From Candidatus Woesearchaeota archaeon (GTDB lineage: Archaea > Nanobdellota > Nanobdellia > Pacearchaeales > GW2011-AR1): a stretch of DNA of 64,000 nt. The DNA lies in contig CAZOEF010000003.1 of NCBI GenBank assembly GCA_964578845.1, positions 5,009 to 69,008 of the forward strand, written 5' to 3'. Made by a program: the position numbers and the translations under genes. The notes under the pieces were generated by a model, which saw only the letters and a list, made by a program, of their open reading frames with translations, did not search any database and was not told the origin of the DNA. Positions 1-64,000 of this stretch are shown here, one piece after another. Each line of letters begins with the position of its first letter. The stretch's first letter is position 1.

Positions 1-107
1 TAAAGCTTGTGAAAGAGTTTTCTTTATCTCTTTTTAATAATCCATTAATAAAGCAGCTCTTTAGGTAGGTTATGAACGCAAAGGAGGATAAAATGAAATC
101 GCAATCT

Positions 108-123
108 GCGCCCTTCGGGGCGC
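108..123 (-). terminator. GC hairpin GCGCCC-TTCG-GGGCGC downstream of the surface-protein gene
   Basis: A perfect 6-bp GC stem with a TTCG loop is read directly at 108..123. It lies about 50 nt past the minus-strand stop at 171, in otherwise AT-rich DNA. Confidence 0.35.
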
Positions 124-170
124 TCATATTCCATAGAGGAGACAAGCCGCCACCCTTAGAATATCTTGGT

Positions 171-1640
171 TTACCTGTTTCTCCTGAATTTCACAAAGTA
201 TAAGACTATCCCTGCAGCTATTATCAAAACAATTACTATCCAAAGCCAAATCATCCTTCCAGATTTACCTTCTGAGTCATTTATTTCACCAGTGCCCGTA
301 GGGTCCTGCTGCTCCACATCTGTTGTTTCAACCGCCTCATGAATAGCATTCATTGTAAGATCTGCCTTGTTACCAATTATTGAATTCAACGTGACACTAA
401 GATCATAATAATTATCGCCTGAAATCTCAAACCTTCTTGTCTCCCCGACATCAAGTGTAACTTCCTGAGGATTTGATGAAACCTCGACTGTCACGCTGGA
501 GTCTCCAATGCTCTTTACACCGACATGGTGAATCTCTCCTGAGATTAATAATCTGGCCCTTTCATTGTTGCTTAATTGCTTATTCAGGCTGATTAATTCT
601 TCACTATCCTCAACATAGGTATTTACCCAAGGATTTACTTCTCCTATTAGTCCCCCTCCGCTGCTACAATCGTCGGTAGAGAATGATTCAGAAGCGCTTG
701 CTGAATTTCCTGCATCATCTGTTGCAGTTGCAGTGAGAGTATATGAGTTGCCGCAGCTTAGGTCTGAGACAGTATTCCCTGATACACTCCCTTCAGAGCT
801 TGATAAGCTGCAAGTGACGCTCGAAGTTGCATCACTGCATGAAGTGCTTACTGTTATGGAAGACCTTGTAGAGCTATCCTCGCTTAAGGAAGCGCTTGGA
901 TCAGTATTGTCAAATGTCACGCTGATCCTTGCAGTATTATTTAAGTTTCCTCCGGTATCATTTGCATAGATAGTGATATTATAGTTCCCGTCTGCAAAGT
1001 CTGTTGTGTCAAGTGTTGCATTCCAGTGATCTCCAGAAGGGTTTGTTGCAGTGATTATATCCTGGCTCCCGCTGCTATTTGTTACATTGAACAAGACTTC
1101 ATCTATTGTCCCTGCGTCTGTAATGCTGGCATTGAGGATTATTGTTCCTGCATTGCTGCTTCCATCTGTTGGAGATATAAAGCTCGCGCCCGGATTCCCA
1201 AGATCGTCTATTGTGACACTAAGGTTTGATTGCTGTGTCCCTGTAGCATTAACTGTCAACACAGTAAGATTATAAGTTCCAGGAGTTGAAGCTGTCAGAT
1301 TGAAAAAGAAATGGTTTTCTGTAGAATTCATCACAAGGCCGTCATTGGTCCAGCTTAGGACAGTGCTTGAACTAGTAAATGTATGCGCTCCAGCGTCAGT
1401 ACCATTTGTACCCGAACTAAAAGTAAAGCTTGAAGGGAAAGTTATATTGACTTGAGTAATATTTGCAGCTACACCTGTATCAGTATTAAAAACTGAAACA
1501 TTATAGAGGCTAGAAACATCTTCATCAAAGTTAAAAGTAGTCCCTCCGCCTGAAGTGGTTATTGTATGCGCTGCAAAAGCAAATCCAGCAAGCATAACTA
1601 TTGACAATAAATAGAATAATGGTCTCACTCCTCTTTTCAT
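171..1640 (-). CDS. Secreted cell-surface protein with Ig-like repeats and a C-terminal membrane anchor (S-layer/adhesin-like)
   Basis: The track ORF is 171..1694. The likely true start is the ATG at 1640 (MKRGVRPLFYLLSIVMLAGFAFA, signal-like). The protein is S/T/N-rich with many N-x-S/T sequons. Its C-terminal helix WLWIVIVLIIAAGIVLYFV is followed by the basic tail KFRRNR. Confidence 0.6.
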   Translation of the reverse strand: MKRGVRPLFYLLSIVMLAGFAFAAHTITTSGGGTTFNFDEDVSSLYNVSVFNTDTGVAANITQVNITFPSSFTFSSGTNGTDAGAHTFTSSSTVLSWTNDGLVMNSTENHFFFNLTASTPGTYNLTVLTVNATGTQQSNLSVTIDDLGNPGASFISPTDGSSNAGTIILNASITDAGTIDEVLFNVTNSSGSQDIITATNPSGDHWNATLDTTDFADGNYNITIYANDTGGNLNNTARISVTFDNTDPSASLSEDSSTRSSITVSTSCSDATSSVTCSLSSSEGSVSGNTVSDLSCGNSYTLTATATDDAGNSASASESFSTDDCSSGGGLIGEVNPWVNTYVEDSEELISLNKQLSNNERARLLISGEIHHVGVKSIGDSSVTVEVSSNPQEVTLDVGETRRFEISGDNYYDLSVTLNSIIGNKADLTMNAIHEAVETTDVEQQDPTGTGEINDSEGKSGRMIWLWIVIVLIIAAGIVLYFVKFRRNR

Positions 1641-1690
1641 GATTATTTCATAAAAGGCAGATGTTATATAAACTTTACCTCTAACCAGGG

Positions 1691-2251
1691 TCAACTTTCC
1701 TCAACAAACATTGCCCTCTCACCTGAGACAAGTATCTCTGCAATCTGTGAATCCAGATTCACTAGTGCTCCTTTCTTATACGGCCCTACAACTTCGCCAG
1801 CCATATCTACAAACTGTTCAACATCTTCCTTCACTAATATCATTTTATTAGAGCTCTCTGTTGGTTTTCCGTTAAGTAATTCATGGAGGGATTTATCTGC
1901 ATCGTCAACCGCTCTAACAAGCCTCTCAAATAAGTCCTGCTCAAAACTCAGCATATCTACAAAATCTTTCTTCATTATCCCTGTCTCAGCAGCGACAAAC
2001 ACTAAATTAAGTATTTTCTTCTTTCTTCTAAGCATTAATTCTTTGAAAATAGCCATCGCGTTCTCATATTGCTTTTTCTCCCTGAGAAGATCATCCACTA
2101 TCCCCACGCCATCCATAGAATTAGACAGGCTTTTTCTTTTCTCAGTCATATATTCAGAAAATTGCTTGACAAAATCCTTAGGAAGGTTCTGGAGTTGCTC
2201 ACCATATTTCTCTTTTCTAAGGAATTCATAAAGGTCATTATAATTAATCAT
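1691..2251 (-). CDS. GINS complex subunit (Gins51-like), DNA replication
   Basis: The 186-aa length, the N-terminal LYEFLRKEK..LQNLPKDF pattern and the C-terminal GPYKKGALVNLDSQIAEILVSGERA resemble archaeal Gins51 as I remember it. This was not verified by a search. Confidence 0.6.
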   Translation of the reverse strand: MINYNDLYEFLRKEKYGEQLQNLPKDFVKQFSEYMTEKRKSLSNSMDGVGIVDDLLREKKQYENAMAIFKELMLRRKKKILNLVFVAAETGIMKKDFVDMLSFEQDLFERLVRAVDDADKSLHELLNGKPTESSNKMILVKEDVEQFVDMAGEVVGPYKKGALVNLDSQIAEILVSGERAMFVEES

Positions 2252-2292
2252 AGAAATTAAAGCCTAGTTTGAATTTATAACTATTGCTGTGA

Positions 2293-3543
2293 TTACTTTA
2301 CAAATAAAGTCTTCTCGAGTAGCTTTCTTCCTACTATCTTCTTGCCTTTCATTGCCTGCTCTTCTGTAAACCTTTGTTCATAGTTCTTGATATCACTAGG
2401 ATTGTAGTATAATACTGGAACAGGATCAGCCGTATGGGCTTTCTGCCTGCACGAAGTCGTATGGTCGCTAGTTACAACTAATTTAGCATCATTCTTTTCA
2501 ACAAATCTTTTCAAGAAAGAAAATAGCTTTTTATCGATCATTTCGATCATTTTGACCTTGTCTAACGGCTTATTGTCGTGCCCTGGAATATCTGTCTCTT
2601 TTAGATGGATATAGAAATAATCATACTTCTTTCTATTCCTGACTAGCATTTTGATGGATCGCTTTATCGCTTTGTTTAGTCCGTCATATAGGTTTCCATA
2701 AGCGTCAATTCCTCGCATTGCAGGGTAAGACATTTTGTAAATATCCATCTTGCTGGCGTTAGCTATTCCAATCTCTAAAGGCATGTAGCCTAAAGCCATC
2801 CATCTTCCTTTTAGTTTCTTGAATTTCGCAGGCTCATTTCCAGCTCCCCTGACTAACAAGAAATTAGCAGAGAATAATCCCTTCTGTGCCCTTCTTACAT
2901 TCAAAGGATGCTTGTCTAATATTTCATGACTCTGTCTTAAAAAATTATTTATCAAGTCAGCTGCCAGCCTTGAATCGTCCTCATCATCTAAAGCTCTTGA
3001 GAGTGAAATCTTAGAGTTATTGTTCTTAGCAAAACCATTGTTATAGAATGGATGTACGTCTGAAACATTGTCTGAGAATCCGCCTCTAAATACTAACACT
3101 CCTCTGTGTCCTGCGGTTGGGAAGAATTCAAATTTGAAAGGCAGTTTTACTTTCTGATTTATCTCCTTGGCTAAAATCTCTGCTTCTCTGGTTGTTAATG
3201 TTCTCCCTGCTCGGCTATCTAACACTTGTCCGTCTTTCAAGTCATCTACAGTGGCAAAATTAGCCCTTAATGCTAAATCTCCCCTTGTTAATTTAAGCCC
3301 TGTTCCACTAGCCTCTAATGGGCCTCTTGGAGACAAGTTAGGATCATGGCCTAGTAAAGAAACAACTGCTGAAGAAGATTCAGGAGCTACACCTTCCTTC
3401 ACAGTATAACAATAATCTATCTTGCTTTTTTTAGCAAGTTCGTCTAAATTAGGAGTCTTGGCTGCTTCCAAAGGGGTTTTCTGCCCTAATGCCTGGCAGG
3501 GCTCATCCGCAGCCCCATCAAGAATGACAAATATTCCCTTCAT
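2293..3543 (-). CDS. apgM: 2,3-bisphosphoglycerate-independent phosphoglycerate mutase, archaeal type
   Basis: The N-terminus is MKGIFVILDGAADEP. The length is about 416 aa. TDIPGHD and TSDHTT are alkaline-phosphatase-superfamily metal-site motifs. The track starts at GTG 3549, and an ATG at 3543 is the alternative. Confidence 0.8.
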   Translation of the reverse strand: MKGIFVILDGAADEPCQALGQKTPLEAAKTPNLDELAKKSKIDYCYTVKEGVAPESSSAVVSLLGHDPNLSPRGPLEASGTGLKLTRGDLALRANFATVDDLKDGQVLDSRAGRTLTTREAEILAKEINQKVKLPFKFEFFPTAGHRGVLVFRGGFSDNVSDVHPFYNNGFAKNNNSKISLSRALDDEDDSRLAADLINNFLRQSHEILDKHPLNVRRAQKGLFSANFLLVRGAGNEPAKFKKLKGRWMALGYMPLEIGIANASKMDIYKMSYPAMRGIDAYGNLYDGLNKAIKRSIKMLVRNRKKYDYFYIHLKETDIPGHDNKPLDKVKMIEMIDKKLFSFLKRFVEKNDAKLVVTSDHTTSCRQKAHTADPVPVLYYNPSDIKNYEQRFTEEQAMKGKKIVGRKLLEKTLFVK

Positions 3544-3685
3544 CCACACCTCTTTTTTATGACCATTGTCGAATATAAACTACTCAAACTTATAAACATT
3601 GTTGGCTTAGAGAAGCGAAATCACTTTACAATTACAAATCTAAGTAAACCATAAAGTTCTTAATGCTATTTCAGTTAAAAATTCC

Positions 3686-4981
3686 ATGTTCGGAAAACTA
3701 AAGGATAAGCTAAAGGGCTGGCTGGGTAATGAGGAAGAAGAAGAGCCAAAGAAAGCTACTAAGAAAAAAGATACAAAGGGAAAGAAATCTAAATCTCAAG
3801 AGATTAAGAAAAAGACTGAAAAAAAACCTGTTAAAAAAGAAGTTAAATCTAAGAAAATAAAGCCTGAAATTGTTGAAGTAAAAGAAGAAACTCCTGAAAA
3901 AATTCAAGCCGAAAAAGCCCCCGAAACAGAAGAGATTGAGGAGTCTGAAAAGAAAGGTTTCCTAAAAAGAATATTTAAGAAAAAACCTGAAGCAGAGCTT
4001 AAAGAGAGCGAGAAGGCAGAGGAACCTCAAGAAGTTGTAATAGAAGAATCTGAAACTGTTGAACAGCCCCAAGAAACTGATGAAGAAATAGAAGAAAAAC
4101 CAAAGGAATCATTCCTTTCAAGATTTACAAAAAAGATCTCTGCTGAAAAACTAACTCAAGAACACGTTGATGAAATAATCGAACCATTAGAATTGATTTT
4201 ACTAGAAAATAATGTCGCTCTTGATGTTGTGGATAAAATAAAAGAAGACTTGTCTAAAGCTCTTGTTGGAACAGAAGTAAAAAAATCAGAGATAGAAAAT
4301 ACAATAATTCAGTCACTAAAAGATTCAATTTCGTCAGTATTGATAGAGCCTCCTGACCTATTGAAAGCGATAAAAGAAAAGCATGGGATCTACACGATAA
4401 TATTCTTCGGGATAAACGGCTCCGGCAAGACCACTTCAGTAGCTAAATTAGCTCACAAATTAAAGAAAGAAGGAATATCCTGCGTGTTAGCTGCAGGAGA
4501 CACTTTCAGGGCTGCATCAATAGAGCAATTAGAAACTCACGCTGATAGGATAGGTGTCCCAATAATAAAATCTACTTACGGTTCAGATCCTACGTCTGTC
4601 GCTTTTGACGCAAAGAAATACGCTGAAAAAAATAATATAAAAGTCGTCTTGATAGACACCGCCGGGAGGATGTACACAAAAGAAAATCTCATTAAGCAGA
4701 TGGAAAAAATAATTAGAGTCATTCAGCCTGACCTGAAAATATTTGTCGGCGAATCCATAACAGGAAACGATGCCACAGAACAGGCAAAGACTTTCCACGA
4801 AGCTGTAGGAATACAGGGGATAATATTATCAAAAGCAGACGTAGATGAAAAAGGCGGGACAGCTTTATCAGTATCTTATATCACTAAACAGCCCATTTAC
4901 TTTCTAGGCGTAGGCCAGACATATGATGACCTGCAAGCTTTCAAGAAAGATACTATTCTGAAGAATTTGGGTTTGGATTAA
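3686..4981 (+). CDS. ftsY: Signal recognition particle receptor FtsY
   Basis: The GTPase motifs are GINGSGKTTS (G1), DTAGR (G3) and SKADVD (G4). A roughly 150-aa K/E-rich acidic/basic A-domain lies at the N-terminus. Confidence 0.9.
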   Translation: MFGKLKDKLKGWLGNEEEEEPKKATKKKDTKGKKSKSQEIKKKTEKKPVKKEVKSKKIKPEIVEVKEETPEKIQAEKAPETEEIEESEKKGFLKRIFKKKPEAELKESEKAEEPQEVVIEESETVEQPQETDEEIEEKPKESFLSRFTKKISAEKLTQEHVDEIIEPLELILLENNVALDVVDKIKEDLSKALVGTEVKKSEIENTIIQSLKDSISSVLIEPPDLLKAIKEKHGIYTIIFFGINGSGKTTSVAKLAHKLKKEGISCVLAAGDTFRAASIEQLETHADRIGVPIIKSTYGSDPTSVAFDAKKYAEKNNIKVVLIDTAGRMYTKENLIKQMEKIIRVIQPDLKIFVGESITGNDATEQAKTFHEAVGIQGIILSKADVDEKGGTALSVSYITKQPIYFLGVGQTYDDLQAFKKDTILKNLGLD

Positions 4982-5223
4982 GAATCCCTTAGCCTACTTG
5001 CCGCATGATGGCCTTGTCTTGATAGCGTTTCAATAGCGTAATCCAGTAAGCTTTGTTGAGGGAAGTTATCTTCATAAGCCTTAAGAGCTTCTCTTGCAAG
5101 TGCCCCTAAAGGACCATATCTCCTGGATGATTCAATAGAAGGAACAGGTAGTCCATGTCTCTCAGCCATGCGCTGAGCATCGTCGCTTAAGGATAAACAC
5201 CACTTGTAGCTTGCTTTTATCAT
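4978..5223 (-). CDS. Hypothetical 81-aa helical protein in a locally GC-richer segment
   Basis: It is an intact ORF. A TATA-like box (tttatata on the minus strand) lies about 27 nt upstream of the ATG. The ORF converges on the ftsY stop and overlaps it by 4 nt. I recognised no family. Confidence 0.4.
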   Translation of the reverse strand: MIKASYKWCLSLSDDAQRMAERHGLPVPSIESSRRYGPLGALAREALKAYEDNFPQQSLLDYAIETLSRQGHHAASRLRDS

Positions 5224-5257
5224 TATATTATTAAAAAATCAGCTTATATAAAAATTA

Positions 5258-5614
5258 TTGTGGGACAGTTCCATTTTTGAAAGGCTGATTAATGAATTAC
5301 TTGATTTTTTAGCTATAATATCAAATGTCTTTGAAGTCACAGATAAGACTGGAAGGAAAATAAGGTTGACCAAAAGACAATGGAAAGAGACCACTCTAAA
5401 GCATCCATTCATGTCTGCCTATCTGGAAGAGATTAAAGAGACTATCATTCATCCAAATAAAATAACCAATTACAGCTTGGATAAAGATGTTCACTATTAC
5501 TGTAGATATTTCAAGCATGTGACCCGAAAAGGCAGATTTCTCCTCGTTATAATTAAATATTTAAACGGGCACGGCTTTGTAATAAAAACCTATTTTGAAA
5601 GGAAGATAAAATGA
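5258..5614 (+). CDS. Putative toxin-like small protein, paralog of 25503..25793
   Basis: It shares the blocks R-W..HP.M..YL.EI...I..P and RF.LVII.Y.NG.GFVI..Y...KIK with 25503..25793. An ATGA stop/start overlap links it to the downstream DUF2283-like gene. The only canonical in-frame start is TTG at 5258, which is suspiciously close to the TATA box. Confidence 0.55.
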   Translation: MWDSSIFERLINELLDFLAIISNVFEVTDKTGRKIRLTKRQWKETTLKHPFMSAYLEEIKETIIHPNKITNYSLDKDVHYYCRYFKHVTRKGRFLLVIIKYLNGHGFVIKTYFERKIK

Positions 5615-5850
5615 ATAACTATGAGATCCATTATGATGAGGAATCTGATTTCTTAGAGGTATTTTTCGGTGAAGCTCCTGAGAAAGAATATGCTGACGAG
5701 ATAGAAGAAGGAGTATTCATAACAAGAAATGAGAAAGATGACGAAGTCTATAGTGTAGGTATTTTAAGCTTCAAGAAAAGGGCAAATATCCTCAAGAGCG
5801 TCTTACACAGGCTGAATAAAAAGCTGCCCAAAGAGATAGATTTTTCTTAG
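5611..5850 (+). CDS. DUF2283-like small protein (putative antitoxin partner)
   Basis: The pattern YDEESDFLEV...EGVFITRNEKDDEVYSVGILSF matches the DUF2283 pattern (YD.e.D.L.i ... G.eI). It overlaps the upstream gene by 4 nt. Confidence 0.6.
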   Translation: MNNYEIHYDEESDFLEVFFGEAPEKEYADEIEEGVFITRNEKDDEVYSVGILSFKKRANILKSVLHRLNKKLPKEIDFS

Positions 5851-5892
5851 TCCTTCCAAAAGTTTTAATACTCCTCTCTGACTTGGATTTCT

Positions 5893-7257
5893 ATGCTGGA
5901 TAAGCTATCAAATACACTGAAGAAGACCACAGATAAGATAGCTAACGCTATATTTCTTGATAAAAACGTTGTAGATTCTATAGTCAAAGACTTACAAAGG
6001 TCACTTATTGAGGCCGATGTAAACGTACAGTTAGTGCTTGAAATAACCAAGAAGATAAAGCAGGCAGCACTAGATGAAAGATTAAAGGGTATAGAGAAAA
6101 AAGAGCATATAATTAAGCTCCTGCACGACGAACTGATCAATATTTTAGGTGAAAAAAGAGAGATAGTTCTTGAAAAGAAGAACAGGTTCATGATGCTCGG
6201 TTTATACGGAGCAGGTAAGACTACTACAATATCTAAATTATCTCTGTATTATTCTAAAAGAGGAAAGAAAGTCTGCGCTGTCGGACTTGACGTACATAGG
6301 CCTGCTGCTTCAGAGCAGTTGAAGCAGCTTTGTGATAAGCAGAACATAGCTTGTTTCATAGATACAACAGAAAAGAATCCTGTCAAGATCTGGAAGAAAT
6401 TCGAAAAAGAGATAGAAAAATATGATGTAGTATTAGTAGACACAGCTGGAAGAGATGCATTAGAAGACTCCTTAGTCAAGGAGATAAAAGATATCGCTAA
6501 AGCAGTAAAACCTACTGAGACATTTTTAGTCATGCCTGCTGATATCGGACAGACTGCTAAGAAACAGGCCCAGACTTTCAGGGATGCTGTTAGCATTACT
6601 GGCGTGATAATAACTAGAATGGATTCCACCGCTAAAGCGGGAGGTGCTCTGACTGCGTGTGCTGAGACAAAAGTCCCTGTAGTATTCATTGGTACAGGAG
6701 AAAAACCGATTGACCTAGAGCACTTTAATCCTGAATCTTTCTTGTCTAGGTTGCTAGGTATGGGAGATTTAGAATCCTTGATGGAAAAGATCCAGTCAGT
6801 CACTGACGAACAAAAACTAGCTAAGACAAAGAAGAATATTGAGGAAGGAAAATTAACACTTAGAGATGTACAGGCGCAATTAGAATCTATGGAGTCTTTA
6901 GGAAGTATGGATAAGATCTTAGGAATGATCCCTGGAATGGGAAAAGCTAAAGAAAAAATACCTGAGTCTCAATTAGAACAACAACAAGTTAAGTTGAAAA
7001 GATGGAAGCACGCGATTAATTCTATGACTCAGGAAGAAATAGAAAATCCTGAAATACTTGAAAAACAGACTTCAAGGATTCAAAGAGTAGCAAAAGGCTC
7101 AGGAACTTCAACTTCTGACATCAGGATGCTGATAAAACAATACAAGATGCTAAAAGAGATGATAAAATCTTCTTCAGCCATGGCAGAAGGCAAGATGGAC
7201 CAGAAGACGATGATAAAATTAGCTAGAAAGTTTGGCAAGAAGAAGTTCAGGATGTAA
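5893..7257 (+). CDS. srp54: Signal recognition particle protein SRP54
   Basis: The GTPase motifs are GLYGAGKTTT, DTAGR and TRMDS. The Met-rich M-domain contains GMIPGMGK. Confidence 0.92.
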   Translation: MLDKLSNTLKKTTDKIANAIFLDKNVVDSIVKDLQRSLIEADVNVQLVLEITKKIKQAALDERLKGIEKKEHIIKLLHDELINILGEKREIVLEKKNRFMMLGLYGAGKTTTISKLSLYYSKRGKKVCAVGLDVHRPAASEQLKQLCDKQNIACFIDTTEKNPVKIWKKFEKEIEKYDVVLVDTAGRDALEDSLVKEIKDIAKAVKPTETFLVMPADIGQTAKKQAQTFRDAVSITGVIITRMDSTAKAGGALTACAETKVPVVFIGTGEKPIDLEHFNPESFLSRLLGMGDLESLMEKIQSVTDEQKLAKTKKNIEEGKLTLRDVQAQLESMESLGSMDKILGMIPGMGKAKEKIPESQLEQQQVKLKRWKHAINSMTQEEIENPEILEKQTSRIQRVAKGSGTSTSDIRMLIKQYKMLKEMIKSSSAMAEGKMDQKTMIKLARKFGKKKFRM

Positions 7258-7264
7258 ATTAGTT

Positions 7265-7666
7265 TTACAATAGCTCATTAATTGAGACTACTCTTATTAA
7301 ATCCTGCATCTTGAAATGATTATCGTAGCTCCAAATTCCGTCTGCGTTAATGCTGAGCGCTGCTGCAATAAATACAGAGTCTTTGATATCTATATCTTTC
7401 ATTATTTTTTCTGCCTGGGGCATGAAATCCTTCAGTTCAATGTAGGGCAGGATTATAATATTAGACAATAGTTCTTCTAAAATTTGATAAATCTCTGGAC
7501 TTGACAAACCAGATTTAGCAATGATCTCACCCTCATATTTCTTTATCTCTTCTAGACTTTTCTCTGGAATAAATAAATCATGCCCTGATAATATAATGGT
7601 CTCTCTTATTATTGAATCCTTCAAAAGAGCTGCTATGATCACATTAGTATCTAGAACTATCTTCAC
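7265..7666 (-). CDS. vapC: PIN-domain ribonuclease toxin (VapC-like)
   Basis: The N-terminal KIVLDTNVIIAAL carries the conserved Asp. The size is 133 aa. It overlaps the upstream antitoxin gene by 4 nt. Confidence 0.75.
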   Translation of the reverse strand: MKIVLDTNVIIAALLKDSIIRETIILSGHDLFIPEKSLEEIKKYEGEIIAKSGLSSPEIYQILEELLSNIIILPYIELKDFMPQAEKIMKDIDIKDSVFIAAALSINADGIWSYDNHFKMQDLIRVVSINELL

Positions 7667-7884
7667 TCTTTATATTTAGAGTAAAGGCCTTTCTTGATCT
7701 TATCATTTATCTCTTCCACATCTTTCATAGTAAGCTTGCTTTTAGAGGCAATCTTATCCATCATCTCAAGCTTACTGACTTTCTCGATTATGGCTGCTCT
7801 AGCTACCTCGCTCCATCTCATTTCTTTGTATTTCTTCATTTTCCTATACACCTCGTCCGGAACAGACAGCGTTATGTTTGCCAT
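7663..7884 (-). CDS. vapB: VapB-type antitoxin
   Basis: The sequence MANITLSVPDEVYRKMKK...WSEVARAAI is typical of archaeal VapB-like partners. The TATA-like ttaaatat is centred about 27 nt upstream of the ATG at 7884, so I prefer 7884 to the track start at 7905. Confidence 0.6.
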   Translation of the reverse strand: MANITLSVPDEVYRKMKKYKEMRWSEVARAAIIEKVSKLEMMDKIASKSKLTMKDVEEINDKIKKGLYSKYKE

Positions 7885-7955
7885 ATGTGTATTATGTGAT
7901 ATCACAATATTTAAGCTTTTCTTCTAACCTCCTTAAATGAATATAAAATAGAATT

Positions 7956-8024
7956 GATAAATAACTCTCTCAGGAATGGGAAAACCCTGGTTTTGCAACT
8001 CTGATTAATAACTCTCTAAGGAAT
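7956..8024 (+). promoter_or_regulatory. Two copies of a 22-nt motif (gatWaataactctctMaggaat) upstream of the PIN gene
   Basis: The copies are at 7956..7977 and 8003..8024, with 2 mismatches. The proximal copy places ttaataa about 25 nt before the ATG at 8033, so it looks like a TATA box. Confidence 0.4.
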
Positions 8025-8032
8025 ATTTTTTC

Positions 8033-8452
8033 ATGTCTTCCAGAAGATTCTATTTTGACACTTCAATATGGCTTGACTTCATTGAGAACAGGAACGAGCC
8101 GAATTTCCCTAAAGGAGAATGGGCAAGGAAGCTGGTTGAGAAAATAATTGGTGATGGAAGCAAGATAGTGCTTTCAGATAATAATATCTTCGAACTAGAA
8201 AAGATAGGTTATACAAGGTATGAATTCTCGGAAATAATTGCTTCATTCAAAGAGAATATTATCTACACCAGATCAAAGATCAGGCAAATAGGAAGAGCAA
8301 GAGACTTGGCTAAAAAAAGAAATGTTCCAAACAGAGATGCATTACACGCGTTGCTTGCTCGGGATAATGACGCTGTCTTAATTGCCTGGGACAATCATTT
8401 CAAGAGAATAAAAGACATTTCAAGACCTTTTACACCAAAAGAGATCATTTAG
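8033..8452 (+). CDS. PIN-domain protein
   Basis: The N-terminus is FYFDTSIWLDFIE. Later acidic positions include LSDNNIFELE and AWDNHF. The size is 139 aa. Confidence 0.6.
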   Translation: MSSRRFYFDTSIWLDFIENRNEPNFPKGEWARKLVEKIIGDGSKIVLSDNNIFELEKIGYTRYEFSEIIASFKENIIYTRSKIRQIGRARDLAKKRNVPNRDALHALLARDNDAVLIAWDNHFKRIKDISRPFTPKEII

Positions 8453-8708
8453 TAAGACCAAATTTTCTCTCAAATTGCTTGAAGACCTTCTCTCCAGCCT
8501 TATGGAGCTCTTCATCCGTTGTTCTCCTCTTAGAAGATCCTGCGACTCTTCTGACTGCCCTTATTTTTTCTTCTATCTCAAGCTCTTTTATCTTATCTCT
8601 GATAGCTTCTCTGATAAATTCTGTCTTGGTTGAGTAATTGTTTTTCTTCATAGCGGCTTCTATGGCCTTCAGGAAGTTGCTTTCAAGTTTTATGCTTATG
8701 TTTTCCAT
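8445..8708 (-). CDS. Ribbon-helix-helix (CopG-like) DNA-binding protein
   Basis: MENISIKLESNFLKAIEAAMKKNNYSTKTEFIREAIRDKI has the strand-helix-helix layout typical of CopG/RHH antitoxins. It converges on the PIN gene and overlaps it by 8 nt. Confidence 0.55.
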   Translation of the reverse strand: MENISIKLESNFLKAIEAAMKKNNYSTKTEFIREAIRDKIKELEIEEKIRAVRRVAGSSKRRTTDEELHKAGEKVFKQFERKFGLTK

Positions 8709-8743
8709 ACTACCTAGTAGTATTAAGTAGTATATAAATATTC

Positions 8744-9217
8744 CTAGAGTTCTTTATGCTTAGTGAAAGACTCGATCTTATCATCTAGGCCGTCCTTCTT
8801 TGTCAGTTCTTCAGGGATTCTATATTCAACATATCTTACTCTTTTCTTTTCTATTGTTTCTTTTAGGTTTTTCTCGTGATTTGATAGTTTAGCTTTCCCG
8901 CTTTTCACTTCCACAAATATCACTTCATCTATTTTCTTCTCGTCCGACCCTTTGAAGACCAAAAAATCTATCGGCTTGCCTATGAAAGTGCATTCATTCG
9001 GCCTGAAAGGAAAATCAGGCAAAAACGGAGCTAAGTTCTCTGTAAAATGTCCTCCTAAAACAGCCCTAGATTTCATTATAGCATCTTTCCTATGGATGGG
9101 CAAGTCTTTCAACCATTCATTATGCTTCCGATACGATCCCCATCTATTTCCTAGGTAGAAGCCAATAAAGACAGCTATTAATGAGATTACTAGGATAAGG
9201 ATAGTTGTTAGTTCCAT
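8744..9217 (-). CDS. Membrane-anchored endonuclease related to archaeal Holliday-junction resolvase (Endonuc_Holl-like)
   Basis: It has an N-terminal TM helix. The block GKPIDFLVFKG...IDEVIFVEVKSGKAKLSNHEK resembles the restriction-endonuclease-like core of that family as I remember it. Confidence 0.5.
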   Translation of the reverse strand: MELTTILILVISLIAVFIGFYLGNRWGSYRKHNEWLKDLPIHRKDAIMKSRAVLGGHFTENLAPFLPDFPFRPNECTFIGKPIDFLVFKGSDEKKIDEVIFVEVKSGKAKLSNHEKNLKETIEKKRVRYVEYRIPEELTKKDGLDDKIESFTKHKEL

Positions 9218-9248
9218 CTTTACGATAGACTGGAGAGTTATTTATAGT

Positions 9249-9599
9249 TTAGCAAATGAAGAGCTCTTTCTTTTCTTTATGTCCAAGATTCAAAGTTAGA
9301 GGTATTGGAATGTGAATTTGCTTGCCTTCTTTTTCAAATGCCATTGTCAGGAGGACATAGACATTATTATTCCTGTAGGTGACGGACATCTTTGTATGAC
9401 TGATTGAACTCAAGGATTCTTTAGAAATATCCAAATGTTCGCTCGCATCAATTATTTCTATACCTGAGATATAGTTTGTATGGCTGACATCCAGGATAAA
9501 ATCTCCTATGTCTATTGATGCCTTGACTTTCTCTCCGTCCGATATATATAATATATCATTTTGCTCATCATAATCTATTAATCTTATTTGTCTAGTCAT
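9249..9599 (-). CDS. DUF2283-like small protein
   Basis: The sequence is IDYDEQNDILYISDGEK...ISGIEIIDASEHL. An ATGA overlap links it to the upstream gene. Confidence 0.55.
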   Translation of the reverse strand: MTRQIRLIDYDEQNDILYISDGEKVKASIDIGDFILDVSHTNYISGIEIIDASEHLDISKESLSSISHTKMSVTYRNNNVYVLLTMAFEKEGKQIHIPIPLTLNLGHKEKKELFIC

Positions 9600-9883
9600 T
9601 TTCTCCTCCTATTCCAAACGCTTATTACTTTTAATAACTTTGTCCTGATCTCGGCGATGACTATCAATGAGTATCTTGAGCTCATCTTATACCATAGTTT
9701 ATAGCGATAAACACCCTCCTTTCCTAACTCGATCTTTTCAAGCAGATTAGCATTCAATAAGAGCCTCCTTACAAGCCCTTCATTGACCGGCCTAAACCTT
9801 ATTCTCTTATAAAAATGAGGATCAAAAGATATATTCTCTTGATTTAATGATCCAAGTAATATCTTCATCTCTGCGATATCCAT
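9596..9883 (-). CDS. DUF4258-like putative toxin
   Basis: The segment FDPHFYKRIRFRPVNEGLVRRLL and the C-terminal beta-rich part resemble 14741..15070. It is paired with a DUF2283-like gene. Confidence 0.4.
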   Translation of the reverse strand: MDIAEMKILLGSLNQENISFDPHFYKRIRFRPVNEGLVRRLLLNANLLEKIELGKEGVYRYKLWYKMSSRYSLIVIAEIRTKLLKVISVWNRRRK

Positions 9884-9914
9884 TTTCAGCCCCTAAAGAA
9901 AAGGCTATCTTGAG

Positions 9915-9939
9915 TTAATCAATAAGATTCCCAGATTTG
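9915..9939 (+). repeat. 25-bp direct repeat, left copy (ttaatcaataagattcccagatttg)
   Basis: It is identical to 10866..10890 by direct comparison. Confidence 0.9.
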
Positions 9940-10006
9940 GGGTTATCCCTGGCTCAAAACAAAGATTTAAATATTTAATAGGGTTTAATATTAGATAAAT
10001 AGATGG

Positions 10007-10058
10007 AGGGATTCTGACGAAGACGGCCCTCGTGCCGCCAGTAGGTTAGACGAATCCT
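10007..10058 (-). other. GC-rich stem-loop immediately downstream of the NYN gene stop (possible terminator or small RNA)
   Basis: GAGGGATTC (10007..10015) pairs with GAATCCTC (10051..10058). The pair encloses a GC-rich 35 nt in AT-rich surroundings. Confidence 0.3.
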
Positions 10059-10063
10059 CGATT

Positions 10064-10696
10064 CTATTTCTTGTAGTTTCTTAGACATTTGATCAAATCC
10101 CCTCTCCCCATAATAAAATAATAAAATTTCTGCCTTAGTTCATTTGAATATCCTCTTGGAACAAAGCAGCTCAGGACTTCCTTTTTCAGCGATCTTATCA
10201 ACTCGAAAGCTGGAACAAAATCAGAGTCTCCAGATATTAGTATAGCACAGTCTAGATTATCATTTATTGATTCCTTAACCATATCAATAGCTATCCATAC
10301 ATCTATGCCTTTTTCTTTCTGTGAATGGTCTGTGATATCAAGAAAGCTTCCTTCAACTATTGGTCTGCAAACATCACATAAATCCCATGAGTTTAGCAAA
10401 TCCTGTCTTTTCCTTAATATCTCCTTAGTGGATAGTCTCTGAAGCTTTCTGGTTACTATTTTAATGCCTTTCTTTTCAAGATAGCCTAAGAAAGATCTTT
10501 GGTTTCTGTAAACCAAAGGGTTGTCTTTTATGCTCGGCATTGAAACATACCATCTTATCTCCATTATATCTAATTTGTATCTACTAGATATAAGATCTGA
10601 GACTTTGATTATATCTATATCTCCCGGCTTGAACCAGTGCTTGATATTATGATACCAATTATTAGCATCCACAAATAAAATAGCTCTCTTAGTCAT
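10064..10696 (-). CDS. NYN-domain (LabA-like) ribonuclease
   Basis: The blocks ILFVDANNWYH, EKGIDVWIAIDM and ILISGDSDFVPAF match the NYN catalytic layout. Confidence 0.7.
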   Translation of the reverse strand: MTKRAILFVDANNWYHNIKHWFKPGDIDIIKVSDLISSRYKLDIMEIRWYVSMPSIKDNPLVYRNQRSFLGYLEKKGIKIVTRKLQRLSTKEILRKRQDLLNSWDLCDVCRPIVEGSFLDITDHSQKEKGIDVWIAIDMVKESINDNLDCAILISGDSDFVPAFELIRSLKKEVLSCFVPRGYSNELRQKFYYFIMGRGDLIKCLRNYKK

Positions 10697-10865
10697 TAAG
10701 AGTGGCCTCCAAAAAAAGTATAAAGCCCGGCATGTTCATAAGAAGATACCGGGGACTTAAATCAATATAATTAAGTGATCTGGAGTTTTTAAGATTATAT
10801 GTATCTGATAGCAATATTGCAGATAAGACTAATCCGATACTCATACTGACCTAGTGCCACTAGCA

Positions 10866-10890
10866 TTAATCAATAAGATTCCCAGATTTG
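10866..10890 (+). repeat. 25-bp direct repeat, right copy
   Basis: It is identical to 9915..9939. Confidence 0.9.
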
Positions 10891-10909
10891 AGATCATCTC
10901 ATAAATAAA

Positions 10910-11614
10910 GTGATGATTAATAGACTGGATGAATATTCTTGTATCATGAGAATAATAGATATTCCAGAAGGAAATAGACCAAGAGAACGTATGGAAAAAT
11001 ATGGGGTTGAAGTATTGAGTGATGCTGAATTATTTGCTATTATATTAAGAACCGGAAGTAAGCAAGAAAATATAATAGATATTTCTAATAGATTGATTAA
11101 GACTTACGGATTGAGTAATGTTTTTGATTGTTCATTGAAAGAGCTCCAACAAATTAAAGGAATAGGAAAGGCCAAAGCTATGCAAATTTTAGCTATTTCT
11201 GAATTAAAAAGAAGATCTTCCTTGCATAAAAAAGAAATAAAGAAAATAACTAATGCTAAAGACGTGTTTGATTTATTTCACGATAGACTAAAAGACAAAA
11301 AACAAGAAGAATTCTGGATATTGCTATTAGATACTAAAAATAACATAATTTTAGAAAAACTAATCACGAAAGGAATACTAGACGCTTCAATAATTCATCC
11401 TAGAGAAGTTTTCAAAGAAGCCATAAAAAACTCAGCAAATAGAGTAATAATTTTACATAATCACCCAAGTGGAAATCCAGAGCCTAGCGAACAGGACCTA
11501 AAGATTACGCAAAAATTAATCGAATCTGGAGATTTAATAGATATAGAGGTCCTAGATCACATAATCATAGGAAAAGATAATTATTGGAGTTGGATGGGAG
11601 ATGACAGAATTTAA
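10910..11614 (+). CDS. radC: RadC-like JAB/JAMM-domain protein
   Basis: [28 protein letters not shown] is the HhH part. [20 protein letters not shown] is the JAMM motif. Confidence 0.85.
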
Positions 11615-14600
11615 GGAATATAATTTGGTGTAATGGCCTCTGCTTGTCTTAAAACTAGTTCAGTAGCTTTCTCTCTTCCAGAAGGAGGATAACCATATTT
11701 TTTCAAAATCTTTTTAACTTTTAATCTCAAATCAGCCTGAACACTTTCTCTAACGGTCCAGTCAATTTTTACATTATTCCGTATCATATTAACTAGTTCA
11801 AGGGCTATTATCCTTAGTTTTTCATCCCCTAATACATCTATTGCTTCCTCACAATCAGCTAAAGCATCATAAAATGCTTTTTCATCATCATTAAGCCCTA
11901 AATCATGCCCTTTTTCCTGCTCTTCTCTCATTTTTTTAGCCAAATCAATTAATTCCTCAATAGCTTGAGCAGCTTCGATACTTCTATTAGTGTATCTATT
12001 AATTATTCTTTCAAGCATCTCCATAAAAGATTTCTCTTGCACAACATTCTTCTTGAATCTAATCCTGATATCATCATTTAGAAGCTTTTTCAAGGCTTCA
12101 AAGGCTAAATTCTTTTGAGGAAGACCCTTAACTTCAGACAAGAATTTATCTGATAAAATAAAAATGTCTGGTTTTTGAATACCTGCAGCCTCAAATATAT
12201 CTATAATTCTATCTGAGATTACTGCTTTTGATAATATCTGTTTTATTACACTATCAAATTCAATTGAATCTTTAGGAGAGATAGTGATATTTTTTATTAT
12301 TGATGACTTGATTGCCTGAAAGAATCCTACCTCATCTCTTATCTTAGCCGCCTCTTCACTAGGAACTGATAATGCATAAGCTTTGATTAAAGCAGTAGTT
12401 TCCCTAATAAATCTCTCTTTTAATTTATCTCTGCCTTTTAGAATATGTTCAATTGCTCCAGGTATTATTGATAGTCTTTTTTTCGGACTAAGTTCAAAGA
12501 ATTTCCTATAATTGTAACCATGAAACATTGCTTTAACAATGTCATATTTTTCTAACATCTTTTTAATCGCTTCCTTATTTTTATCCTCAATTAATTTTCC
12601 CTTACCTCCGCTTGCTGTGTATTGCATTACAGCATCTTTGAGTTCTTTACCAATTCCAAAATAATCGACAATTAATCCTGCAGTTTTATCCTTATATTTT
12701 CTATTAGCTCTGGCTATTGTTTGCATCAAACCATGGCTTTTCATTGGCTTATCAATATACATTGTATGGACAGAAGGAGCATCAAAGCCAGTAAGCCACA
12801 TGTCTCTAACTATTACAATTTTTAACTCGTCTTGAGGATCCTTGAATTTATCTCCTATTTCATCTCTTCTTTTCTTATTTCTGATGTGCTCTTGCCACTC
12901 CTTAGGATCTGATGAAGAACCAGTCATTATTACTTTGATATTGCCTTTTTTATCATCTTCATTATGCCAATCAGGTCTTAGGGCAATAATTTCATTATAT
13001 AATTCAACACAAATCCTTCTAGACATTCCAACAATCATCGCCTTTCCATCAAGTATTTTTAACCGTTCTTCAAAATGATCAACAATATCTTTAGCTATTC
13101 GTTTAATTCTTTCAGGACTTCCAACGACCTTCTCAAGTCTTGCCCATTTACTCTTTAATTTTCTCTTTACTTCATCATCTTCTGTTAATTCTTCAATTAA
13201 AGGATCAATCTTTCTTCTTTCTTCTGGTTTGATTCCTAGTTTAGCTAGTCTGCTTTCATACATCAACTTTACTGTAGCATTATCATTAACTGCTTGCTGA
13301 ATGTCGTATTTATCCACATAATTACCAAAAACTGCAGGAGTGGATTTGTCTTGTTTTTCTATAGGAGTACCTGTAAAACCAATAAAAGAAGCATTAGGCA
13401 AGGCATCTCTTAGATATTTAGCAAATCCATATCTAATTAAAGCTGTTTCTTTAACAATATGGGCTGAGAAACCATATTGTGTTCTGTGGGCTTCATCAGC
13501 TACTACAATTATATTTTTCCTGTTAGATAATTCAGGGTATTTTTCTTCATTTTCAGGAAAGAATTTTTGGATTGTTGTAAATATTATTCCACCTGAGGAT
13601 TTTTTCAATAAGGATTGTATATCTTTTCTAGATTCTGCATTTTGAGGTTTTTGTCTTAGTAATCCAGAGCATCTAGAAAAGGTTTTGAAGAGTTGATCAT
13701 CTAAATCATTTCTATCTGTTAAGACTACAATAGTCGGGTTTTCAAGTTCTTCTGCTAAAGCAAGTTTTCCTGCATAAAAAACCATAGAAAGAGATTTACC
13801 AGAACCTTGAGTATGCCAGACGACTCCGGCTTTTTTAGTTTCTTTTGTAGCCTTTATTGTTGATTCCACTGCTTTATTTACAGCATTATATTGATGGTAA
13901 GAAGCAATTTTCTTTATATCTTTATCAAAAACTATGAAATTTCTTAATAGATCAATTAAAGTGTTTTTATTAAACATACCTTTTAGAAGAGTTTCAATCC
14001 CTAGTTTGTTTTTAGGCATTTTTTCATCTATTGTTTTCCAAGCCATAAACCACTCTCGTGAAGATGAAAGAGTGCCTGCTTCAGCTAAATTTCCATCACT
14101 AATTACTAAAATCTCATTGTACCTAAATAATGAAGGAATCTGATCCTTATAGTTTTGTAGCTGAGTAAAGGCATCATTGATAGTTGCTTTTTCTTCCGCT
14201 AGATTTTTTAGTTCAATAACTACTAATGGAAGTCCGTTAATGAATAAAATAATATCAGGTCTTCTGTTGTATTTTTCTTCAATAATGGTAAATTGATTTA
14301 CTGCTAAAAATTCGTTATTTTCTGGTTTTTTGAAGTCAATCAGGTTTACTAAATCATGTTTTATTTGGGATCCTTTTCTGTAAGAAACTGAGACTCCTTC
14401 TACTAAGAGTTTATGAAATTGTTCATTGTCTAAAACTTGGTTTGGAGAGGATGTTCTTAACACCTTTCTTATAGCTTCTTCAATAGAACCTTTGGGAATT
14501 GAAGGGTTTAACTTTTCAAGGGCTTTCAATAATCTATCTTTTAGAACAACTTCCCTAAAGTCTTTTCTTTCAGGATTTTTCCCTCCTGGAGATATCTCAA

Positions 14601-14682
14601 ATCCATTCAGAATTTTATAGTTTAAAGCTTCTAGAATATCTAAAGCTAGTTCTTCAACTTCGTTTTCCGTTATTTTTGTCAT
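11611..14682 (-). CDS. hsdR: Type I restriction enzyme, R subunit
   Basis: The protein is 1023 aa. Walker A is HTQGSGKS and the DEAH box is [10 protein letters not shown]. It has the typical N-terminal nuclease region and a C-terminal helical domain. Confidence 0.9.
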
Positions 14683-14740
14683 TATTTTCTGATACTCAAT
14701 AATCGAACAATATTTTTATATGCTTTGCCATTAACAAAAT

Positions 14741-15070
14741 ATGCTAGAAGGCAATAAAATCCAAAAAAAGGTAGAAGTTGAGAAGTTCTTGAGCTTTATC
14801 AGGGAATATAAGAAGGAACAGATAGAGTGTACTATCCATACATTCTTCAGATTAAGCGAAAAACAGAGAAAAATCTATACCTGTGATGAACTAAGGACCA
14901 TTTTAACTGAAAAAAGACCATTTTTAGTAGGGCTTCAATACAGCGGGAATTATGCTGTATTTTATAAACATCAGAGCAAAAACCTTAAAATAATAGTCGA
15001 TTTAACCAACACAAAGGTTAAAATAGTTACTTTCTTTTTCATAGAAAACTGGCAAATCCCGATAATATGA
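14741..15070 (+). CDS. DUF4258-like putative toxin
   Basis: The sequence is CTIHTFFRLSEKQRKIYTCDELRTIL...LKIIVDL..KVKIVTFF. An ATGA overlap links it to the downstream DUF2283-like gene. Confidence 0.45.
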   Translation: MLEGNKIQKKVEVEKFLSFIREYKKEQIECTIHTFFRLSEKQRKIYTCDELRTILTEKRPFLVGLQYSGNYAVFYKHQSKNLKIIVDLTNTKVKIVTFFFIENWQIPII

Positions 15071-15438
15071 AACCCAGACATTTAGAGGCTAAAGGAGAAA
15101 TGGATTATGATTATGTAAATGATATCCTATTTTTCAAGATTAAAAATAGAGAATATGCTTTTTCTATAGAATTTCATAATATGGTTGTAGATATTGATGA
15201 AGAAATGTTTATAGTAGGGATACAAATCTTTGAGGCTTCTAAATTTTTAAGAATGACTAAACAGAATTTAAGGGAAATACCTAAGTGGAGGTTTAGTTCT
15301 AAACTTGAGAATAATACAATAGAGATCAGACTTGACTATCAGATAAAAATAAGGAACAAAATATTAGAAAAAAACCCAATAATAATCCAAGAGAACAAAT
15401 CTGAAAGCTTAAAACCTCAAATGGTCCAAACTATTTAG
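15067..15438 (+). CDS. DUF2283-like small protein
   Basis: The sequence is MDYDYVNDILFFKIKNREY...IVGIQIFEASKFL. Confidence 0.55.
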   Translation: MKPRHLEAKGEMDYDYVNDILFFKIKNREYAFSIEFHNMVVDIDEEMFIVGIQIFEASKFLRMTKQNLREIPKWRFSSKLENNTIEIRLDYQIKIRNKILEKNPIIIQENKSESLKPQMVQTI

Positions 15439-16369
15439 TTAATTTTCGTTTTAGTTCCCTATATTCTTTCAAATACAACTCAATGGTTGGCTTTAAATTT
15501 TTACTTATCCCATATTCCTTTAATGTGGCATAATATTCTGCCCTATTTTTGAAATCAATATTTAAAGGAGGAAGATTATGCTTGATCAATATATTATTTA
15601 GTAAAATTCTTCCAACTCTTCCGTTACCATCTGCAAACGGATGAATATTCTCAAACTGGTTATGGATAACGGCTGCTAAGACTAATGTGGGATATTTTAG
15701 TTTATTTTCTTCATACCATTTAACTAATTCTTTTAATAAATGAAGAACTCTTGGTTGAGGGGCTCCTTCATGGACTACTTCGCCTGCTTTATTTGTCACT
15801 ACGACTTCTTCTCCTTTTTTTCTTAGTTTTCCTGCAAAGGGTTTTGAATTTTTGAATACTATCTTATGTATTTTCTTTATTAATTCTATTGAGAGATGCT
15901 CTTTTGTTTTTCTGATAAATTTAATGGCTTCATCTACTCCGTAGGTTTCTGCTATATCTTCTTTTGATTTATCAGGCCATTTATCTTCTTCTAAAAGATC
16001 TTTTACCTCTTTTTGGTTTAATTTGCTTCCTTCAATAGCATTAGTATTGTAAGTGAATATTTCAGAAAAAATCTGCCAATCTTTCTCTGACAAATGTTTT
16101 ACTTTTAGAGGAATACCTTTCTCTAATTCTTTAATCTCTTTAATCTGCTCTTTAGTTAATTCAAATTGTAAAGGATCACTAATAACATCATATTTATGAA
16201 TTTCTTCAAGAATTAGCTTTTCAGCTATAGTTTTTCTCTCCTCTAGTTTATCCTTAGTTAAGTCTACACCTAAATATTTCCTAAATTTATGGACTTTTCT
16301 ACCCTCTCTATAAGAATGAGCTAAATAATACTTTATCTTCTTTCCAACCCTTCTTCTCTCAATATGCAT
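15431..16369 (-). CDS. Fic/DOC family protein (AMPylase-type)
   Basis: The canonical Fic motif HPFADGNGRVGR is present. The size is 312 aa. Confidence 0.85.
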   Translation of the reverse strand: MHIERRRVGKKIKYYLAHSYREGRKVHKFRKYLGVDLTKDKLEERKTIAEKLILEEIHKYDVISDPLQFELTKEQIKEIKELEKGIPLKVKHLSEKDWQIFSEIFTYNTNAIEGSKLNQKEVKDLLEEDKWPDKSKEDIAETYGVDEAIKFIRKTKEHLSIELIKKIHKIVFKNSKPFAGKLRKKGEEVVVTNKAGEVVHEGAPQPRVLHLLKELVKWYEENKLKYPTLVLAAVIHNQFENIHPFADGNGRVGRILLNNILIKHNLPPLNIDFKNRAEYYATLKEYGISKNLKPTIELYLKEYRELKRKLTK

Positions 16370-16379
16370 ACTAATATAA

Positions 16380-16446
16380 TAGGTGACTACATATTTAAAC
16401 TTTCTGTCGTTAGGTGACTACAACTGCCCCTTTTTGTAGACACCTA
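16380..16446. promoter_or_regulatory. Three copies of taggtgactaca (two direct, one imperfect inverted) upstream of the Fic gene
   Basis: Direct copies are at 16380..16391 and 16411..16422. The inverted copy tgtagacaccta is at 16435..16446 with 1 mismatch. All lie 11-77 nt upstream of the start at 16369. Confidence 0.4.
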
Positions 16447-16466
16447 TTTTTTAGATAAAACCGGGG

Positions 16467-16487
16467 CTTTTTGCCAAGGGCAAAAAG
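16467..16487 (-). terminator. Perfect 9-bp hairpin CTTTTTGCC-AAG-GGCAAAAAG after the 16524..17207 gene
   Basis: The hairpin is read directly. It lies 37 nt past the minus-strand stop and has T/A runs inside the stem. Confidence 0.5.
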
Positions 16488-16523
16488 TGGTGAATCAAGT
16501 ATATATTTGTTTCTTAAAATATA

Positions 16524-17207
16524 TTATCGGTCAATTTCTTCCAAAATTTTATCTTTTATTATCTTTTTTACTTGGCCTTCAATATCAAAGTTATTTTGAA
16601 GTTTATTTTTGATAAATACAAATTTGGGCTTATCTCCGTAATCAGCTAAAGACTTTCCTTTAAGATGATTACAATGAAACTGTGCAACCAAATGCCTTTT
16701 TGGAGGATTCTGAAATTCACAATAATATAATGTTTCATCCTTGCCAACCTTTATGCCATGTCTTTGACCATGTCCAAATAAAATGATAGAACTAATATTT
16801 TTATTATTAATTATTTTCTTAAGTTGATTAGATGTAACTCTGTCGTAAACTCTATATGGAATTTTCCTTTTTTTTAGATACTTCACAATTCTTTTTACAC
16901 CATCTATCCCGAAAGAATAAATATTTTCTGGAAAGTAATTATTTGCCAATACTATCGCTACATGATTATCCAACCTTCCTTGTTGAGAGTTCTTACTCAG
17001 ATATCTTCTATATGTTACAAAAGAAATCAACAATAGAGGAAAGACTAAAAGATATTGATAGCTTTTTTTACCGGAACCCATCAATCTCAAATAAAGTTTT
17101 GAGTATAGAGAAGAAAGCTCATAAATAAAATATAATCCGATTGGCATAAAAATAAAAATTGTAATCAAAAATGAGATAATATAAATTAACATAAGTAAAA
17201 AAGTCAT
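16524..17207 (-). CDS. Hypothetical membrane protein translationally coupled to hsdS
   Basis: Two N-terminal hydrophobic helices precede a soluble domain (IILFGHGQRHG...). It overlaps the hsdS stop by 4 nt. I recognised no family. Confidence 0.5.
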   Translation of the reverse strand: MTFLLMLIYIISFLITIFIFMPIGLYFIYELSSLYSKLYLRLMGSGKKSYQYLLVFPLLLISFVTYRRYLSKNSQQGRLDNHVAIVLANNYFPENIYSFGIDGVKRIVKYLKKRKIPYRVYDRVTSNQLKKIINNKNISSIILFGHGQRHGIKVGKDETLYYCEFQNPPKRHLVAQFHCNHLKGKSLADYGDKPKFVFIKNKLQNNFDIEGQVKKIIKDKILEEIDR

Positions 17208-18412
17208 TTTACTCTAATCTCTCCGTTCATTAGTTTAGGCAAAAGAGAATCTCGGATTTGTGAGAGTCTTTGGTTTTGGAAACAATTAAGAGATATTTGA
17301 TTAAATATTGGTTTTATTACCTCGTTGAAATTATCTAAAGTTTCTTTATTTGGGATTAATAATTCATAATTATCAACATTGTTTTTGTTAATGTGTTGTT
17401 GCGCTCCTCCAGTTTGATGGGATATTATCTCTTTAATTTCATTTTTAATCCAATAATAAATATATTCCGATTTTATTCTTTCGCTTTCAATTATACCGAT
17501 AACTGACTGATTAGCACAAGAATCTATTTCTAATCTACTTACTTGTCCAAGTGTTGCCCCAGTAATAGCTAAAACTGTAGTTCCCTTAGGTAGGAGTTTA
17601 GCTGCTGAATTATTCATGCCGGAAATAGTTATTTTCTCAGAAGGTTCCATTATTCTAAATTCATTTACCTTTCCTGAGTTTATCCAATTAATATTTCCGT
17701 TCCAGAAAATGGGATTTGTTCGATCCGGAGTCCCACCTAAAATAGTTTTTAGTTCTTTTCCAATTTTGGACATTTTCCAATCATCCTTTCTTTCATCAAT
17801 AAACCATTTCTTAAATAAAGCCTGGCCAATTTCCTCAAGAGTTTTGTTCATTTTATTGTTTAATTCTATTTTAGCATCTAAGTCGGAAAGGATTTTTGCT
17901 ATTGCTTTTTGCTCAGAAAGTGGAGGTAACAGGACAAATATGTTTTTGAAAGTATCAGTTGTAATTGTGTTAAAAACCGCTCCATGGCCAACATTTCTAA
18001 TCTTATTGATATTAAACTTCAGTAAATAATACAAGAAATCATTTGTAAGTTTCTCCTTAGCATTTAGTCCATAACATGATTGATTAAATGCCATTTCTCT
18101 AGATAATTGTCCTATTTCTCCAACAGTCCCTCTAGCAGAAATAATTATTTGATCTTTTTTCAATAATTTAGTTGAACTATTTTTAAGCCCTTCTTGAGTT
18201 ATATGCTTTTCAGTATCATAAATCCACCTTCTATCACCCACAAAGTCTACAACTGATATCCAGGGAATATCTCCGCCCCAGTATTCTGGAACAGAGGTTT
18301 TTGGAGTTCCGCCGCCAATTATATATACGACTCCATATAATGAATGTTCTGTCCAATCTTCAGGAATTTTTCCGATCTTATTTTTATTAAGTTTTACTTT
18401 TTTATGCTCCAT
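17204..18412 (-). CDS. hsdS: Type I restriction-modification system, S (specificity) subunit
   Basis: The protein is 402 aa with a two-TRD layout. The conserved central and C-terminal helices are LPPLSEQKAIAKILSDLDAKIELN and RLSQIRDSLLPKLMNGEIRV. Confidence 0.88.
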   Translation of the reverse strand: MEHKKVKLNKNKIGKIPEDWTEHSLYGVVYIIGGGTPKTSVPEYWGGDIPWISVVDFVGDRRWIYDTEKHITQEGLKNSSTKLLKKDQIIISARGTVGEIGQLSREMAFNQSCYGLNAKEKLTNDFLYYLLKFNINKIRNVGHGAVFNTITTDTFKNIFVLLPPLSEQKAIAKILSDLDAKIELNNKMNKTLEEIGQALFKKWFIDERKDDWKMSKIGKELKTILGGTPDRTNPIFWNGNINWINSGKVNEFRIMEPSEKITISGMNNSAAKLLPKGTTVLAITGATLGQVSRLEIDSCANQSVIGIIESERIKSEYIYYWIKNEIKEIISHQTGGAQQHINKNNVDNYELLIPNKETLDNFNEVIKPIFNQISLNCFQNQRLSQIRDSLLPKLMNGEIRVK

Positions 18413-19055
18413 GTTTATGACTCCCGACCATACTATTACAAATATGAACTATCTTTCCTGTATTCTCTGATACCCTATTGATTTCATCGAAATCATTATT
18501 TTGAGGAAAATCTTCTTTATTAAAAGTCAGAAAAATAACCCAAGAATATTCTCTTAAATCTTGACAAGCTATACTTTCCCAAATTAAGGCATCTCTAAAA
18601 TTTCTATCTCCCTTTTTATTAAATGGTTTCTCATGATTGATTGATTTTTGTAATATTTTATCATAGATTTCCAACTTTTTTTCTTCGGGAATGCTAAATA
18701 AAACAAAGTTGCTTGCAGAGTTAACCAGCTTAATTAGGAAATCTGAATAGTTAAATGAATCTTTAAATTTTATATCGAAAGAACCGGCCTCAAGAATCTC
18801 CATTTCCTTAAATTGGTTAGCCTTCCTTTTAAGTTCTTCAAAGTCGTCATTAAATTTACTGCTCCTATGAAACAAGTGCTCTTTTAGAGTTATTTCTGAC
18901 ATACCGATATAGACTTTATCTTTGAGATTTTTTTCTTCTAGGAATCCTTCAAGCTCAATAAGAAGACCGCTTGAAGATATTCTAGAATGATTCACATTAT
19001 TGCTTTTGCCCTCATTAATGCAGTTTGTATCCAATATCAATAAAGTTTTATCCAT
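18402..19055 (-). CDS. PIN-like (DUF4935-type) protein
   Basis: The sequence is LLILDTNCI...NFRDALIWESI. It is embedded between hsdM and hsdS. Confidence 0.4.
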   Translation of the reverse strand: MDKTLLILDTNCINEGKSNNVNHSRISSSGLLIELEGFLEEKNLKDKVYIGMSEITLKEHLFHRSSKFNDDFEELKRKANQFKEMEILEAGSFDIKFKDSFNYSDFLIKLVNSASNFVLFSIPEEKKLEIYDKILQKSINHEKPFNKKGDRNFRDALIWESIACQDLREYSWVIFLTFNKEDFPQNNDFDEINRVSENTGKIVHICNSMVGSHKHGA

Positions 19056-19084
19056 TTTTTACCAGTCTCATCTACGTTCAATTT

Positions 19085-19561
19085 TCATTTTTCCTTAAAT
19101 CCATCTTTAAGAGGATTAAATACAACAACCTCTTTCATTCCCTCAAATTCTGCATCTATTGAAAGAATATTCTTAACAAGGTTGTTCCTCATAATAACTC
19201 CGTGGATTACATCTCCCAAACTACCCTTGAATTTAAGTTGCCTCTGTTGTATTTCGTAAAAGAATTTCTCAAATGAATAATCATTCTTTTTTCCTTCAGT
19301 ATTAATCCATATAAACCTAATACCATCAAGTTCGTTAGTTCTAATTAATTCTTGTATGTAGTTAGCAACTTTAGCAGGAGATTTTTTCTTTTCCCTTATT
19401 AAGACTTTAACCGTTTCTGTGAGCGCCCAATCTGAAGAAACAAATTCTGAAGAGTCCTTAACTTCTTCAATAAATTTTTTAATTTTTTTGTACCTTTCCT
19501 CTTTCAAAAATTTACTAACAAATATGCAACTATCAAGGTAAATTACCTTCTTCTTTACCAT
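19085..19561 (-). CDS. PIN-domain protein
   Basis: The conserved acidic positions lie in VIYLDSCIF, ALTETVKVL, GDVIHGV and LSIDAEF. Confidence 0.6.
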   Translation of the reverse strand: MVKKKVIYLDSCIFVSKFLKEERYKKIKKFIEEVKDSSEFVSSDWALTETVKVLIREKKKSPAKVANYIQELIRTNELDGIRFIWINTEGKKNDYSFEKFFYEIQQRQLKFKGSLGDVIHGVIMRNNLVKNILSIDAEFEGMKEVVVFNPLKDGFKEK

Positions 19562-19755
19562 TTTTTATACCTCTTTTTTTTAGCATAGAAATCTACTTTA
19601 ACAGGTTTCCTCACAATTTTTGTTGCCCTGAATTTAGCAACACTGCCATCAGATCTTTTAAATTTTACAGTGACAGGTTTCTTTATTGGCTTTGTTGCCC
19701 AAAAATTCACCCTTCTTCTACGCACCATTTTCTCCTTCTCCATCAGCAAATTCAT
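19555..19755 (-). CDS. Small polybasic protein with an internal duplication, upstream partner of the PIN gene
   Basis: ATKPIKKPVTVKFKR and ATKIVRKPVKVDFYAKKK form an internal repeat. It overlaps the PIN start by 7 nt. The true start may be an internal Met (MVRRRR at about 19725), because the track start overlaps the DUF4145-like gene. Confidence 0.4.
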   Translation of the reverse strand: MNLLMEKEKMVRRRRVNFWATKPIKKPVTVKFKRSDGSVAKFRATKIVRKPVKVDFYAKKKRYKKW

Positions 19756-20302
19756 AGTTTACTTTTAATAACAATTCAACAAATTCAAAACAATTTTGTG
19801 CTTCTTCCTTGGTGCGAGTCTCTATCTCATGATTAGCAATGTTTCCTAGACCCCTTACAGAATCTGCTTTGCTTTTACTCTTCTTGGGAACAATATTATT
19901 CTCGCATAAATAATCCACGTATTCTGCAAATCCAAGATTTTTCTTGGCTCCCTCATGCACTGCAACATTCATTATAACTTTTCTCATTAACATAATTGCG
20001 CCAGTAAAAGATCCAGACTGCATACATTTTCTAACTTCTTCATATACATCATTTATGTTCCTCGGAAGTTTTTTTATCTCCTTACCAGGTAAAGGTGCAA
20101 GTACTTCTCTATTAGCATTATCAACTATTACCGGAGCATTGCAATGATGGCAAATATAAATATGGCTATGTCTACGACCTAATCCATCATTAGTGTAATA
20201 TGCTAGCTGAGAGGCTATCTTTTCACCGCAATTCCAACAAATAAAAGACTTAGAATCTAATATTACAACGCCGTCCCAACTTGCTCCTTTAAAGCTATAC
20301 AT
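19718..20302 (-). CDS. DUF4145-like protein with an N-terminal zinc ribbon
   Basis: The Cys pairs are CWNCGEK...CHHCNAP. The C-terminal part is LGNIANHEIETRTKEEAQNCFEFVELLL. This family is commonly associated with R-M loci. Confidence 0.55.
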   Translation of the reverse strand: MYSFKGASWDGVVILDSKSFICWNCGEKIASQLAYYTNDGLGRRHSHIYICHHCNAPVIVDNANREVLAPLPGKEIKKLPRNINDVYEEVRKCMQSGSFTGAIMLMRKVIMNVAVHEGAKKNLGFAEYVDYLCENNIVPKKSKSKADSVRGLGNIANHEIETRTKEEAQNCFEFVELLLKVNYEFADGEGENGA

Positions 20303-20303
20303 C

Positions 20304-21830
20304 TTAAACCCTCCACCCCAGTTTCTCTAAATTATTCTTAATATCTCCTTCTAGTTTCTCACTCTCCCTAAACTGTTCACTTAACTCTTTAGTCAATCTA
20401 GTCATCTTCTCCTCAAAAGGCTCGCCGTCATCTTCCACTTCAGCAACACCAACATATCTCCCAGGAGTTAAAATAAAACCGTTCTTACTAACATCCTCTA
20501 AACTAGCACTCTTACAAAATCCAGCAACATCCTCATACTTTCCCTCTCCTCTCCAAGCATGATAAACATCTGAAATCTTCTTAATATCTTCATCACTTAA
20601 TTCCCTGTGCCTTCTATCAATCATTCTTCCCATATTTCTAGCATCAATAAACAATATCTCACCCTTCCTCTCCCGTTTACCATGATTACTCTTATCCTTA
20701 GTCAAAAACCATAAACAAGCAGGAATCATAGTATTGTAAAATAATTGCGAAGGCAAAGCAACCATACAATCAACTAAATCATCCTCAACAATCTTCCGCC
20801 TAATCTCTCCTTCCCCGGAAGTATTACTAGACATTGAACCATTAGCCAAAACAAAACCAGCAATACCACTAGGAGACAAATGATGTACAAAATGCTGAAC
20901 CCAAGCAAAATTAGCATTACCAGTAGGAGGAACTCCATACTTCCATCTAACATCTTCCTTAAGCAAATGCCCATTCCAATCACTAGAATTAAACGGAGGA
21001 TTAGCCAAAATATAATCAGCCCTCAAATCCTTATGCTTACTATCATGAAAAGTATCTCCCCACCCAATATTTGACTCAATACCTCTAATAGCCATGTTCA
21101 TCTTGCAAAGCTTCCAAGTAGTAGAATTAGACTCCTGTCCATAAACATAAATATCTCCCTTCTTACCAGAATGTTCCTCAACAAACTTCTCTGATTGAAC
21201 AAACATCCCTCCTGAACCACAACAAGGATCGTAAATTCTGCCTCTAAAAGGCTCAATCATCTCAACTAATAACTTAACAATAGACTTAGGAGTGTAAAAC
21301 TGCCCTCCCTTCTTACCCTCAGCATCTGCAAACTGTCCCAAAAAATACTCATACACTGCTCCAAGCATATCCTTACTCTTACTCTCCTTATCCCCTAAAC
21401 CAATAGTTCCAATCAAATCTATCAACTCACCTAAACGTGTCTTATCTAATGACTCTCTAGCATAATCCTTAGGTAAAACCCCTCGCAGAGAAACATTCTC
21501 CCTTTCAATTGAATCCATAGCAGCATCAATAAGCTTCCCTATAGTTGTCTGTCTAGCATTTTTCTGCAAATATTCCCATCTAGCCTCAGGCGGAACCCAA
21601 AAAATATTCCTAGCCTTATACTCATCTATATCCTCTGGATCTCCATCCGGATCTTGCTTAATCTCATTATATGCCTCCTCAAAAGAATCAGAAATATACT
21701 TCAAGAAAATGAGACCTAAAACCACGTGTTTGTACTCAGCGGCATCCATATTGCTTCGAAGCTTATCAGCCGCTATCCACATCTTCTGCTCAAATCCCAG
21801 TTTCACCCCGTTAGAGTTTTCTCTGCCCAT
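20304..21830 (-). CDS. hsdM: Type I restriction-modification system, M subunit (N6-adenine DNA methyltransferase)
   Basis: The N-terminal HsdM domain contains [11 protein letters not shown]. The SAM site is DPCCGSGGM and the catalytic motif is NPPF ([12 protein letters not shown]). Confidence 0.92.
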
Positions 21831-21885
21831 TCAAAATCCGATATCATAGTCCTAAATAAGCTTTTCTCCTATAAATGGGATAAAT

Positions 21886-22248
21886 CTAAATCTCATTATA
21901 TTTCTTATTAGAACCTTTGAACTTATCTACTGGATATTTCTCCTCGTTCTTCTTTATCTTGTTGAATAAAGACTCAGAAAGATCGATATCATATTTCTGG
22001 GAGAACCTTAACAGAAAATAAAGAACATCAGACAATTCATCAGCTATCTGCTCCCTTTTCTTCTCGTCTTTAAAGATAGCATCGGATTCCTCGTGATCCT
22101 TCCATCTGAAATGTTCAAGTAATTCTGAAGCCTCAATAGACATAGAAAGTGCTAAATCTTTAGCATTGTGGAACTTCTCCCAGTCCCTCTCCTGACAAAA
22201 AGCCTTCACCTTATCCTTCAAATCACGTATTCTAAGCTCGTCATCCAT
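21886..22248 (-). CDS. MazG-like nucleotide pyrophosphohydrolase
   Basis: The protein is 120 aa. The blocks SIEASELLEHFRWK and ADELSDVLYFLLRF are typical of small all-alpha NTP pyrophosphatases. Confidence 0.7.
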   Translation of the reverse strand: MDDELRIRDLKDKVKAFCQERDWEKFHNAKDLALSMSIEASELLEHFRWKDHEESDAIFKDEKKREQIADELSDVLYFLLRFSQKYDIDLSESLFNKIKKNEEKYPVDKFKGSNKKYNEI

Positions 22249-22272
22249 TGAAATGTCCTATAATTTAAACTA

Positions 22273-22291
22273 TTTAAAACTCTTCCGAATC
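22273..22291 (-). promoter_or_regulatory. BRE/TATA-like promoter element GATTCGGAAGAGTTTTAAA
   Basis: It lies about 25 nt upstream of the ATG at 22248. A near-identical element is at 24015..24032. Confidence 0.5.
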
Positions 22292-22299
22292 TGGGACTA

Positions 22300-22443
22300 T
22301 CCAGGAATTAGGACCCCTTCAAGGGAAATACAAACAGTTAAATATCCAATAAGCTAAGGTATAATGTCTGGGTAAGTCCTAGGGAGGTTGTGTGCCGGAT
22401 GGTACACCTTGTCTTAATCCCTAGGGTCCGGATGCCTAAATTC
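22300..22443 (-). other. GC-richer structured intergenic element (possible ncRNA or 3' UTR structure)
   Basis: An 8-bp stem, TCCTAGGG/CCCTAGGA on the plus strand (CCTAGGGA/TCCCTAGG as transcribed), encloses 33 nt. The heptamer ccggatg occurs at about 22394 and about 22428 on the plus strand. A second small hairpin is CCCTT-C-AAGGG at about 22314..22326. Confidence 0.3.
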
Positions 22444-23064
22444 TCAAGGAAATTGCTTCTCTGTAGTGATTTTGTCTTTGATTTTATCATAATAATCAAG
22501 ATTGCCAAACTCATATTTGTTAAAAATAGCTCCTGAAACAAAATCCAATGCTTGCAAGGAGCCATTGGACTTGGAATCTTCATGTTTGATTGATAGATTA
22601 TTGCATTTGTCAAGCAATTTAAAGCGGATATAATTATCAAAATCGTCCCTTAAAGATCTCTTATTCTTAGATCTATCAACAATGAGCTCAAATGATCCAT
22701 CTACAGAACATTCAGCAATAATAAGATTGCATAGATAATTATATAATTTATGCTTTTTCTCCTTAAGATAATCATACACCTTTGATTTATCAAGTATTAT
22801 CGTAAATATCTCAAAGTCGATCTTAGCAAGCTTCTCAAATACCTTGCTCTTTATAATATCACTAGAATTATTCCACTTTATTTCTGTAGATTTCTTTAAT
22901 TTCTTCTTAAGTATTCTTTGCCTGACTTTTCTTACAATCCTATGAAGCTCCTGTTCTTCAACAGCGCCGCAAACCAACAAAGTTATAGTCAAAAATTTAG
23001 AAGATTTTTCTCCAAATCCGAGTTCACCGCTTTCATCCAAAAAAATATATTTCATATTTTCCAA
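22444..23064 (-). CDS. DUF3800-like protein
   Basis: The N-terminal MKYIFLDESGELG is the hallmark start of that family. The size is 206 aa. Confidence 0.6.
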   Translation of the reverse strand: MENMKYIFLDESGELGFGEKSSKFLTITLLVCGAVEEQELHRIVRKVRQRILKKKLKKSTEIKWNNSSDIIKSKVFEKLAKIDFEIFTIILDKSKVYDYLKEKKHKLYNYLCNLIIAECSVDGSFELIVDRSKNKRSLRDDFDNYIRFKLLDKCNNLSIKHEDSKSNGSLQALDFVSGAIFNKYEFGNLDYYDKIKDKITTEKQFP

Positions 23065-23113
23065 GACAAGGTTTAATTAATAAATTTATCCGAGAGAAAA
23101 ATATCGTTGTCTG

Positions 23114-23437
23114 TTAATCACTCTCTTCCCAAAACTGCTTCAACTCTATCAACAAAACTCTAACATAAGGTAGACTAACTCGACTGGGAGCCCTATCAAA
23201 AAGGAATCTTACTTCTGCTCCGTAAGGAACTTCCATGCACATCACGTCTATGAAATCCTTGCCATCGACATAATTTTCATCAAGCTTCCCGTCTTTGACC
23301 CTTGCCACCCAGACAGAATTATCATAATCCTTGAGTATTCCTGTCAACACACAGCAAGGACCTGCGTGTAGTCCATCTAGTATTCTCACAGACGTTCTTG
23401 CCTCATAGAACTCTGCTCGTTCAATTATGTCAACCAT
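23114..23437 (-). CDS. Hypothetical protein (107 aa)
   Basis: It is an intact ORF that abuts the upstream gene with no gap (stop at 23438, start at 23437). I recognised no family. Confidence 0.4.
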   Translation of the reverse strand: MVDIIERAEFYEARTSVRILDGLHAGPCCVLTGILKDYDNSVWVARVKDGKLDENYVDGKDFIDVMCMEVPYGAEVRFLFDRAPSRVSLPYVRVLLIELKQFWEESD

Positions 23438-23992
23438 CTAAAACCTCTTTCTAAAAACAGAATACAAAGGAAAGATAATATCTGCCTCTCTCATCTGTCT
23501 CTTGGATTCACGAACGCTCAACAACTCCGCAGGATGTCTATCATGATCGATAGATCCCATGAATCCATACCTTAAAGATCCTAATAACCTACTCGTATTA
23601 TCATTTAAGTCATTAGTTAATATATACCCTCCTCGCCCGACAGTTCCGATAACGCTTTCGACAGTGATATAAAAGTTAGACAGCACCAATAAATCAAACT
23701 TCTTTTCAGGAGCATATTTCTTAAAATCCATAAATCTGGCATCCATTCCTCTTTCTCTCAACTTGTCAATAGCCTCCTGGTCAGTATCCATAAATATGAT
23801 CTCTGAATCAGGGAAAACTATCATTGGAGTGACGTCTAAACCACAACGAGGATAAAAAACTCTTTCTGGAACCATAAATCTTTCCTTGAAGAGAATGCAT
23901 GCCTTAGCTAAACTCGGTCTAAATTCATAATCATCTGACCTGATAAAAACATCAGAAGGTCTTCCCTTGATCTCAATTATCTCGTTATCCAT
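23438..23992 (-). CDS. Rossmann/methyltransferase-like protein with a degenerate SAM motif
   Basis: VFYPRCGLDV, IIFMDTD, FDLLVLSN and GGYIL follow the strand order of class I methyltransferases, but the glycine-rich loop is missing. Confidence 0.35.
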   Translation of the reverse strand: MDNEIIEIKGRPSDVFIRSDDYEFRPSLAKACILFKERFMVPERVFYPRCGLDVTPMIVFPDSEIIFMDTDQEAIDKLRERGMDARFMDFKKYAPEKKFDLLVLSNFYITVESVIGTVGRGGYILTNDLNDNTSRLLGSLRYGFMGSIDHDRHPAELLSVRESKRQMREADIIFPLYSVFRKRF

Positions 23993-24014
23993 AGAATAAT
24001 TCCAAGAATTGGAT

Positions 24015-24032
24015 TTTTAAACTCTTCCGAAT
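24015..24032 (-). promoter_or_regulatory. BRE/TATA-like promoter element GATTCGGAAGAGTTTAAA
   Basis: It lies about 23 nt upstream of the ATG at 23992. It is a near-identical copy of 22273..22291. Confidence 0.5.
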
Positions 24033-24055
24033 CAAATAAGCTGCTAAATATTTGA

Positions 24056-25057
24056 TCACTTATTCAACGCCCTCTCCTCGCCGCGTTTAGGATCATCAAA
24101 CCATTCAAAATATTTCTTAACACCTTCTCTGCCATTCTCAACTAATTCTTTTATCTGCTCTTCAGTCAAAGAAAAATCAGTAGCTTTCACATTATTGTTC
24201 TCGATAAATATTGTCCTATGCCAGTCATTCTTATGCAAGTGCATCCTATTGACTATCTCTGTCAGGCCTTCAACCAGTGCTTTAGCATAATCACCAAAGC
24301 CATTCACATCTTTATCAACTGAATCTATTTTACCAAGGTTCTTGGCTATCTCTTCGACTGAATCAACTCTTAATCCAATAGTCTCCTTGTTATAGATCGC
24401 CTCAGCAAAAGGCAAATAAGGTGCAGGAGAAAACTTCTTACTATCAAACAAATAATCTTTAGAATCAAAGACATTCAGAGGATAATTATAATATAATCCT
24501 CCATCAACATAAACATCTTTGTCTAATCTAACGCTTCTAAAGAACAAAGGAATGCTCATCGATATTCTTACAGCGTCAGCTATTCTCATTTCAGGATGAG
24601 TCTCATGACTAAACACTACTGATCTTTTCTCATCTAGATTAGTCCCGATAACAAATAGTTCCTTCTTGCTATTATCAGCTCTCCTCAAATCAGCTAATCC
24701 AGAAAAAGTCAGATCAGGATCTACCTTCTTAGATATGTGTTTCCTAAACCATTTCCTAAAAGCCTCCCCTTTATACCATCCATAATTCTTAAAGAACCTA
24801 AAAATATCAAACACAATAAAACCAGAATCCTTGAACATATTGAAATCAGTTTCAGCTAATATCTCTTTTATCTCACTAGCAGAAAAGCCCAAAGCAAAAA
24901 AAGCAGCAGTGATAGCTCCTGCACTGGTCCCAGCACATCTTTCAATATTATCTAGAACACCCTTCTCTTCTAATACTTCAAGAGCTCCAGTGTAAGCAAT
25001 GCCCTTGACACCTCCGCCCTCAAAGACTATGTTCCTGAAATGATAACCTCTTTTCAT
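24056..25057 (-). CDS. Patatin-like phospholipase
   Basis: The oxyanion motif is FEGGGVKG, the nucleophile elbow is GTSAG, and the dyad Asp lies in VYVDGG. Confidence 0.85.
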   Translation of the reverse strand: MKRGYHFRNIVFEGGGVKGIAYTGALEVLEEKGVLDNIERCAGTSAGAITAAFFALGFSASEIKEILAETDFNMFKDSGFIVFDIFRFFKNYGWYKGEAFRKWFRKHISKKVDPDLTFSGLADLRRADNSKKELFVIGTNLDEKRSVVFSHETHPEMRIADAVRISMSIPLFFRSVRLDKDVYVDGGLYYNYPLNVFDSKDYLFDSKKFSPAPYLPFAEAIYNKETIGLRVDSVEEIAKNLGKIDSVDKDVNGFGDYAKALVEGLTEIVNRMHLHKNDWHRTIFIENNNVKATDFSLTEEQIKELVENGREGVKKYFEWFDDPKRGEERALNK

Positions 25058-25087
25058 TAAACTAAATAGAGATCTAGTTATATAAAA

Positions 25088-25336
25088 CTAACCAGTTTCT
25101 CTATAAATCCCATTTCTATCCTGGTCTCTTGTGTTCATTATCCTGGTTTCAAGCTGCCAAAGCTCCTCTTCAATCTCACTTAGCCTATTATAAACTGCTA
25201 AATACCTTCTATCCACATTAGGCCCTTCAAGATACTTCTCTCTGATTCTTCTCATGACTCTACTCACAAACCTTCGATTTGCATAAACATCATCAACATT
25301 AAGATTCTCATCCTCATCCTTGACAACTCTATCCAT
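25088..25336 (-). CDS. Hypothetical small protein
   Basis: The track ORF is 25088..25375. I prefer the internal Met (MDRVVKDED) because a TATA-like box lies about 22 nt upstream. I recognised no family. Confidence 0.3.
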   Translation of the reverse strand: MDRVVKDEDENLNVDDVYANRRFVSRVMRRIREKYLEGPNVDRRYLAVYNRLSEIEEELWQLETRIMNTRDQDRNGIYRETG

Positions 25337-25502
25337 TCTCAAAGAAAAAATTGCTTTTAAGCATAAAACACTCAAGCAAAACTCCTATTTAAACCGTTCG
25401 TTGTATTCCCTAAGTGCATCTGTTCCGGTTAAACAATTCCATTAATAGGACTCTCCCAATTTCAATGCCTTGATTAATAACCCTTCAAAATAAACCAGTT
25501 CG

Positions 25503-25793
25503 ATGTCAATATCTTTTCAGATAACAGATGTGATGGGCAGGGAGATCCAGCTTGGCCCAAGACAATGGAGCCATATAATGAAAAGCCATCCTTATATGGA
25601 GAGATATCTTCAGGAAATAATAAACACTCTGAAAAAGCCGGATAGACTAGACAGAAAACTATACTTGAAAGGATACTACTATAAGCATTTTAAATACTTA
25701 AAAAATCCAAACAGATTTATCCTTGTCATAATCAGATATTCAAACGGCAAAGGCTTTGTTATAACTTCTTACTTAACTGACAAGATAAAATGA
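25503..25793 (+). CDS. Putative toxin-like small protein, paralog of 5258..5614
   Basis: Shared conserved blocks are listed under 5258..5614. An ATGA overlap links it to the downstream gene. Confidence 0.55.
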   Translation: MSISFQITDVMGREIQLGPRQWSHIMKSHPYMERYLQEIINTLKKPDRLDRKLYLKGYYYKHFKYLKNPNRFILVIIRYSNGKGFVITSYLTDKIK

Positions 25794-26032
25794 ACATCTA
25801 CGAAATATATTATGATGAAGAATCTGATTTTCTAGAAATATCCTTCGGTGAGTCTGCAAACGAAGGGACAACTGAGGAAATAGAACCAGGAATATTCCTA
25901 ACTAAAGACATCCAAACAGATAAAATAACCAACATTGGAATAATGGATTTCAGGAAAGGTGCTAATATACTAAGAAGAATATTAACAGAACTAAATATCT
26001 CCTTTCCCCTTAAAATAGATATCTCTGATTAA
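25790..26032 (+). CDS. DUF2283-like small protein, paralog of 5611..5850
   Basis: The sequence is YEIYYDEESDFLEISFGE...IGIMDFRKGANIL. Confidence 0.6.
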   Translation: MNIYEIYYDEESDFLEISFGESANEGTTEEIEPGIFLTKDIQTDKITNIGIMDFRKGANILRRILTELNISFPLKIDISD

Positions 26033-27159
26033 TTGATTACTTCAACCCCTGCATCTTTAGCCAATTGAATAATTTCTTTCCTTGTATCGTTAGCCTGGAC
26101 ATTTAGCCTGTTTATCCTTTTCTCTCCATCAATTATTTCATCCCCTAAATTCTTGATATCTATCTCTGATTTTTCCAAGTCTCTATCCAGTTCATTAACA
26201 GGATCTTCACCCAAAACAATATTCTTGATTTTTTTATCCAGTTCAGTAATCTCTTCTAGTATTTCGTTTATTTCCTCTCTGTTATCAAGTGAATTGATCA
26301 AAGTTAGCAGCATGCCTTTATTCTCGTTAAATGCTTCTTCAAAATCATCCCTGTATCTCTTCACATAGTCCATCTCCTTCTCGTTTGTATGCCATATTCT
26401 TGCCAGCCTCTTAAAATCAATGCTCTCTTTTGCCTTGCCTATCTTTCTTAATAGGTCTTTCTTGGAATCCTCCAGGTTTTGCCGCCTTTCCTCTCTATTA
26501 ATTGATTCAGGGCTTTTCCTTATTCTCTCAATCTCTTTCTTAAGTGATTCTTTCTCCTTATCCTTTCCGTCAATCTCTAGATTAAGTTCCTTTATCTCGT
26601 CTCTAACTCTTGATTCAGATTCATTAAGATCGTTTAACTCTTCAAGCTTGCTCTTCATGTCAGAAAACAATTTATCCTTCCTGATAACTTCCTCATTGTC
26701 TTTGTATATTCTATCTAAGTCCCTTAAGAAATTCCTTATTGATTCTTTTGTTGCGGCAAGCTCTTTCCCGATAAGAAAAGTAGACTTTCCATAACTAATT
26801 CCTGCCTTCCTGTCAAAATCAGAAAGTATCTTGCCTATTTTTTCAATATCTTTGTTCAGCTCAAGATCATTCCCCAGCTTTCTTATATATCTGATATAGT
26901 TTCCAAGATTCTCCTTGACAATCAATTTTACCCTATCCTCTTCTTTTATTTTGTCCCAGTCTAAATTATCTAATTCGTCTGCGCTGCCCCTTAATTCATC
27001 AACTAACTTAGATGTCCTTTCATTAACAGAATTATGGAATGCATCTTTTCTTTTTATTAAGCCTTTATGCATCTCTTCTGCATAGTTATAGATCTCGGAA
27101 AAAGGAATTCTATTAATTGTTGCTTCTTTCTTTTTCTTAAAAATATCCTTAAATCCCAT
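26029..27159 (-). CDS. Coiled-coil protein (376 aa)
   Basis: It is K/E/D/L-rich with a heptad-like composition throughout and has no TM helix. Confidence 0.5.
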   Translation of the reverse strand: MGFKDIFKKKKEATINRIPFSEIYNYAEEMHKGLIKRKDAFHNSVNERTSKLVDELRGSADELDNLDWDKIKEEDRVKLIVKENLGNYIRYIRKLGNDLELNKDIEKIGKILSDFDRKAGISYGKSTFLIGKELAATKESIRNFLRDLDRIYKDNEEVIRKDKLFSDMKSKLEELNDLNESESRVRDEIKELNLEIDGKDKEKESLKKEIERIRKSPESINREERRQNLEDSKKDLLRKIGKAKESIDFKRLARIWHTNEKEMDYVKRYRDDFEEAFNENKGMLLTLINSLDNREEINEILEEITELDKKIKNIVLGEDPVNELDRDLEKSEIDIKNLGDEIIDGEKRINRLNVQANDTRKEIIQLAKDAGVEVIN

Positions 27160-27193
27160 TAAAAATACTCAGTATTAGCAAATATAAACATTA

Positions 27194-27757
27194 TTAATCT
27201 TCGATCTTCTCAAATATTAAGTCAACATCAGAATTGCTGCTTATTTCAATTCCAAGCCTTTCAGATAATTTACCCAATAACTCAGTCAATCCTTCCTCAT
27301 TCACTGTTCCGTCAGCAGAAGTTATCAGTTCTCCAGAATCCATCACAAATTCCAAGTTCTCATCAACAATTTCATAATGGCCATTTATAGCTGATACTCC
27401 ATCAAAATCTTCTTTTATTAAACCTGAATATAATCCCAAATACATTTCAGGGGTAAAGCCTTCAATAGGTATAGCCCCTCCTTGTTTGTCAACTGCCCTT
27501 TTCCAGATCTCCTGTGCAAAATATTCATTCACTTCCTCATTTGTTTCCTGCACAAATACTTTCCCATCAAGAGTATAGCACTTCTGAGGATAACCCTCGG
27601 CTACAGCATATCCAGCATTAACACAATCCTCAAAATTATTTACCTCGACCTTCTTGCTTTCAGAATTATACACTAATACTCCGAATACTAACAATAGTGA
27701 GAATAATATTCCAAGTATTACCTTGTTCTCTTTGCTCATGCTTCTTAAAAACATCAT
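27194..27757 (-). CDS. Secreted or signal-anchored protein (187 aa)
   Basis: It has an N-terminal hydrophobic segment VILGILFSLLLVFGVLVY. Confidence 0.5.
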   Translation of the reverse strand: MMFLRSMSKENKVILGILFSLLLVFGVLVYNSESKKVEVNNFEDCVNAGYAVAEGYPQKCYTLDGKVFVQETNEEVNEYFAQEIWKRAVDKQGGAIPIEGFTPEMYLGLYSGLIKEDFDGVSAINGHYEIVDENLEFVMDSGELITSADGTVNEEGLTELLGKLSERLGIEISSNSDVDLIFEKIED

Positions 27758-27817
27758 AGATACAATAAAATAATCCTGTATTTAAATCATATCAAGAGTT
27801 CTAATCTGATTGAACTC

Positions 27818-28150
27818 TTATGACATCCCCTTGTTCTTATGCCTTCTTCTTCTACACATCCCATTGCTTTTCGTATATTCCCTTCCAAATATCTTAAAAA
27901 TTAAGTCCTCGGGGGTAACTCTTTCTAAGGTTATTGGGCTGAATTTTCTTGTAAAATTATTAGAACGAAGAGCTGTATAGCCCTCAATAAATGATTTTTC
28001 CACTTCATGGTAGTTTCTCACGTTTCCTGCATACTTATCAAATATCTTAAAGAATCTGTCAGTCAGTTCATCTAATTCTCTGGCTTTGCCCAGATGTAAA
28101 TATACTGTAGCAGCTCCTCGTGCTCTGAGCCTTGCCGTCTCGAGTTCCAT
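27818..28150 (-). CDS. Hypothetical protein
   Basis: The track ORF is 27818..28204. The internal Met at 28150 (MELETARLRARG) avoids overlap with the upstream gene. Confidence 0.35.
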   Translation of the reverse strand: MELETARLRARGAATVYLHLGKARELDELTDRFFKIFDKYAGNVRNYHEVEKSFIEGYTALRSNNFTRKFSPITLERVTPEDLIFKIFGREYTKSNGMCRRRRHKNKGMS

Positions 28151-28178
28151 AAAAAAGAATAAGTTGATTATTTTTAAA

Positions 28179-28541
28179 TTATGTGCTTCCTTCAATAATT
28201 CCAAATATCCCTCCTATCAAGGAAAAAGGGTCGCTTGTGAATATTCCTAATACTAATGCTATCACTCCTCCCATGAGTGAAGTCTTATCATATCTCATTA
28301 AGTTAGCTGCGTATATCTTCAAACATCCTATAATGGCAATAAATAAAAATATTATTAATAGCAAAACCCATAATATCTTAACAGGTATTGCAAACTCCCC
28401 TAAGAATTCATTATAGATTTCTCCTCCAGCCAGGACAAATACAAATCCTATTAAAATAGCTAAGGACATCAGCAAAGTGAGTATTCCTCCTATTAATGTC
28501 AATATATATCCAGGCATTGAGCCATTTTTCATTCTTCTCAT
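28179..28541 (-). CDS. Small integral membrane protein (3-4 TM helices)
   Basis: Hydrophobic helices run through the whole sequence. Confidence 0.5.
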   Translation of the reverse strand: MRRMKNGSMPGYILTLIGGILTLLMSLAILIGFVFVLAGGEIYNEFLGEFAIPVKILWVLLLIIFLFIAIIGCLKIYAANLMRYDKTSLMGGVIALVLGIFTSDPFSLIGGIFGIIEGST

Positions 28542-28590
28542 AAGTTATTTATATTTATAAAATTAATATAAGATGGCTGTATTAATTAAA

Positions 28591-31500
28591 CTATCTGATT
28601 TCAGCATAGAATATCACCTTTCTATCCCCGTTATCTATATACTCCCTTAATCTTGCAGGTATCCTTATTTCATAGTCATATATCCCATAAGTCCCTTGTA
28701 CATCTTTAGAAATATCTGTCACAAAAACTAAATCCTCTTTATCATCCTGGCTGAACTGCCCGTCGCCTATATCATCTGCTGTGTCCCAGAGTATTCCTGT
28801 AAAGAACTCTGTATTGTTTGTGGAATTTGCTGCTGGTATCTCATCTATAGTATTCCCGAAAATTATCAAGTCCAGGTCAGGGTTGCCTGTAAAGGTATTG
28901 CTGACTGAATCTACAAAACTTCCCATCCCTAACAAAGTATCTAAATCTGAAAGGTCATTAGCAGCATCCCCTTCAGAAGAAGTCTTGCCTATTGCCTGTA
29001 GATTAGTCCAGGAGATTGCAGATTCTGAATCAGCGACAAATAAGTTCCCATCCTCAAAATTGCTGGCATTCCAGATTAACAGTTTTTGGTCATCCTGGTC
29101 AGTCAGCCTGAATATGCTCTGTTCTTCTATTTGCCCATACACATATTGCCAAGCGCCAACTGTTGCAGCGCTGCTTATATTGTTATTCAATTCGTTCCAC
29201 TCCTCTATAGAGCCGTTGCTCAATATTGGAGGATCAACATGGACATGTATATCGCTAGTCCCTAAAGTGGCAGGCCAGTCTATTGAAACAATATCACTAG
29301 ATAATGGGTCTAATTGGTCTATAACCAAATCAGAATCTATTTGCTCTCCTCCAAGTAAAGGGTCTCCATCAAAGAATCTTACTGTTATGTTCCTGACAGT
29401 CACGTTTACTAGATTATATATTGCTGCATCCACTCTCACGGTCTCATTTTCCTTGGGGCTGGTAGAATTGAAGGTTATCGAAGAGGAATTGACCATCAGG
29501 TCTGCTAATGTCACATTGAAGACCCAGGTAACAGAGCTCCCCATATTAGGGGCATTATCAAAACAATCAACATCCCAATTATGCTGTCCTAGCTGATACT
29601 TTCCTAATGTCTGCACAGAAGAGCTTCCACTAGCCACATTAATATTAGTGGCGTTCAATACCCCATCCACATAAAGATTACAGCTAAGCTCATTGTCTAA
29701 GTTATCACTTACTGTGAAATTAAAGTCAACCAGTCTTAATACATTAGATCCGTTCAAAGGCAGAGTCAGATTGACAGTTGGGGGAGTTACATCTATAGTG
29801 AAGTTTGTTGTATTGGACTCTCCAGTATTGAAATCTGGGAAGGCATCAACACATTCAACATTCCAGTCATGGTGCCCCTCGCTTATTCCATTAACATCGA
29901 AAGTATTGTTCTGGTTAGCATCGACTGAATCATCGCTATTTATGAAGGAATCATCCATGAATAAAGAACAATTGAATATTCCAATCGCGTCCTCAGGCAG
30001 ATAAACAAATGTTAAGTCAGTGATATTCAATGTAGTGGTATCAGCCGGGAAAAGATTAGTGACTCTCGGAGGGGCTTCCATGACAAAAGAATATTCATCA
30101 CTTGAGTTGAAATTACCTGCATCATCGAAACATCCTATAGACCATGTATAACTGCCGTCCTGCTGGATGGAAGTTAGATTAGTTAGAGTTCCATTACTGA
30201 GTTCAGCGTCATCAATAGCGCTGAATCCATTAATGACAATATCGCAAGTCAATGACTGGTCTATATTATCAAATGCTGTTAATTCAAAAGTAATATTGTT
30301 CCAGTCAAGCAGGCTATTATTGGCGGGGCCAAGTATCTCAAAATAAGGTGCATGGGTATCTACAGTGAAATTCCTGGTTTCATTGCTGCTCCCTACTAGG
30401 CCAGTTAAGTCAGTCACATCAACGCTCCAGTTATATAATCCATCAGGAAGCTGGAAAGTGAAATTGTTCATGCCTCCATTTATCACTGCTGATTGGTTAG
30501 TAACATTTGCTAAACCGTTCAATATCAATGTTGAATTCGCTATGTTATCGTTGTCATCCGTAGTATTATAAAACAGGGTAATGTTCGGTGTACTAAAGAA
30601 ATGGTTGTTTTGAGGATTGATTAATTCTACAACAGGCGCGAATGCCAGGGTAAAGTTCCTTGTCTCGCTAGTTATAGAGTTGAATGCATCATCCACACAA
30701 GTCACGTTCCAATATTTCAATCCTCCTTGTGTGAAGAACACGCTCCTGTTAGTGATCGCGCCATTTGTAGCGTTGAATGAATCAACTATCTGGCTATTTA
30801 CATTGATATTACACTGCAGAAGATTATCTAAATTATCCGTGGCATTATAGCTGAATTCAACAGTATCTGTGAATAATTCATCTCCGTCAAAAGGATATAA
30901 CAAGCTTATATTGAGCCCGTCTGTGTCTACTGTGAATGTTCTTGTCTCTGATTGGTTTAACAATCCTATGATGTCTGTACAGTCCACTCTCCATAAATGT
31001 ACTCCTGAGGATATACCACTAATATTAAAGGCATTCACTCCTCCGTTCACTATCGCTGATTGGTTTGTCTGGCTGGAAGTTCCATCAACATATAGCTCAC
31101 ACATATTAAACGCTGTATTATCGATAGGCTGATATTCCAAAGTAATATTCGGCTCATTGAAGAAGGAATTATTTGCAGTCATTAACTGTATGCTTGGGCT
31201 TTCACTAACATTGACAAACCAATTCTCGCTAAATCCTGTAGCATCCGCGCTATTCACGCAGCTTGCATTCCACATCTGCATACCATCAAACAATCCATTA
31301 ACCACTCTGCTAACAATGCTGTTATTTGTTACAGTAAAGCCTAAATCTTGTTGGTTTCCTGCATACAGGTTACACACAAAGGAAGAATCAAAATTATCCA
31401 CCGCTGTAAAGTTGAAGGCCACTGTTGAAGAATTAGATAAACTGTTATTTGCAGGGGATATCAATGTTATTGTTGGGGCATTTAAGTCAGTCCTTATTGA

Positions 31501-34500
31501 TAAGCTTCTGCTGATGCTTGAGCTCTTGCCAAGCAAATCTGTTGCATAAGCTGAATAATTATATTCTCCATCAGGTAAACCTGTCAGATTAGCATAGAAT
31601 TGCCAACTGTCTGGATCATATTTAGAGACGCTTGTAGAATAACTCATGCTCACCTCTTCCGGGCTTAATGCCCTATCATAGATATTTACTTCATCAATCA
31701 TACCTTGCCAGGATTCCCCATAATTGGCGTTCAATATACCTATATACATATCAGCCACGCTTTCTCTAGAGATAGTTGTAGCAGTAGAATCAGCAGTGCC
31801 AACAAGCTCCCCGTTATAATAAAATTTCTTCCTTTCTCCGGATGGTAGCGAACCATCAAAAGTGACCGCTAAATGAGTCCATTCATTTGCTGTGACAGCA
31901 ACTCCTGAACTGTCTCTTTCTGTTCCAATATCAAAATATATTTCCCTATCTGTGAACAGGAATATGCTCCAGGCCCTATTGTTTGTTGAATCAACTCTCT
32001 TAGAGGCAATACCTCTTGCAAGCTCATCATTGGCTGTGTCTAGTATCCATGCTTCAAAGGTGAACTGGTCCATATCATCTAAGCTCGCATCATCAGGTAT
32101 TTCTATCCAGTCATTAGTTCCATCAAATCCTACAGCTGAATTATACCTTCCATTTTGCACCCAATTAGCATTTCCGTTTAAAACTCCGTTATTGCCATAT
32201 ATAGAAGAGTCAATAATATTAGTACTATTTTCTCCTAAGATTGTCCTATTATCTAGGTCCATCATAAGGACAAGGCTTTCATTGTATAAAGTGTAATTTG
32301 TATTATTCCATTGCCAGATAAAATCTGCTAAATTAGCCTCAGTCATTGAAATGTTTATTTCAGTATGATTAGCTGTGACTGTAGTTTCATCAGCAGGGGT
32401 AGGTGAGACAAAACTCATTGCAGGGGCAGTTGCATCAACTGAAAACTCTACTTCCTCTGAAGTTCCAGTAAGCCCGAATGTGCTTGTGCAGCTGAAGATT
32501 ACTGTATGCGTCCCATCTGCTACAGTGGGAAGTGCTGAAAAATAAGTTGAATTGGCCATAGTCATAGATACGTTTGATTCTCCATCAAGGCTATAACTGC
32601 AGGAATTGCTAGCCTTATCTACTGAGACTTCAAATGGAACTTGGCTAACTCCGTAAAGGTCTTCTAGAGGAGATATCACAGTAATCACTGGGGGAAGGGT
32701 TTCAGTAGTATTGATAATTACATATCTCACTTCAGTCATGTTAGAGTTTCCTGCAAAATTCTCAGCATAGCCATAATAGCTATACACACCATCAGCTAAA
32801 TTTGTCACATTTGCAAAAAATTGCCATGTTCCGCTATCTTTCTGGAATTCATAACTACTGTGGGCGCTTATCTCATCATCACTCAATGCCCTATCCCATA
32901 TCCTGAATTCGTCCACATTTCCTTCTAAGCCTCCTGAATCCCTAGATCCAATTTCATAATCAGGAGAGATAGCACTTATTGAAGTCTGTGTATCTGTTCC
33001 GTTATAGATATTTTCTCCATTCAGGTATATCCTTGTAGCGCCGTTATCAAAGACAAAAACCCAGTGGTTCCATTCATCAGTAGTAAGGATGTTCTGTACA
33101 GTGTGGCTGTTTCTCCAGTCACCTTCCAAATTCCATCTTAACCTTAAGTTTGATGACCCTGGAATATTGAAACTGTCCCCGAATTCTATCAATACATTGC
33201 CATCAGCCCAAAGCAAGTACTGGTCCTGTGAGAGGGAGCTTTGGTTCACCCATGTAGATATTGTTGCTTTGCTTTGCCCGTTAAGCTTATCAAAGGAAGG
33301 TACAGTCACTCGATCAGTTCCGCCTGAAAAACTAATTCCTCCGTCCTGTTTACCTGCAGAAATTAATGTTGCTCCATTTATTGTTCCATTATTTGTATAT
33401 TGGCTTAAGTCAGAAACTGTGTTAGCGTCTCCAAAATCACTCTCATTATCAAAATTATACGCTAAAACCAAATTTGGTTCAGGGATTAAATTAAGAGGCC
33501 CGCTTCCTAGAATAGGTTGGGTTATGTCTATTAAGTCATTTGTCGATTCATTTCCATAGAATAGACCAAGTTCATTAGGCCCAAAAGTATAATTCTTGCC
33601 ATTGAAATTAAATATGAATCTCTCTAGGCTACTGTCTTCTATAGTTATGTTAATAGGGATATTATTGATTAACCTCATAGTCCCATTAGTTAAGGTCGGA
33701 GGAGTAAAATATATTGAGGGTATTCCTGCTAAATTTATTGTTGTTGAATCACTCTCATCACTGTCATAATCTGATGCTGTAAAGCATCTTAGGTTATTTA
33801 CAGAATCCTGGTTTCCCTGCAGATTAAAAGTAGTCTGTACAGGGGTCGTCCCTATATTCCCTAAATCATGTGGATTCGTCTCTCCTGCTCCTAAAATAAT
33901 GTTTCCCGATGAGCTTATGTTCCGCCAATCTTCTGAAGAAGTATTGCTCTGTACATAGACTTCAACATTCCTGCATATTCCGATGGTGCAACTAGCTTCA
34001 CAAGTAACATTAAATGATTCACCCACTGCAGCTCCAGGATCAACTAAAGGATTGGTTAAGTTGGAGTTTACAAATCCCTCTGTAGTTATATTAATATCCA
34101 CAAATGAGCTGGTAAATCCTTCCCAACCATGAGTTATTGACCTTGCTTGTGTGCTATGGGTATTAAATCCATTGATAACTAATTGGATCCTATCTTGAGA
34201 GCTGAGATAAAAATCAGTTGGAAAGCAGGTTGAGTTTGAGGCAGTTTCTGTCCCGAGATTTGCAGGCTCTCCATTAGGGCCGTCATCTCCAAACTGGCAT
34301 AGAAGGCTAGTAGAGGTTGAATTCATCAGCAACAATTTCCAGGTCAGCTCAATATTTCCGCTTGTTGTAGTGAAGCTGCTTTGCCAATTAACAGTAGTCC
34401 CTGCAGGGATAATAGCTCCATTATTTCCCAGATGGTGTGATGTGGCATTAACCATATGTGCAAATTGCCCTGCAATTATGCTGAAGGCGGCAGTGTTTCC

Positions 34501-36987
34501 ACTTCCGTCCTCACTATCATCAAGATTTATTATAGCTGGATCATTTCCTGTAAAGCTCTGGGTAGAAGTCTCAAAAAGCCTTGTTCCAAAAACGCTTGGA
34601 GTTATATCAACATCGACTGTCTTATTGTCTGTTATAAAAGTATTCCCGCCGTCATCCGAGCATTCAACAGCCCATGAATGCTCTCCATTAGGGAGATAAT
34701 AAAAGAATGATTGGTTAATTGATTCTTCAACAGAATTGACAGTTGTAGAAAATATTCCATCAACATATAATGAACAGCTGCTGATCCCTGATGCTGCATC
34801 TGTAGCATTGTAGATGAATTCAAGGTCAAATGGATCATTAATTGTGCTCCCATTTACTGGCGAAACTAAGCTTACAATTGGAGGAGTTAAGTCAACTGTA
34901 AATGTCCTATTAGAAACTGCGAAAACACATTCATCATCAGTGCAGCATTCTACATTCCAGATAAATGTCCCGCTTGAACTATAGGAATTAGTAAAGAAAT
35001 TTTCTGATCCGTTTGTTATTGAGTTATCTGTCTGGTTCAGAACAAAGCTGCCAGTAGAATCATCCCATAAGCTGCAACTAACAATAGGATCGTTAGATAC
35101 TGGAGTGTAATTGAAAGATACAGGAGAGCTTACAAATCCATCATTTTCTGGGCTGTTTAATGTTACTCCGAAATTTCCGGTGAATGATTCCTCATAATCC
35201 ACATCAAAATATAGCACATCCCAGTTAGCAGTTGATGGCCCCCCTGCATTAGTGGTCTTTACAGCTTCTGATTTTGCTCTAGCCCTAGTTCCGCTCGCTC
35301 CGAAGAAATTTGAACAAGTCCAATCCTCTAAACTAGTTACATCCACGCAGCTCACTCCTGGATTCGGGCTAGTCCCCGGACAGCTGCTAGATACTGCCTG
35401 CCAGCTATTGTCACCATCATTATCGACCGAGATATCACAATCCGTTACTGAGCTAGTTCCTGTCCACCATTCATAGCATAGTTCTACAGTTTGTATTGTA
35501 TTGCAGTTTGTAATGCTTGAATTATAGGATTCAATTCTAATCCCTCCATACCTTGAATTTCCATGGATATTGTGGGCCTCTAAAAAACCATCGTTGCATG
35601 AAAGCAGATCCCCTGAGGATCCACAAGCTCCAGGATAACTTCCGTCGCAGGCAGATCCAAAGCTTCCTTGTGATCCTTGGCTTTCAGCTGAACATACTTG
35701 CGCCCTTAGGTCAGTAGCTCCCGATGGCGCTGCAGTCGGATCGACAATTAAATCAAATTCCAAGTATGATTCCCCTGTCCCTGACTGGTCAACCACTTTC
35801 AGATCAAAAGAATCATGCATTCCAGCCATTCCAGTCAATAATTCCCTATAATAGGCTTCAGCAGTTATCAATGGAAAATCAATTACCTTAATATCTGTCC
35901 CTGCTATATATACCTCAACATTGACAGGTTTGCCGCTTGGATTTCTTGCATAAAAGGTAATATCATTAACACTTGTCAAGCTTTTTTCAAAAACAACTCT
36001 TGCATATTCTCTATTATTAATTTGCTCACTCCATATTCCATCTAGAGATCTAACTTGTTGATATATATCAGAAATGAACTCTTTATTCTCATCAAGATGC
36101 TGTGCAGAGGTTATTAGGATTATGATAAAATTCTGATCACTATCCATTTCAGGAATTATCCACTCAATCCTGTCTATTGATCCATCATTATTCGTATCGA
36201 CAGGATTGAAATCTATGTACTTGTCTTTTTCTTGCCAATAGACTTTTATTGAATTTGGATCTAAGCCATCTACATCTGAAAAAGCAAGGACATTGTTATA
36301 TTTTAATCCTGAAGATTTTATCTTAACTTTCTTCTCTTTATTATTGATCAAAGTCTCTTCTTTTTCAGGTCCAGGAGTATAATATGTAAGTTCAGAATTG
36401 CCTCTAAAATTTATTGGCTGAATATATTTCTCAGTCTGTATATTTAATCCGACAATCCTCAAAAGACTAGCTATACCTCCATCATCTATTGTGAAATCTA
36501 TTTCTTCGTTCTCACTGGATAAAGTTATATTGTAAGCCTCTGAAGGAATTCCTATCCTTTCCTGGACACTTACCTCTTTTTTCCATCTAACAGGTTCACC
36601 TATCTTAACAAAAGTCTCTTCATTTTGATAGATTGAAGTCTGGACAACTTCATTGTTTAATATCTGTTGATCAATCACCTCAAATTGATAGGATTCAAGA
36701 TTATCTTCATAGAATAAGACTAATGTGTATTTTCCAGTTTCCTCAGGGTTGAATGCGAATACATCATCGCTCCCTTCCTTAAGGTATGAAGTTGAAGGAG
36801 TGTTTATTTTTATCCTATAATTATCAATTCCTTTTAAGTCTATGCTGACCTTCTCTCCCAAATAATAAGTCTCTTTGTTTATGATGGCAGATGACAGATC
36901 AGATGAAAAAAGTGTGAATAAGATTGCAAATGTTCCTAGAACAAATAAAAAGATAATTCCTAGTTTTACAATTCCCTTCTGGTTCAT
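28591..36987 (-). CDS. Giant (2798 aa) N-terminally anchored surface adhesin with 2 LamG-like lectin domains, more than 10 Ig-like repeats and a CARDB-like domain
   Basis: The N-terminal helix is VKLGIIFLFVLGTFAILFTLF. LamG-like modules lie at about 32870..33472 and about 31650..32274 (…VDEFRIWDRALSDDEI and …IDEVNIYDRALSPEEV). Repeats of P-x-I-x-L-x-S/P-x-N…F-x-Y…D…C-x-L recur through the protein. A CARDB-like module lies at about 29180..29470 and ends in EWNELNNN. N-x-S/T sequons are very dense. Confidence 0.85.
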   Translation of the reverse strand: MNQKGIVKLGIIFLFVLGTFAILFTLFSSDLSSAIINKETYYLGEKVSIDLKGIDNYRIKINTPSTSYLKEGSDDVFAFNPEETGKYTLVLFYEDNLESYQFEVIDQQILNNEVVQTSIYQNEETFVKIGEPVRWKKEVSVQERIGIPSEAYNITLSSENEEIDFTIDDGGIASLLRIVGLNIQTEKYIQPINFRGNSELTYYTPGPEKEETLINNKEKKVKIKSSGLKYNNVLAFSDVDGLDPNSIKVYWQEKDKYIDFNPVDTNNDGSIDRIEWIIPEMDSDQNFIIILITSAQHLDENKEFISDIYQQVRSLDGIWSEQINNREYARVVFEKSLTSVNDITFYARNPSGKPVNVEVYIAGTDIKVIDFPLITAEAYYRELLTGMAGMHDSFDLKVVDQSGTGESYLEFDLIVDPTAAPSGATDLRAQVCSAESQGSQGSFGSACDGSYPGACGSSGDLLSCNDGFLEAHNIHGNSRYGGIRIESYNSSITNCNTIQTVELCYEWWTGTSSVTDCDISVDNDGDNSWQAVSSSCPGTSPNPGVSCVDVTSLEDWTCSNFFGASGTRARAKSEAVKTTNAGGPSTANWDVLYFDVDYEESFTGNFGVTLNSPENDGFVSSPVSFNYTPVSNDPIVSCSLWDDSTGSFVLNQTDNSITNGSENFFTNSYSSSGTFIWNVECCTDDECVFAVSNRTFTVDLTPPIVSLVSPVNGSTINDPFDLEFIYNATDAASGISSCSLYVDGIFSTTVNSVEESINQSFFYYLPNGEHSWAVECSDDGGNTFITDNKTVDVDITPSVFGTRLFETSTQSFTGNDPAIINLDDSEDGSGNTAAFSIIAGQFAHMVNATSHHLGNNGAIIPAGTTVNWQSSFTTTSGNIELTWKLLLMNSTSTSLLCQFGDDGPNGEPANLGTETASNSTCFPTDFYLSSQDRIQLVINGFNTHSTQARSITHGWEGFTSSFVDINITTEGFVNSNLTNPLVDPGAAVGESFNVTCEASCTIGICRNVEVYVQSNTSSEDWRNISSSGNIILGAGETNPHDLGNIGTTPVQTTFNLQGNQDSVNNLRCFTASDYDSDESDSTTINLAGIPSIYFTPPTLTNGTMRLINNIPINITIEDSSLERFIFNFNGKNYTFGPNELGLFYGNESTNDLIDITQPILGSGPLNLIPEPNLVLAYNFDNESDFGDANTVSDLSQYTNNGTINGATLISAGKQDGGISFSGGTDRVTVPSFDKLNGQSKATISTWVNQSSLSQDQYLLWADGNVLIEFGDSFNIPGSSNLRLRWNLEGDWRNSHTVQNILTTDEWNHWVFVFDNGATRIYLNGENIYNGTDTQTSISAISPDYEIGSRDSGGLEGNVDEFRIWDRALSDDEISAHSSYEFQKDSGTWQFFANVTNLADGVYSYYGYAENFAGNSNMTEVRYVIINTTETLPPVITVISPLEDLYGVSQVPFEVSVDKASNSCSYSLDGESNVSMTMANSTYFSALPTVADGTHTVIFSCTSTFGLTGTSEEVEFSVDATAPAMSFVSPTPADETTVTANHTEINISMTEANLADFIWQWNNTNYTLYNESLVLMMDLDNRTILGENSTNIIDSSIYGNNGVLNGNANWVQNGRYNSAVGFDGTNDWIEIPDDASLDDMDQFTFEAWILDTANDELARGIASKRVDSTNNRAWSIFLFTDREIYFDIGTERDSSGVAVTANEWTHLAVTFDGSLPSGERKKFYYNGELVGTADSTATTISRESVADMYIGILNANYGESWQGMIDEVNIYDRALSPEEVSMSYSTSVSKYDPDSWQFYANLTGLPDGEYNYSAYATDLLGKSSSISRSLSIRTDLNAPTITLISPANNSLSNSSTVAFNFTAVDNFDSSFVCNLYAGNQQDLGFTVTNNSIVSRVVNGLFDGMQMWNASCVNSADATGFSENWFVNVSESPSIQLMTANNSFFNEPNITLEYQPIDNTAFNMCELYVDGTSSQTNQSAIVNGGVNAFNISGISSGVHLWRVDCTDIIGLLNQSETRTFTVDTDGLNISLLYPFDGDELFTDTVEFSYNATDNLDNLLQCNINVNSQIVDSFNATNGAITNRSVFFTQGGLKYWNVTCVDDAFNSITSETRNFTLAFAPVVELINPQNNHFFSTPNITLFYNTTDDNDNIANSTLILNGLANVTNQSAVINGGMNNFTFQLPDGLYNWSVDVTDLTGLVGSSNETRNFTVDTHAPYFEILGPANNSLLDWNNITFELTAFDNIDQSLTCDIVINGFSAIDDAELSNGTLTNLTSIQQDGSYTWSIGCFDDAGNFNSSDEYSFVMEAPPRVTNLFPADTTTLNITDLTFVYLPEDAIGIFNCSLFMDDSFINSDDSVDANQNNTFDVNGISEGHHDWNVECVDAFPDFNTGESNTTNFTIDVTPPTVNLTLPLNGSNVLRLVDFNFTVSDNLDNELSCNLYVDGVLNATNINVASGSSSVQTLGKYQLGQHNWDVDCFDNAPNMGSSVTWVFNVTLADLMVNSSSITFNSTSPKENETVRVDAAIYNLVNVTVRNITVRFFDGDPLLGGEQIDSDLVIDQLDPLSSDIVSIDWPATLGTSDIHVHVDPPILSNGSIEEWNELNNNISSAATVGAWQYVYGQIEEQSIFRLTDQDDQKLLIWNASNFEDGNLFVADSESAISWTNLQAIGKTSSEGDAANDLSDLDTLLGMGSFVDSVSNTFTGNPDLDLIIFGNTIDEIPAANSTNNTEFFTGILWDTADDIGDGQFSQDDKEDLVFVTDISKDVQGTYGIYDYEIRIPARLREYIDNGDRKVIFYAEIR

Positions 36988-37148
36988 CTCTTCCTCCTCA
37001 CAGAAATGCTCTTTCTCTCTGGATCATAATACAGATCTATAAAGTCCCCTTCCTTTAGATCAAGATTCTCTAAGAGCTCTTTCGGTATTGCAATCCTATT
37101 TAGCCCTTGTATTTTTACGCCTCTCTTGAATAATATCTCCTCTTTCAT
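36984..37148 (-). CDS. AbrB/SpoVT-type small DNA-binding protein (54 aa), not in the ORF track
   Basis: My own translation is MKEEILFKRGVKIQGLNRIAIPKELLENLDLKEGDFIDLYYDPERKSISVRRKR. The core RIAIPKEL...L.LKEGD is the AbrB looped-hinge-helix signature. Its TGA overlaps the ATG of the giant gene (ATGA at 36984..36987). Confidence 0.65.
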   Translation of the reverse strand: MKEEILFKRGVKIQGLNRIAIPKELLENLDLKEGDFIDLYYDPERKSISVRRKR

Positions 37149-37235
37149 ACTTTTAAAATACTATCTTTATACTAAATTAATACTAGTATTTAAACCTGAT
37201 TATATATTAAAATTGAATACAATATTTAAAAAATT

Positions 37236-38240
37236 TTAGATGCCTGGAGCTTGTGTTGCTCCAAAAATGATGTTTCCTGAACAGCTTCCAGCTACACCAG
37301 TAGGTACATAAATTCTCCAGTAAGTAGCATTTGTGTCGTCTAAATAAGGAGCTGCATCATTTAGTCTATAAGGCAAATTAAATCTTCTAACTACATTAGA
37401 ACTAGTAAGATTTGAGTACAGGGATTCAAATTCTGCCGGTGTTAAAGCACTGCTATTCGAGATAGTTAGATTATACTTTTCATAATTTACAGATATATTC
37501 TTTATTGCTCCAAGAGTGCAATTCATGGCCAAACCATCTCCTTGTGTGACTGCGTATCCTTCAAGGCTTAAATTAAGGAATACATTTCCAAAATTAGTGA
37601 CGTTAGCTAGTTGTTCTGATGAAACAAATGTGGCATTCACTTCACCATAATCAATTGAATCAGGCAAGCCTACTGCTAAAAGTGTATTAATAGTAATTAA
37701 GTCGCTGTCCTGATCAGTAAGGCTGACGTTGTCTGTAGCAACCACTGTAGCGTTCCAGGTAGCATTGTTTGCATAATATTCTACATCAAAAGTGCAGGAC
37801 GCATTGACTTCATACTGGTCTCCATAAGCTGTATCAATAAAGCAGGAATTATTAGTATAATGATGGTTATTATCATCTGCATCCCCGTAAGAGGAAGTAA
37901 CAGAATCAAAGAAATGGGCAGTAAAGTTAATTATATCATCTTCGCCATTGAAATCTCTTGCAATTATATTGACAATTACAGGGGTTGTAGCATTTGCAGT
38001 AAGATCTACTCCTGAATCATCATTATTGATCGAAACATTAAGAATTTCTGGTGAAACAGTCCCTACTTCAAGCTGTGTGTTGACAGTCACACTCTCTCCA
38101 ACTATAGCTAAAGCTAGATTAGGGAATAAAGTAAGCACTGCAACAAAGAACAGCACTTCCACAGTTAACAATATAGTTACGAAAAGAGCTTCCTTCTGTC
38201 TTAAAGGATTTCTATTTAAAGTATTATTTTTTTTGTTCAT
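37236..38240 (-). CDS. Secreted or anchored surface protein (334 aa)
   Basis: A polar basic N-region (MNKKNNTLNRNPLRQKE) precedes a roughly 25-residue hydrophobic segment. The protein is N/T/S-rich with many sequons and 4+ Cys. Confidence 0.6.
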   Translation of the reverse strand: MNKKNNTLNRNPLRQKEALFVTILLTVEVLFFVAVLTLFPNLALAIVGESVTVNTQLEVGTVSPEILNVSINNDDSGVDLTANATTPVIVNIIARDFNGEDDIINFTAHFFDSVTSSYGDADDNNHHYTNNSCFIDTAYGDQYEVNASCTFDVEYYANNATWNATVVATDNVSLTDQDSDLITINTLLAVGLPDSIDYGEVNATFVSSEQLANVTNFGNVFLNLSLEGYAVTQGDGLAMNCTLGAIKNISVNYEKYNLTISNSSALTPAEFESLYSNLTSSNVVRRFNLPYRLNDAAPYLDDTNATYWRIYVPTGVAGSCSGNIIFGATQAPGI

Positions 38241-38243
38241 TTT

Positions 38244-38969
38244 TTAAGTGAGTTCTACATAGAGATAATATGGAGTAGCTCCTGTGAAAGTTGCTGCTCC
38301 ATTCTCTGGGACTATCATCTGGAAATCATAAGTTCCCCCATCAAATCCTGTAGCTCCTTCCTCCATTATAGTTGCATATATTAAATTGCTTCCAGTTGAC
38401 TCATACAAGGCTATTTCTTCAAATGATAGATCCTGTGAAGCTCCGTTGACATAAGTGTTAAGTGTAGGGCATGAATCTGAGCCTATACTTGATGTCCCTA
38501 CAAAAAATGCATCGTGAGTGCCGCTCTGTCCGTTATTGAACGTTGCAGTAATATTATCTGAAAATCCTGTATGATTCATCCTGGTGTTCTCAAGTTCTAA
38601 AGTGGTCGCATTAGAGCAGTCTATATTAGTCCAGGAAATGCTTGAGCTATTTCGCGTAGCATATATCTCACCGCTTACTGAAGCAAGGCTCCAGTCATAA
38701 ATAGCAGATCCTGAAGCATCTTCAAGGCTAAATGTACCTGTTACCTCTCCTACAAATGCTTTCCACCTTGTATTTATAGTATCTGCTGTGATATTCAAAG
38801 TAGCTATGTATCCTCCTGAAATGTTTAGTTCATAAGCTGAACTTGTCCCTCCAGTCTCATTAGCCAAGACTGTAACACTGCTAGGCCCTTCAGGTGCAGC
38901 TAAAACAAAAGTAAACATAAACCCTGTCGCCACAAGCCCTAATATAATGATTAACAATGATTTAATCAT
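38244..38969 (-). CDS. Secreted protein (241 aa), paralog of 39011..39808
   Basis: It has a Sec-type signal, MIKSLLIIILGLVATGFMFTFVLA. It shares the blocks W..F.G.VTG, Y.WSLAS..GE.Y, ISW.NI.C, HD.FF, FEE..LYE, HDFQM.V and Y...VEL with the neighbouring gene. Confidence 0.7.
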   Translation of the reverse strand: MIKSLLIIILGLVATGFMFTFVLAAPEGPSSVTVLANETGGTSSAYELNISGGYIATLNITADTINTRWKAFVGEVTGTFSLEDASGSAIYDWSLASVSGEIYATRNSSSISWTNIDCSNATTLELENTRMNHTGFSDNITATFNNGQSGTHDAFFVGTSSIGSDSCPTLNTYVNGASQDLSFEEIALYESTGSNLIYATIMEEGATGFDGGTYDFQMIVPENGAATFTGATPYYLYVELT

Positions 38970-39010
38970 TACTTTCCCATTTGAAGTTTTTTTTTAAATT
39001 TCATCTTTAG

Positions 39011-39808
39011 TTACTCTAGCTCTACAAAGAAGAAATACGTTGTAGGTGCTGTATCAGTTCCGTGCCCATTATCTAAGACTAGCATCTGGAAATCATGAGT
39101 TGCCTGGTCAAAGCCTCCTAAATCTTCTTCTAGTAATGAAGCGAACACGACACTTGATGAAGTAGGCTCGTATAATAATACTTCCTCAAATTCCTGGTCT
39201 ACTCCTGATCCTGTATCACCATATACTCTAGTGCTTAGGCACTCATCAGCAGAGAACTGCTGGCTTGCAGTGAAAAATTCATCATGATCTTGCAATGAAA
39301 ATGTTTCATTTATTCCATCAACATCATCAAAAGCTATTCCAAATGTTTCTTCTAATACTGAAAGGTTAGTTCCTCCTAAGTTTGTTTCTCCAGGAGTCTC
39401 AGCTCCTCCAGCACCATTTGCCGTAAAATTAAAGCATTGGATATTTGACCAAGATATAGAGGTGTTAGTAGAGGAATAAACTTCTCCCTGTGGACTTGCT
39501 AAGCTCCAATTATAGAATACATCATCATTTGCATTTGCCAACTGAATAACTCCAGTGACATTTCCGTAGAAACCTTGCCAGGTCTGTGTTGTAGTATAAC
39601 CAAAAATATCTACATTAGTGACATTTCCAGCAGTAGCATTAGCGCTTCCTGCTGTATCAGCTAGTGCACCCTCAGATGTTCCAACAGTGGTTTCTGCTCC
39701 AGAAGGTCCAACTGCACTAGTCAAAGGAAAAAATGAAAATGCTAAAGCTAAAACAGCTAAAGCTATTAATGCTTTATTAAAAAATACTATGTTTGTTTCT
39801 CTTGTCAA
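39011..39808 (-). CDS. Secreted protein (265 aa), paralog of 38244..38969
   Basis: It starts at TTG, preceded by AAAGGTGAT (Shine-Dalgarno-like). The signal peptide ends in LTSA. The shared blocks are listed under 38244..38969. Confidence 0.7.
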   Translation of the reverse strand: MTRETNIVFFNKALIALAVLALAFSFFPLTSAVGPSGAETTVGTSEGALADTAGSANATAGNVTNVDIFGYTTTQTWQGFYGNVTGVIQLANANDDVFYNWSLASPQGEVYSSTNTSISWSNIQCFNFTANGAGGAETPGETNLGGTNLSVLEETFGIAFDDVDGINETFSLQDHDEFFTASQQFSADECLSTRVYGDTGSGVDQEFEEVLLYEPTSSSVVFASLLEEDLGGFDQATHDFQMLVLDNGHGTDTAPTTYFFFVELE

Positions 39809-39940
39809 TTTATCACCTTTGTAATAACTTTGTCACCAAGTCATTACCTCTTTCTTTATTGATACATAAAAATAGTAATGCTTTATAAATGTTTTCCTCC
39901 TTTTCAGTGAAAATACTCTTAAGTTTGTTTCAGTCAAAGA

Positions 39941-42862
39941 TTAATTTATAAAGTTATGGGTATTATTATTTAGTAATGACATATAAGGAACCATTTTTTC
40001 ATAGATCTTTTTCCTGAATTTCCCAGGCATCCTATTATAGATTGACTGAATATCTGAATAGATCATCATGGCAATATCTGTCCTTCCTTGTCTAAGTGCC
40101 TCCAGACATTCATTAATAAGGCCTTGCACTTCTTTTTTATCTACTTTAACTCTTAAAGAGCTTATTCTCTTATACAGGAAAGGCTTTACTCTTCCATCAG
40201 CAGATGAATATAATTCTGCCATTCTGACATAATTGTCCTTTGCTCTGGACAATTCTCCAATAGATAAAGCGTTTTCGCTGTCTTTTATTAAGCTTAATGT
40301 TGCCAAGACTTCTGGCCTTGATTTATATTGGTTTGTTTTATAGCCCCTGAAAGCATAGAAACCTCCTGCTAAAAAGACTAAAATAAAGACTAGCCATCCT
40401 ATAAATATCCCTAAACTTCCTGAATTGCCAGCTCCAGGCAATATTGCAAAAGCTGAGATAGGGCTGAACCCTTTCTCAGGAGCATCTTCATGAAATGCGA
40501 AAGTGTCTGAAGATCTGACTTCAGCCAGGTCGATTATTTTATCCATATAATAGACTATTTTTCCATCTATTAAGTCAGAGCTCTTTATTTCATAAATATT
40601 GTTTTCATCTATCGCATTATTTATATTAAGAAAGCTCACTTCATCTAAGTCTTTAGAGATTTCTTCAGGAATTACTTCCAGGTAAGTATCAGGAATTTCT
40701 CCATGGGAATCCAATGTCTTTCTTACTAAGGTGATCTTTTCCTCCCTGCCAGCATATTCTATTTCGACATGCTTGATATTGACTGAGATGCTTAATGAAT
40801 TCTGAAGCTGGGCATTATAGTCTATCAAATTACTTTCTGCTGCCTTGCTTAGGATTATATTTTTATTATCCAGGAATTTCCTGATTACATCGCGGATATT
40901 TGAGTCTATCTTGTTCTTGATGAATTCATCGGTAGCCAGCACCTCCACATTTTCAGGAATGTTTTCAGCTATCTCATCAAGTTCGCTATTTATCTCATCT
41001 CTTCTTTCATCTCTTTTATCTTCATCAGTGATATGGTCCAGGTTATGTTGTAAATCAAGCTTTATTTGTGAAAGTTTCTTCTTATAGTATAGCGCATCAT
41101 CAACTAGTCCTAAGTCATCCATTGCTTCCTGTTCTTCTTTGCCGTAATTTCCTGAATCAATTAGAAACTCGCTTATTCTGTCAAGCATTTCATCTATTTC
41201 TTCAGCCCTTTCAAAAGTAGTGTTTAATGCTCTGGAAGATGCTTTCAATGAATAAGTTGAGTTATGGTAATTAAAATCCCTATCTTTAGAATCCCTGTTT
41301 CCCTTTGTATCATAACATTCCACTTCCCAGGTATAATCCCCCTCATCAAAATCAACTAATTGGACAATGACTTCTTCATTATTATCTACATCATTATTAA
41401 AAGCATCATAGACAAGCTCCCCTATTGAACTGCTATTGAAGTAAAAAAGATTGAATGTGCAATTGCTTATGTTGCTCACATCATGCGCTTCATAGCTGAA
41501 GTTTATATTATATTCATCCAAAGTGTCTTCATCAGAAGGATAATTTAGCTCTATTGTTGGTCCATCCTCGTCAGTAGTATTTGCCCCTGTTACAGATATT
41601 TCAATTGACTCAGTTAAATTATAATTTCCTGTTTCTCCTAATATCAATCCGCTTAAGCTTGCAGTAAATTCTCCTGAAGAAGAGTATTCATGCGAGAATT
41701 CCTGATAAGGATTCCCATTGAGTTGCTCAAATCCCCCATCCCCGAATATTATGATGCCGCTTAGGCTATACTCATCAAGCCCTGTGACATTGACATTGAA
41801 AGTGATTTCTTCATCTTGGATTATTTGATTATCACTGGAAGTGAATGCTATTATTGGGGAATAGTCCATCATTATATCAAAATTATTGGACTCTGAATCA
41901 TTGATTGAAGAATTGATTTCATCCTTGCAAAATATTTTCCAGTTATAGTTCCCATTGTCCAATTCAAGTGTAGAGATATTCAATTCTCCCATGTTAATTC
42001 CATCGATCTGTTCCTTCACTGTCTCACCTTTTTTAAGATCGAATGAGCAATCAACATTAGACAGATTAGAATAAGAGACATTAAAATCAAAATCCAGGTC
42101 TGCTGCATTAGTTATCTCGCCCTGGGGGTAATCACCCATCTCTATGCTCAAACTGGTCAAATTAGAATTCTCTGTGCCTTGTGTTAGATTGATGATTATA
42201 TCAAAGTTTTGCACTGAAAGATGCGGCGCAATAAATGATATCCTGTCATTAAGGCCGTTATCATCCTGGTCGTAAAGAGTAAGGTCGAAGGATCTGTCGT
42301 CAGTTATATCAATAATGCCATCTTCCTTTATCCAGAGAACTTTTAGTTCTTCATCTGTCTCTATTATATCAGCATATACTGTGACAGGGCTATCAAAATG
42401 TTCATCACTGGAGACCGTAACCCTTTTCTTCCATAGATCACTATCTTCATCAACTGATTCGCTCTTGAATATCTCAACTTCTTTTCCTTCTTCCATCTTG
42501 GCCTCTATTTCTTTTTTCCCGTTCTTGACAATAACGTAATCTACTAGTTTGCCCGAATCACTATCTTCACTGTTTTCCATTGATTCATCAACAGTAAATG
42601 AGGCATCTATGTCTATTTTGTCAGAGATTTTATCTAATTCAACATCTATCTTATCAGAAATTTTGTCTAGTTCTGGTTCAATATTAGTAAGTTTAGCATC
42701 AGATGCTCCGGAAGCTTCATCAAGAACTTTTTCTTCATTAAGAGGTAATTCCTTTGCTAAATCCTCTGCATAAGTTGCAAAGCCTGCGATAATGATGAAT
42801 GCTGATAGGACAATAATTAATAAAACTAATCTTGGCTTGTCCAGACTCACCTTTTTAAGCAT
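39941..42862 (-). CDS. Large (973 aa) surface protein with signal peptide, PKD/Ig-like modules, helical stalk, C-terminal TM helix and cytoplasmic helical tail
   Basis: The signal is LVLLIIVLSAFIIIAGFATYA. The PKD-like segment is IIFGDGGFEQL...SHEYSSSGEFTASL. The acidic helical segment begins near AEEIDEMLDRISEF. The TM helix is IGWLVFILVFLAGGFYAF. The tail contains LINECLEALRQGRTDIAMMIYSDIQSIYNRMP. Confidence 0.75.
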   Translation of the reverse strand: MLKKVSLDKPRLVLLIIVLSAFIIIAGFATYAEDLAKELPLNEEKVLDEASGASDAKLTNIEPELDKISDKIDVELDKISDKIDIDASFTVDESMENSEDSDSGKLVDYVIVKNGKKEIEAKMEEGKEVEIFKSESVDEDSDLWKKRVTVSSDEHFDSPVTVYADIIETDEELKVLWIKEDGIIDITDDRSFDLTLYDQDDNGLNDRISFIAPHLSVQNFDIIINLTQGTENSNLTSLSIEMGDYPQGEITNAADLDFDFNVSYSNLSNVDCSFDLKKGETVKEQIDGINMGELNISTLELDNGNYNWKIFCKDEINSSINDSESNNFDIMMDYSPIIAFTSSDNQIIQDEEITFNVNVTGLDEYSLSGIIIFGDGGFEQLNGNPYQEFSHEYSSSGEFTASLSGLILGETGNYNLTESIEISVTGANTTDEDGPTIELNYPSDEDTLDEYNINFSYEAHDVSNISNCTFNLFYFNSSSIGELVYDAFNNDVDNNEEVIVQLVDFDEGDYTWEVECYDTKGNRDSKDRDFNYHNSTYSLKASSRALNTTFERAEEIDEMLDRISEFLIDSGNYGKEEQEAMDDLGLVDDALYYKKKLSQIKLDLQHNLDHITDEDKRDERRDEINSELDEIAENIPENVEVLATDEFIKNKIDSNIRDVIRKFLDNKNIILSKAAESNLIDYNAQLQNSLSISVNIKHVEIEYAGREEKITLVRKTLDSHGEIPDTYLEVIPEEISKDLDEVSFLNINNAIDENNIYEIKSSDLIDGKIVYYMDKIIDLAEVRSSDTFAFHEDAPEKGFSPISAFAILPGAGNSGSLGIFIGWLVFILVFLAGGFYAFRGYKTNQYKSRPEVLATLSLIKDSENALSIGELSRAKDNYVRMAELYSSADGRVKPFLYKRISSLRVKVDKKEVQGLINECLEALRQGRTDIAMMIYSDIQSIYNRMPGKFRKKIYEKMVPYMSLLNNNTHNFIN

Positions 42863-43067
42863 TTTTCACCTCTTTTTCAAGTAGAGAGTCCGTCTTTAAA
42901 AAACCTTCATTGTATATCCAGAGAGTTATTATTTTGCTAACTACGTCTTGTTCATTGCTTCCTAATACACCTATAAGTTTTTGGATAATTTCCTTCTGCC
43001 TTATCGTCACTGTCCCCCTGACAACAGTGGTTTCTGATTTAGAACTTTTTAATATTTTTTTAGGCAT
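42855..43067 (-). CDS. Small (70 aa) protein, possibly RHH-like DNA-binding, coupled to the 973-aa gene
   Basis: It overlaps the downstream start by 8 nt. GTVTIRQKEIIQKLIGVLGSNEQDVVSKII could form a strand-helix-helix, but the fold assignment is weak. Confidence 0.35.
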   Translation of the reverse strand: MPKKILKSSKSETTVVRGTVTIRQKEIIQKLIGVLGSNEQDVVSKIITLWIYNEGFLKTDSLLEKEVKNA

Positions 43068-43148
43068 TTTTTAGTTATTAAATAGTTATTAATTAAATCT
43101 TTATAAATATATCTATAATTATTTAAATAAGGTAACAAATGAAGTGCT
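43068..43148. promoter_or_regulatory. Divergent AT-rich control region between the two surface-locus operons
   Basis: The 81-bp region has TATA-like boxes: atttaaataa about 24 nt before the ATG at 43149, and tttataaat/ttaattaa 20-35 nt before the minus-strand ATG at 43067. Confidence 0.5.
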
Positions 43149-45254
43149 ATGAAAAGAGGTAATCTCCCGATTTGTTTAGTCGTGACATTTATGTTTTTAC
43201 TAACTATCTCAATTGTAAATTCTCAGGACGTTCCAACAATATTGGAAGTGCCATTTCAAGAAGGGGCTCCCGAGCTGATCAAAGTAATTCCTGATCAATC
43301 CTGGCCAGTGAATACTAACAATACCGAGGCATTTGATCTTGATGAATACTTTAGGGATAATGAGACCTCAAACCTGACTTATACTGCTACATTTGTTTCT
43401 AATATTAATATATCAATAGAAGAGTCATTAAATTCAACAAATGGAACTATGCATCTTGTTTCCTTCTATCCAGAAACTGATTTTACTGGAACAAGACTGG
43501 TAAGATTTATCGCATCAGATGGAACATTCCAGACTCAAAGCAACATAGTGACTTTGAACGTAGTGAACGACACAGAGCCGCCCCAATGGAGTTTTCCTGC
43601 AAAAGATAAGCTGACAATATTACAGAATGACTTTATCAATTTCACTACCCTCTGGACTGATAATGTTCAGCTGAGCAATTATACATTTTCTATAAATCAA
43701 GGATCTGGATGGAGCAATTCGTCGCGATCATTTTCTGGAACTATGGCAACTTCAGCTGAAAGGGTGCAGATAAGTGCGCCTGGAGGGACAATAGTGCAAT
43801 GGATGTTCTTCGCATCAGATACTTCCGGAAATATGAATGCCACAGATATCCAGAGTTTCACTGTCACTGCTACAAACACTCCTCCTACAACAGGCAATGT
43901 GGGAAATGAGGACGAGGATGATGATTCACCTAGTCCTGCTCCTGTCGAGGAAACGCCTAGAAATGAAACCCAGGATTTTTCTGTTTCAGCAGACTCATTC
44001 AGGGTTGAAGCTAAACAAGGAAGCAGGTCGACAATATCACTAAAAGTCACTAACACAGGTGTTGGGACACTTAATTTCACTATTGGGATAACTGGGCTGG
44101 ATATGTTTGATATATCTATTAGTGAAGATGAATTCTCCTTGATTGGAGGAGATTCAAAAACATTGATAATTGAAATATCTACTGATCGGTTCACCACTCC
44201 TGATTTATATTTTGGAGATATGCTTATCAGTGCCGCTGACAAGAACGTTACCCTTCCGATAATAGTAGAGGTAAAGCCGATAATAACAAGTATTGATCTC
44301 AAGACAGAAGTTATTGAAGAGGAAATCCTTCCTGGAGAGGACATAAATGCAAATATTACTTTGACTAATCTCGAAGACATTGAGGAAAAAGAGATCGAAT
44401 TATATTATGCGATTATTGATTATTCAGGAAATACATTAGACTCAAATCAGGAAACTCTGAATTTTTCAAGCAGGTCACTCGGGATGATCAAAAATTTGAC
44501 AATTCCTTCAGATGCCACCCAAGGAGAATATATTTTCCTGACAAGAGTGGTCTTTGATGATGAAATTAATATTGACTCTGACACTTTCCTTGTTGGAGCA
44601 AGGTTTGATCTTGCTGCATTTCTAAAAGCCAATCTGATTTTAGTTTTGATTGCATTGTTCTTGGTATCTGCTTTAGTATTTATCCTTAGATACAGGCAGA
44701 ATAAGCAAAGGCTAAAGCTATTGAACTTGTACTTATTGATGAACCAGATGAAATCCTTGCTTGAGGAAAACAAGATAGATGAGGCTATTAATATCTATAT
44801 AAAGATAAAAGGAGTTTATGGTGAGCCTCTGTCTCAGACAGCTATATATAACAAAGAAGAACTGAAAAAATCAGTTGAGGAGCTTGCAAAAAAACTGGAT
44901 CTTCTGGCAATAAATCAGCCCCCTCAGCCCCAAGAGAATGCAGAGAAACCTGAGCAGACAGCAGGCTCTAAAAATGAAACTAAGACAGAAAATCCAGAGT
45001 CAACTCCTGCAGAAACAGATCAATCACAGGCAGCAGGCTCTGAAGCTAAAATTCAGGCAGCAGAAAATCCAGAGTCAACTCCTGCAGATGAACCTCAGAC
45101 AGAGAAAACAATAGAGCAAAGTGAGCCCCCTGAAGCTAAATCTACTCAGGCAAATAAGAAAGCTAGACCAAAAAGACCAAAATCCGTCAAGCAAAAAAGA
45201 GCAAAAAAAGTAACGAAATCTAAAAAAGTAAAGAAATCTAAAAAAAGAAGATGA
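43149..45254 (+). CDS. Surface protein (701 aa) with signal peptide, Ig/CARDB-like modules, C-terminal TM helix, helical tail, acidic P/T/E repeat and polybasic terminus
   Basis: The signal is LPICLVVTFMFLLTISIVNS. The TM helix is LILVLIALFLVSALVFIL. The tail contains MNQMKSLLEENKIDEAINIYIKIKGVYGEPL. ENPESTPA occurs twice. The protein ends in KKVTKSKKVKKSKKRR. Confidence 0.75.
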   Translation: MKRGNLPICLVVTFMFLLTISIVNSQDVPTILEVPFQEGAPELIKVIPDQSWPVNTNNTEAFDLDEYFRDNETSNLTYTATFVSNINISIEESLNSTNGTMHLVSFYPETDFTGTRLVRFIASDGTFQTQSNIVTLNVVNDTEPPQWSFPAKDKLTILQNDFINFTTLWTDNVQLSNYTFSINQGSGWSNSSRSFSGTMATSAERVQISAPGGTIVQWMFFASDTSGNMNATDIQSFTVTATNTPPTTGNVGNEDEDDDSPSPAPVEETPRNETQDFSVSADSFRVEAKQGSRSTISLKVTNTGVGTLNFTIGITGLDMFDISISEDEFSLIGGDSKTLIIEISTDRFTTPDLYFGDMLISAADKNVTLPIIVEVKPIITSIDLKTEVIEEEILPGEDINANITLTNLEDIEEKEIELYYAIIDYSGNTLDSNQETLNFSSRSLGMIKNLTIPSDATQGEYIFLTRVVFDDEINIDSDTFLVGARFDLAAFLKANLILVLIALFLVSALVFILRYRQNKQRLKLLNLYLLMNQMKSLLEENKIDEAINIYIKIKGVYGEPLSQTAIYNKEELKKSVEELAKKLDLLAINQPPQPQENAEKPEQTAGSKNETKTENPESTPAETDQSQAAGSEAKIQAAENPESTPADEPQTEKTIEQSEPPEAKSTQANKKARPKRPKSVKQKRAKKVTKSKKVKKSKKRR
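44988..45088 (+). repeat. 75-bp tandem duplication inside the 701-aa gene tail
   Basis: The 26-nt string gaaaatccagagtcaactcctgcaga occurs exactly at 44988..45013 and 45063..45088. The period is 75 nt, which is 25 aa. Confidence 0.85.
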
Positions 45255-47440
45255 TAAAAAATAAATTCCTGGTTGCATTAGTATTCTTAGTTATAGTGGT
45301 TTCTCCTGCCCTTGCTCAAAGCGCTTACGGTGATCCTATTGATGCTGAATCATATACTATTTCAAGAAGCTTTGTAGACAGGGAGCTTGCTTTAGGGGAT
45401 ATATTCATGGATTCTTTTTCAATAGAGAACAAGCAAGGGTCTCAGATGTCTGTGACTCTTTCAACAACAGGAGAGATATCTGATTTGATAGAATTTGATG
45501 TTGCAGGAGTGATAATTGATGCGCAAAATAAGTCAGACATTGATTTTAATATAATTGCTAGAGAACTCGGAACATTCACTGGAACTATAGTTGTCTCAGG
45601 AGATATAAATGAAGAGATTCCTGTAAATTTGACTATCCTGGAACAGTCTAATTATCAAAAATTTATTTTGAATATAGAGCCATTGAAAAAAACTTTCACT
45701 TTGGATGAAAGGATAGAAGTAAAGATAAACCTTCGCCAAATACTCTCTGAAGCCCTGCAGAATGTTTCATTTGTCTACACTCTTGGAAAATTGAATGCTG
45801 AAAATTTCCAGATACAGTTAAGTCCTGAAGAGACAGAGAGCGAAGTATTTGTAAGATTGAGCCCGCAGGAAGAAGTCAGGGATATTGAGGGTTCTTTCCA
45901 GATAACTAAAAAATTTCAAATACCTGAAGAGGTGACTGAAGGGGATTATGTACTGAATGTTGTAGCCAATTACAAGAATGAATCTGTCCTGGCAAGCACA
46001 ACATTCACATTGACAATTCCCTTCCTTCAAATAAGATTATTTGGGCTGATACCTGTCTGGCTAATAATCACAATCGTCTCTGTCCTTGCTTTTGGGACTA
46101 TTGCTTTCTTGATAATACGCAGAGAGATAAAGAAAAGGAAAAAATACAAAATGCAGCTTGTCACTAACACGTTGCCAAAAAAGGGAGAGAGAAATCTATG
46201 GTTCGGGAAAGTTGCCGAGAAGAACATCCCTGCTTATTATGAGATGGATAAATTGACAACACACGCTGTTGTGGCAGGAGCTACCGGAGGGGGAAAGAGC
46301 ATTGCTGCGCAGGTCATAATAGAAGAGGCTTTATTGAAGAACATTGCTGTAATAGTCTTCGATCCAACAGCTCAGTGGTCAGGAATGCTTAGAAAAGGGG
46401 ACGATAAGAAAATGTTTTCTTTCTATCCAAAATTCGGCCTTAAGCCATCTGACGCCAGGGCTTTCCCTGGGAATGTTCGGCAGGTTATGAATGAAAGGCA
46501 GGTCATAGACATAGAAAAATACACTCAGCCAGGGCATATCCAGATATTCACATTGAATAAATTAGATCCATCAAAAATGGATGTGTTCGTCGCAAGTGTT
46601 ATTGCATCTATCTTCAGGTCAGATCCTAAGGAGCACCCTGGACTAAAGACCTTATTAGTATTTGATGAAGTCCATAGATTGCTTCCTAAATTCGGGGGTT
46701 CAGGCGAAGGATTCCTTCAGATTGAAAGAGCTTGCAGGGAATTTAGAAAATGGGGATTGGGAGTGATGTTGGTATCTCAGGTATTATCAGACTTCGTCGG
46801 AGAGATCAAGGCTAACATCAACACAGAAGTCCAGATGAGGACAAGGGATGAAGCTGATCTCAACAGGTTAAAAACTAAATACGGAGAAGAGGTCTTGCAA
46901 TCCCTGATCAAAGCATCTGTAGGGGTTGGAATGTTTGTAAATCCATCTTATAACAGAGGTAAGCCTTATTTCATAAATTTCAGGCCCATATTGCACAATA
47001 CTAGAAGATTAAGTGATGAAGTCCTGGAGAAATATAATCAATATGGGGAAGTAATAGATGACCTGGAATACCAGATAGAACAATTAGAAGCTGAAAAAAT
47101 AGATACATTTGACCTTAAGATGGAATTGAAATTAGTCAAGGATAAGCTGATGACTGGCAATTTTACTGTTGTTGATATTTATCTTGAAGGTTTGACTCCT
47201 AGATTTGAGAAGCAGTGGCAATCATTAGGAAAGAAGCCTAAGAAGAAAGAGATAGAACTGATAGATGCTAAGGAAGTTGAAGCTTCCATAAACCAGGCCA
47301 AGAGCGAAAGAGCTAAAATAGAATCTGGTTCAAAAGACAAGAAAGAGGGAAGTGACGAAGCTGATAAGCCTGTGAAAGAAAAGAAAAAATCTCCTAAAAA
47401 GGAAAAGATCAAAAAGCCAAAAGCAAAAAAACATAAATGA
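45251..47440 (+). CDS. Bitopic membrane protein: extracellular N-domain, one TM helix and a cytoplasmic HerA/FtsK-like (DUF87-type) P-loop ATPase
   Basis: The signal is FLVALVFLVIVVSPALA. The TM helix is aa 265-289 (46043..46117). Walker A is GATGGGKS at 46277..46300 and Walker B is LLVFDEVH at 46652..46675. REFRKWGLGVMLVSQ is typical of HerA-like ATPases. A C-terminal coiled coil and a polybasic tail follow. ATGA overlaps link it to the genes on both sides. Confidence 0.75.
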   Translation: MIKNKFLVALVFLVIVVSPALAQSAYGDPIDAESYTISRSFVDRELALGDIFMDSFSIENKQGSQMSVTLSTTGEISDLIEFDVAGVIIDAQNKSDIDFNIIARELGTFTGTIVVSGDINEEIPVNLTILEQSNYQKFILNIEPLKKTFTLDERIEVKINLRQILSEALQNVSFVYTLGKLNAENFQIQLSPEETESEVFVRLSPQEEVRDIEGSFQITKKFQIPEEVTEGDYVLNVVANYKNESVLASTTFTLTIPFLQIRLFGLIPVWLIITIVSVLAFGTIAFLIIRREIKKRKKYKMQLVTNTLPKKGERNLWFGKVAEKNIPAYYEMDKLTTHAVVAGATGGGKSIAAQVIIEEALLKNIAVIVFDPTAQWSGMLRKGDDKKMFSFYPKFGLKPSDARAFPGNVRQVMNERQVIDIEKYTQPGHIQIFTLNKLDPSKMDVFVASVIASIFRSDPKEHPGLKTLLVFDEVHRLLPKFGGSGEGFLQIERACREFRKWGLGVMLVSQVLSDFVGEIKANINTEVQMRTRDEADLNRLKTKYGEEVLQSLIKASVGVGMFVNPSYNRGKPYFINFRPILHNTRRLSDEVLEKYNQYGEVIDDLEYQIEQLEAEKIDTFDLKMELKLVKDKLMTGNFTVVDIYLEGLTPRFEKQWQSLGKKPKKKEIELIDAKEVEASINQAKSERAKIESGSKDKKEGSDEADKPVKEKKKSPKKEKIKKPKAKKHK

Positions 47441-48006
47441 AAAAGACAAGGAAAAATCATGCTAAGAAAAAGACTAAGCCAGCTAAGAAAATTGTAGAGA
47501 AAGCTGAAGAGACTTATGTCCCTTACAAGTCAGCCATAGCTAAAAAAGAAGAGAAGCCTGTTGCAAAAAAATACAAGACTTTTCTCTCAGAAAAGAAATT
47601 GAACCATTTGCTTAAGATTGGAGATGTAGAGGAATTCTATTATTTGGCTAATATTCTGAAAGAGAATGAGATTGAAGCGTTTATTGAGCACTATAAACTA
47701 AAAAAGCCGAACCCTAAAGAGAATAGAATTTCTGCGATGATCCATAGGGCAAAAACTCCTTCTGAGCTGCTTGACATTGTAAAATCAGAAAGTGCAAATC
47801 ATTTGAAAGAAAGATACGATGATCTGAAGAAATTGATCAGTGAAAAAAGGAAAAAAGGCAAGGACGTTTATGTTCCAGACATAAAGCTGATGTCAGTGCC
47901 TTTAAAGATAAAGATTTATTTGGCAACCATGGAGAAAAAAGACTTTTACAAAGTAAAGAAAATGCTTGATGATATTCAGGCAGAGCTTGAAAAAATTATT
48001 CCTTAA
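47437..48006 (+). CDS. Polybasic helical protein (189 aa), last gene of the ATPase operon
   Basis: It starts MKKTRKNHAKKKTKPAKK. An ATGA overlap links it to the ATPase gene. I recognised no family. Confidence 0.5.
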   Translation: MKKTRKNHAKKKTKPAKKIVEKAEETYVPYKSAIAKKEEKPVAKKYKTFLSEKKLNHLLKIGDVEEFYYLANILKENEIEAFIEHYKLKKPNPKENRISAMIHRAKTPSELLDIVKSESANHLKERYDDLKKLISEKRKKGKDVYVPDIKLMSVPLKIKIYLATMEKKDFYKVKKMLDDIQAELEKIIP

Positions 48007-50701
48007 AATATTGTATCTTGTTCTTGAAATGTATTCCTATAGCGGTCAGTACTAGTACTCCGAATGTTACTGCCATTATCATTCCCCAATCTGTTAGATT
48101 TAATGGGACAGTGCCAAAGAATGTGCTTAGTGGTGTATATATTACTGATAACTGCAATGCCATTGAAGCTGCCACAGCAAGAACCAGGTATTTATTGCTA
48201 AATGGGCCTAGTTTATATTCTGATCTTATAGCCTGCAATCTTACTAATTCCATGACTATGATTGCAGTAAACGCTAAGGTCTGGATTTTCATGATCATTT
48301 CATTGTGTTCTAGAATGGAATAATGGACCATTCCCCAATAGAATAATCCCAGGACTGCTAAAGTTATCAAGCTGGAAACATACAGGATATTGAACATCAT
48401 TGACCTGTTCATTATTCCCTCCTTTGCCTTTCTAGGAGGTTTCTTCATTAGGTCCTTAGAATTATTATCAACTCCTAATGCTAATGCAGGCAGTCCATCA
48501 GTGACTAAATTCAGCCATAGAAGCATTACTGCTGTCATGGGCAATGGCCATCCTAATATGACTGCAAGGAATATTATCAATACTTCTGCAAGATTTGATG
48601 ATAATAGATAATTGACAAACTTTGTTATGTTCTCATAAACTCCTCTTCCTTCCTCGACAGAATTGACAATGCTTGCAAAATTATCATCTTGCAGCACCAT
48701 ATCGCTTGCTTCTTTCGCTACATCAGTCCCCTTAATCCCCATTGCTATTCCGATATCTGCTTTCTTCAATGCAGGGGCATCATTCACTCCGTCTCCAGTC
48801 ATTGCGACAATTACATTCCCCTTGTCTTGTAACAGGTTGACTATCAGCATCTTATGGCTAGGGTCTACTCTTGAGAAAATAGATATTGTTTCCAGGGATT
48901 TTCTTTGTTCATCTTCAGGCATGCTTGCAAAATCAGTCCCATTTATCGATGTGCCTTCAATGCCTATTTCTTTGGCTATTGCTTCAGCTGTATGCTGGTT
49001 ATCCCCTGTTATCATTATTACTCTTATGCCTGCTTCCTTGCATCTTTGCAAAGCTTCCTTTACTTCTGGCCTTGGAGGATCTATCATTCCCTGCAAGCCG
49101 ACAAAGATCAGGTCTTCCTCTATTTTTCCCTTTGAATACTGTTTATAAGCAAATCCTAACACCCTTAAGGCTTGGCTGGAAAATATCTCATTTTTTTCAA
49201 GTATCTCTTTCTTCAAACTTGGAGTTAATCTTATGACTCTATTATTTATTAGAACCTTATTGCACCTTTCCAGAACTTGCTCAGGGGCGCCTTTAGTGAA
49301 GACAAGTTCCTTGTTCGTCTTAGGGTCCTTGTTTATTGTGCTCATCATCTTTCTCTCAGAATCAAAAGGCTCTTCTTTCGTTCTTGCCCAGGATTTCCTT
49401 AATTCATTATAATCTATTCCTGCTTTCTCAGCACTTATTATCAAAGCTGTTTCTGTTGGGTCTCCAGTGCCAATGATCTTATGGCCCTCAACATTAAGAG
49501 TTGAATTATTGCAAAGCGCCCCTATCTTGAATAAAAATAAGTCCTTTTCATTTAAGTCTAATCCGTCGCACTTTATTTCCCCATTTAATTCATGGCATTC
49601 CCCTCCGATTTCTATTTCCTTCCCATTTACAAACGCTTTCCTGACTGTCATCTCGTTCATTGTCAATGTTCCTGTCTTATCAGAACATATTACAGTTGTT
49701 TCTCCAAGAGTTTCGACAGATGGAAGTTTCCTTATCAGGGCATTGCGTTTTATCATTCTTCTCACCCCTAATGCAAGCGAGATCGTGACTATTGCAGGTA
49801 GCCCTTCAGGAACAGCTGCAACAGCTAACGCTACAGCAGTCAATAGCCACTCCTTTGCATCCAGAAGAAAGTCAATATAATTGCCTGCCAATAAAAAGTT
49901 TATACTGCCGTCCTTTAAGATTCCTGATATGAATATAATTATGCAGATCCCTATAGTAGCCATGCCAATCCAATGCCCTAACCGCTCAAGTTTTTTCTGC
50001 AAAGGGGTCGCTTCATCCTCTACTTTTGTGATCATCCCTGCAATCTTGCCTATCTCAGTTTTCATCCCGATGGATGTTACAACTGCTTTTCCTCTTCCTC
50101 TAGTTATTGCTGTTCCTGAAAATACCATGTTTTTCCTTTCAGCAAGAGGAACTATTCCATTAAGCGCTCCATCTGTTTTCGAGATAGGGTTTGATTCCCC
50201 TGTTAAGGAAGACTCTAAGGTCTGCAGGTTTATGTTCTCAATTATCCTTGCATCAGCAGAGATCTTATCGCCTTCTTCTAGCACAAGTATATCTCCTGGA
50301 ACAAGGTCCTTAGAGTCGATCATGACTATCTTGCCTCCTCGAAGAACTCGGGATTTAGGCGAGGATAATTTCTTTAATGCCTCGATTGATTTCTCTGCGC
50401 GGTATTCTTGTATGAACCCAAAAAAAGCATTAAATAATAATATGGCCAGGATGACTGCTGAATCAATGTATTCTTTTGCTAAAATCGATACTACAACTGC
50501 AAAAAGAAGGATATAAATTATAAAGCTTTTAAATTGGTTTAGAAAAAGGATTATAGGATTAAGTCTTTTTTTGCTCTCAAGCTCATTAAGTCCGAAAAGC
50601 TGCCTTCTATTAGTAACCTTATGCCCGTCTAACCCTTCCTCTTTATTTACCTTAAAATGTTCCAGTACATCCTTGGAATCTAGATTGTAAAAATTATTCA
50701 T
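47996..50701 (-). CDS. P-type (P2, Ca2+/cation-transporting) ATPase
   Basis: The motifs are TGES, the phosphorylation site CSDKTGTLT, PEGLPAIVTISLALG (M4) and the hinge TGDGVNDAPAL. The protein is 901 aa with about 10 TM helices. Confidence 0.9.
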   Translation of the reverse strand: MNNFYNLDSKDVLEHFKVNKEEGLDGHKVTNRRQLFGLNELESKKRLNPIILFLNQFKSFIIYILLFAVVVSILAKEYIDSAVILAILLFNAFFGFIQEYRAEKSIEALKKLSSPKSRVLRGGKIVMIDSKDLVPGDILVLEEGDKISADARIIENINLQTLESSLTGESNPISKTDGALNGIVPLAERKNMVFSGTAITRGRGKAVVTSIGMKTEIGKIAGMITKVEDEATPLQKKLERLGHWIGMATIGICIIIFISGILKDGSINFLLAGNYIDFLLDAKEWLLTAVALAVAAVPEGLPAIVTISLALGVRRMIKRNALIRKLPSVETLGETTVICSDKTGTLTMNEMTVRKAFVNGKEIEIGGECHELNGEIKCDGLDLNEKDLFLFKIGALCNNSTLNVEGHKIIGTGDPTETALIISAEKAGIDYNELRKSWARTKEEPFDSERKMMSTINKDPKTNKELVFTKGAPEQVLERCNKVLINNRVIRLTPSLKKEILEKNEIFSSQALRVLGFAYKQYSKGKIEEDLIFVGLQGMIDPPRPEVKEALQRCKEAGIRVIMITGDNQHTAEAIAKEIGIEGTSINGTDFASMPEDEQRKSLETISIFSRVDPSHKMLIVNLLQDKGNVIVAMTGDGVNDAPALKKADIGIAMGIKGTDVAKEASDMVLQDDNFASIVNSVEEGRGVYENITKFVNYLLSSNLAEVLIIFLAVILGWPLPMTAVMLLWLNLVTDGLPALALGVDNNSKDLMKKPPRKAKEGIMNRSMMFNILYVSSLITLAVLGLFYWGMVHYSILEHNEMIMKIQTLAFTAIIVMELVRLQAIRSEYKLGPFSNKYLVLAVAASMALQLSVIYTPLSTFFGTVPLNLTDWGMIMAVTFGVLVLTAIGIHFKNKIQYFKE

Positions 50702-50780
50702 ATCACCCTCTTAATAGAATAAAAATCTATGAAATATAAATCTATAGGTAAGTTATGTTGACAATGGATACTTCATTTTC

Positions 50781-50889
50781 GCGTTGCCCGTAAATCCATT
50801 CAGGAAGACAGTTATGCTGCTGATAATGGGTATTCCATTACATTTTCTTCTCTCAGGGCGTTGCCGCAAATCCATTCAGGAAGACAGTT
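50781..50889 (-). repeat. Duplicated about 32-bp gene-end segment (gcgttgcc[c]g[t/c]aaatccattcaggaagacagtt)
   Basis: One copy (50858..50889) encodes NCLPEWICGNA inside the 217-aa ORF. The other copy (50781..50813) spans and follows its stop codon and would encode NCLPEWIYGQ. Confidence 0.8.
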
Positions 50890-51465
50890 TAACCTAGTGC
50901 TTTCTAATGAGTATGGAGGTAAATGCCACTGCCCATTATTGTAATGCAATAATCTCATCCCGGAACGGTCATCACTTGAGTAACTTAGGCTGTTTAACCG
51001 TTCAATAGCTTCATCCCCGTCTGTTATTTTCCAGGGATTTTCTAAATAAGGTGTTATTTTTCCATTTGCTACATATCCCAATGCTCCGAATGGCACTATT
51101 AGAGGTGTACTAAGCCTGAAAAATTCTGCCTGGGTTTTTAATCTATCAGCTATTTCCCTGTTAGGATAACGTGTATCAAATATCACTGCCCCATAAATTC
51201 CTTCATGCTCCTTAGAAATTAGGCCTCTATTGTTCAATTCATCCATTTCATTAAAAGTTGGAAGCCTTAATCCATAAGACCTTAGTTCATTATCCTGGAC
51301 AAGATTAGAAAGAAACGTGGAAGATCCACTAGGCGGGACTAATTTATCAAGCCATCCAGCACGTGGTTTTAAAGCATAATGGAACTCATGGCTAGATATA
51401 CCTAAAAGTACAATTTCATTCACATCCCTCAGTATATTGGGCCTTTCCCACACTGCCATGGCCAT
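50812..51465 (-). CDS. Hypothetical protein (217 aa), paralog of 51518..52252
   Basis: It shares a similar layout with its neighbour: PLIVPFGALGYV versus PLIIPLRDLAYQ, and EWICGNA versus DWACGKA. I recognised no family. Confidence 0.5.
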   Translation of the reverse strand: MAMAVWERPNILRDVNEIVLLGISSHEFHYALKPRAGWLDKLVPPSGSSTFLSNLVQDNELRSYGLRLPTFNEMDELNNRGLISKEHEGIYGAVIFDTRYPNREIADRLKTQAEFFRLSTPLIVPFGALGYVANGKITPYLENPWKITDGDEAIERLNSLSYSSDDRSGMRLLHYNNGQWHLPPYSLESTRLNCLPEWICGNALREENVMEYPLSAA

Positions 51466-51517
51466 AATAAACCTAATGATTTGTTCTTATTAATTTCTTG
51501 TAGTATAAACGCCACAA

Positions 51518-52252
51518 CTATACAAGGAGTTCTATTCTTTGCCTGTATAATTCCACAACTTCATCACACTTATTCTCAACTAGTTTAGCATAAGCCTCTA
51601 ATAGCTCTCTTTTTGTTGCCTTCCCGCAAGCCCAGTCAAATGTGCTGAATGGATCTGTCAAGATCCTCCATCCTACATCTGTTCCATTAAATCCTGCAAG
51701 CCTGTAAAGTCCTGATGAAAGGGTTATTCCTGAAAGGCGCATTGCCTCTTCTCCATCAAAGATTTCAGTAGGATGCTCTTTTAAGGATATTTCATCTGAT
51801 TGATAGGCTAAATCTCTTAAGGGAATTATTAAGGGAGGTCTAAAACCGAGAGCTTGTGCCTGCTTGATAAGCTTTACAGAGATCTGGTTATTTTGACAAT
51901 GGCCTTCTGCTATGCCTAATCCATATTCCCTGCATAATTGATGGTTAGAATAAGATTCTTTCATCACCACTCCCATCTCAAACATTCCAGGAGTCCATAA
52001 TCCTCTCGGCCTTAAGACATTAATATCGAAATTTAATGCTGTGAAGAAATTGAATCCTTCTAAAATCCCTGTGTTTTCGTTGATTTGTATCTCCTTGTGT
52101 CTATTTCCTGAAAATTCCCTGCTCTGTTCATAAAAATCCATGATCCTCTCTTTTCCAAGCAAGGCAACATAAGAAAAACTACCCATTCCAAGATCCTCAA
52201 GAACAAATATGTCTCTGGCGTCATCCAGCACGTTAGAATCTCTATGGGCCAT
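51518..52252 (-). CDS. Hypothetical protein (244 aa), paralog of 50812..51465
   Basis: The shared layout is described under 50812..51465. Confidence 0.5.
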   Translation of the reverse strand: MAHRDSNVLDDARDIFVLEDLGMGSFSYVALLGKERIMDFYEQSREFSGNRHKEIQINENTGILEGFNFFTALNFDINVLRPRGLWTPGMFEMGVVMKESYSNHQLCREYGLGIAEGHCQNNQISVKLIKQAQALGFRPPLIIPLRDLAYQSDEISLKEHPTEIFDGEEAMRLSGITLSSGLYRLAGFNGTDVGWRILTDPFSTFDWACGKATKRELLEAYAKLVENKCDEVVELYRQRIELLV

Positions 52253-52296
52253 TTTAAAAAAAAGATAATTTATATTTTAATGATGTGTTGTACTAA

Positions 52297-52563
52297 TTAG
52301 GACAAGTCAAGATGGTGCTTATACATCAGGGCAACATCTTTATCTTCAAGATTATTGATTATTTGGTCACGTATTTCGTCAGAAGTGACGAATGATTTTC
52401 CCTTTATCCATGAAGTCACTTTTCGGGTGACCTTGCTAGCTATTTCTTCTGCCTTCTTTTCGCTATAATGGCAGTTTAAAGCAGCTGCATAGCACGAAGC
52501 ATAAACTTTTTTCTCATCGTAATGTTCATTAAACCCTCTTCTCTTGACCACGTGTTTTTCCAT
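52297..52563 (-). CDS. Stand-alone ATP-cone domain protein
   Basis: The 88-aa protein has VVKRRGFNEHYDEKKVYASCYAAAL...VTSDEIRDQIINNL, which matches the ATP-cone pattern. Confidence 0.6.
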   Translation of the reverse strand: MEKHVVKRRGFNEHYDEKKVYASCYAAALNCHYSEKKAEEIASKVTRKVTSWIKGKSFVTSDEIRDQIINNLEDKDVALMYKHHLDLS

Positions 52564-52580
52564 CTTTTAATTACTTCTCC

Positions 52581-53288
52581 TTAGTTTAAATTTATTGTCC
52601 CGTTTGCTATTAATATTAGCAATAACCCTAGTCCTAGTAATATCAATCCAGTTACTAGTCTCATGTACGCTTTGTTCATCTGTTTCCATTTCTGTATATT
52701 CTGCACCTTTGCTCCAAAGAACACTAAAAGTAATATTACTACTAAAGGCATTACAAAGATGATATTATAAAAAATAAGTAGTATGAATGCTGTGAGGTTA
52801 AAGTTTTGGGACAACAGCAATGTGATTGCTAAATATGGCCCTCCAGTGCATGGAAGTTCAACAGATGCAACAAAAATGCCTAGGAATACGCACGTCCCTA
52901 TCGAAACCTTTTTCATTTTCTCTTTTATTTTTTCCGCATACTTTGGGGAGATTGCTAAAGAGATCCCTTGCCCATACCAGAAATAATCTTTTATCTCCAA
53001 AACACCTGCAAAAACAACAAGCATCCCTACCGCTATAGATATATACTCAGCCCAGACTATAGGTATAGCAGAAAGGAAAGTGACTAATCCAAGCCCAAAG
53101 GCAAAATATGTCAGGAAGACAGCAAATATATACATAAATCCTATCTTTATCATCTCATTTTTTCTTTTGGCTACGACCAGTGTCGATATCAATAATATAA
53201 GGACACCTATAGCGCAAGGATTAATCGAATCTACTATTGCTGTGGCAATAACTGTTGCCAACGTCGGTAAAGCTATTTCTACTGCCAT
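52581..53288 (-). CDS. CcdA/DsbD-family thiol-disulfide transfer membrane protein
   Basis: It has six TM helices. The first motif is DSINPCAIGVLILL and a second Cys motif is LPCTGGPYL. Confidence 0.75.
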   Translation of the reverse strand: MAVEIALPTLATVIATAIVDSINPCAIGVLILLISTLVVAKRKNEMIKIGFMYIFAVFLTYFAFGLGLVTFLSAIPIVWAEYISIAVGMLVVFAGVLEIKDYFWYGQGISLAISPKYAEKIKEKMKKVSIGTCVFLGIFVASVELPCTGGPYLAITLLLSQNFNLTAFILLIFYNIIFVMPLVVILLLVFFGAKVQNIQKWKQMNKAYMRLVTGLILLGLGLLLILIANGTINLN

Positions 53289-54118
53289 TGTCTGTCTCCT
53301 ATTTTAATATCATCCCTCTTATCTTTATAATTTTCATAGTTCCATCCTTTAACTTCCCAGCTTTCGCATAAAATATCAATTGTCTCTGATTCAGATGGGT
53401 CAAATGAGATTATTATGCAGTCTCCTGGAGGAACTAATGGATCAGGATAATAAAGATAATCAGCATAATCCTCTATTCTCTCACCATTGACATATACTTT
53501 TAATGAAGAAGGCGTTCCATTGCATTCATCCCCATCCTTATATTCCTTAATGCCTTGGACAGTATTATAGATTAAATGTCCTTCCTCGAGCTTTCCCCCT
53601 ATAACCTCAAAATATTTGCCAAGGCTGATATCTTCCAGATTATTCACAGTCCCTTCTATATGTATCCTGTCATCATTATGCTCATGCAGGAGTGGACTGC
53701 CAATCTTGTTTTTTGGAAAAGTAGGGTTTACTAAGTCAAGTTTATTCCCGCATGTTAGCACCTGATAATCTGCATGCCAATGGACAGGGCCATTTGTTTC
53801 TGAAGTTATATTTTCATAGATTGTGTATCCTGAAAGATATAATGCGGACAATACAACAGGAAGCACCATGATCCAGAAAATATATTTTTTATTATTATCT
53901 TTAATCTTATCCTTGAAGATTATGCTTCCTACAGAGATTAAAACTAGCCATATGCTTGAATATACAACATATTGCACTGGACTATAAGGATTGCTGTTAG
54001 AAGTCTCTTGGGCTAATGCTCCTGAGATAGTCACAACTAATAAAAACAAGACAAAAAAAGTCCTATAAAATAAGCTTAATTTCATCTCCATCTTCTGCTT
54101 AGCAGAATTCACAGACAT
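53279..54118 (-). CDS. Membrane-anchored extracytoplasmic protein with His-rich motifs
   Basis: The TM helices are followed by PVHWHADYQVLTCG...LLHEHNDDRIHIEG. The track start at 54142 is a TTG. ATG codons at 54118 or 54091 are more likely starts. Confidence 0.5.
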   Translation of the reverse strand: MSVNSAKQKMEMKLSLFYRTFFVLFLLVVTISGALAQETSNSNPYSPVQYVVYSSIWLVLISVGSIIFKDKIKDNNKKYIFWIMVLPVVLSALYLSGYTIYENITSETNGPVHWHADYQVLTCGNKLDLVNPTFPKNKIGSPLLHEHNDDRIHIEGTVNNLEDISLGKYFEVIGGKLEEGHLIYNTVQGIKEYKDGDECNGTPSSLKVYVNGERIEDYADYLYYPDPLVPPGDCIIISFDPSESETIDILCESWEVKGWNYENYKDKRDDIKIGDRQWQ

Positions 54119-54281
54119 TCTTCTTTGAAGCCTTCTTTGCAACAGGTTTCTTCTTGCTGCTAGTTGCCTTCTTTTTTGTCCCCTTTTTTACTGGCATACT
54201 ATTCAATAGAATTTATGATTTTTAAAGATTGTTATTTGATAGTTTTTTAATTTTACAGAATTTAAGGGTTTGCGCGTTTTT

Positions 54282-54335
54282 GTAGTTCATAACTAGCTCT
54301 GCATTTACGTAGTTCATAACTAGCTCTGCATTTAC
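54282..54335. repeat. Perfect tandem repeat, 2 x 27 bp (gtagttcataactagctctgcatttac)
   Basis: The units at 54282..54308 and 54309..54335 are identical by direct reading. Confidence 0.95.
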
Positions 54336-54431
54336 GTAGTTCGTAAAAACTAAAGTTCGTAAAGACTCAGCATTTGCGTAGTTCGCAAATGCTAACGTAA
54401 ACGCTCGTGTGTTTACGCATTTCGTAAACAC
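54331..54431. promoter_or_regulatory. Array of three related palindromes TTT(A/G)CG-N5-CG(T/C)AAA
   Basis: The palindromes are 54331..54347 (6-bp arms), 54370..54392 (9-bp arms, GCATTTGCG-TAGTT-CGCAAATGC) and 54409..54431 (9-bp arms). The centres are about 42 and 39 bp apart. An extra CGTAAAC at 54396..54402 can pair alternatively with GTTTACG at 54411..54417. Confidence 0.6.
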
Positions 54432-54432
54432 T

Positions 54433-56130
54433 CTACCAATTGTCCTCATTCCTTCTTCTCAAGAAAAACACTACAATCAGGGCTATGATCAATAATATTA
54501 TTATCGCGATTATCAGGACTGTCAACATAGATATGCTCTGGATGCCAAACTCAAATCTGCCTTGGAATACTTTAACTAAGCTATCTTCCTTCTCGCCATA
54601 ATAGACTATCAAATCTACAAAAGAGTTGTCTTCTAGGTCTTCATCAGTCAATTCCTGTTCTATGAATATATTTCTTTTCTTTCCTGAAGGTATCTGTATA
54701 CTTCCTTCTGAACCTATTGTTGTCGGCTCACCATCTATCAATAGCTCATTCATCTCTACATCTGCCCAGCAGTCAACATCTGCAGTGTTCTTGATATTTA
54801 CAACAAATCCTCCCTTTGGTTTGCTATAAGTGACTTTCTTGACATCTATCTCGCAACTATCCAAAACATTTATTATGCTTATGTCTACATTGCCTTCAAA
54901 CACCCTGTCCATTGAACTAGGGGTATCTCCATAAAGGGTAAAGATATCAACAGATAAGTCATCACCTGACAAGTCTACATCTGAGTAAAGCACTGTCTTA
55001 TAATCATTTGGAGCAATAAAAATAGCATCAGTATCCCCGAATCTGGCCCCTACCCCATTTTCATCCCTCGGAGTAAGAGTTCCTTTGAAATATACTGGCA
55101 CGCTGGACTCGCTCCTATAAGTTATCTCTAAATTAGATGTTGCCCGATTATATTTAGCAGAATAGACTGAAAGATCAAGTACTGGGACAGGCAAGTAGAA
55201 CAGATCAAGTCCCTCGACAGAGGCAATTGGCCCAGTCGGATTCCTGGCCCCCCTAGCAAATTTGACTATCACGCTTAATCCAGTGCTTCTTCTTATATTT
55301 GTAGCGGCGCCAACCAAGTCTGATCCCACTAAGACTCCGACAGTGAACTCAGAGCTTTTCAAATATTCACTTATCTGCTCAGGAACATTTTCCTTTCCAG
55401 TGAAGAGTATAGGGTCAAAGCCGGTCATCAGCCCCTTTTCTATGAATTCCCCATTTGATAATGCTACCTGCTGAGTCGGATTTATCTCAAGATATTTTTC
55501 AACAATATCAATATTGTCCTGGAATCTGTCACCGTTATCTATTATCTCAGGATCATATTGTTCTAATGCTTCAGTGACTTCCCTGTCCACATGTCCGTAA
55601 ATAATGATCTCATTGACATCTCTTCCTTCTAGAATAGATTCTATATCAGCTATATTAGTCCTGTCTGCAAAAAATACCCATGCATCATCGTGGACTGCAT
55701 AAGGTGCGACAGCTATTGCATTATACCCGTAAGTATTCCCGACAATTATGAAATTATTTATTTCTGGAAGGTCATTTATAAGTTCGAGATTTGCATTCTC
55801 AAGAGTCACCTCATCAACATCAGAGAATCCCTGGCTCTCAAGATAGTTAGGATAATTCAGTGTGAATTGCTTGTTTCTTACGCTGATGATCCTTAAGTTA
55901 AGGTCGTGGTTCAATCCTGATGCTAAAATAGGCCCGTGTCTTGTGCTAACCAGAAAATCACTCTGGACTCCTGCAAGATTGCCAAAGTGCACAACTGAAT
56001 AAACATCCCTCCAATCTTCTGAATTTGAGATGAGGTAATCAAAATCCCTCTCCTGTGCAAATGCACTATGCAGGTTAATGGCTATTAATATAAACAGCAG
56101 AAAAAAGTAAACACTCCTCTTAATCCTCAT
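54433..56130 (-). CDS. Secreted protein (565 aa) with a C-terminal TM anchor, possibly with cell-wall-binding-repeat-2-like modules
   Basis: The signal is VYFFLLFILIAINLHSAFA. The C-terminal helix LTVLIIAIIILLIIALIVVFFL is followed by RRRNEDNW. The repeat assignment is tentative. Confidence 0.6.
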   Translation of the reverse strand: MRIKRSVYFFLLFILIAINLHSAFAQERDFDYLISNSEDWRDVYSVVHFGNLAGVQSDFLVSTRHGPILASGLNHDLNLRIISVRNKQFTLNYPNYLESQGFSDVDEVTLENANLELINDLPEINNFIIVGNTYGYNAIAVAPYAVHDDAWVFFADRTNIADIESILEGRDVNEIIIYGHVDREVTEALEQYDPEIIDNGDRFQDNIDIVEKYLEINPTQQVALSNGEFIEKGLMTGFDPILFTGKENVPEQISEYLKSSEFTVGVLVGSDLVGAATNIRRSTGLSVIVKFARGARNPTGPIASVEGLDLFYLPVPVLDLSVYSAKYNRATSNLEITYRSESSVPVYFKGTLTPRDENGVGARFGDTDAIFIAPNDYKTVLYSDVDLSGDDLSVDIFTLYGDTPSSMDRVFEGNVDISIINVLDSCEIDVKKVTYSKPKGGFVVNIKNTADVDCWADVEMNELLIDGEPTTIGSEGSIQIPSGKKRNIFIEQELTDEDLEDNSFVDLIVYYGEKEDSLVKVFQGRFEFGIQSISMLTVLIIAIIILLIIALIVVFFLRRRNEDNW

Positions 56131-56208
56131 AATTGTTTTATTCCCTGGCTATTTATAAAAGTTGCTAGATTTCCAAAAAAATATAAAGCATGATGAAGTT
56201 AACCGGTT

Positions 56209-57015
56209 ATGTTCAGGTTATCCCACCTTCTGCTAAATCCCAAAAAAGCGTCAAGGCACCCCTTAGAGATGCTGCTAGTTGGATTTTTCTATGCCTCATT
56301 ATCATTGCTGCTAAGCCTTTGGATATTTCCAGGTCATGCCTCATTGACAATGGTATTCCTGACAATTATCTCCTGTTTATATGTTGTTCAGGGGGCAATA
56401 ATTAAGGAAGCGGAAAAAGAGAGAAAATTGGATTCTGAGAAGATGCTGATAAAACATCATGCTAGAACCCTAATGTTCCTGCTTTTCTTGTTTATTGGGT
56501 TCTTATTGGCATTTATGTTCTGGACAATTGTTCTGCCAGGCTCAATAGTATCAGCAGTATTTAATATGCAGATGTCAGAAATAAATAATATAAGGGCAGT
56601 TACAGGAAATGCTATAAGCAATAATGGATTCAATTTGATTCTTGAGAATAATATGAAGGTTTTATGTATATCCCTGCTGTTCGCAATATTCTACGGTGCT
56701 GGTGCGATTTTCATCCTTGCATGGAACGCCAGTGTCATGGGGTTTGTTATGGGGGAGCTTGTGAGAAACACTCTGGGCTTTGCATCGCTGCCACTGGTCT
56801 TTGCAAGATATTTTCTGCACGGCATTCCTGAGATGATTGCATATTTCATTGCAGCTTTATCAGGAGGGATAATATTCATCACTATACTAAGGTCAGATTT
56901 CAGCAAAGAAAAACTGAAAAGGACAGCGATAGACATATTTTCATTAATAACTCTCTCTTTGCTTATATTAATAATTGCAGCTTTCCTGGAAGCATATGTT
57001 TCCCCATTGATTTAA
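56209..57015 (+). CDS. SpoIIM/DUF95-family integral membrane protein
   Basis: It has multiple TM helices. The block FLHGIPEMIAYFIAALSGG is typical of the family. Confidence 0.6.
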   Translation: MFRLSHLLLNPKKASRHPLEMLLVGFFYASLSLLLSLWIFPGHASLTMVFLTIISCLYVVQGAIIKEAEKERKLDSEKMLIKHHARTLMFLLFLFIGFLLAFMFWTIVLPGSIVSAVFNMQMSEINNIRAVTGNAISNNGFNLILENNMKVLCISLLFAIFYGAGAIFILAWNASVMGFVMGELVRNTLGFASLPLVFARYFLHGIPEMIAYFIAALSGGIIFITILRSDFSKEKLKRTAIDIFSLITLSLLILIIAAFLEAYVSPLI

Positions 57016-60000
57016 GCTTGAGTCCAGTTTACATCCTGTGCAACTGATACTTCGTATCCCTTTTCTATAATGATTGGGAAATTATTTCCTATGAATCCTG
57101 GTCCGAAAGGATTTGGTATTAATCCCTGGGATGTTTGCATCTGCGCATTCCAATTAGTAATCGCATCAGCACCTGTTATATTTTCTATTAGAGAAGTTGC
57201 ATTAACTAGTTTTGTTCCTGCATATAATGATATCCAGTTCTTGCCAAAATCTGTTGAATTTTTTATCAGTATTATATCCATCGGACGATTAGTTATTCCT
57301 GTCAAGCTCCAATTATAAGGGCTATCAGTATCACTGTCAACATTTAGCTCGTAACCTTTCCCGCTTTCTAGGTTAAAGTTGCAATTGGTGTCTGTACATG
57401 ATGGGAAAGAAGGACAGGAGAACTCATTGCAAGTTACTCTTTCCTGGCGCGTGGCATTCCAGGTAGTCAATGCAGTTATGTTGATTATTTCATTCAGGGA
57501 CTGGCTTGCAGTTGTCATGTATGAGGGTCTTGTCGGGAATCCAATCCAGTTCCTTGTGTTGCCATTATGCATAAAAGTATATACATGCGCCCCGAAATAA
57601 TCTTCACTCGCATTCTGGCCAGTAGGATTTACTGAATCAACCCTGTAGAATCTTCTGGTATGTCCTGCAAAATTTGTATCAGTATAATTTAGCATAGAGG
57701 TTTCATTTAACAAAATAAATTCTCCAGGGATTCTATCTGCGTAATATATTTTGTAGGATAATGCGTTGCTTACCTCATCCCACGAAAGGGTGATATTCCC
57801 CGTCCCATCGTTGCTGCTCTGGGTTATATTTGACAAAATTGTTTGGTTAGGAAAAAAGAACGAAGCAAAAGTGAAATTAGTGCTATTCGTCCCGATATTT
57901 CCAGCTCCGTCTGTGCATTCTATATTCCAGATATAAAATCCTTCCTCTTCAACATCAACTCCGGAGAAATTTCCAGTGTCAATTGGATTGCTTGAACTTT
58001 GGTTAAGGTGCCATCCATTGCTCCAATTTCCATAGAGCGAGCAATTGCTTATATATAATAAATCACTAACACTATAATTGAATTCTGGAATTGAAAGATT
58101 TGAAAAATTAGTATGGTCTATGGGATAAAGCAGGTTGACTTGTGGAGGAGTGTAATCAGTTGTAAATGTATTTTCCAGGACTGAATCTCCACAGTTTCCA
58201 GCATTATCACATGCAAGGCAGTTCCATATGAAATTACCTTCTCCGGGTGCTGCGCTAAAAGAATAATTCACATTATTTATTCCGCTTGTATTAGTCTGGT
58301 TGATATGTTCTCCCTGTGAACTCCAGTTCCCGAACAAGCTTACGTTTGAAATAGAGTTATCATCCTCTACGAAACAGCTGAAATCCACATTAGTGAGTGA
58401 AGTGTTTATAAAACTAGCAGGTGAATTTAATGTGACTATCGGTGCTATTATGTCAGTCCTTACTTCTGCCTCTATTTGGTCAGTAGCTATATCTACAAAT
58501 CTATTAGAAGGATTTCCACTTGATGGCGCAGCAGAAAACGATCTTGCAAGTATAATTATCCAGCCTGAGCTGTTTACAATATCCGAAAAGCTATTTGTAT
58601 AGGCCAGGTTTCTTGTCTGTTCTGCATTATCGGTATTGTAACTTGCAAATTGGCTATAACCTCCTGCGCTGTTGTTGAATACTGAGAGGATAAATCCATC
58701 TGTTCCAGACCCCGTATTCCCAAATCCTCTCCAGGTAAGATTTATCATAGTCACCTCATTTAATGGCTCGTCTATCTTGATCTCAAATCTTGAAAATGCG
58801 AATGATCCTTCTCCAGCCTGAAAATCCTGGAAAATATCATCATCATCAACTAAGTCATTATAAGGATCATTTATCTCTGTAATGGTTGTCTCGCTAGTGC
58901 CTTCAAATGCTGTATTGAAAGTTAAGTTGTTATAATTATAAATTCTGCTTCCGAACCCTACACCTAATGAAGCGCTTCCCTGGTTATCGCTGGAGGAATC
59001 ATAGAATATTTCAGGATAATCCGTAATGTTGCAAGAATAAGAGAATGAACCTGCAAAAAACGTCCTTATAGGTATTGAAGCTAGTCCATTGCTGTCAGTC
59101 AAGTTGCTTCCTATTAATCCAGTGCTATTATAAAATGAGACATTATAATCAGCTAGAGGTTCTGATGTGGCGCTATCAGTCACTTCACAATAGAAGGTCG
59201 CGTTTGCCATTAAGTCTACTCCTGAAGGATCCATGAATGAATTGCTTATTTCTGATAATCCCCATAGCTCGAAATTTCTTGCAGCAGTCGCATTTTCATT
59301 GCCTGAAGTATCATTTGCATAGATTTTCCATGAGATAACACTACCAGGGATAATAGTCGTATTCGACCAATTGAAGCTGCTGATTGAATCTGTCCCGCTC
59401 AGGCCTTGAGGTGAATTATATAACCCGCTCCAATTTATCCAGGTTCCTGTCTGATTTGTGGAAAGCCATGCGCTTTCCATTCCTGTAACGTCTAGCCATC
59501 TTGCTGATAAATTTACTTCCTGCCCTCTATATACCTTGTTAATTTTTGAGTTATTGATAGTCTGGTTAAGCTCAGTATAAGACGGAGGGACTATATCAAT
59601 GAGAGTTATATTTCTTGTCGGAGTAGATCCAAAATTCCCTAAAATATCATAAACACTGACATTGTAATAATACAATTTATTATTATTTTGCAGCCCTTGC
59701 CAGGTTATTGTACTGACAGGGTTTGTATATGTTGTCCTATTTTCTAAACCAGTGCTGTTGTAAAGCTCATAAGTGATATTGGCGAAATTGCTTTCAGTTA
59801 TAGAAACATTCACAAAAATAGAGTTTGCAGCCATACTTGCTCCGTCGGGTTCTGTGCCTGTGATGAATGATACTATAGGATTTGTATTATCTAATAAGAT
59901 AGATCTCGTCTCACTTGAATTTGAGTTGCTAGAATAGTCAAATGCTGTTGCATTAAAAAAATACTCTCCGTCCTGGAGATTTGAAAAATTAAAGAAAGCA

Positions 60001-63000
60001 GGGGAATTAAAAGATGCTGATGTATTGATCAGGCTGGTCGAATTATAGAGATTTACTGTGATATTCATCAGGTTTATATCGTTTGCAGTCACATTTAATA
60101 AAATATAATCTTGAGAGGCATTAGCTCCTGAGTCTAATGTTGGCTGGACAAATTGTATTCCATATGGGGCAGCAGTGTCCAAAACCAAGGTTCTTGTTTG
60201 AGTGAGATTTGTATTGTTAGCTATGTCCATGACACTTACATTAAAGCTATATTGCCCGTCCGGAAGGCTTGTCCAGTTTATTGTCCTTCTTGAATCTGTG
60301 TAAATAGTTTCATTTACTAAAGAGGTTGAGTTGAATAGCCTGAAGATTAGACTGGCGAAATTTGCTTCATCCACTGAAGCATTGGCAAAAATATTGCTCT
60401 TTGATAAGTTTGCCCCACTTATTTCTGTCCCTTGTCCATATTCTATAAGTGGAAATATTGTATCTATTGTGAATCCTCTTGTTTTGTTCCCCACATTTCC
60501 TGTAGAGTCATTCGCATAGAAATTAACTAAATACTCTCCGTCTACTATTGAAGAGTTTGTTGCGTTCCAGTTTATATTGTCTGTACTGGACATTGAGATA
60601 TTATTGATCCCGTTATCTAGTGTATACCATGCACTGCTGCCATTTTCATCAAGAGTTATGTCAAAGGATAAAAAGCTTTCATTTATTCCTGCTCCTTCAA
60701 ACTCAGGATTATTGATTGTTATAACAGGAGGCTGCAAGTCAAGAACTGTCAAGGTCAAAGTGCGCGTCTCTGTTGAATTTGAATTTCCCAAGATGTCTGT
60801 GACGCTGACATTATATGAATAATCTATATTTGACTGGCTTAATCCTGTCCAGTTAAATTCTGTGACTGGCGTGTTGAAAATTGTCCTGTTTTCTAAACCA
60901 GTGCTGTTGTAAAGCTCATAAGTGATATTGGCGAAATTTGCCTCGCTTATTGTTACTTTGACAGGAATATAATTCTCTCCAAAAAAGCTCCCATTAGGTC
61001 TTGTTGGAGGAGTAACGAAACTTAATGAAGGAGCTATACTGTCTACAAAAAAAGTCACTTTTTCAGAATCGTTTAAATTTCCTGCAGAGTCATTCGCATA
61101 AACATTGAGAGTGGTCACGCCTTGCAGAGCAGAATATATTATGTCCTGACAACTATTAAGAGTATTATTGGTAATTCCCCCATCATCAGAATACCAGCAT
61201 GATTCTAAGCCCGAATCTACAGCTGAAAAATTAAGCAGCAAGGAGTTTGTCGTGTAATTGATAGGCTGAGGGCTAAATATGATCACACTGGGGTTGATTG
61301 TATCGATTCCAAATACTCTGGAGGAAGTTCCAGTATTTCCTGCAGAGTCATTCGCATAGAAATTAACTAAATACTCTCCGTCTGCTATTGAAGAGTTTGT
61401 TGCGTTCCAGTTTATATTGTCTGTACTGGACATTGAGATATTATTGATCCCGTTATCTAGTGTATACCATGCTAAATCTGCAGGCTCGCTCAGGGAAATA
61501 TTGAAATTGATCAGGGAAGATGAAAAATTATCAGCATTAGGTGAGTTAATATTTATGACTGGATCTGTTGAATCAATAGTTATTGTCCTGTTTTCAGAAA
61601 CATTGCAATTATTAGAGATATCGCAAGCCTGGATTGCCCAGACAAAAGTCCCGTCTGGAAGTTCTTGGTTAAACTCATATACACTATCCAAGCCAGAGCT
61701 GTTTGTAAGATTTCTTGAGAATGATCCTGTCCAGTTTCCAAATAAAGAGACGTTTGCAATACCGGAATTATCTGAGATGCTTGCATTAAATATTACATTT
61801 TGATCGTTTGTTATGAAGTCATTAGCTGGTGAATCCAGTGTTATGGAAGGCGGCTCAAAATCCGATGAGGCAAATGCAAATATCACATCAATATAAGGAG
61901 GAATATGGCTGACATTATCAAAACTGACTGTCAATAGGTGTGTATGCTGGTCATCTCCTGCGTTTGCGCCTGCACCAGTCCTTCTGGATTCTGTACTGGA
62001 TGGTGGGCCTGTATTGAATTGTGCATTAGGATGGGAATGAGTATTTGCCCCTCCTGTTCCACCATATGAATCATCTCCCTGCAAAAACCTCTGGAAAAAT
62101 GGCTGGCCTGATGAAGAGACCACATCCCACCCTTGAGGAGGTGTTGAATTGAACATCGCTATTAAGCCTGTTCCTGCCCATGATGAATACGGCAATGAAA
62201 TATCAGAAAGTGCGACTGCAAAAGTAACATTTATGAAAGGAGGCCTGTTGTCAACACTTGCTGTGCTTCCTGTTCCTGCAGGGTGTGTGTGCCCATCACT
62301 CGCTACTAAAGTTGTACTTCCCCCGTTTCTAGTTACTGATGTTCCGCTGGATGAATCTAATCCTGCTGAAATAATATGGCTGTGAGTATTGCTGCCTCCA
62401 TTTGTATTTGAAGTTGCATTAGCTAAAGCAAACCTGCCATCTAGAGCTGAATATCTCTGCCAATTCTCAGGCAAATCAGTTGTATTGAATATAGCTATTG
62501 CTCCCTGAGGAATAATCGAAGGGATATCTGTTCCATTATATCTAATGACTTTCAAAGTGCTGAAAGCTGGATAATTTGATTCTGTGCTAACGCTTGGCGA
62601 GGTTAATGTAGAGTGTGTGTGGAATTCAGCAGAAGATACCTGATTTTGAGAATCAACTGCTTGCCCTGCTCCTGATCCTATTAACACTAATGACATTGAA
62701 TGTGTATGAGTAGTTGTCCCGCCTGTTCCTCCATAAGTCCCTGCCCCTCTTACAAACCTTCCAAAGAAATCATCTCCTGTATTGCAGGAAACACACTCCC
62801 ACCCGTTAGGAGCATCATCTGTTCCGTTATAAAATAAATAAAGTTCGCCATTATATACTGCATCGTTTGCCATCTGCCATTGCCTTCTTTCCTCAAAATG
62901 GCCTATTCTTAAGGGTCCTAAAAAGAATAAATCAGGGCTCTGATCAGGAGCGTCAAATTCATACAAGAATTGATAAGTTTCTCCTGCTGTGAATTCAGCT

Positions 63001-64000
63001 TTCCAGGTCAAGATTTTTGTGTCCCCTTCAATCCTTGTCTGGGCCCCCTCGATATCAAATAAAGCCGGCACTTTTTCCTCAACAATCCCTGAATAATCCT
63101 CATTTGCTTTTATAGTAATATTCATTTCATACGGCTGGGCTGGATAAAGCCTTGTCGGCCCGGTTCTTTTAATATCGAAAGGCAAGTTATTCCTGACCTC
63201 AAAACTATCCAAAATATTTCTCATTCCATTATTTGTGTATGCAGTCAGGTTCATCAAATATATCCCTGTTTGTCCTGTTTCATATTCAGTATAATAATCA
63301 GGCAAATTAGTTACTCCGCTGATTCTGCAGCTATCAGAAATAGTTATACTCCCCTCTTCAGTGGACAATACTGTTTTCCTGCCATTTGGAGAAGTTATCT
63401 CAAGAATGACATCTGCATTGCATACCATTCTTCCAAGATCATCAAGTATAGCCATTCCAATAAAAGCTTCTTCATTCTCTAAGTAAATAGATTTGTCTGT
63501 ATTTATCGCTAATACGCCCCATAAAAAATCATTCTCTATCGTAGTAGTATCTCCATTTCCATCCAAGAATATCGTCTTCAGAAAGTATTTGCCAGGTTTT
63601 AATGATTTCACCCTATTTATCTTCAAGGAATTATTTTCATATATTGTTTCTAAAGGCATGACTTCTCCATTTGAATTCCTTATCTCTGAACTCACATAGG
63701 TCAATTCTGGCAAAGACTCATTAGAATTAGAAAATAATTCTTTAATCCTGTCAACAAGGCTAGATTCTGTTTCAATATCTTTCCTCGCCAGGTTAAATGT
63801 AGGATCTTCACTCAATGAGAAGCTTGGCTTTCCAGGCTTTAATATTAGATCAATATTTATTAAATCTGAGTCATTAAGAATCTCCATAGCTGTACTATTC
63901 AATGTAATATTATTTGGTTGAATGTTTTGTTCAATAGCTTGGCCAACAAAAAAGGAATACTCTTTCCTTCCCTTGCTGTTCTCAACAATTAAATTATATT
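57012..64000 (-). CDS. Giant surface protein, 5' end outside the window (more than 2296 aa), with 3 tail-collar-like repeats, many Ig-like repeats and an FN3-like module
   Basis: The track start at 63902 is a TTG. My own translation of 63903..63998 in the same frame has no stop (…YNLIVENSKGRKEYSFFVGQAIEQNIQPNNIT), so the ORF is open to the window edge. The tail-collar-like repeats lie at 61866..62849. Confidence 0.85.
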   Translation of the reverse strand, partial: YNLIVENSKGRKEYSFFVGQAIEQNIQPNNITLNSTAMEILNDSDLINIDLILKPGKPSFSLSEDPTFNLARKDIETESSLVDRIKELFSNSNESLPELTYVSSEIRNSNGEVMPLETIYENNSLKINRVKSLKPGKYFLKTIFLDGNGDTTTIENDFLWGVLAINTDKSIYLENEEAFIGMAILDDLGRMVCNADVILEITSPNGRKTVLSTEEGSITISDSCRISGVTNLPDYYTEYETGQTGIYLMNLTAYTNNGMRNILDSFEVRNNLPFDIKRTGPTRLYPAQPYEMNITIKANEDYSGIVEEKVPALFDIEGAQTRIEGDTKILTWKAEFTAGETYQFLYEFDAPDQSPDLFFLGPLRIGHFEERRQWQMANDAVYNGELYLFYNGTDDAPNGWECVSCNTGDDFFGRFVRGAGTYGGTGGTTTHTHSMSLVLIGSGAGQAVDSQNQVSSAEFHTHSTLTSPSVSTESNYPAFSTLKVIRYNGTDIPSIIPQGAIAIFNTTDLPENWQRYSALDGRFALANATSNTNGGSNTHSHIISAGLDSSSGTSVTRNGGSTTLVASDGHTHPAGTGSTASVDNRPPFINVTFAVALSDISLPYSSWAGTGLIAMFNSTPPQGWDVVSSSGQPFFQRFLQGDDSYGGTGGANTHSHPNAQFNTGPPSSTESRRTGAGANAGDDQHTHLLTVSFDNVSHIPPYIDVIFAFASSDFEPPSITLDSPANDFITNDQNVIFNASISDNSGIANVSLFGNWTGSFSRNLTNSSGLDSVYEFNQELPDGTFVWAIQACDISNNCNVSENRTITIDSTDPVININSPNADNFSSSLINFNISLSEPADLAWYTLDNGINNISMSSTDNINWNATNSSIADGEYLVNFYANDSAGNTGTSSRVFGIDTINPSVIIFSPQPINYTTNSLLLNFSAVDSGLESCWYSDDGGITNNTLNSCQDIIYSALQGVTTLNVYANDSAGNLNDSEKVTFFVDSIAPSLSFVTPPTRPNGSFFGENYIPVKVTISEANFANITYELYNSTGLENRTIFNTPVTEFNWTGLSQSNIDYSYNVSVTDILGNSNSTETRTLTLTVLDLQPPVITINNPEFEGAGINESFLSFDITLDENGSSAWYTLDNGINNISMSSTDNINWNATNSSIVDGEYLVNFYANDSTGNVGNKTRGFTIDTIFPLIEYGQGTEISGANLSKSNIFANASVDEANFASLIFRLFNSTSLVNETIYTDSRRTINWTSLPDGQYSFNVSVMDIANNTNLTQTRTLVLDTAAPYGIQFVQPTLDSGANASQDYILLNVTANDINLMNITVNLYNSTSLINTSASFNSPAFFNFSNLQDGEYFFNATAFDYSSNSNSSETRSILLDNTNPIVSFITGTEPDGASMAANSIFVNVSITESNFANITYELYNSTGLENRTTYTNPVSTITWQGLQNNNKLYYYNVSVYDILGNFGSTPTRNITLIDIVPPSYTELNQTINNSKINKVYRGQEVNLSARWLDVTGMESAWLSTNQTGTWINWSGLYNSPQGLSGTDSISSFNWSNTTIIPGSVISWKIYANDTSGNENATAARNFELWGLSEISNSFMDPSGVDLMANATFYCEVTDSATSEPLADYNVSFYNSTGLIGSNLTDSNGLASIPIRTFFAGSFSYSCNITDYPEIFYDSSSDNQGSASLGVGFGSRIYNYNNLTFNTAFEGTSETTITEINDPYNDLVDDDDIFQDFQAGEGSFAFSRFEIKIDEPLNEVTMINLTWRGFGNTGSGTDGFILSVFNNSAGGYSQFASYNTDNAEQTRNLAYTNSFSDIVNSSGWIIILARSFSAAPSSGNPSNRFVDIATDQIEAEVRTDIIAPIVTLNSPASFINTSLTNVDFSCFVEDDNSISNVSLFGNWSSQGEHINQTNTSGINNVNYSFSAAPGEGNFIWNCLACDNAGNCGDSVLENTFTTDYTPPQVNLLYPIDHTNFSNLSIPEFNYSVSDLLYISNCSLYGNWSNGWHLNQSSSNPIDTGNFSGVDVEEEGFYIWNIECTDGAGNIGTNSTNFTFASFFFPNQTILSNITQSSNDGTGNITLSWDEVSNALSYKIYYADRIPGEFILLNETSMLNYTDTNFAGHTRRFYRVDSVNPTGQNASEDYFGAHVYTFMHNGNTRNWIGFPTRPSYMTTASQSLNEIINITALTTWNATRQERVTCNEFSCPSFPSCTDTNCNFNLESGKGYELNVDSDTDSPYNWSLTGITNRPMDIILIKNSTDFGKNWISLYAGTKLVNATSLIENITGADAITNWNAQMQTSQGLIPNPFGPGFIGNNFPIIIEKGYEVSVAQDVNWTQA
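59732..59789. repeat. 58-bp intragenic repeat, copy A (partner at 60881..60938)
   Basis: The copies have one mismatch at an offset of 1149 bp (383 aa). They encode NFANITYELYNSTGLENRT. Confidence 0.9.
60497..60632. repeat. 136-bp near-identical intragenic repeat, copy A
   Basis: It matches 61337..61472 with 2 mismatches at an offset of 840 bp (280 aa). It encodes AWYTLDNGINNISMSSTDNINWNATNSSI(A/V)DGEYLVNFYANDS. Confidence 0.9.
61337..61472. repeat. 136-bp near-identical intragenic repeat, copy B
   Basis: It is compared with copy A above. A third, partial copy (tttcctgcagagtcattcgcata) is at about 61077..61100. Confidence 0.9.

Follow-up and report, generated by a model that had tools for sequence, protein, structure and literature searches.

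A HerA-clade ATPase with a predicted outward-facing Ig-like stalk represents the short form in a large family restricted to DPANN archaea

Why would an archaeal HerA/FtsK-like motor carry a large domain on the outside of the cell, and what could such a protein do there? The question is raised by a gene in the window, that is, the whole stretch of 64,000 nucleotides of Candidatus Woesearchaeota DNA that we analyzed, in which an earlier note had recognized an ATPase of this kind fused to a signal peptide, an extracellular β-rich domain and a single transmembrane (TM) helix. As can be seen in Table 1, the 729-aa product is laid out in the order signal peptide, two Ig-like ectodomains, TM helix, HerA-clade ATPase, helical C-domain and Lys-rich tail, and its gene lies among genes for surface and membrane proteins.

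Table 1. Features of the ATPase gene and its surroundings (window coordinates)
Feature	Coordinates	Strand	Details or basis
Three secreted, sequon-rich proteins	37236..39808	-	same strand as the 973-aa gene
Secreted 334-aa protein	37236..38240	-	
Secreted 241-aa protein	38244..38969	-	paralogue of the 265-aa protein
Secreted 265-aa protein	39011..39808	-	
Divergent partner, 973 aa	39941..42862	-	type-I membrane protein; in 53 loci
Small conserved gene, 70 aa	42855..43067	-	head of divergent operon; 32 loci, 17 invariant residues
Upstream partner, 701 aa	43149..45254	+	signal peptide, Ig-like ectodomains, TM, helical/Lys-rich tail
ATPase gene (whole)	45251..47440	+	729 aa, ATG start, ORF intact; predicted type-I membrane protein
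Signal-like N terminus, aa 1-22	45251..45316	+	MIKNKFLVALVFLVIVVSPALA-Q, cut after 22; Kyte-Doolittle scan and AXA-type site (ALA-Q)
Predicted extracellular stalk, two β-sandwich (Ig-like) domains, aa 30-130 and 138-255	45338..46015	+	AF2 (AlphaFold2); Foldseek; sequons
Single TM helix, aa 263-289	46037..46117	+	hydrophobicity; AF2 helix aa 269-296
Polybasic juxtamembrane linker, aa 290-314	46118..46192	+	RREIKKRKKYK...; sequence; AF2
HerA-type RecA-fold ATPase core, aa 315-580	46193..46990	+	Pfam, NCBIfam, PDB sequence, Foldseek, PADLOC, alignment
Walker A GATGGGKS, aa 343-350	46277..46300	+	motif scan
Walker B LLVFDEVH, aa 468-475	46652..46675	+	motif scan
Conserved cytoplasmic helical domain, aa 589-660	47015..47230	+	alignment; AF2
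Variable Lys-rich tail	47231..47437	+	last ~30 residues predicted disordered; composition; alignment; AF2
Downstream partner, 189 aa	47437..48006	+	cytoplasmic; Lys-rich N terminus, helical C-part
565-aa type-I membrane protein	54433..56130	-	wider conserved neighborhood
SpoIIM-like polytopic membrane protein	56209..57015	+	wider conserved neighborhood

The Kyte-Doolittle profile of the ATPase contains only two hydrophobic segments. The first, aa 1-22, ends in an AXA-type site and bears out the signal-like N terminus claimed by the earlier note; a hydrophobic N terminus is likewise seen again in homologues. The second, aa 263-289, is the single TM helix that had been proposed, now at 46037..46117 rather than 46043..46117. 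No K or R occurs in the 15 residues before this helix and eight occur in the 17 that follow, while the family means of 2.2 K+R before and 6.4 after conform to the positive-inside rule. Moreover, NxS/T sequons are 2.2-fold in excess on the N side of the TM helix (273 observed vs 127 expected from composition) and at chance level on the C side (90 observed, 90 expected), with the N-side excess found in 49 of 49 proteins. Three independent lines, namely the hydrophobicity pattern, the positive-inside rule and the sequon excess restricted to the N side, predict that the N-terminal domain lies outside the cell and not in the cytoplasm, in line with the original proposal. The ATPase is predicted to be a single-pass type-I membrane protein with its two-domain Ig-like stalk facing outward.

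An AlphaFold2 model, computed with 49 homologues as input (mean pLDDT 82.6), resolves the suspected β-rich outer domain into two predicted Ig-like β-sandwiches, the fold of which resembles tandem Ig-like, ASH and RbmA-type folds in Foldseek searches. Sequence identity among homologues is 31-38% in the stalk, compared with 78% in the ATPase core, 75% in the helical C-domain and 34% in the tail. That the ectodomain diverges so much faster than the motor is expected of an interaction surface. Beneath the membrane, residues K298, Y299 and M301 of the linker are invariant in the homologue alignment, and the model displays a RecA-type core at aa 315-580. The model also agrees with the coiled coil and K-rich tail described previously, since it displays long helices at aa 589-704 followed by a disordered Lys-rich end, and K makes up 24% of the final 129 aa. 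This tail stands in place of a weakly DUF5752-like C-terminal domain that is present in most homologues.

As for the motor, the Walker A and Walker B motifs lie exactly where they had been placed, and Walker B is followed by the HerA signature ERACREFRKWGLGVMLVSQ, which has the form E-x-R/K-K-x-G ... SQ-R/x-P/x-S ... T-x-I/V-x-R. Walker A, Walker B, the RxxR/K stretch and the SQ pair are invariant across the 49 homologues. Every search assigned the P-loop to the HerA clade rather than to an unrelated NTPase class: Pfam gave 43.6 bits for DUF87/HerA central (cut-off 23.2) and 29.6 bits for HerA_C (cut-off 22), all significant PDB sequence matches are HerA proteins, with a residue-level alignment to structures 8wiv and 9x1l that spans aa 429-560, and the PADLOC models matched are HerA and mad8. 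Among the best 50 Foldseek PDB matches, every one to the ATPase domain is a HerA structure (8xav, 9x1l, 4d2i and 8zit, with E values of 1e-10 to 1e-9). The canonical HAS-barrel is absent from the 46 residues between the end of the TM helix in the model (aa 296) and Walker A (aa 343), where only two short strands are modeled, and the juxtamembrane linker is too short to leave space for it. By its motifs, the ATPase is a catalytically intact HerA-clade motor placed directly beneath the membrane, without a HAS-barrel.

Is this architecture peculiar to one contig? The ATPase has 707 homologous matches, and those listed cover 60-100% of the query. We defined a DPANN ecto-TM-HerA family by an N-terminal extracellular region, a single TM helix no more than 120 aa before Walker A, a HerA core with the motifs DPTAQWSG and CREFRKW, and a conserved helical C-domain, all of which the ATPase of the window possesses. 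Representatives of the family (50% identity clusters) number 1281 at E<=1e-3, 596 at 1e-10 and 382 at 1e-30, while the two motifs retrieve 484 loci in GTDB species genomes; the best 80 of these 484 all belong to DPANN-type MAGs, except two labeled 'uncultured Methanosarcinales'. Of 150 representatives, 137 have a single TM helix just ahead of Walker A, and the part in front of the helix has a median of 787 residues and a maximum of 5613. This part can be as small as two Ig domains or extend to lectin, β-helix and CARDB arrays that exceed 5,000 aa, the long members displaying CarboxypepD_reg repeats, Laminin_G_3, β-helix, CARDB and NPCBM_assoc domains. The family is not viral; IMG/VR contains one weak partial match. 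Within this large family, restricted to DPANN archaea, a conserved motor is fused to varied, often giant adhesin-like ectodomains, and the window ATPase represents the short form. The idea that a surface-protein gene and a HerA gene were fused by chance through faulty annotation or assembly, which we regard as having practically no chance of being right, is refuted by the same full-length architecture on hundreds of independent contigs; with its order of parts retained in hundreds of full-length homologues, the arrangement is neither chance nor artifact. In a protein collection, the cluster that contains the exact ATPase sequence has a 56-aa representative, which is a clustering quirk.

The ATPase gene is co-transcribed, according to the predicted operon, with genes for a paralogous "motor-less" anchor protein of 701 aa and a small cytoplasmic protein of 189 aa. 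The stop codon of the 701-aa gene overlaps the ATPase start by four bases (ATGA), the 189-aa gene overlaps the ATPase stop by four bases, and these overlaps suggest translational coupling. The resemblance to the upstream protein that the earlier note had pointed out is real and stronger than claimed. It is marginal in direct BLASTP (E 0.027), yet when the two families are compared by hhalign they align over 260 columns with 99.1% probability (E 1e-18), ATPase aa 32-313 pairing with aa 274-542 of the 701-aa protein across both Ig-like domains, the TM helix and the juxtamembrane stretch. In about 45 loci, the gene immediately upstream of the short-form ATPase is a homologue of the 701-aa gene. 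A homologue of the 189-aa protein, which has no Pfam family, comes after the ATPase in 34 loci, and in many long-form loci the ATPase is followed by a shorter related gene.

The conserved synteny extends to a divergent operon: in about 45 loci, the 973-aa and 70-aa genes on the minus strand face the 701-aa, ATPase and 189-aa genes on the plus strand. The 973-aa protein consists of PKD/Ig-like ectodomains, a C-terminal TM helix and a helical cytoplasmic tail, and one Ig-like domain is common to it and the 701-aa protein (hhalign 96.2%). The 70-aa product, without Pfam support, may be a regulator. Genes of the 265/241/334 type lie near short-form or long-form ATPase genes (26 and 18 loci), adjoining the long-form paralogues, and the modeled fold of the 265-aa protein found no match in the PDB or BFVD. 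In relatives, the 565-aa and SpoIIM-like genes come directly after the ATPase operon. Searches of the ATPase locus with Pfam, NCBIfam and PADLOC recognized no nuclease, DNA-binding domain or pilin.

Which known system does the protein most resemble? Archaeal HerA, of the HerA-NurA DNA-end resection helicase, and anti-phage HerA (SIR2-HerA, DUF4297-HerA) have the same RecA-type core, Walker motifs and post-Walker-B signature, and HerA structures 8wiv, 9x1l, 4d2i, 8xav and 8zit are the best sequence or fold matches. That the nearest solved structures and PADLOC models come from anti-phage and repair HerA, and that the ATPase has a type I restriction-modification system 23 kb away, would fit a ring on which a nuclease or effector is mounted and which is only incidentally anchored in the membrane. 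We consider this very improbable, however. In the ATPase, a signal peptide, Ig-like ectodomain and TM helix replace the N-terminal HAS-barrel, and the helical C-domain is family-specific; the conserved locus contains no NurA, SIR2, DUF4297 or other effector recognizable with Pfam, NCBIfam or PADLOC, none of seven neighboring proteins matches PADLOC, and every conserved partner is a surface or membrane protein.

Membrane-anchored motors of the same superfamily offer a second comparison. FtsK and SpoIIIE are hexameric pumps with, as here, a C-terminal cytoplasmic motor, although FtsK has a polytopic 4-TM anchor, a γ (KOPS-reading) domain and no large ectodomain. The ATPase has one TM helix, a Pfam FtsK_SpoIIIE score of 19.3 bits (cut-off 24) and no FtsK among its PDB sequence matches, and we rejected membership in that group. 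EssC/EccC of type VII secretion systems (T7SS) is likewise a membrane-anchored FtsK-like motor of an envelope machine with single-pass partners. It has two TM helices, three tandem ATPase domains, in Firmicutes also cytoplasmic FHA domains, and no extracellular domain; the single ATPase domain and single Walker A/B pair found here exclude the window protein from it. VirB4 of type IV secretion systems (T4SS) and CedB of archaeal Ced DNA import are membrane-associated and tied to DNA transfer across the archaeal envelope. Membership there was also rejected, the NCBIfam matches being weak, partial and limited to the Walker A region (CedD 34 bits vs a cut-off of 600, VirB4_plasma 25 vs 590, CD1110 17 vs 325), and neither a CedA-like polytopic partner nor a pilin was recognized in the locus by Pfam or NCBIfam.

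Could the ATPase nevertheless drive protein secretion or surface assembly in the manner of EssC/EccC or VirB4? FtsK/HerA-superfamily ATPases power protein export in T7SS. They also power protein export and pilus biogenesis in T4SS (PMC12857230). The cargo would be the 265/241/334-aa proteins and giant Ig/lectin proteins, exported, assembled, or pulled from the membrane into a fiber or coat. The locus indeed encodes mostly secreted and membrane proteins, the 265/241 family recurs as paralogous pairs beside long-form ATPases, and the 265-aa protein displays a signal sequence, a disordered stretch of ~30 residues and a β-rich domain. We nonetheless find such a role unlikely, because the neighboring proteins bear classical Sec-type signal peptides, the motor has one ATPase domain unlike EssC/EccC, matches to VirB4/TraD models are weak and confined to the Walker A region, VirB4/VirD4 are absent from the PDB sequence matches and the best 50 Foldseek matches, and the 265-aa model is like no known pilin or fiber fold.

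Alternatively, the protein may transport nothing and act as a motorized or regulated adhesin, in which ring hexamerization and ATP cycling would cluster, move or switch the attached ectodomains (inside-out), or the ring would signal ligand binding to the cytoplasm (outside-in). The covalent fusion of the motor to adhesin-type arrays (Laminin_G_3, β-helix, CARDB) in many paralogues speaks for this, as do the single TM helix per protomer, core-operon membrane proteins that are all single-pass with no polytopic channel candidate, and a fast-evolving ectodomain on a constrained motor. It seems doubtful to us, since the strictly conserved HerA motifs suggest a threaded substrate, and we are aware of no HerA/FtsK ring in which force is passed through single TM helices.

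In its logic, the arrangement comes closest to that of the pI/Zot assembly ATPases of inoviruses, in which one TM helix connects a P-loop ATPase with an extracytoplasmic domain touching an outer structure. These differ in their reverse order (ATPase N-terminal, outer domain C-terminal), phage setting and very low similarity to our protein, whose Pfam Zot match is weak and below the cut-off (E 0.0033).

We favor, with a probability of about 0.45, the reading in which the ATPase serves as the membrane-tethered motor subunit of an apparatus on the DPANN cell surface, probably one for contact with a host, that would move a polymer. By analogy with other members of the FtsK/HerA superfamily, it would form a hexameric ring on the inner side of the membrane, while its Ig-Ig-TM module and that of the 701-aa paralogue would pack into an envelope-spanning complex linking an external binding or contact structure to the ATP-driven pump. 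Such direct coupling of an outside structure to a cytoplasmic pump, which we infer from the covalent architecture and gene context, would most probably serve to move a polymer at a site of cell-cell contact. DNA is the default guess for this polymer, on the precedent of HerA/FtsK and because the cytoplasmic tails are polybasic. The DPANN organisms that host these genes are believed to obtain nucleotides and lipids from other cells, on which they depend, and it is the lifestyle attributed to DPANN archaea, not this genome, that points to host contact. Several observations weigh against the proposed apparatus. A hexamer contributes six TM helices, alone too few for a DNA-sized channel, and the core operon has no polytopic channel protein; nor is any nuclease, DNA-binding domain or pilin recognized in the locus. 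The neighboring secreted proteins, having ordinary Sec-type signals, need no dedicated pump. Furthermore, a Lys-rich tail is a common feature of proteins in low-GC DPANN proteomes, and that of the ATPase is, as noted above, poorly conserved.

Database entries call the family members only 'DUF87 domain-containing', 'HerA-like' or 'hypothetical', and a full-text literature search found no published description of the ecto-TM-HerA architecture and no name beyond 'DUF87/HerA domain'. The architecture, taken as unusual at the outset, is common, but only inside DPANN archaea. The ecto-TM-HerA proteins represent a large, undescribed family of these tiny symbiotic archaea.

The ORF encoding the window ATPase is intact, and a hydropathy scan of its 729-aa product reveals just two hydrophobic stretches, a signal-like N-terminus and a TM stretch (see table). 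An AlphaFold2 model built on a 49-homologue alignment (mean pLDDT 82.6) predicts an N-terminal part composed of two β-sandwich domains (aa 30-130 and 138-255), followed by one long TM helix (aa 269-296), a RecA-type α/β core (aa 315-580) and four long helices (aa 589-704) that lead into a disordered end. The C-terminal 129 residues are 24% lysine. The ORF, the TM helix and the Lys-rich end described in the earlier note are thus all recovered, and the Walker A and Walker B motifs lie exactly where it had placed them. Most homologues carry an extra conserved C-terminal domain with the consensus LTFDNGxMxSSLKEL…F..HVN..KNDI..W, in which one long member shows a weak match to Pfam DUF5752; the window ATPase is without it and has its Lys-rich tail in that place.

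Three independent indicators were used to infer topology: hydrophobic pattern, the positive-inside rule and N-glycosylation sequons. With a signal-like N-terminus and one TM, the hydrophobic pattern is that of a type-I membrane protein. Lys and Arg are absent from the 15 residues preceding the TM and account for 8 of the 17 that follow, the corresponding family means being 2.2 before and 6.4 after (n = 49 members). Archaeal N-glycosylation takes place on the outer face of the membrane. In the same 49 proteins, NxS/T sequons on the N side number 273 against 127 expected from composition, whereas those on the C side equal expectation (90 observed, 90 expected), and sequon density is higher on the N side in every one of them. 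Because the three indicators agree, the N-domain is very probably extracellular and the ATPase cytoplasmic, in keeping with what had been proposed from the initial reading of the sequence.

As for the motor, both sequence and fold place it in the HerA clade, in line with the HerA/FtsK-like ATPase of the earlier note. The DUF87/HerA central domain and HerA_C models of Pfam match above their cut-offs (43.6 bits against 23.2, and 29.6 against 22), while FtsK_SpoIIIE, AAA_10 and Zot all stay below theirs, and the NCBIfam models for CedD, HerA, VirB4 and TraD match weakly and partially, far under their cut-offs. Searched by sequence, the PDB gives HerA proteins as its only significant matches, among them 8wiv, 9x1l, 4d2i, 9c1m, 8xau, 8ziq and YjgR; this is so for the window protein as single query and for the profile of its family. 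When the model is compared with the PDB by Foldseek, the N-terminal part retrieves tandem Ig-like folds and the C-terminal part HerA structures (8xav, 9x1l, 4d2i and 8zit). Walker A, Walker B, an ERACREFRKWG stretch and SQ are invariant across the family, so the enzyme looks active. Canonical HerA, however, has an N-terminal HAS-barrel and a nuclease partner, and both are missing here: the 46 residues that separate the TM from Walker A in the model leave no room for the barrel, and no NurA, SIR2 or DUF4297 partner is present by Pfam, NCBIfam or PADLOC. PADLOC returns the HerA and mad8 models for the ATPase, and since the ATPase itself is all that it matches, no known defence system is identified. 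A HerA serving in defence or repair, to which the clade assignment would lend itself, is therefore a very improbable reading.

A homology search among 5.8 billion proteins with the window ATPase as query yielded 707 matches, the best of them 64% identical. Query coverage is 60-100% among the matches listed (>87% in most), and their names say no more than "DUF87 domain-containing," "HerA-like," "ATP-binding" or "hypothetical"; the sources, where named, are Pacearchaeota, Nanoarchaeia, Nanobdellota and "archaeon" MAGs. The exact 729-aa protein is present in a 15-billion-protein collection, clustered under a 56-aa representative, which explains why the search gave no self match; such clustering could mask other long proteins in that collection. 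A HMMER scan of 1.84 billion cluster representatives found 1281 proteins at E≤1e-3, 596 at 1e-10 and 382 at 1e-30. With an intact ORF and relatives in such numbers, the chance that the architecture is an artefact is negligible. A single TM lies no more than 120 residues before Walker A in 137 of the 150 best representatives, none of which has a TM after it. The residues preceding the TM number 787 at the median and 5,613 at most in these proteins, and in many of them the whole query (aa ~30-720) aligns at the C-terminal end of a protein of 1,200-6,253 aa. The long N-parts contain CarboxypepD_reg repeats, Laminin_G_3 (ConA-like lectin), right-handed β-helix, CARDB and NPCBM-associated domains, all adhesin-type modules. 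Such modules would suit a motorised or switchable adhesin operating without transport, a reading that we consider unlikely. Conservation is uneven, identity to the window protein within the family being 31-38% in the ectodomain, 78% in the ATPase core and 75% in the helical C-domain.

The family is restricted to DPANN archaea. Relatives are encoded in 484 stretches of GTDB species genomes, and the best 80 of these come from DPANN-type MAGs (Pacearchaeota, Woesearchaeota, Nanoarchaeota, Diapherotrites and unnamed archaeal MAGs) save two records labelled "uncultured Methanosarcinales." Two copies lie 10-22 kb apart in several of these genomes, and the source contig of the window also encodes a 1,215-aa long-form paralogue. 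A viral or plasmid origin was rejected, as the family is essentially absent from IMG/VR (one weak 38-residue match) and its PHROGs matches are those of a generic ATPase.

Features of the window, with positions on the 64,000-nt stretch
Feature	Position	Strand	Description
Phosphoglycerate mutase-like gene	2293..3549	-	cofactor-independent type
FtsY-like gene	3686..4981	+	signal-recognition-particle pathway
SRP54 gene	5893..7257	+	signal-recognition-particle pathway
Restriction-modification system	11611..21830	-	type I
HsdR	11611..14682	-	
HsdS	17204..18412	-	
HsdM	20304..21830	-	
Giant secreted protein	28591..36987	-	2,798 aa
334-aa gene	37236..38240	-	divergent operon; secreted, sequon-rich
241-aa gene	38244..38969	-	divergent operon; secreted, sequon-rich
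265-aa gene	39011..39808	-	divergent operon; secreted, sequon-rich
973-aa gene	39941..42862	-	divergent operon; type-I membrane protein with PKD/Ig-like domains
70-aa gene	42855..43067	-	divergent operon; conserved
701-aa gene	43149..45254	+	type-I membrane protein
ATPase gene	45251..47440	+	729 aa
Signal-like N-terminus of ATPase	aa 1-22		MIKNKFLVALVFLVIVVSPALA followed by Q, signal-peptidase-I type end; hydropathy scan
TM stretch of ATPase	46037..46117		aa 263-289; hydropathy scan
Walker A of ATPase	46277..46300		GATGGGKS
Walker B of ATPase	46652..46675		LLVFDEVH
Lys-rich tail of ATPase	47231..47437		in place of the extra C-terminal domain
189-aa gene	47437..48006	+	
Apparent insertion or rearrangement	47996..54142		
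P-type Ca2+-ATPase gene	47996..50701	-	SERCA-type
Between-locus gene	54433..56130		565 aa; counterpart of 560-aa type-I membrane protein
Between-locus gene	56209..57015		counterpart of SpoIIM-like polytopic protein
Giant secreted protein	57012..63902+	-	at least 2,296 aa; counterpart of large Ig/CARDB protein

The ATPase gene shares 4 bases with the stop of the upstream 701-aa gene and 4 with the start of the downstream 189-aa gene, and all three products bear polybasic cytoplasmic tails. The resemblance to the 701-aa protein suspected in the earlier note is confirmed by hhalign, which aligns its aa 274-542 with aa 32-313 of the ATPase (99.1% probability, E 1e-18, 260 columns) over a region that takes in the Ig-like pair and runs through the TM into the juxtamembrane stretch. 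On account of this profile-profile homology, the 701-aa protein is a paralogue of the anchor module that is "motor-less" and carries additional Ig-like domains. Paralogy between the 189-aa protein and the C-domain of the ATPase was rejected (hhalign probability 0.07%).

An 81-bp AT-rich spacer separates this operon from the divergent one. The 973-aa protein encoded there does not share the ATPase ecto-module (hhalign probability 1.3%); it has one Ig-like domain in common with the 701-aa protein only. The 70-aa gene sits at the divergent promoter, and its product, with 17 invariant residues across 26 loci (…VKGTIT.NQKE.IQKLIG.IGSNEQDVVGKILTLWLYNEGYL) and no Pfam match in any of the 26 members, is by eye a plausible ribbon-helix-helix (strand-helix-helix) regulator. 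The 265- and 241-aa proteins are secreted paralogues, 36% identical, whose family (635 database matches, no informative name, no Pfam domain among the 120 listed) displays two invariant Cys and a conserved YYFxVELE end. An AlphaFold2 model of the 265-aa family built with database homologues (pLDDT 74.8) has no fold match in the PDB (best E 2.4) or BFVD (best E 0.74), and the profile finds none in the PDB. With these searches empty, a role as donor-strand fibre subunits (TasA, thread or cannula-like) is unsupported; the Sulfolobus thread locus is also without an ATPase comparable to that of the window.

Comparison of synteny over 85 related loci defines a conserved, otherwise unannotated surface-protein locus, in which nearly all partners fall outside the families of Pfam, NCBIfam, PHROG and PADLOC. 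In ~45 loci with short-form ATPases, the minus-strand 973- and 70-aa genes face the plus-strand 701-aa and ATPase genes, with or without the 189-aa gene. Long-form ATPases (1,120-1,310 aa) have no separate 701-type gene; downstream of them come a 189-like gene, a second conserved gene and 265/241-type pairs, and then often a 334-type or other membrane protein; in relatives, a wHTH regulator lies between the members of such a pair. In ~9 loci, a 366-aa membrane protein with ~9 TM segments and no Pfam family (13663-14760, plus strand, in the related locus L062) comes after 265-type pairs of long-form loci; no other polytopic protein near these ATPases was seen as a candidate channel or enzyme, and the window does not contain it. 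Short- and long-form loci adjoin in many genomes, and three genes lie between them, for a type-I membrane protein of 560 aa, a polytopic protein resembling SpoIIM and a large Ig/CARDB protein. In the window, a SERCA-type Ca2+-ATPase gene and five small genes follow the 189-aa gene; this segment looks like a local insertion or rearrangement, because in related genomes the 189-aa gene directly adjoins that of the 565-aa membrane protein.

Two giant secreted proteins flank the locus, the second of which may continue past the window end. They contain Laminin_G_3 and bacterial Ig-like domains (Big_13, Big_3_3 and Big_7), share a family with large proteins beside ATPase loci in relatives, and have neither a C-terminal TM nor an ATPase. 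The remainder of the window includes a type I restriction-modification system, two signal-recognition-particle pathway genes close together and a phosphoglycerate mutase-like gene; no tRNA or Rfam RNA was found in the whole 64 kb.

Members of the FtsK-HerA superfamily assemble as hexameric rings and pass DNA or polypeptide through the pore at the centre. By this precedent, the cytoplasmic domain would form a ring kept at the membrane by six TM helices, each with its short basic linker. The ATPase and its 701-aa paralogue would associate through their Ig-Ig-TM modules, and the complex would couple an ATP-driven pump to a fast-evolving binding structure on the outside; like the earlier note, we infer a coupling of outside structure and cytoplasmic pump. 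We tentatively favour polymer translocation at cell-cell contact, with DNA as default substrate (probability roughly 0.45), because of the HerA/FtsK precedent, the polybasic tails on three operon products and the metabolic dependence attributed to these archaea (PMC8204110). Against a DNA pump, six TM helices cannot make a DNA channel, and translocation is further weakened by the lack of a polytopic channel protein in the core operon, by the lack of a recognised nucleic-acid-binding domain at the locus, and by a Lys-rich tail that is unconserved in the family. A more specific version is doubtful: a DPANN-specific envelope machine of a class not recognised before, in which HerA-type hexamers, tethered covalently to extracellular Ig/lectin arrays ("motorised adhesins") and accompanied by the paralogous anchor, would act as a symbiont-side conduit pulling in host DNA or other polymers at cell-cell contact.

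In its mode of action the ATPase comes closest to the membrane-anchored proteins of the FtsK/HerA superfamily, and it lacks the defining features of FtsK/SpoIIIE, EssC/EccC and VirB4/CedB. In the pI/Zot proteins of filamentous phages, a P-loop ATPase is linked by one TM helix to an outer domain touching an external structure. This assembly ATPase is the nearest analogue in logic, with its parts in the opposite order. A secretion or assembly motor is a rival reading that we judge improbable for the window ATPase. The window locus is not the "predicted secretion system" that Makarova et al. (2015) describe in archaea (arCOG01314, MoxR ATPase, vWA), whose ATPase class and partners differ. The interpretation in the earlier note, which had called a large ectodomain on such a motor unusual, is supported, with the coupling inferred. 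No description of the family was found, within an incomplete coverage of the literature, in surveys of archaeal "dark matter" and membrane proteins (PMC4158269, PMC5898192, PMC6393860) or DPANN protein families (PMC8204110, PMC6142677), nor in a T4SS nomenclature review (PMC12857230) or recent Nanobdellota papers; in DPANN archaea the architecture is widespread.

In this family a single-pass anchor joins a HerA-clade motor to an extracellular stalk or to an adhesin array, a design that occurs widely among DPANN archaea and often as several paralogues per genome. The family widens the architectures of FtsK/HerA proteins, a single-pass anchor and a large ectodomain replacing the HAS-barrel. Its motifs, DPTAQWSG and CREFRKW, make it findable in any metagenome, and the soluble motor domain can be expressed, which makes the idea directly testable. 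To our knowledge, Pacearchaeota/Woesearchaeota-type lineages have had no dedicated transport machine assigned to them. The finding bears on the means by which DPANN episymbionts hold on to other cells and draw material from these, for which it offers a concrete, widespread candidate: a conserved ATP-driven motor joined to fast-evolving adhesin-like outer domains.

What the first reader, a model, noticed from the sequence alone, without database searches (positions are those of the whole stretch)
61866..62849. Three tandem phage-tail-collar-like repeats inside one giant archaeal surface protein (possible single-chain pseudo-trimer)
Seen: three consecutive units of about 100 aa share one pattern. 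The pattern is F(N/Y)..(T/D)..P.GW, then GRF..G/QRFLQG, then GG(T/S)(G/N)...THTHS/THSH, then a second HTH, then (P/Y)P(F/Y/A)(I/F)..(V/L).F/I. Examples are FGRFVRGAGTYGGTGGTTTHTHS, DGRFALANATSNTNGGSNTHSH and FQRFLQGDDSYGGTGGANTHSHP.

Established knowledge: this resembles the Phage Tail Collar domain of tail fibres and MdpB-like proteins. In fibres that domain assembles as a homotrimer.

Inference: three copies in a single chain could fold as an intramolecular pseudo-trimer. That would be a fibre-tip-like receptor-binding head grafted onto a cellular adhesin.
Basis: partly seen in the sequence, partly recalled or inferred. Interest (0 to 1): 0.6.

Follow-up and report, generated by a model that had tools for sequence, protein, structure and literature searches.

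The report
Single-chain triple phage-fibre-tip module
A giant sugar-coated surface protein of a tiny symbiotic-type (DPANN) archaeon carries three fused, diverged copies of the histidine-rich tip unit that phage tail fibres normally build from three separate chains. It is probably a one-chain imitation of a fibre-tip trimer used to grip other cells, and the Pfam, NCBIfam and PHROGs libraries have no model for it.

Summary
Window 61845-62858 (minus strand) encodes three contiguous repeats of about 110 aa. They are 25-34% identical (Smith-Waterman z 9-18), and each carries two HxH motifs. They lie in a 2417-aa, N-terminally anchored surface protein.

Pfam Collar (PF07484) does not match, and neither does any NCBIfam or PHROGs model. 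Remote homology to phage fibre tips is still supported:
- Profile-profile comparison with 71 Collar/MdpB proteins gives P 4e-6 to 1e-4, above all shuffles.
- Viral contigs hold tail-fibre proteins that end in one copy of this unit.
- A model of one repeat alone finds only phage fibre or baseplate chains in the PDB (Pa223 gp60, C24, T4 gp10). These matches are weak (E 0.1-1).
- The whole module matches phage phiAsp2 Pas28 and Pas29 (E about 1e-15). Each of these also holds three repeats.

The unit of three is real. Of the 150 best homologues plus the query, 125 have three copies and 21 have six. Repeats group by position in a tree. The 12 histidines are 87-99% conserved. AlphaFold2 folds the triplet as one compact body (pLDDT 86, pTM 0.81).

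Threefold symmetry, metal binding and adhesive function remain inferred. I rate this a new variant of a known kind. This scan has met the same module in other genomes.

The parts
57012..64000 (-). Giant surface-protein gene. It is open at the window edge. The full product is 2417 aa, and its N-terminal hydrophobic anchor or signal (MNDFSKKGIVKFSIVGIFAFALFILTAFVFIS...) lies just beyond base 64000.
   Evidence: It has 114 N-x-S/T sequons. Ig-like Big_13/Big_3_4 domains lie downstream of the module.
62517..62858 (-). Repeat 1 of the triple module (position class r1).
   Evidence: In trees it groups with the first repeats of other proteins.
62178..62513 (-). Repeat 2 (class r2).
   Evidence: It sits inside a starred clade of 126 second repeats.
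61845..62177 (-). Repeat 3 (class r3).
   Evidence: Folded alone it has pLDDT 78 and only 3 strands.
62700..62708 (-). HxH motif 1 of repeat 1 (HTH).
62613..62621 (-). HxH motif 2 of repeat 1 (HTH).
62376..62384 (-). HxH motif 1 of repeat 2 (HSH).
62283..62291 (-). HxH motif 2 of repeat 2 (HTH).
62031..62039 (-). HxH motif 1 of repeat 3 (HSH).
61938..61946 (-). HxH motif 2 of repeat 3 (HTH).
61299..61499 (-). Best-scoring Ig-like (Big_13) domain of the array that follows the module.
   Evidence: PF19077, E 8e-24 for the whole protein, 5 stretches; best stretch aa 834-900 of the 2328-aa frame.

Best explanation
Residues 470-807 of a 2417-aa surface protein form one extracellular module built from three diverged tandem copies of a unit of about 110 aa. 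The protein is N-terminally anchored, has many N-glycosylation sequons, and belongs to a DPANN-type archaeon with a genome of about 1 Mb.

Each unit has, in order:
- a collar-like start (G-x-I-x-x-F ... P-x-G-W);
- an R-F-x-x-G strand;
- a GGTGG loop that runs into HxH motif 1;
- a hypervariable loop of about 25-30 aa;
- HxH motif 2;
- a closing N-x-P-P-Y-h-x-h-x-F strand.

The unit is homologous to the C-terminal tip unit of homotrimeric phage tail fibres, and more distantly to the Pfam Collar / MdpB domain. It lacks the central loop of that domain.

In this protein one chain supplies all three protomers. The three copies pack into one compact knob. The two sets of three HxH motifs would form two six-histidine metal sites (Fe2+ or Zn2+) on the pseudo-threefold axis, as in fibre trimers. 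The three variable loops are free to diverge and would form the ligand-binding surface. The likely role is recognition of, or adhesion to, another cell's surface.

Shown here: the repeats; the fixed unit of three and its position-specific orthology; histidine conservation; kinship with phage tail proteins; a compact, confident AlphaFold2 model.

Inferred: the threefold geometry, metal binding, the ligand and the adhesive role.
For: Repeats.

Family size and copy number: a profile of the three repeats finds 1399 protein clusters at E<=1e-3. Of the 150 best plus the query, 125 have exactly 3 contiguous copies, 21 have 6 (two sets of three), one has 2, two have 4 and none has 5.

Position-specific orthology: in a tree of 480 repeats, the position label needs 18 changes against 226.6 when labels are shuffled. 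A single clade of all first repeats is not rejected (p-AU 0.82).

Histidines: all four His columns are 87-99% conserved in each repeat class. All 12 module histidines sit in the six HxH motifs, and 11 of them are invariant or nearly invariant across homologues.

Structure prediction: the triplet model has pLDDT 86.1 and pTM 0.81, with equivalent strands in each repeat. Repeat 3 folded alone drops to pLDDT 61-78 across the HxH region, against mostly 97-99 in the triplet (79-80 in the loop between the two motifs), and keeps only 3 strands. This suggests that the HxH segments are ordered by contacts between repeats.

Phage kinship:
- Foldseek against BFVD finds Pas28 and Pas29 of Actinoplanes phage phiAsp2 (E 4.9e-16 and 1.1e-15, TMq 0.53 and 0.51). 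Each has three repeats by my HMM (E 1e-18 and 8e-22) and lies in the tail module.
- IMG/VR tail-fibre proteins end in a single copy. L027 is 485 aa, its C-terminal copy scores 112 bits, and its N-terminal part hits PHROG tail-fibre and minor-tail families.
- Bridging viral ORFs hit both my repeat HMM and PF07484 or PHROG 'tail collar fiber'.
- hhalign against Collar/MdpB gives P 3.8e-6 and beats all controls.
- The single-repeat model has only 8 PDB matches, and all are phage fibre or baseplate proteins: 9nxk Pa223 gp60, 6ov6 C24, 2fkk T4 gp10 C-terminal domain.
- Pa223 gp60 is a homotrimer whose tip resembles the T4 gp37 tip (doi 10.1101/2025.06.11.659172). C24 is a putative receptor-binding long-tail-fibre tip (PMC11821841, citing Pellizza 2020).

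Surface location: N-terminal hydrophobic anchor, 114 sequons and Ig-like arrays.
Against: - PF07484, NCBIfam and PHROGs give no hit on the module.
- Foldseek of the whole module against PDB chains finds nothing (best E 7e-3, TM 0.06).
- The single-repeat PDB matches are individually not significant (E 0.11-0.96).
- The sequence link to PDB is fragile. 9qgo appears at E 0.0016 with a 3-sequence profile but is lost with deeper profiles.
- I had no access to model coordinates, so threefold symmetry and His-His geometry were not measured.
- Loss of an HxH motif is not coordinated among the three repeats. Most defective sites have lost only one of three motifs, so that test gave no support for shared metal sites.
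- The 150 listed homologues are ranked by summed score, which favours multi-copy proteins. Cellular single-copy forms could be hidden lower in the list.
- The module is internal (aa 470-807), with about 1600 aa after it, so it is not at a fibre-like tip.
- None of 150 other genomes sampled from the phylum has the module.
Confidence: 0.65

Rival explanations
1. Beads on a string. The three repeats are independent, self-folding metal-binding domains. Each would use its own two HxH motifs (four histidines). They would be strung in tandem like the Ig domains that follow, with no obligate three-part assembly.
For: - Tandem domain arrays are the rule in this protein.
- Each repeat has its own pair of HxH motifs.
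- HxH loss is not coordinated between repeats.
- The first and last strands of a single repeat still pair when it is modelled alone.
Against: - Copy number is 3 or 6 in 146 of the 151 proteins examined and never 5. Bead arrays normally vary freely in number.
- Repeats are orthologous by position across proteins.
- pTM 0.81 for the whole triplet means the relative positions of the repeats are confidently predicted.
- The HxH region loses confidence and strands when one repeat is modelled alone.
- The solved relatives are trimers (doi 10.1101/2025.06.11.659172).
Confidence: 0.15
2. Not phage-related. The unit is an unrelated histidine-rich beta fold, and its resemblance to Collar and fibre tips is motif-level convergence (P-x-GW, HxH, PPY).
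For: - No curated HMM of any collar or fibre family matches.
- Foldseek PDB E-values are above 0.1.
- The local hhalign score rests mainly on the first 23 columns.
Against: - hhalign is colinear over the whole unit at P 3.8e-6 and exceeds the reversed, column-shuffled and block-shuffled controls.
- Viral proteins with PHROG tail-fibre N-terminal parts end in a single copy that scores 112 bits with the cellular repeat HMM.
- phiAsp2 tail-module proteins match by both sequence and fold.
- All 8 PDB matches out of 350,542 chains are phage fibre or baseplate proteins.
Confidence: 0.1
3. A metallo-enzyme. The clustered histidines would form a catalytic metal centre, for example a glycan- or peptidoglycan-degrading activity displayed on the cell surface, rather than a structural metal staple in a binding knob.
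For: - HxH motifs occur in many metallo-hydrolases (general knowledge).
- Phage receptor-binding proteins are often depolymerases (general knowledge).
- No function has been measured for any member.
Against: - No enzyme family matches in Pfam or NCBIfam.
- Apart from histidine, the conserved residues are Gly, Pro, Trp and Tyr, with no conserved acidic or nucleophilic residue.
- The His pattern is the same in all three repeats, as expected for symmetric structural sites.
- In the phage literature read here, HxH motifs are credited with an iron-binding, stabilising role (PMC11821841 on the Sf14 tail needle, compared with Mu gp45 and P2 gpV). From general knowledge, T4 gp12 and gp37 are similar.
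Confidence: 0.07

Closest known systems
Pas28 and Pas29 of Actinoplanes phage phiAsp2 (NC_005885). Pas29 is annotated 'possible receptor recognizing protein; contains HXHY motifs'.
   Same: Both are single chains with three tandem HxH-bearing repeats that my cellular repeat HMM recognises (E 1e-18 and 8e-22). The whole-module fold matches (Foldseek E about 1e-15, TMq 0.5). Both lie in a host-recognition context, directly after the large tail protein.
   Different: The phage repeats are longer (about 145 aa) and carry four HxH motifs each instead of two. Comparable viral triples form a separate clade from all cellular repeats (95% SH-aLRT). tblastn with the archaeal module finds no phage record. 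No structure or function has been determined for Pas28 or Pas29.
C-terminal tips of homotrimeric phage fibres: Pa223 gp60 (9nxk), Bizionia prophage C24 (6ov6), T4 gp10 C-terminal domain (2fkk). By general knowledge, also T4 gp12 and gp37 with their HxH metal sites.
   Same: These are the only PDB fold matches of a single-repeat model. They share the collar-like start, an HxH motif and the closing P-Y strand (alignments). IMG/VR tail-fibre proteins end in one copy of exactly this unit.
   Different: Those tips are built from three identical chains, each contributing one copy. Here three diverged copies lie in one chain, inside a cellular protein, and not at its C-terminus. The fold matches are weak (E 0.1-1, TMq 0.38-0.51).
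Pfam Collar (PF07484) / MdpB 'microcystin-dependent protein' family, with PF21939 Gp10_C.
   Same: Colinear profile-profile match over the whole unit (P 3.8e-6). Shared motifs: G-x-I..F..P-x-GW, RF-x-RG and the C-terminal P-x-Y/N strand.
   Different: There is no HMM hit at E<=10. The Collar loop of about 35 residues (CDG...LF..G..F-x-LPDL) is replaced by about 8-10 residues. HxH motifs are only weakly conserved in the MdpB-type alignment. Collar proteins have one copy per chain.

Membership tests
Pfam Collar (PF07484) | HMM match at or above the gathering score (24 bits) | tested here: not met
   There is no hit at E<=10 on the module or on single repeats and none at E<=1 on the whole protein. 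The whole-genome scan finds only an unrelated locus on contig C5. None of 52 homologues hits at E<=1.
Pfam Collar (PF07484) | N-terminal motif G-x-I-x-x-F ... P-x-G-W followed by R-G-R-F/RF-x-RG | tested here: met
   hhalign aligns these motifs column for column with 71 PF07484 proteins. The score is above all controls.
Pfam Collar (PF07484) | Central loop C-D-G ... L-F ... G ... F-x-L-P-D-L between GW and RGRF | tested here: not met
   The loop is absent. About 8-10 residues replace about 35 (alignment). Bridging viral ORFs (L019, L025, L045) retain it.
Homotrimeric HxH fibre tips (T4 gp10/gp12/gp37 type, C24, Pa223 gp60) | Fold similarity of the unit to a protomer of the trimer | tested here: inconclusive
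   The single-repeat model finds only such proteins in the PDB, but at E 0.11-0.96 and TMq 0.38-0.51. The model itself has pLDDT 78.
Homotrimeric HxH fibre tips (T4 gp10/gp12/gp37 type, C24, Pa223 gp60) | Conserved HxH motifs | tested here: met
   There are two per repeat and six in all. Each His column is 87-99% conserved in 480 repeats.
Homotrimeric HxH fibre tips (T4 gp10/gp12/gp37 type, C24, Pa223 gp60) | Three units around a threefold axis, with six-His metal sites on the axis | tested here: inconclusive
   The compact model (pTM 0.81) and the 3-or-6 copy rule fit this. HxH losses are not coordinated between repeats.
Homotrimeric HxH fibre tips (T4 gp10/gp12/gp37 type, C24, Pa223 gp60) | Bound Fe2+/Zn2+ | not testable with these tools
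   This needs ICP-MS or anomalous scattering on purified protein.
Homotrimeric HxH fibre tips (T4 gp10/gp12/gp37 type, C24, Pa223 gp60) | Assembly from three separate identical chains | tested here: not met
   All three units lie in one ORF, 25-34% identical to each other.
Unannotated single-chain triple-HxH module (cellular giant surface proteins; phiAsp2 Pas28/29) | Three contiguous repeats of about 105-145 aa with HxH motifs, recognised reciprocally by the repeat profile | tested here: met
   See for the 1399 clusters and the 3-or-6 copy counts. See for the grouping of the window's repeats with the r1, r2 and r3 classes, and for Pas28 and Pas29.

The most novel reading that the evidence does not exclude
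The module is an obligate single-chain pseudo-trimer of a phage receptor-binding fibre tip, stapled by two six-histidine metal sites. Fusing three protomers into one chain broke the symmetry, so the three binding loops could diverge into a heterotrivalent recognition head. Ultra-small episymbionts (DPANN archaea such as this Woesearchaeota-like organism, and CPR bacteria) share this device with phages and use it on giant surface proteins to recognise host cells. Viral contigs seem to show all three stages: one gene (homotrimer), three adjacent paralogous genes (a possible heterotrimer) and the fused chain.
Probability: 0.4. Interest if true: 0.75.

Novelty: new variant of a known kind. Interest (0 to 1): 0.6.

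Why it matters
If the reading is right, a fold that phages can only assemble from three chains has been written into a single chain. It is used by at least 1399 protein clusters, including giant surface proteins of DPANN archaea and CPR bacteria. How these organisms recognise and attach to their hosts is largely unknown.

A one-chain, metal-stapled recognition knob would be:
- a concrete candidate for the host-recognition part of these adhesins;
- a natural example of symmetry breaking by gene fusion in a fibre fold;
- a monomeric scaffold that is much easier to express and study than trimeric phage fibres;
- a domain family missing from Pfam, NCBIfam and PHROGs, whose addition would annotate many 'hypothetical' giant proteins.

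Tried and rejected
- Direct family scans of the module (Pfam, NCBIfam, PHROGs) found nothing relevant.
- Foldseek of the whole module against PDB chains gave only noise (TM about 0.06). This is expected, because each PDB chain is one protomer.
- Deeper sequence profiles against PDB lost the 9qgo hit that the 3-sequence profile had given. Only 6ov6 remained, at E 0.28. I therefore do not lean on 9qgo.
- The search for related loci in reference genomes failed, both with the alignment and with the single protein.
- tblastn of the module against cultured phages found no match.
- A scan of 150 genomes of the same phylum found no other carrier of the module, and no classic Collar domain either.
- I tested for coordinated loss of HxH motifs across the three repeats, as shared metal sites might predict. 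It was not seen: most defective sites lack only one motif.
- I tried to map viral repeats and viral single genes onto the cellular classes r1, r2 and r3. There was no consistent mapping and margins were small.
- The tree suggested that a second cellular subfamily triplicated independently. The AU test does not reject one clade of all first repeats (p 0.82), so I dropped this idea.
- One homologue hits Pfam YmaF (PF12788, E 5e-7). I did not pursue this; it may simply reflect HxH-rich sequence.
- Literature searches found no description of a single-chain triple collar or fibre-tip module.
Full report
**1. The observation**

The finding lies on the minus strand, inside a giant ORF that runs from 57012 past the window edge. 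In the assembly the frame is 2421 codons, and the deposited product has 2417 aa. The product starts MNDFSKKGIVKFSIVGIFAFALFILTAFVFIS, a hydrophobic signal or anchor.

My boundaries are 62517-62858, 62178-62513 and 61845-62177.

Pairwise identity is 25-34% (BLASTP E 4e-9 to 6e-15). Smith-Waterman scores are 9-18 standard deviations above 500 shuffles.

The repeat region has exactly six HxH motifs, two per repeat, and they hold all 12 of its histidines.

**2. Host protein and organism**

The genome holding the window is 983 kb in 6 contigs and is estimated 88.7% complete. Named homologues of the protein come from Candidatus Woesearchaeota (two), Candidatus Paceibacterota, an 'Actinobacteria' MAG and a Dehalococcoidales MAG. 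A DPANN-type archaeon is therefore the likely source, as earlier notes of this scan also say.

The protein has 114 N-x-S/T sequons. Ig-like Big_13 and Big_3_4 domains follow the module. It is a surface protein, and the module occupies aa 470-807.

**3. Direct family tests fail**

- Pfam gives no Collar (PF07484) hit on the protein, the module or any single repeat, even at E<=10.
- A whole-genome PF07484 scan finds only a different locus on contig C5.
- None of 52 homologues hits Collar at E<=1.
- NCBIfam and PHROGs have nothing for the module.
- Homologues carry no precomputed Pfam domain over the module.

**4. The unit of three**

A profile of the three repeats, searched against 1.84 billion representative proteins, finds 1399 proteins at E<=1e-3, of which 180 are at E<=1e-30.

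I re-scanned the 150 best plus the query. Of these, 125 have exactly three contiguous copies and 21 have six copies as two sets of three. One has two copies (a 264-aa protein), two have four, and one each has seven and eight. None has five. The list is ranked by summed score, which favours multi-copy proteins. Even so, two-, four- and five-copy proteins would have scored high enough to appear.

In a tree of 480 repeats, first repeats group with first repeats, second with second and third with third. The position label needs 18 changes against 226.6 when labels are shuffled. An AU test does not reject a single clade of all first repeats (p 0.82). The triplication is therefore old, and each position has been kept as a distinct, orthologous part.

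All four histidine columns are 87-99% conserved in every position class. The stretch between the two HxH motifs is the most variable part of the unit, at 3.0-3.8 bits of column entropy.

**5. Structure prediction**

With a 52-sequence alignment, AlphaFold2 gives the 387-aa segment a mean pLDDT of 86.1 and a pTM of 0.81. Only the 32 residues before the first repeat are disordered. Each repeat shows the same order of six or seven strands. A pTM of 0.81 over three repeats means their mutual arrangement is confidently predicted, which argues against flexible beads.

Repeat 3 modelled alone, with a 53-sequence repeat alignment, falls to pLDDT 78 and pTM 0.52. It keeps only the first, second and last strands. 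Confidence around the HxH motifs drops from mostly 97-99 (79-80 in the variable loop between them) to 61-78. This fits a core in which the HxH segments are ordered by the other two repeats.

I could not obtain coordinates. The pseudo-threefold axis and the histidine geometry are therefore inferred, not measured.

**6. Kinship with phage fibre tips**

(a) Foldseek of the whole module against predicted viral structures gives Pas28 and Pas29 of Actinoplanes phage phiAsp2 at E 4.9e-16 and 1.1e-15 (TMq 0.53 and 0.51). The next hit is a tail fibre of Aeromonas phage MJG at E 2.8e-4. Pas28 and Pas29 lie directly after the large tail protein Pas27. Pas29 is annotated as a possible receptor-recognising protein with HXHY motifs. 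My cellular repeat HMM finds three tandem repeats in each, at E 1.4e-18 and 8.2e-22.

(b) A motif scan of IMG/VR (GGTGGxxTHTH, back-translated) gave 57 viral loci. Their ORFs fall into three kinds:
- Triple-repeat proteins.
- Proteins with a single copy at the extreme C-terminus. L027 and L052 (485 aa) carry a C-terminal copy that scores 112 bits; other examples are L011 (1281 aa), L012 and L029.
- Loci with two or three adjacent small genes, each with one copy: L016/L018 (191-197 aa each) and L019 (137-140 aa each).

The N-terminal and central parts of the L027 protein hit PHROG tail-spike, minor-tail and tail-fibre families at E 4e-10 to 2e-6. A bona fide phage tail protein therefore ends in one copy of this very unit.

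(c) The viral ORFs L029 and L019 are bridging forms. They match my repeat HMM (E 4e-15 and 4e-7 to 6e-4). They also match PF07484 just under threshold (E 5e-5 to 0.02, 15-23.7 bits), and two of the three L019 genes match PHROG 'tail collar fiber protein' (E 1e-9 and 3e-7). They still carry the CDG...PDL loop that the archaeal repeats lack.

(d) hhalign of 480 repeats against 71 PF07484 / 'microcystin-dependent protein' sequences (obtained) gives P 3.8e-6 in global mode and 1.1e-4 in local mode. The match is colinear from the first to the last strand. The local score of 31.5 compares with 10.2 for the reversed alignment, 9.7 +/- 1.9 for column shuffles and 20.6 +/- 1.4 for block shuffles.

(e) Foldseek of the single-repeat model against 350,542 PDB chains returns only eight matches, and all are phage fibre or baseplate proteins:
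- Pa223 gp60 (9nxk): E 0.11, probability 0.85, TMq 0.45.
- C24 of a Bizionia prophage (6ov6): E 0.22, TMq 0.51.
- T4 gp10 C-terminal domain (2fkk): E 0.96.
- The other five are two further 6ov6 chains, the fitted T4 gp10 trimer (2fl8), a chain of the T4 baseplate complex (5iv5) and a chain of a Klebsiella phage baseplate cup (9f4b).

Each E-value is weak. The exclusivity of the hit list is what carries weight.

Pa223 gp60 is a homotrimer whose tip resembles the T4 gp37 tip (doi 10.1101/2025.06.11.659172). C24 is described as a putative long-tail-fibre receptor-binding tip (PMC11821841, citing Pellizza et al. 2020).

From my own knowledge, not tested here: in T4 gp12 and gp37, HxH motifs from three chains coordinate Zn or Fe on the fibre axis.

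**7. Interpretation**

The unit is a shortened, distant relative of the collar and fibre-tip unit. The protein carries it three times in one chain, as a fixed and anciently established triplet.

The most economical mechanism is a single-chain pseudo-trimer. The three copies take the places of the three protomers. The two sets of three HxH motifs make two six-histidine metal sites. The three hypervariable loops form an asymmetric binding face.

Because the repeats abut with almost no linker, each unit must begin and end on the same side. This agrees with the pairing of the first and last strands in the single-repeat model. The module would then sit as a side knob in the chain rather than at its end.

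A role in binding another cell's surface follows from three things: the phage relatives, the surface location, and the episymbiotic lineages that carry the module. It is inference.

**8. What speaks against it, and its limits**

- The curated families do not match.
- Fold matches to solved structures are individually insignificant.
- The sequence link to PDB entry 9qgo (E 0.0016 with three sequences) vanishes with deeper profiles.
- HxH losses are not coordinated among repeats.
- Viral repeats do not map onto the cellular classes r1, r2 and r3.
- Viral triples form their own clade (95% SH-aLRT). It is open whether the viral and cellular triples share one triplication, and in which direction any transfer went.
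- The module is absent from 150 other genomes sampled across the phylum. It is sporadic there rather than a lineage hallmark.

**9. Novelty**

The paper searches I ran found no description of such a module, and Pfam, NCBIfam and PHROGs have no model for it. Earlier notes of this scan describe the same module in about eleven other genomes, mostly CPR bacteria and one Hadarchaeon. I treated these as leads and re-derived the key points here.

For the public record this is a new variant of a known kind: the phage fibre-tip / collar-HxH unit in a fused, triplicated, single-chain form. This window adds a DPANN archaeal member.

Noticed in passing
G000 contig C5:4756-4929 (locus L002, ORF 1..2043 +): The only classic Collar (PF07484, 89 bits) domain in this assembly sits at the C-terminus of a tail-fibre-like ORF with an open frame of 795 aa, on a different contig. 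That stretch has 49.3% GC, against 37.6% for the giant gene's locus. The contig may be a virus or a mis-binned foreign fragment. No other genome of 150 sampled from the phylum has a Collar domain.
   Followed up: partly
IMG/VR loci L016 and L018 (three adjacent genes of 191-197 aa), L019:4053-5314 (three adjacent genes of 137-140 aa), L054, L030, L025: Some viral contigs carry two or three adjacent, tightly packed paralogous small genes. Each encodes one copy of the collar/HxH unit behind a short N-terminal extension. The products hit PHROG tail-fibre or tail-collar-fibre families. This looks like a possible heterotrimeric fibre tip, intermediate between one gene (homotrimer) and the fused triple chain.
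   Followed up: partly
Homologue set A2 (one member): One of the 52 triple-module proteins hits Pfam YmaF (PF12788) at E 4.8e-7. YmaF is an uncharacterised family. I did not check which part of the protein matched or whether YmaF is a related HxH unit.
   Followed up: no
window 28591-36987 (-): The window's second giant ORF (2798 aa) does not carry the triple module. The module occurs only once in the whole assembly.
   Followed up: partly
Homologues P0003, P0012, P0022, P0027, P0038, P0041, P0047, P0050: In many homologues the triple module starts at about residue 35-45, directly after a presumed signal peptide, so it is the N-terminal head of the mature protein. In the window's protein it is preceded by about 440 residues of unannotated sequence.
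   Followed up: no
window 56209-57015 (+) and 54433-56130 (-): The gene that ends at the giant gene's stop (convergent, with 4 bases of overlap) encodes a SpoIIM-family membrane protein (PF01944, E 5e-15). The 565-aa neighbour has no Pfam match.
   Followed up: no
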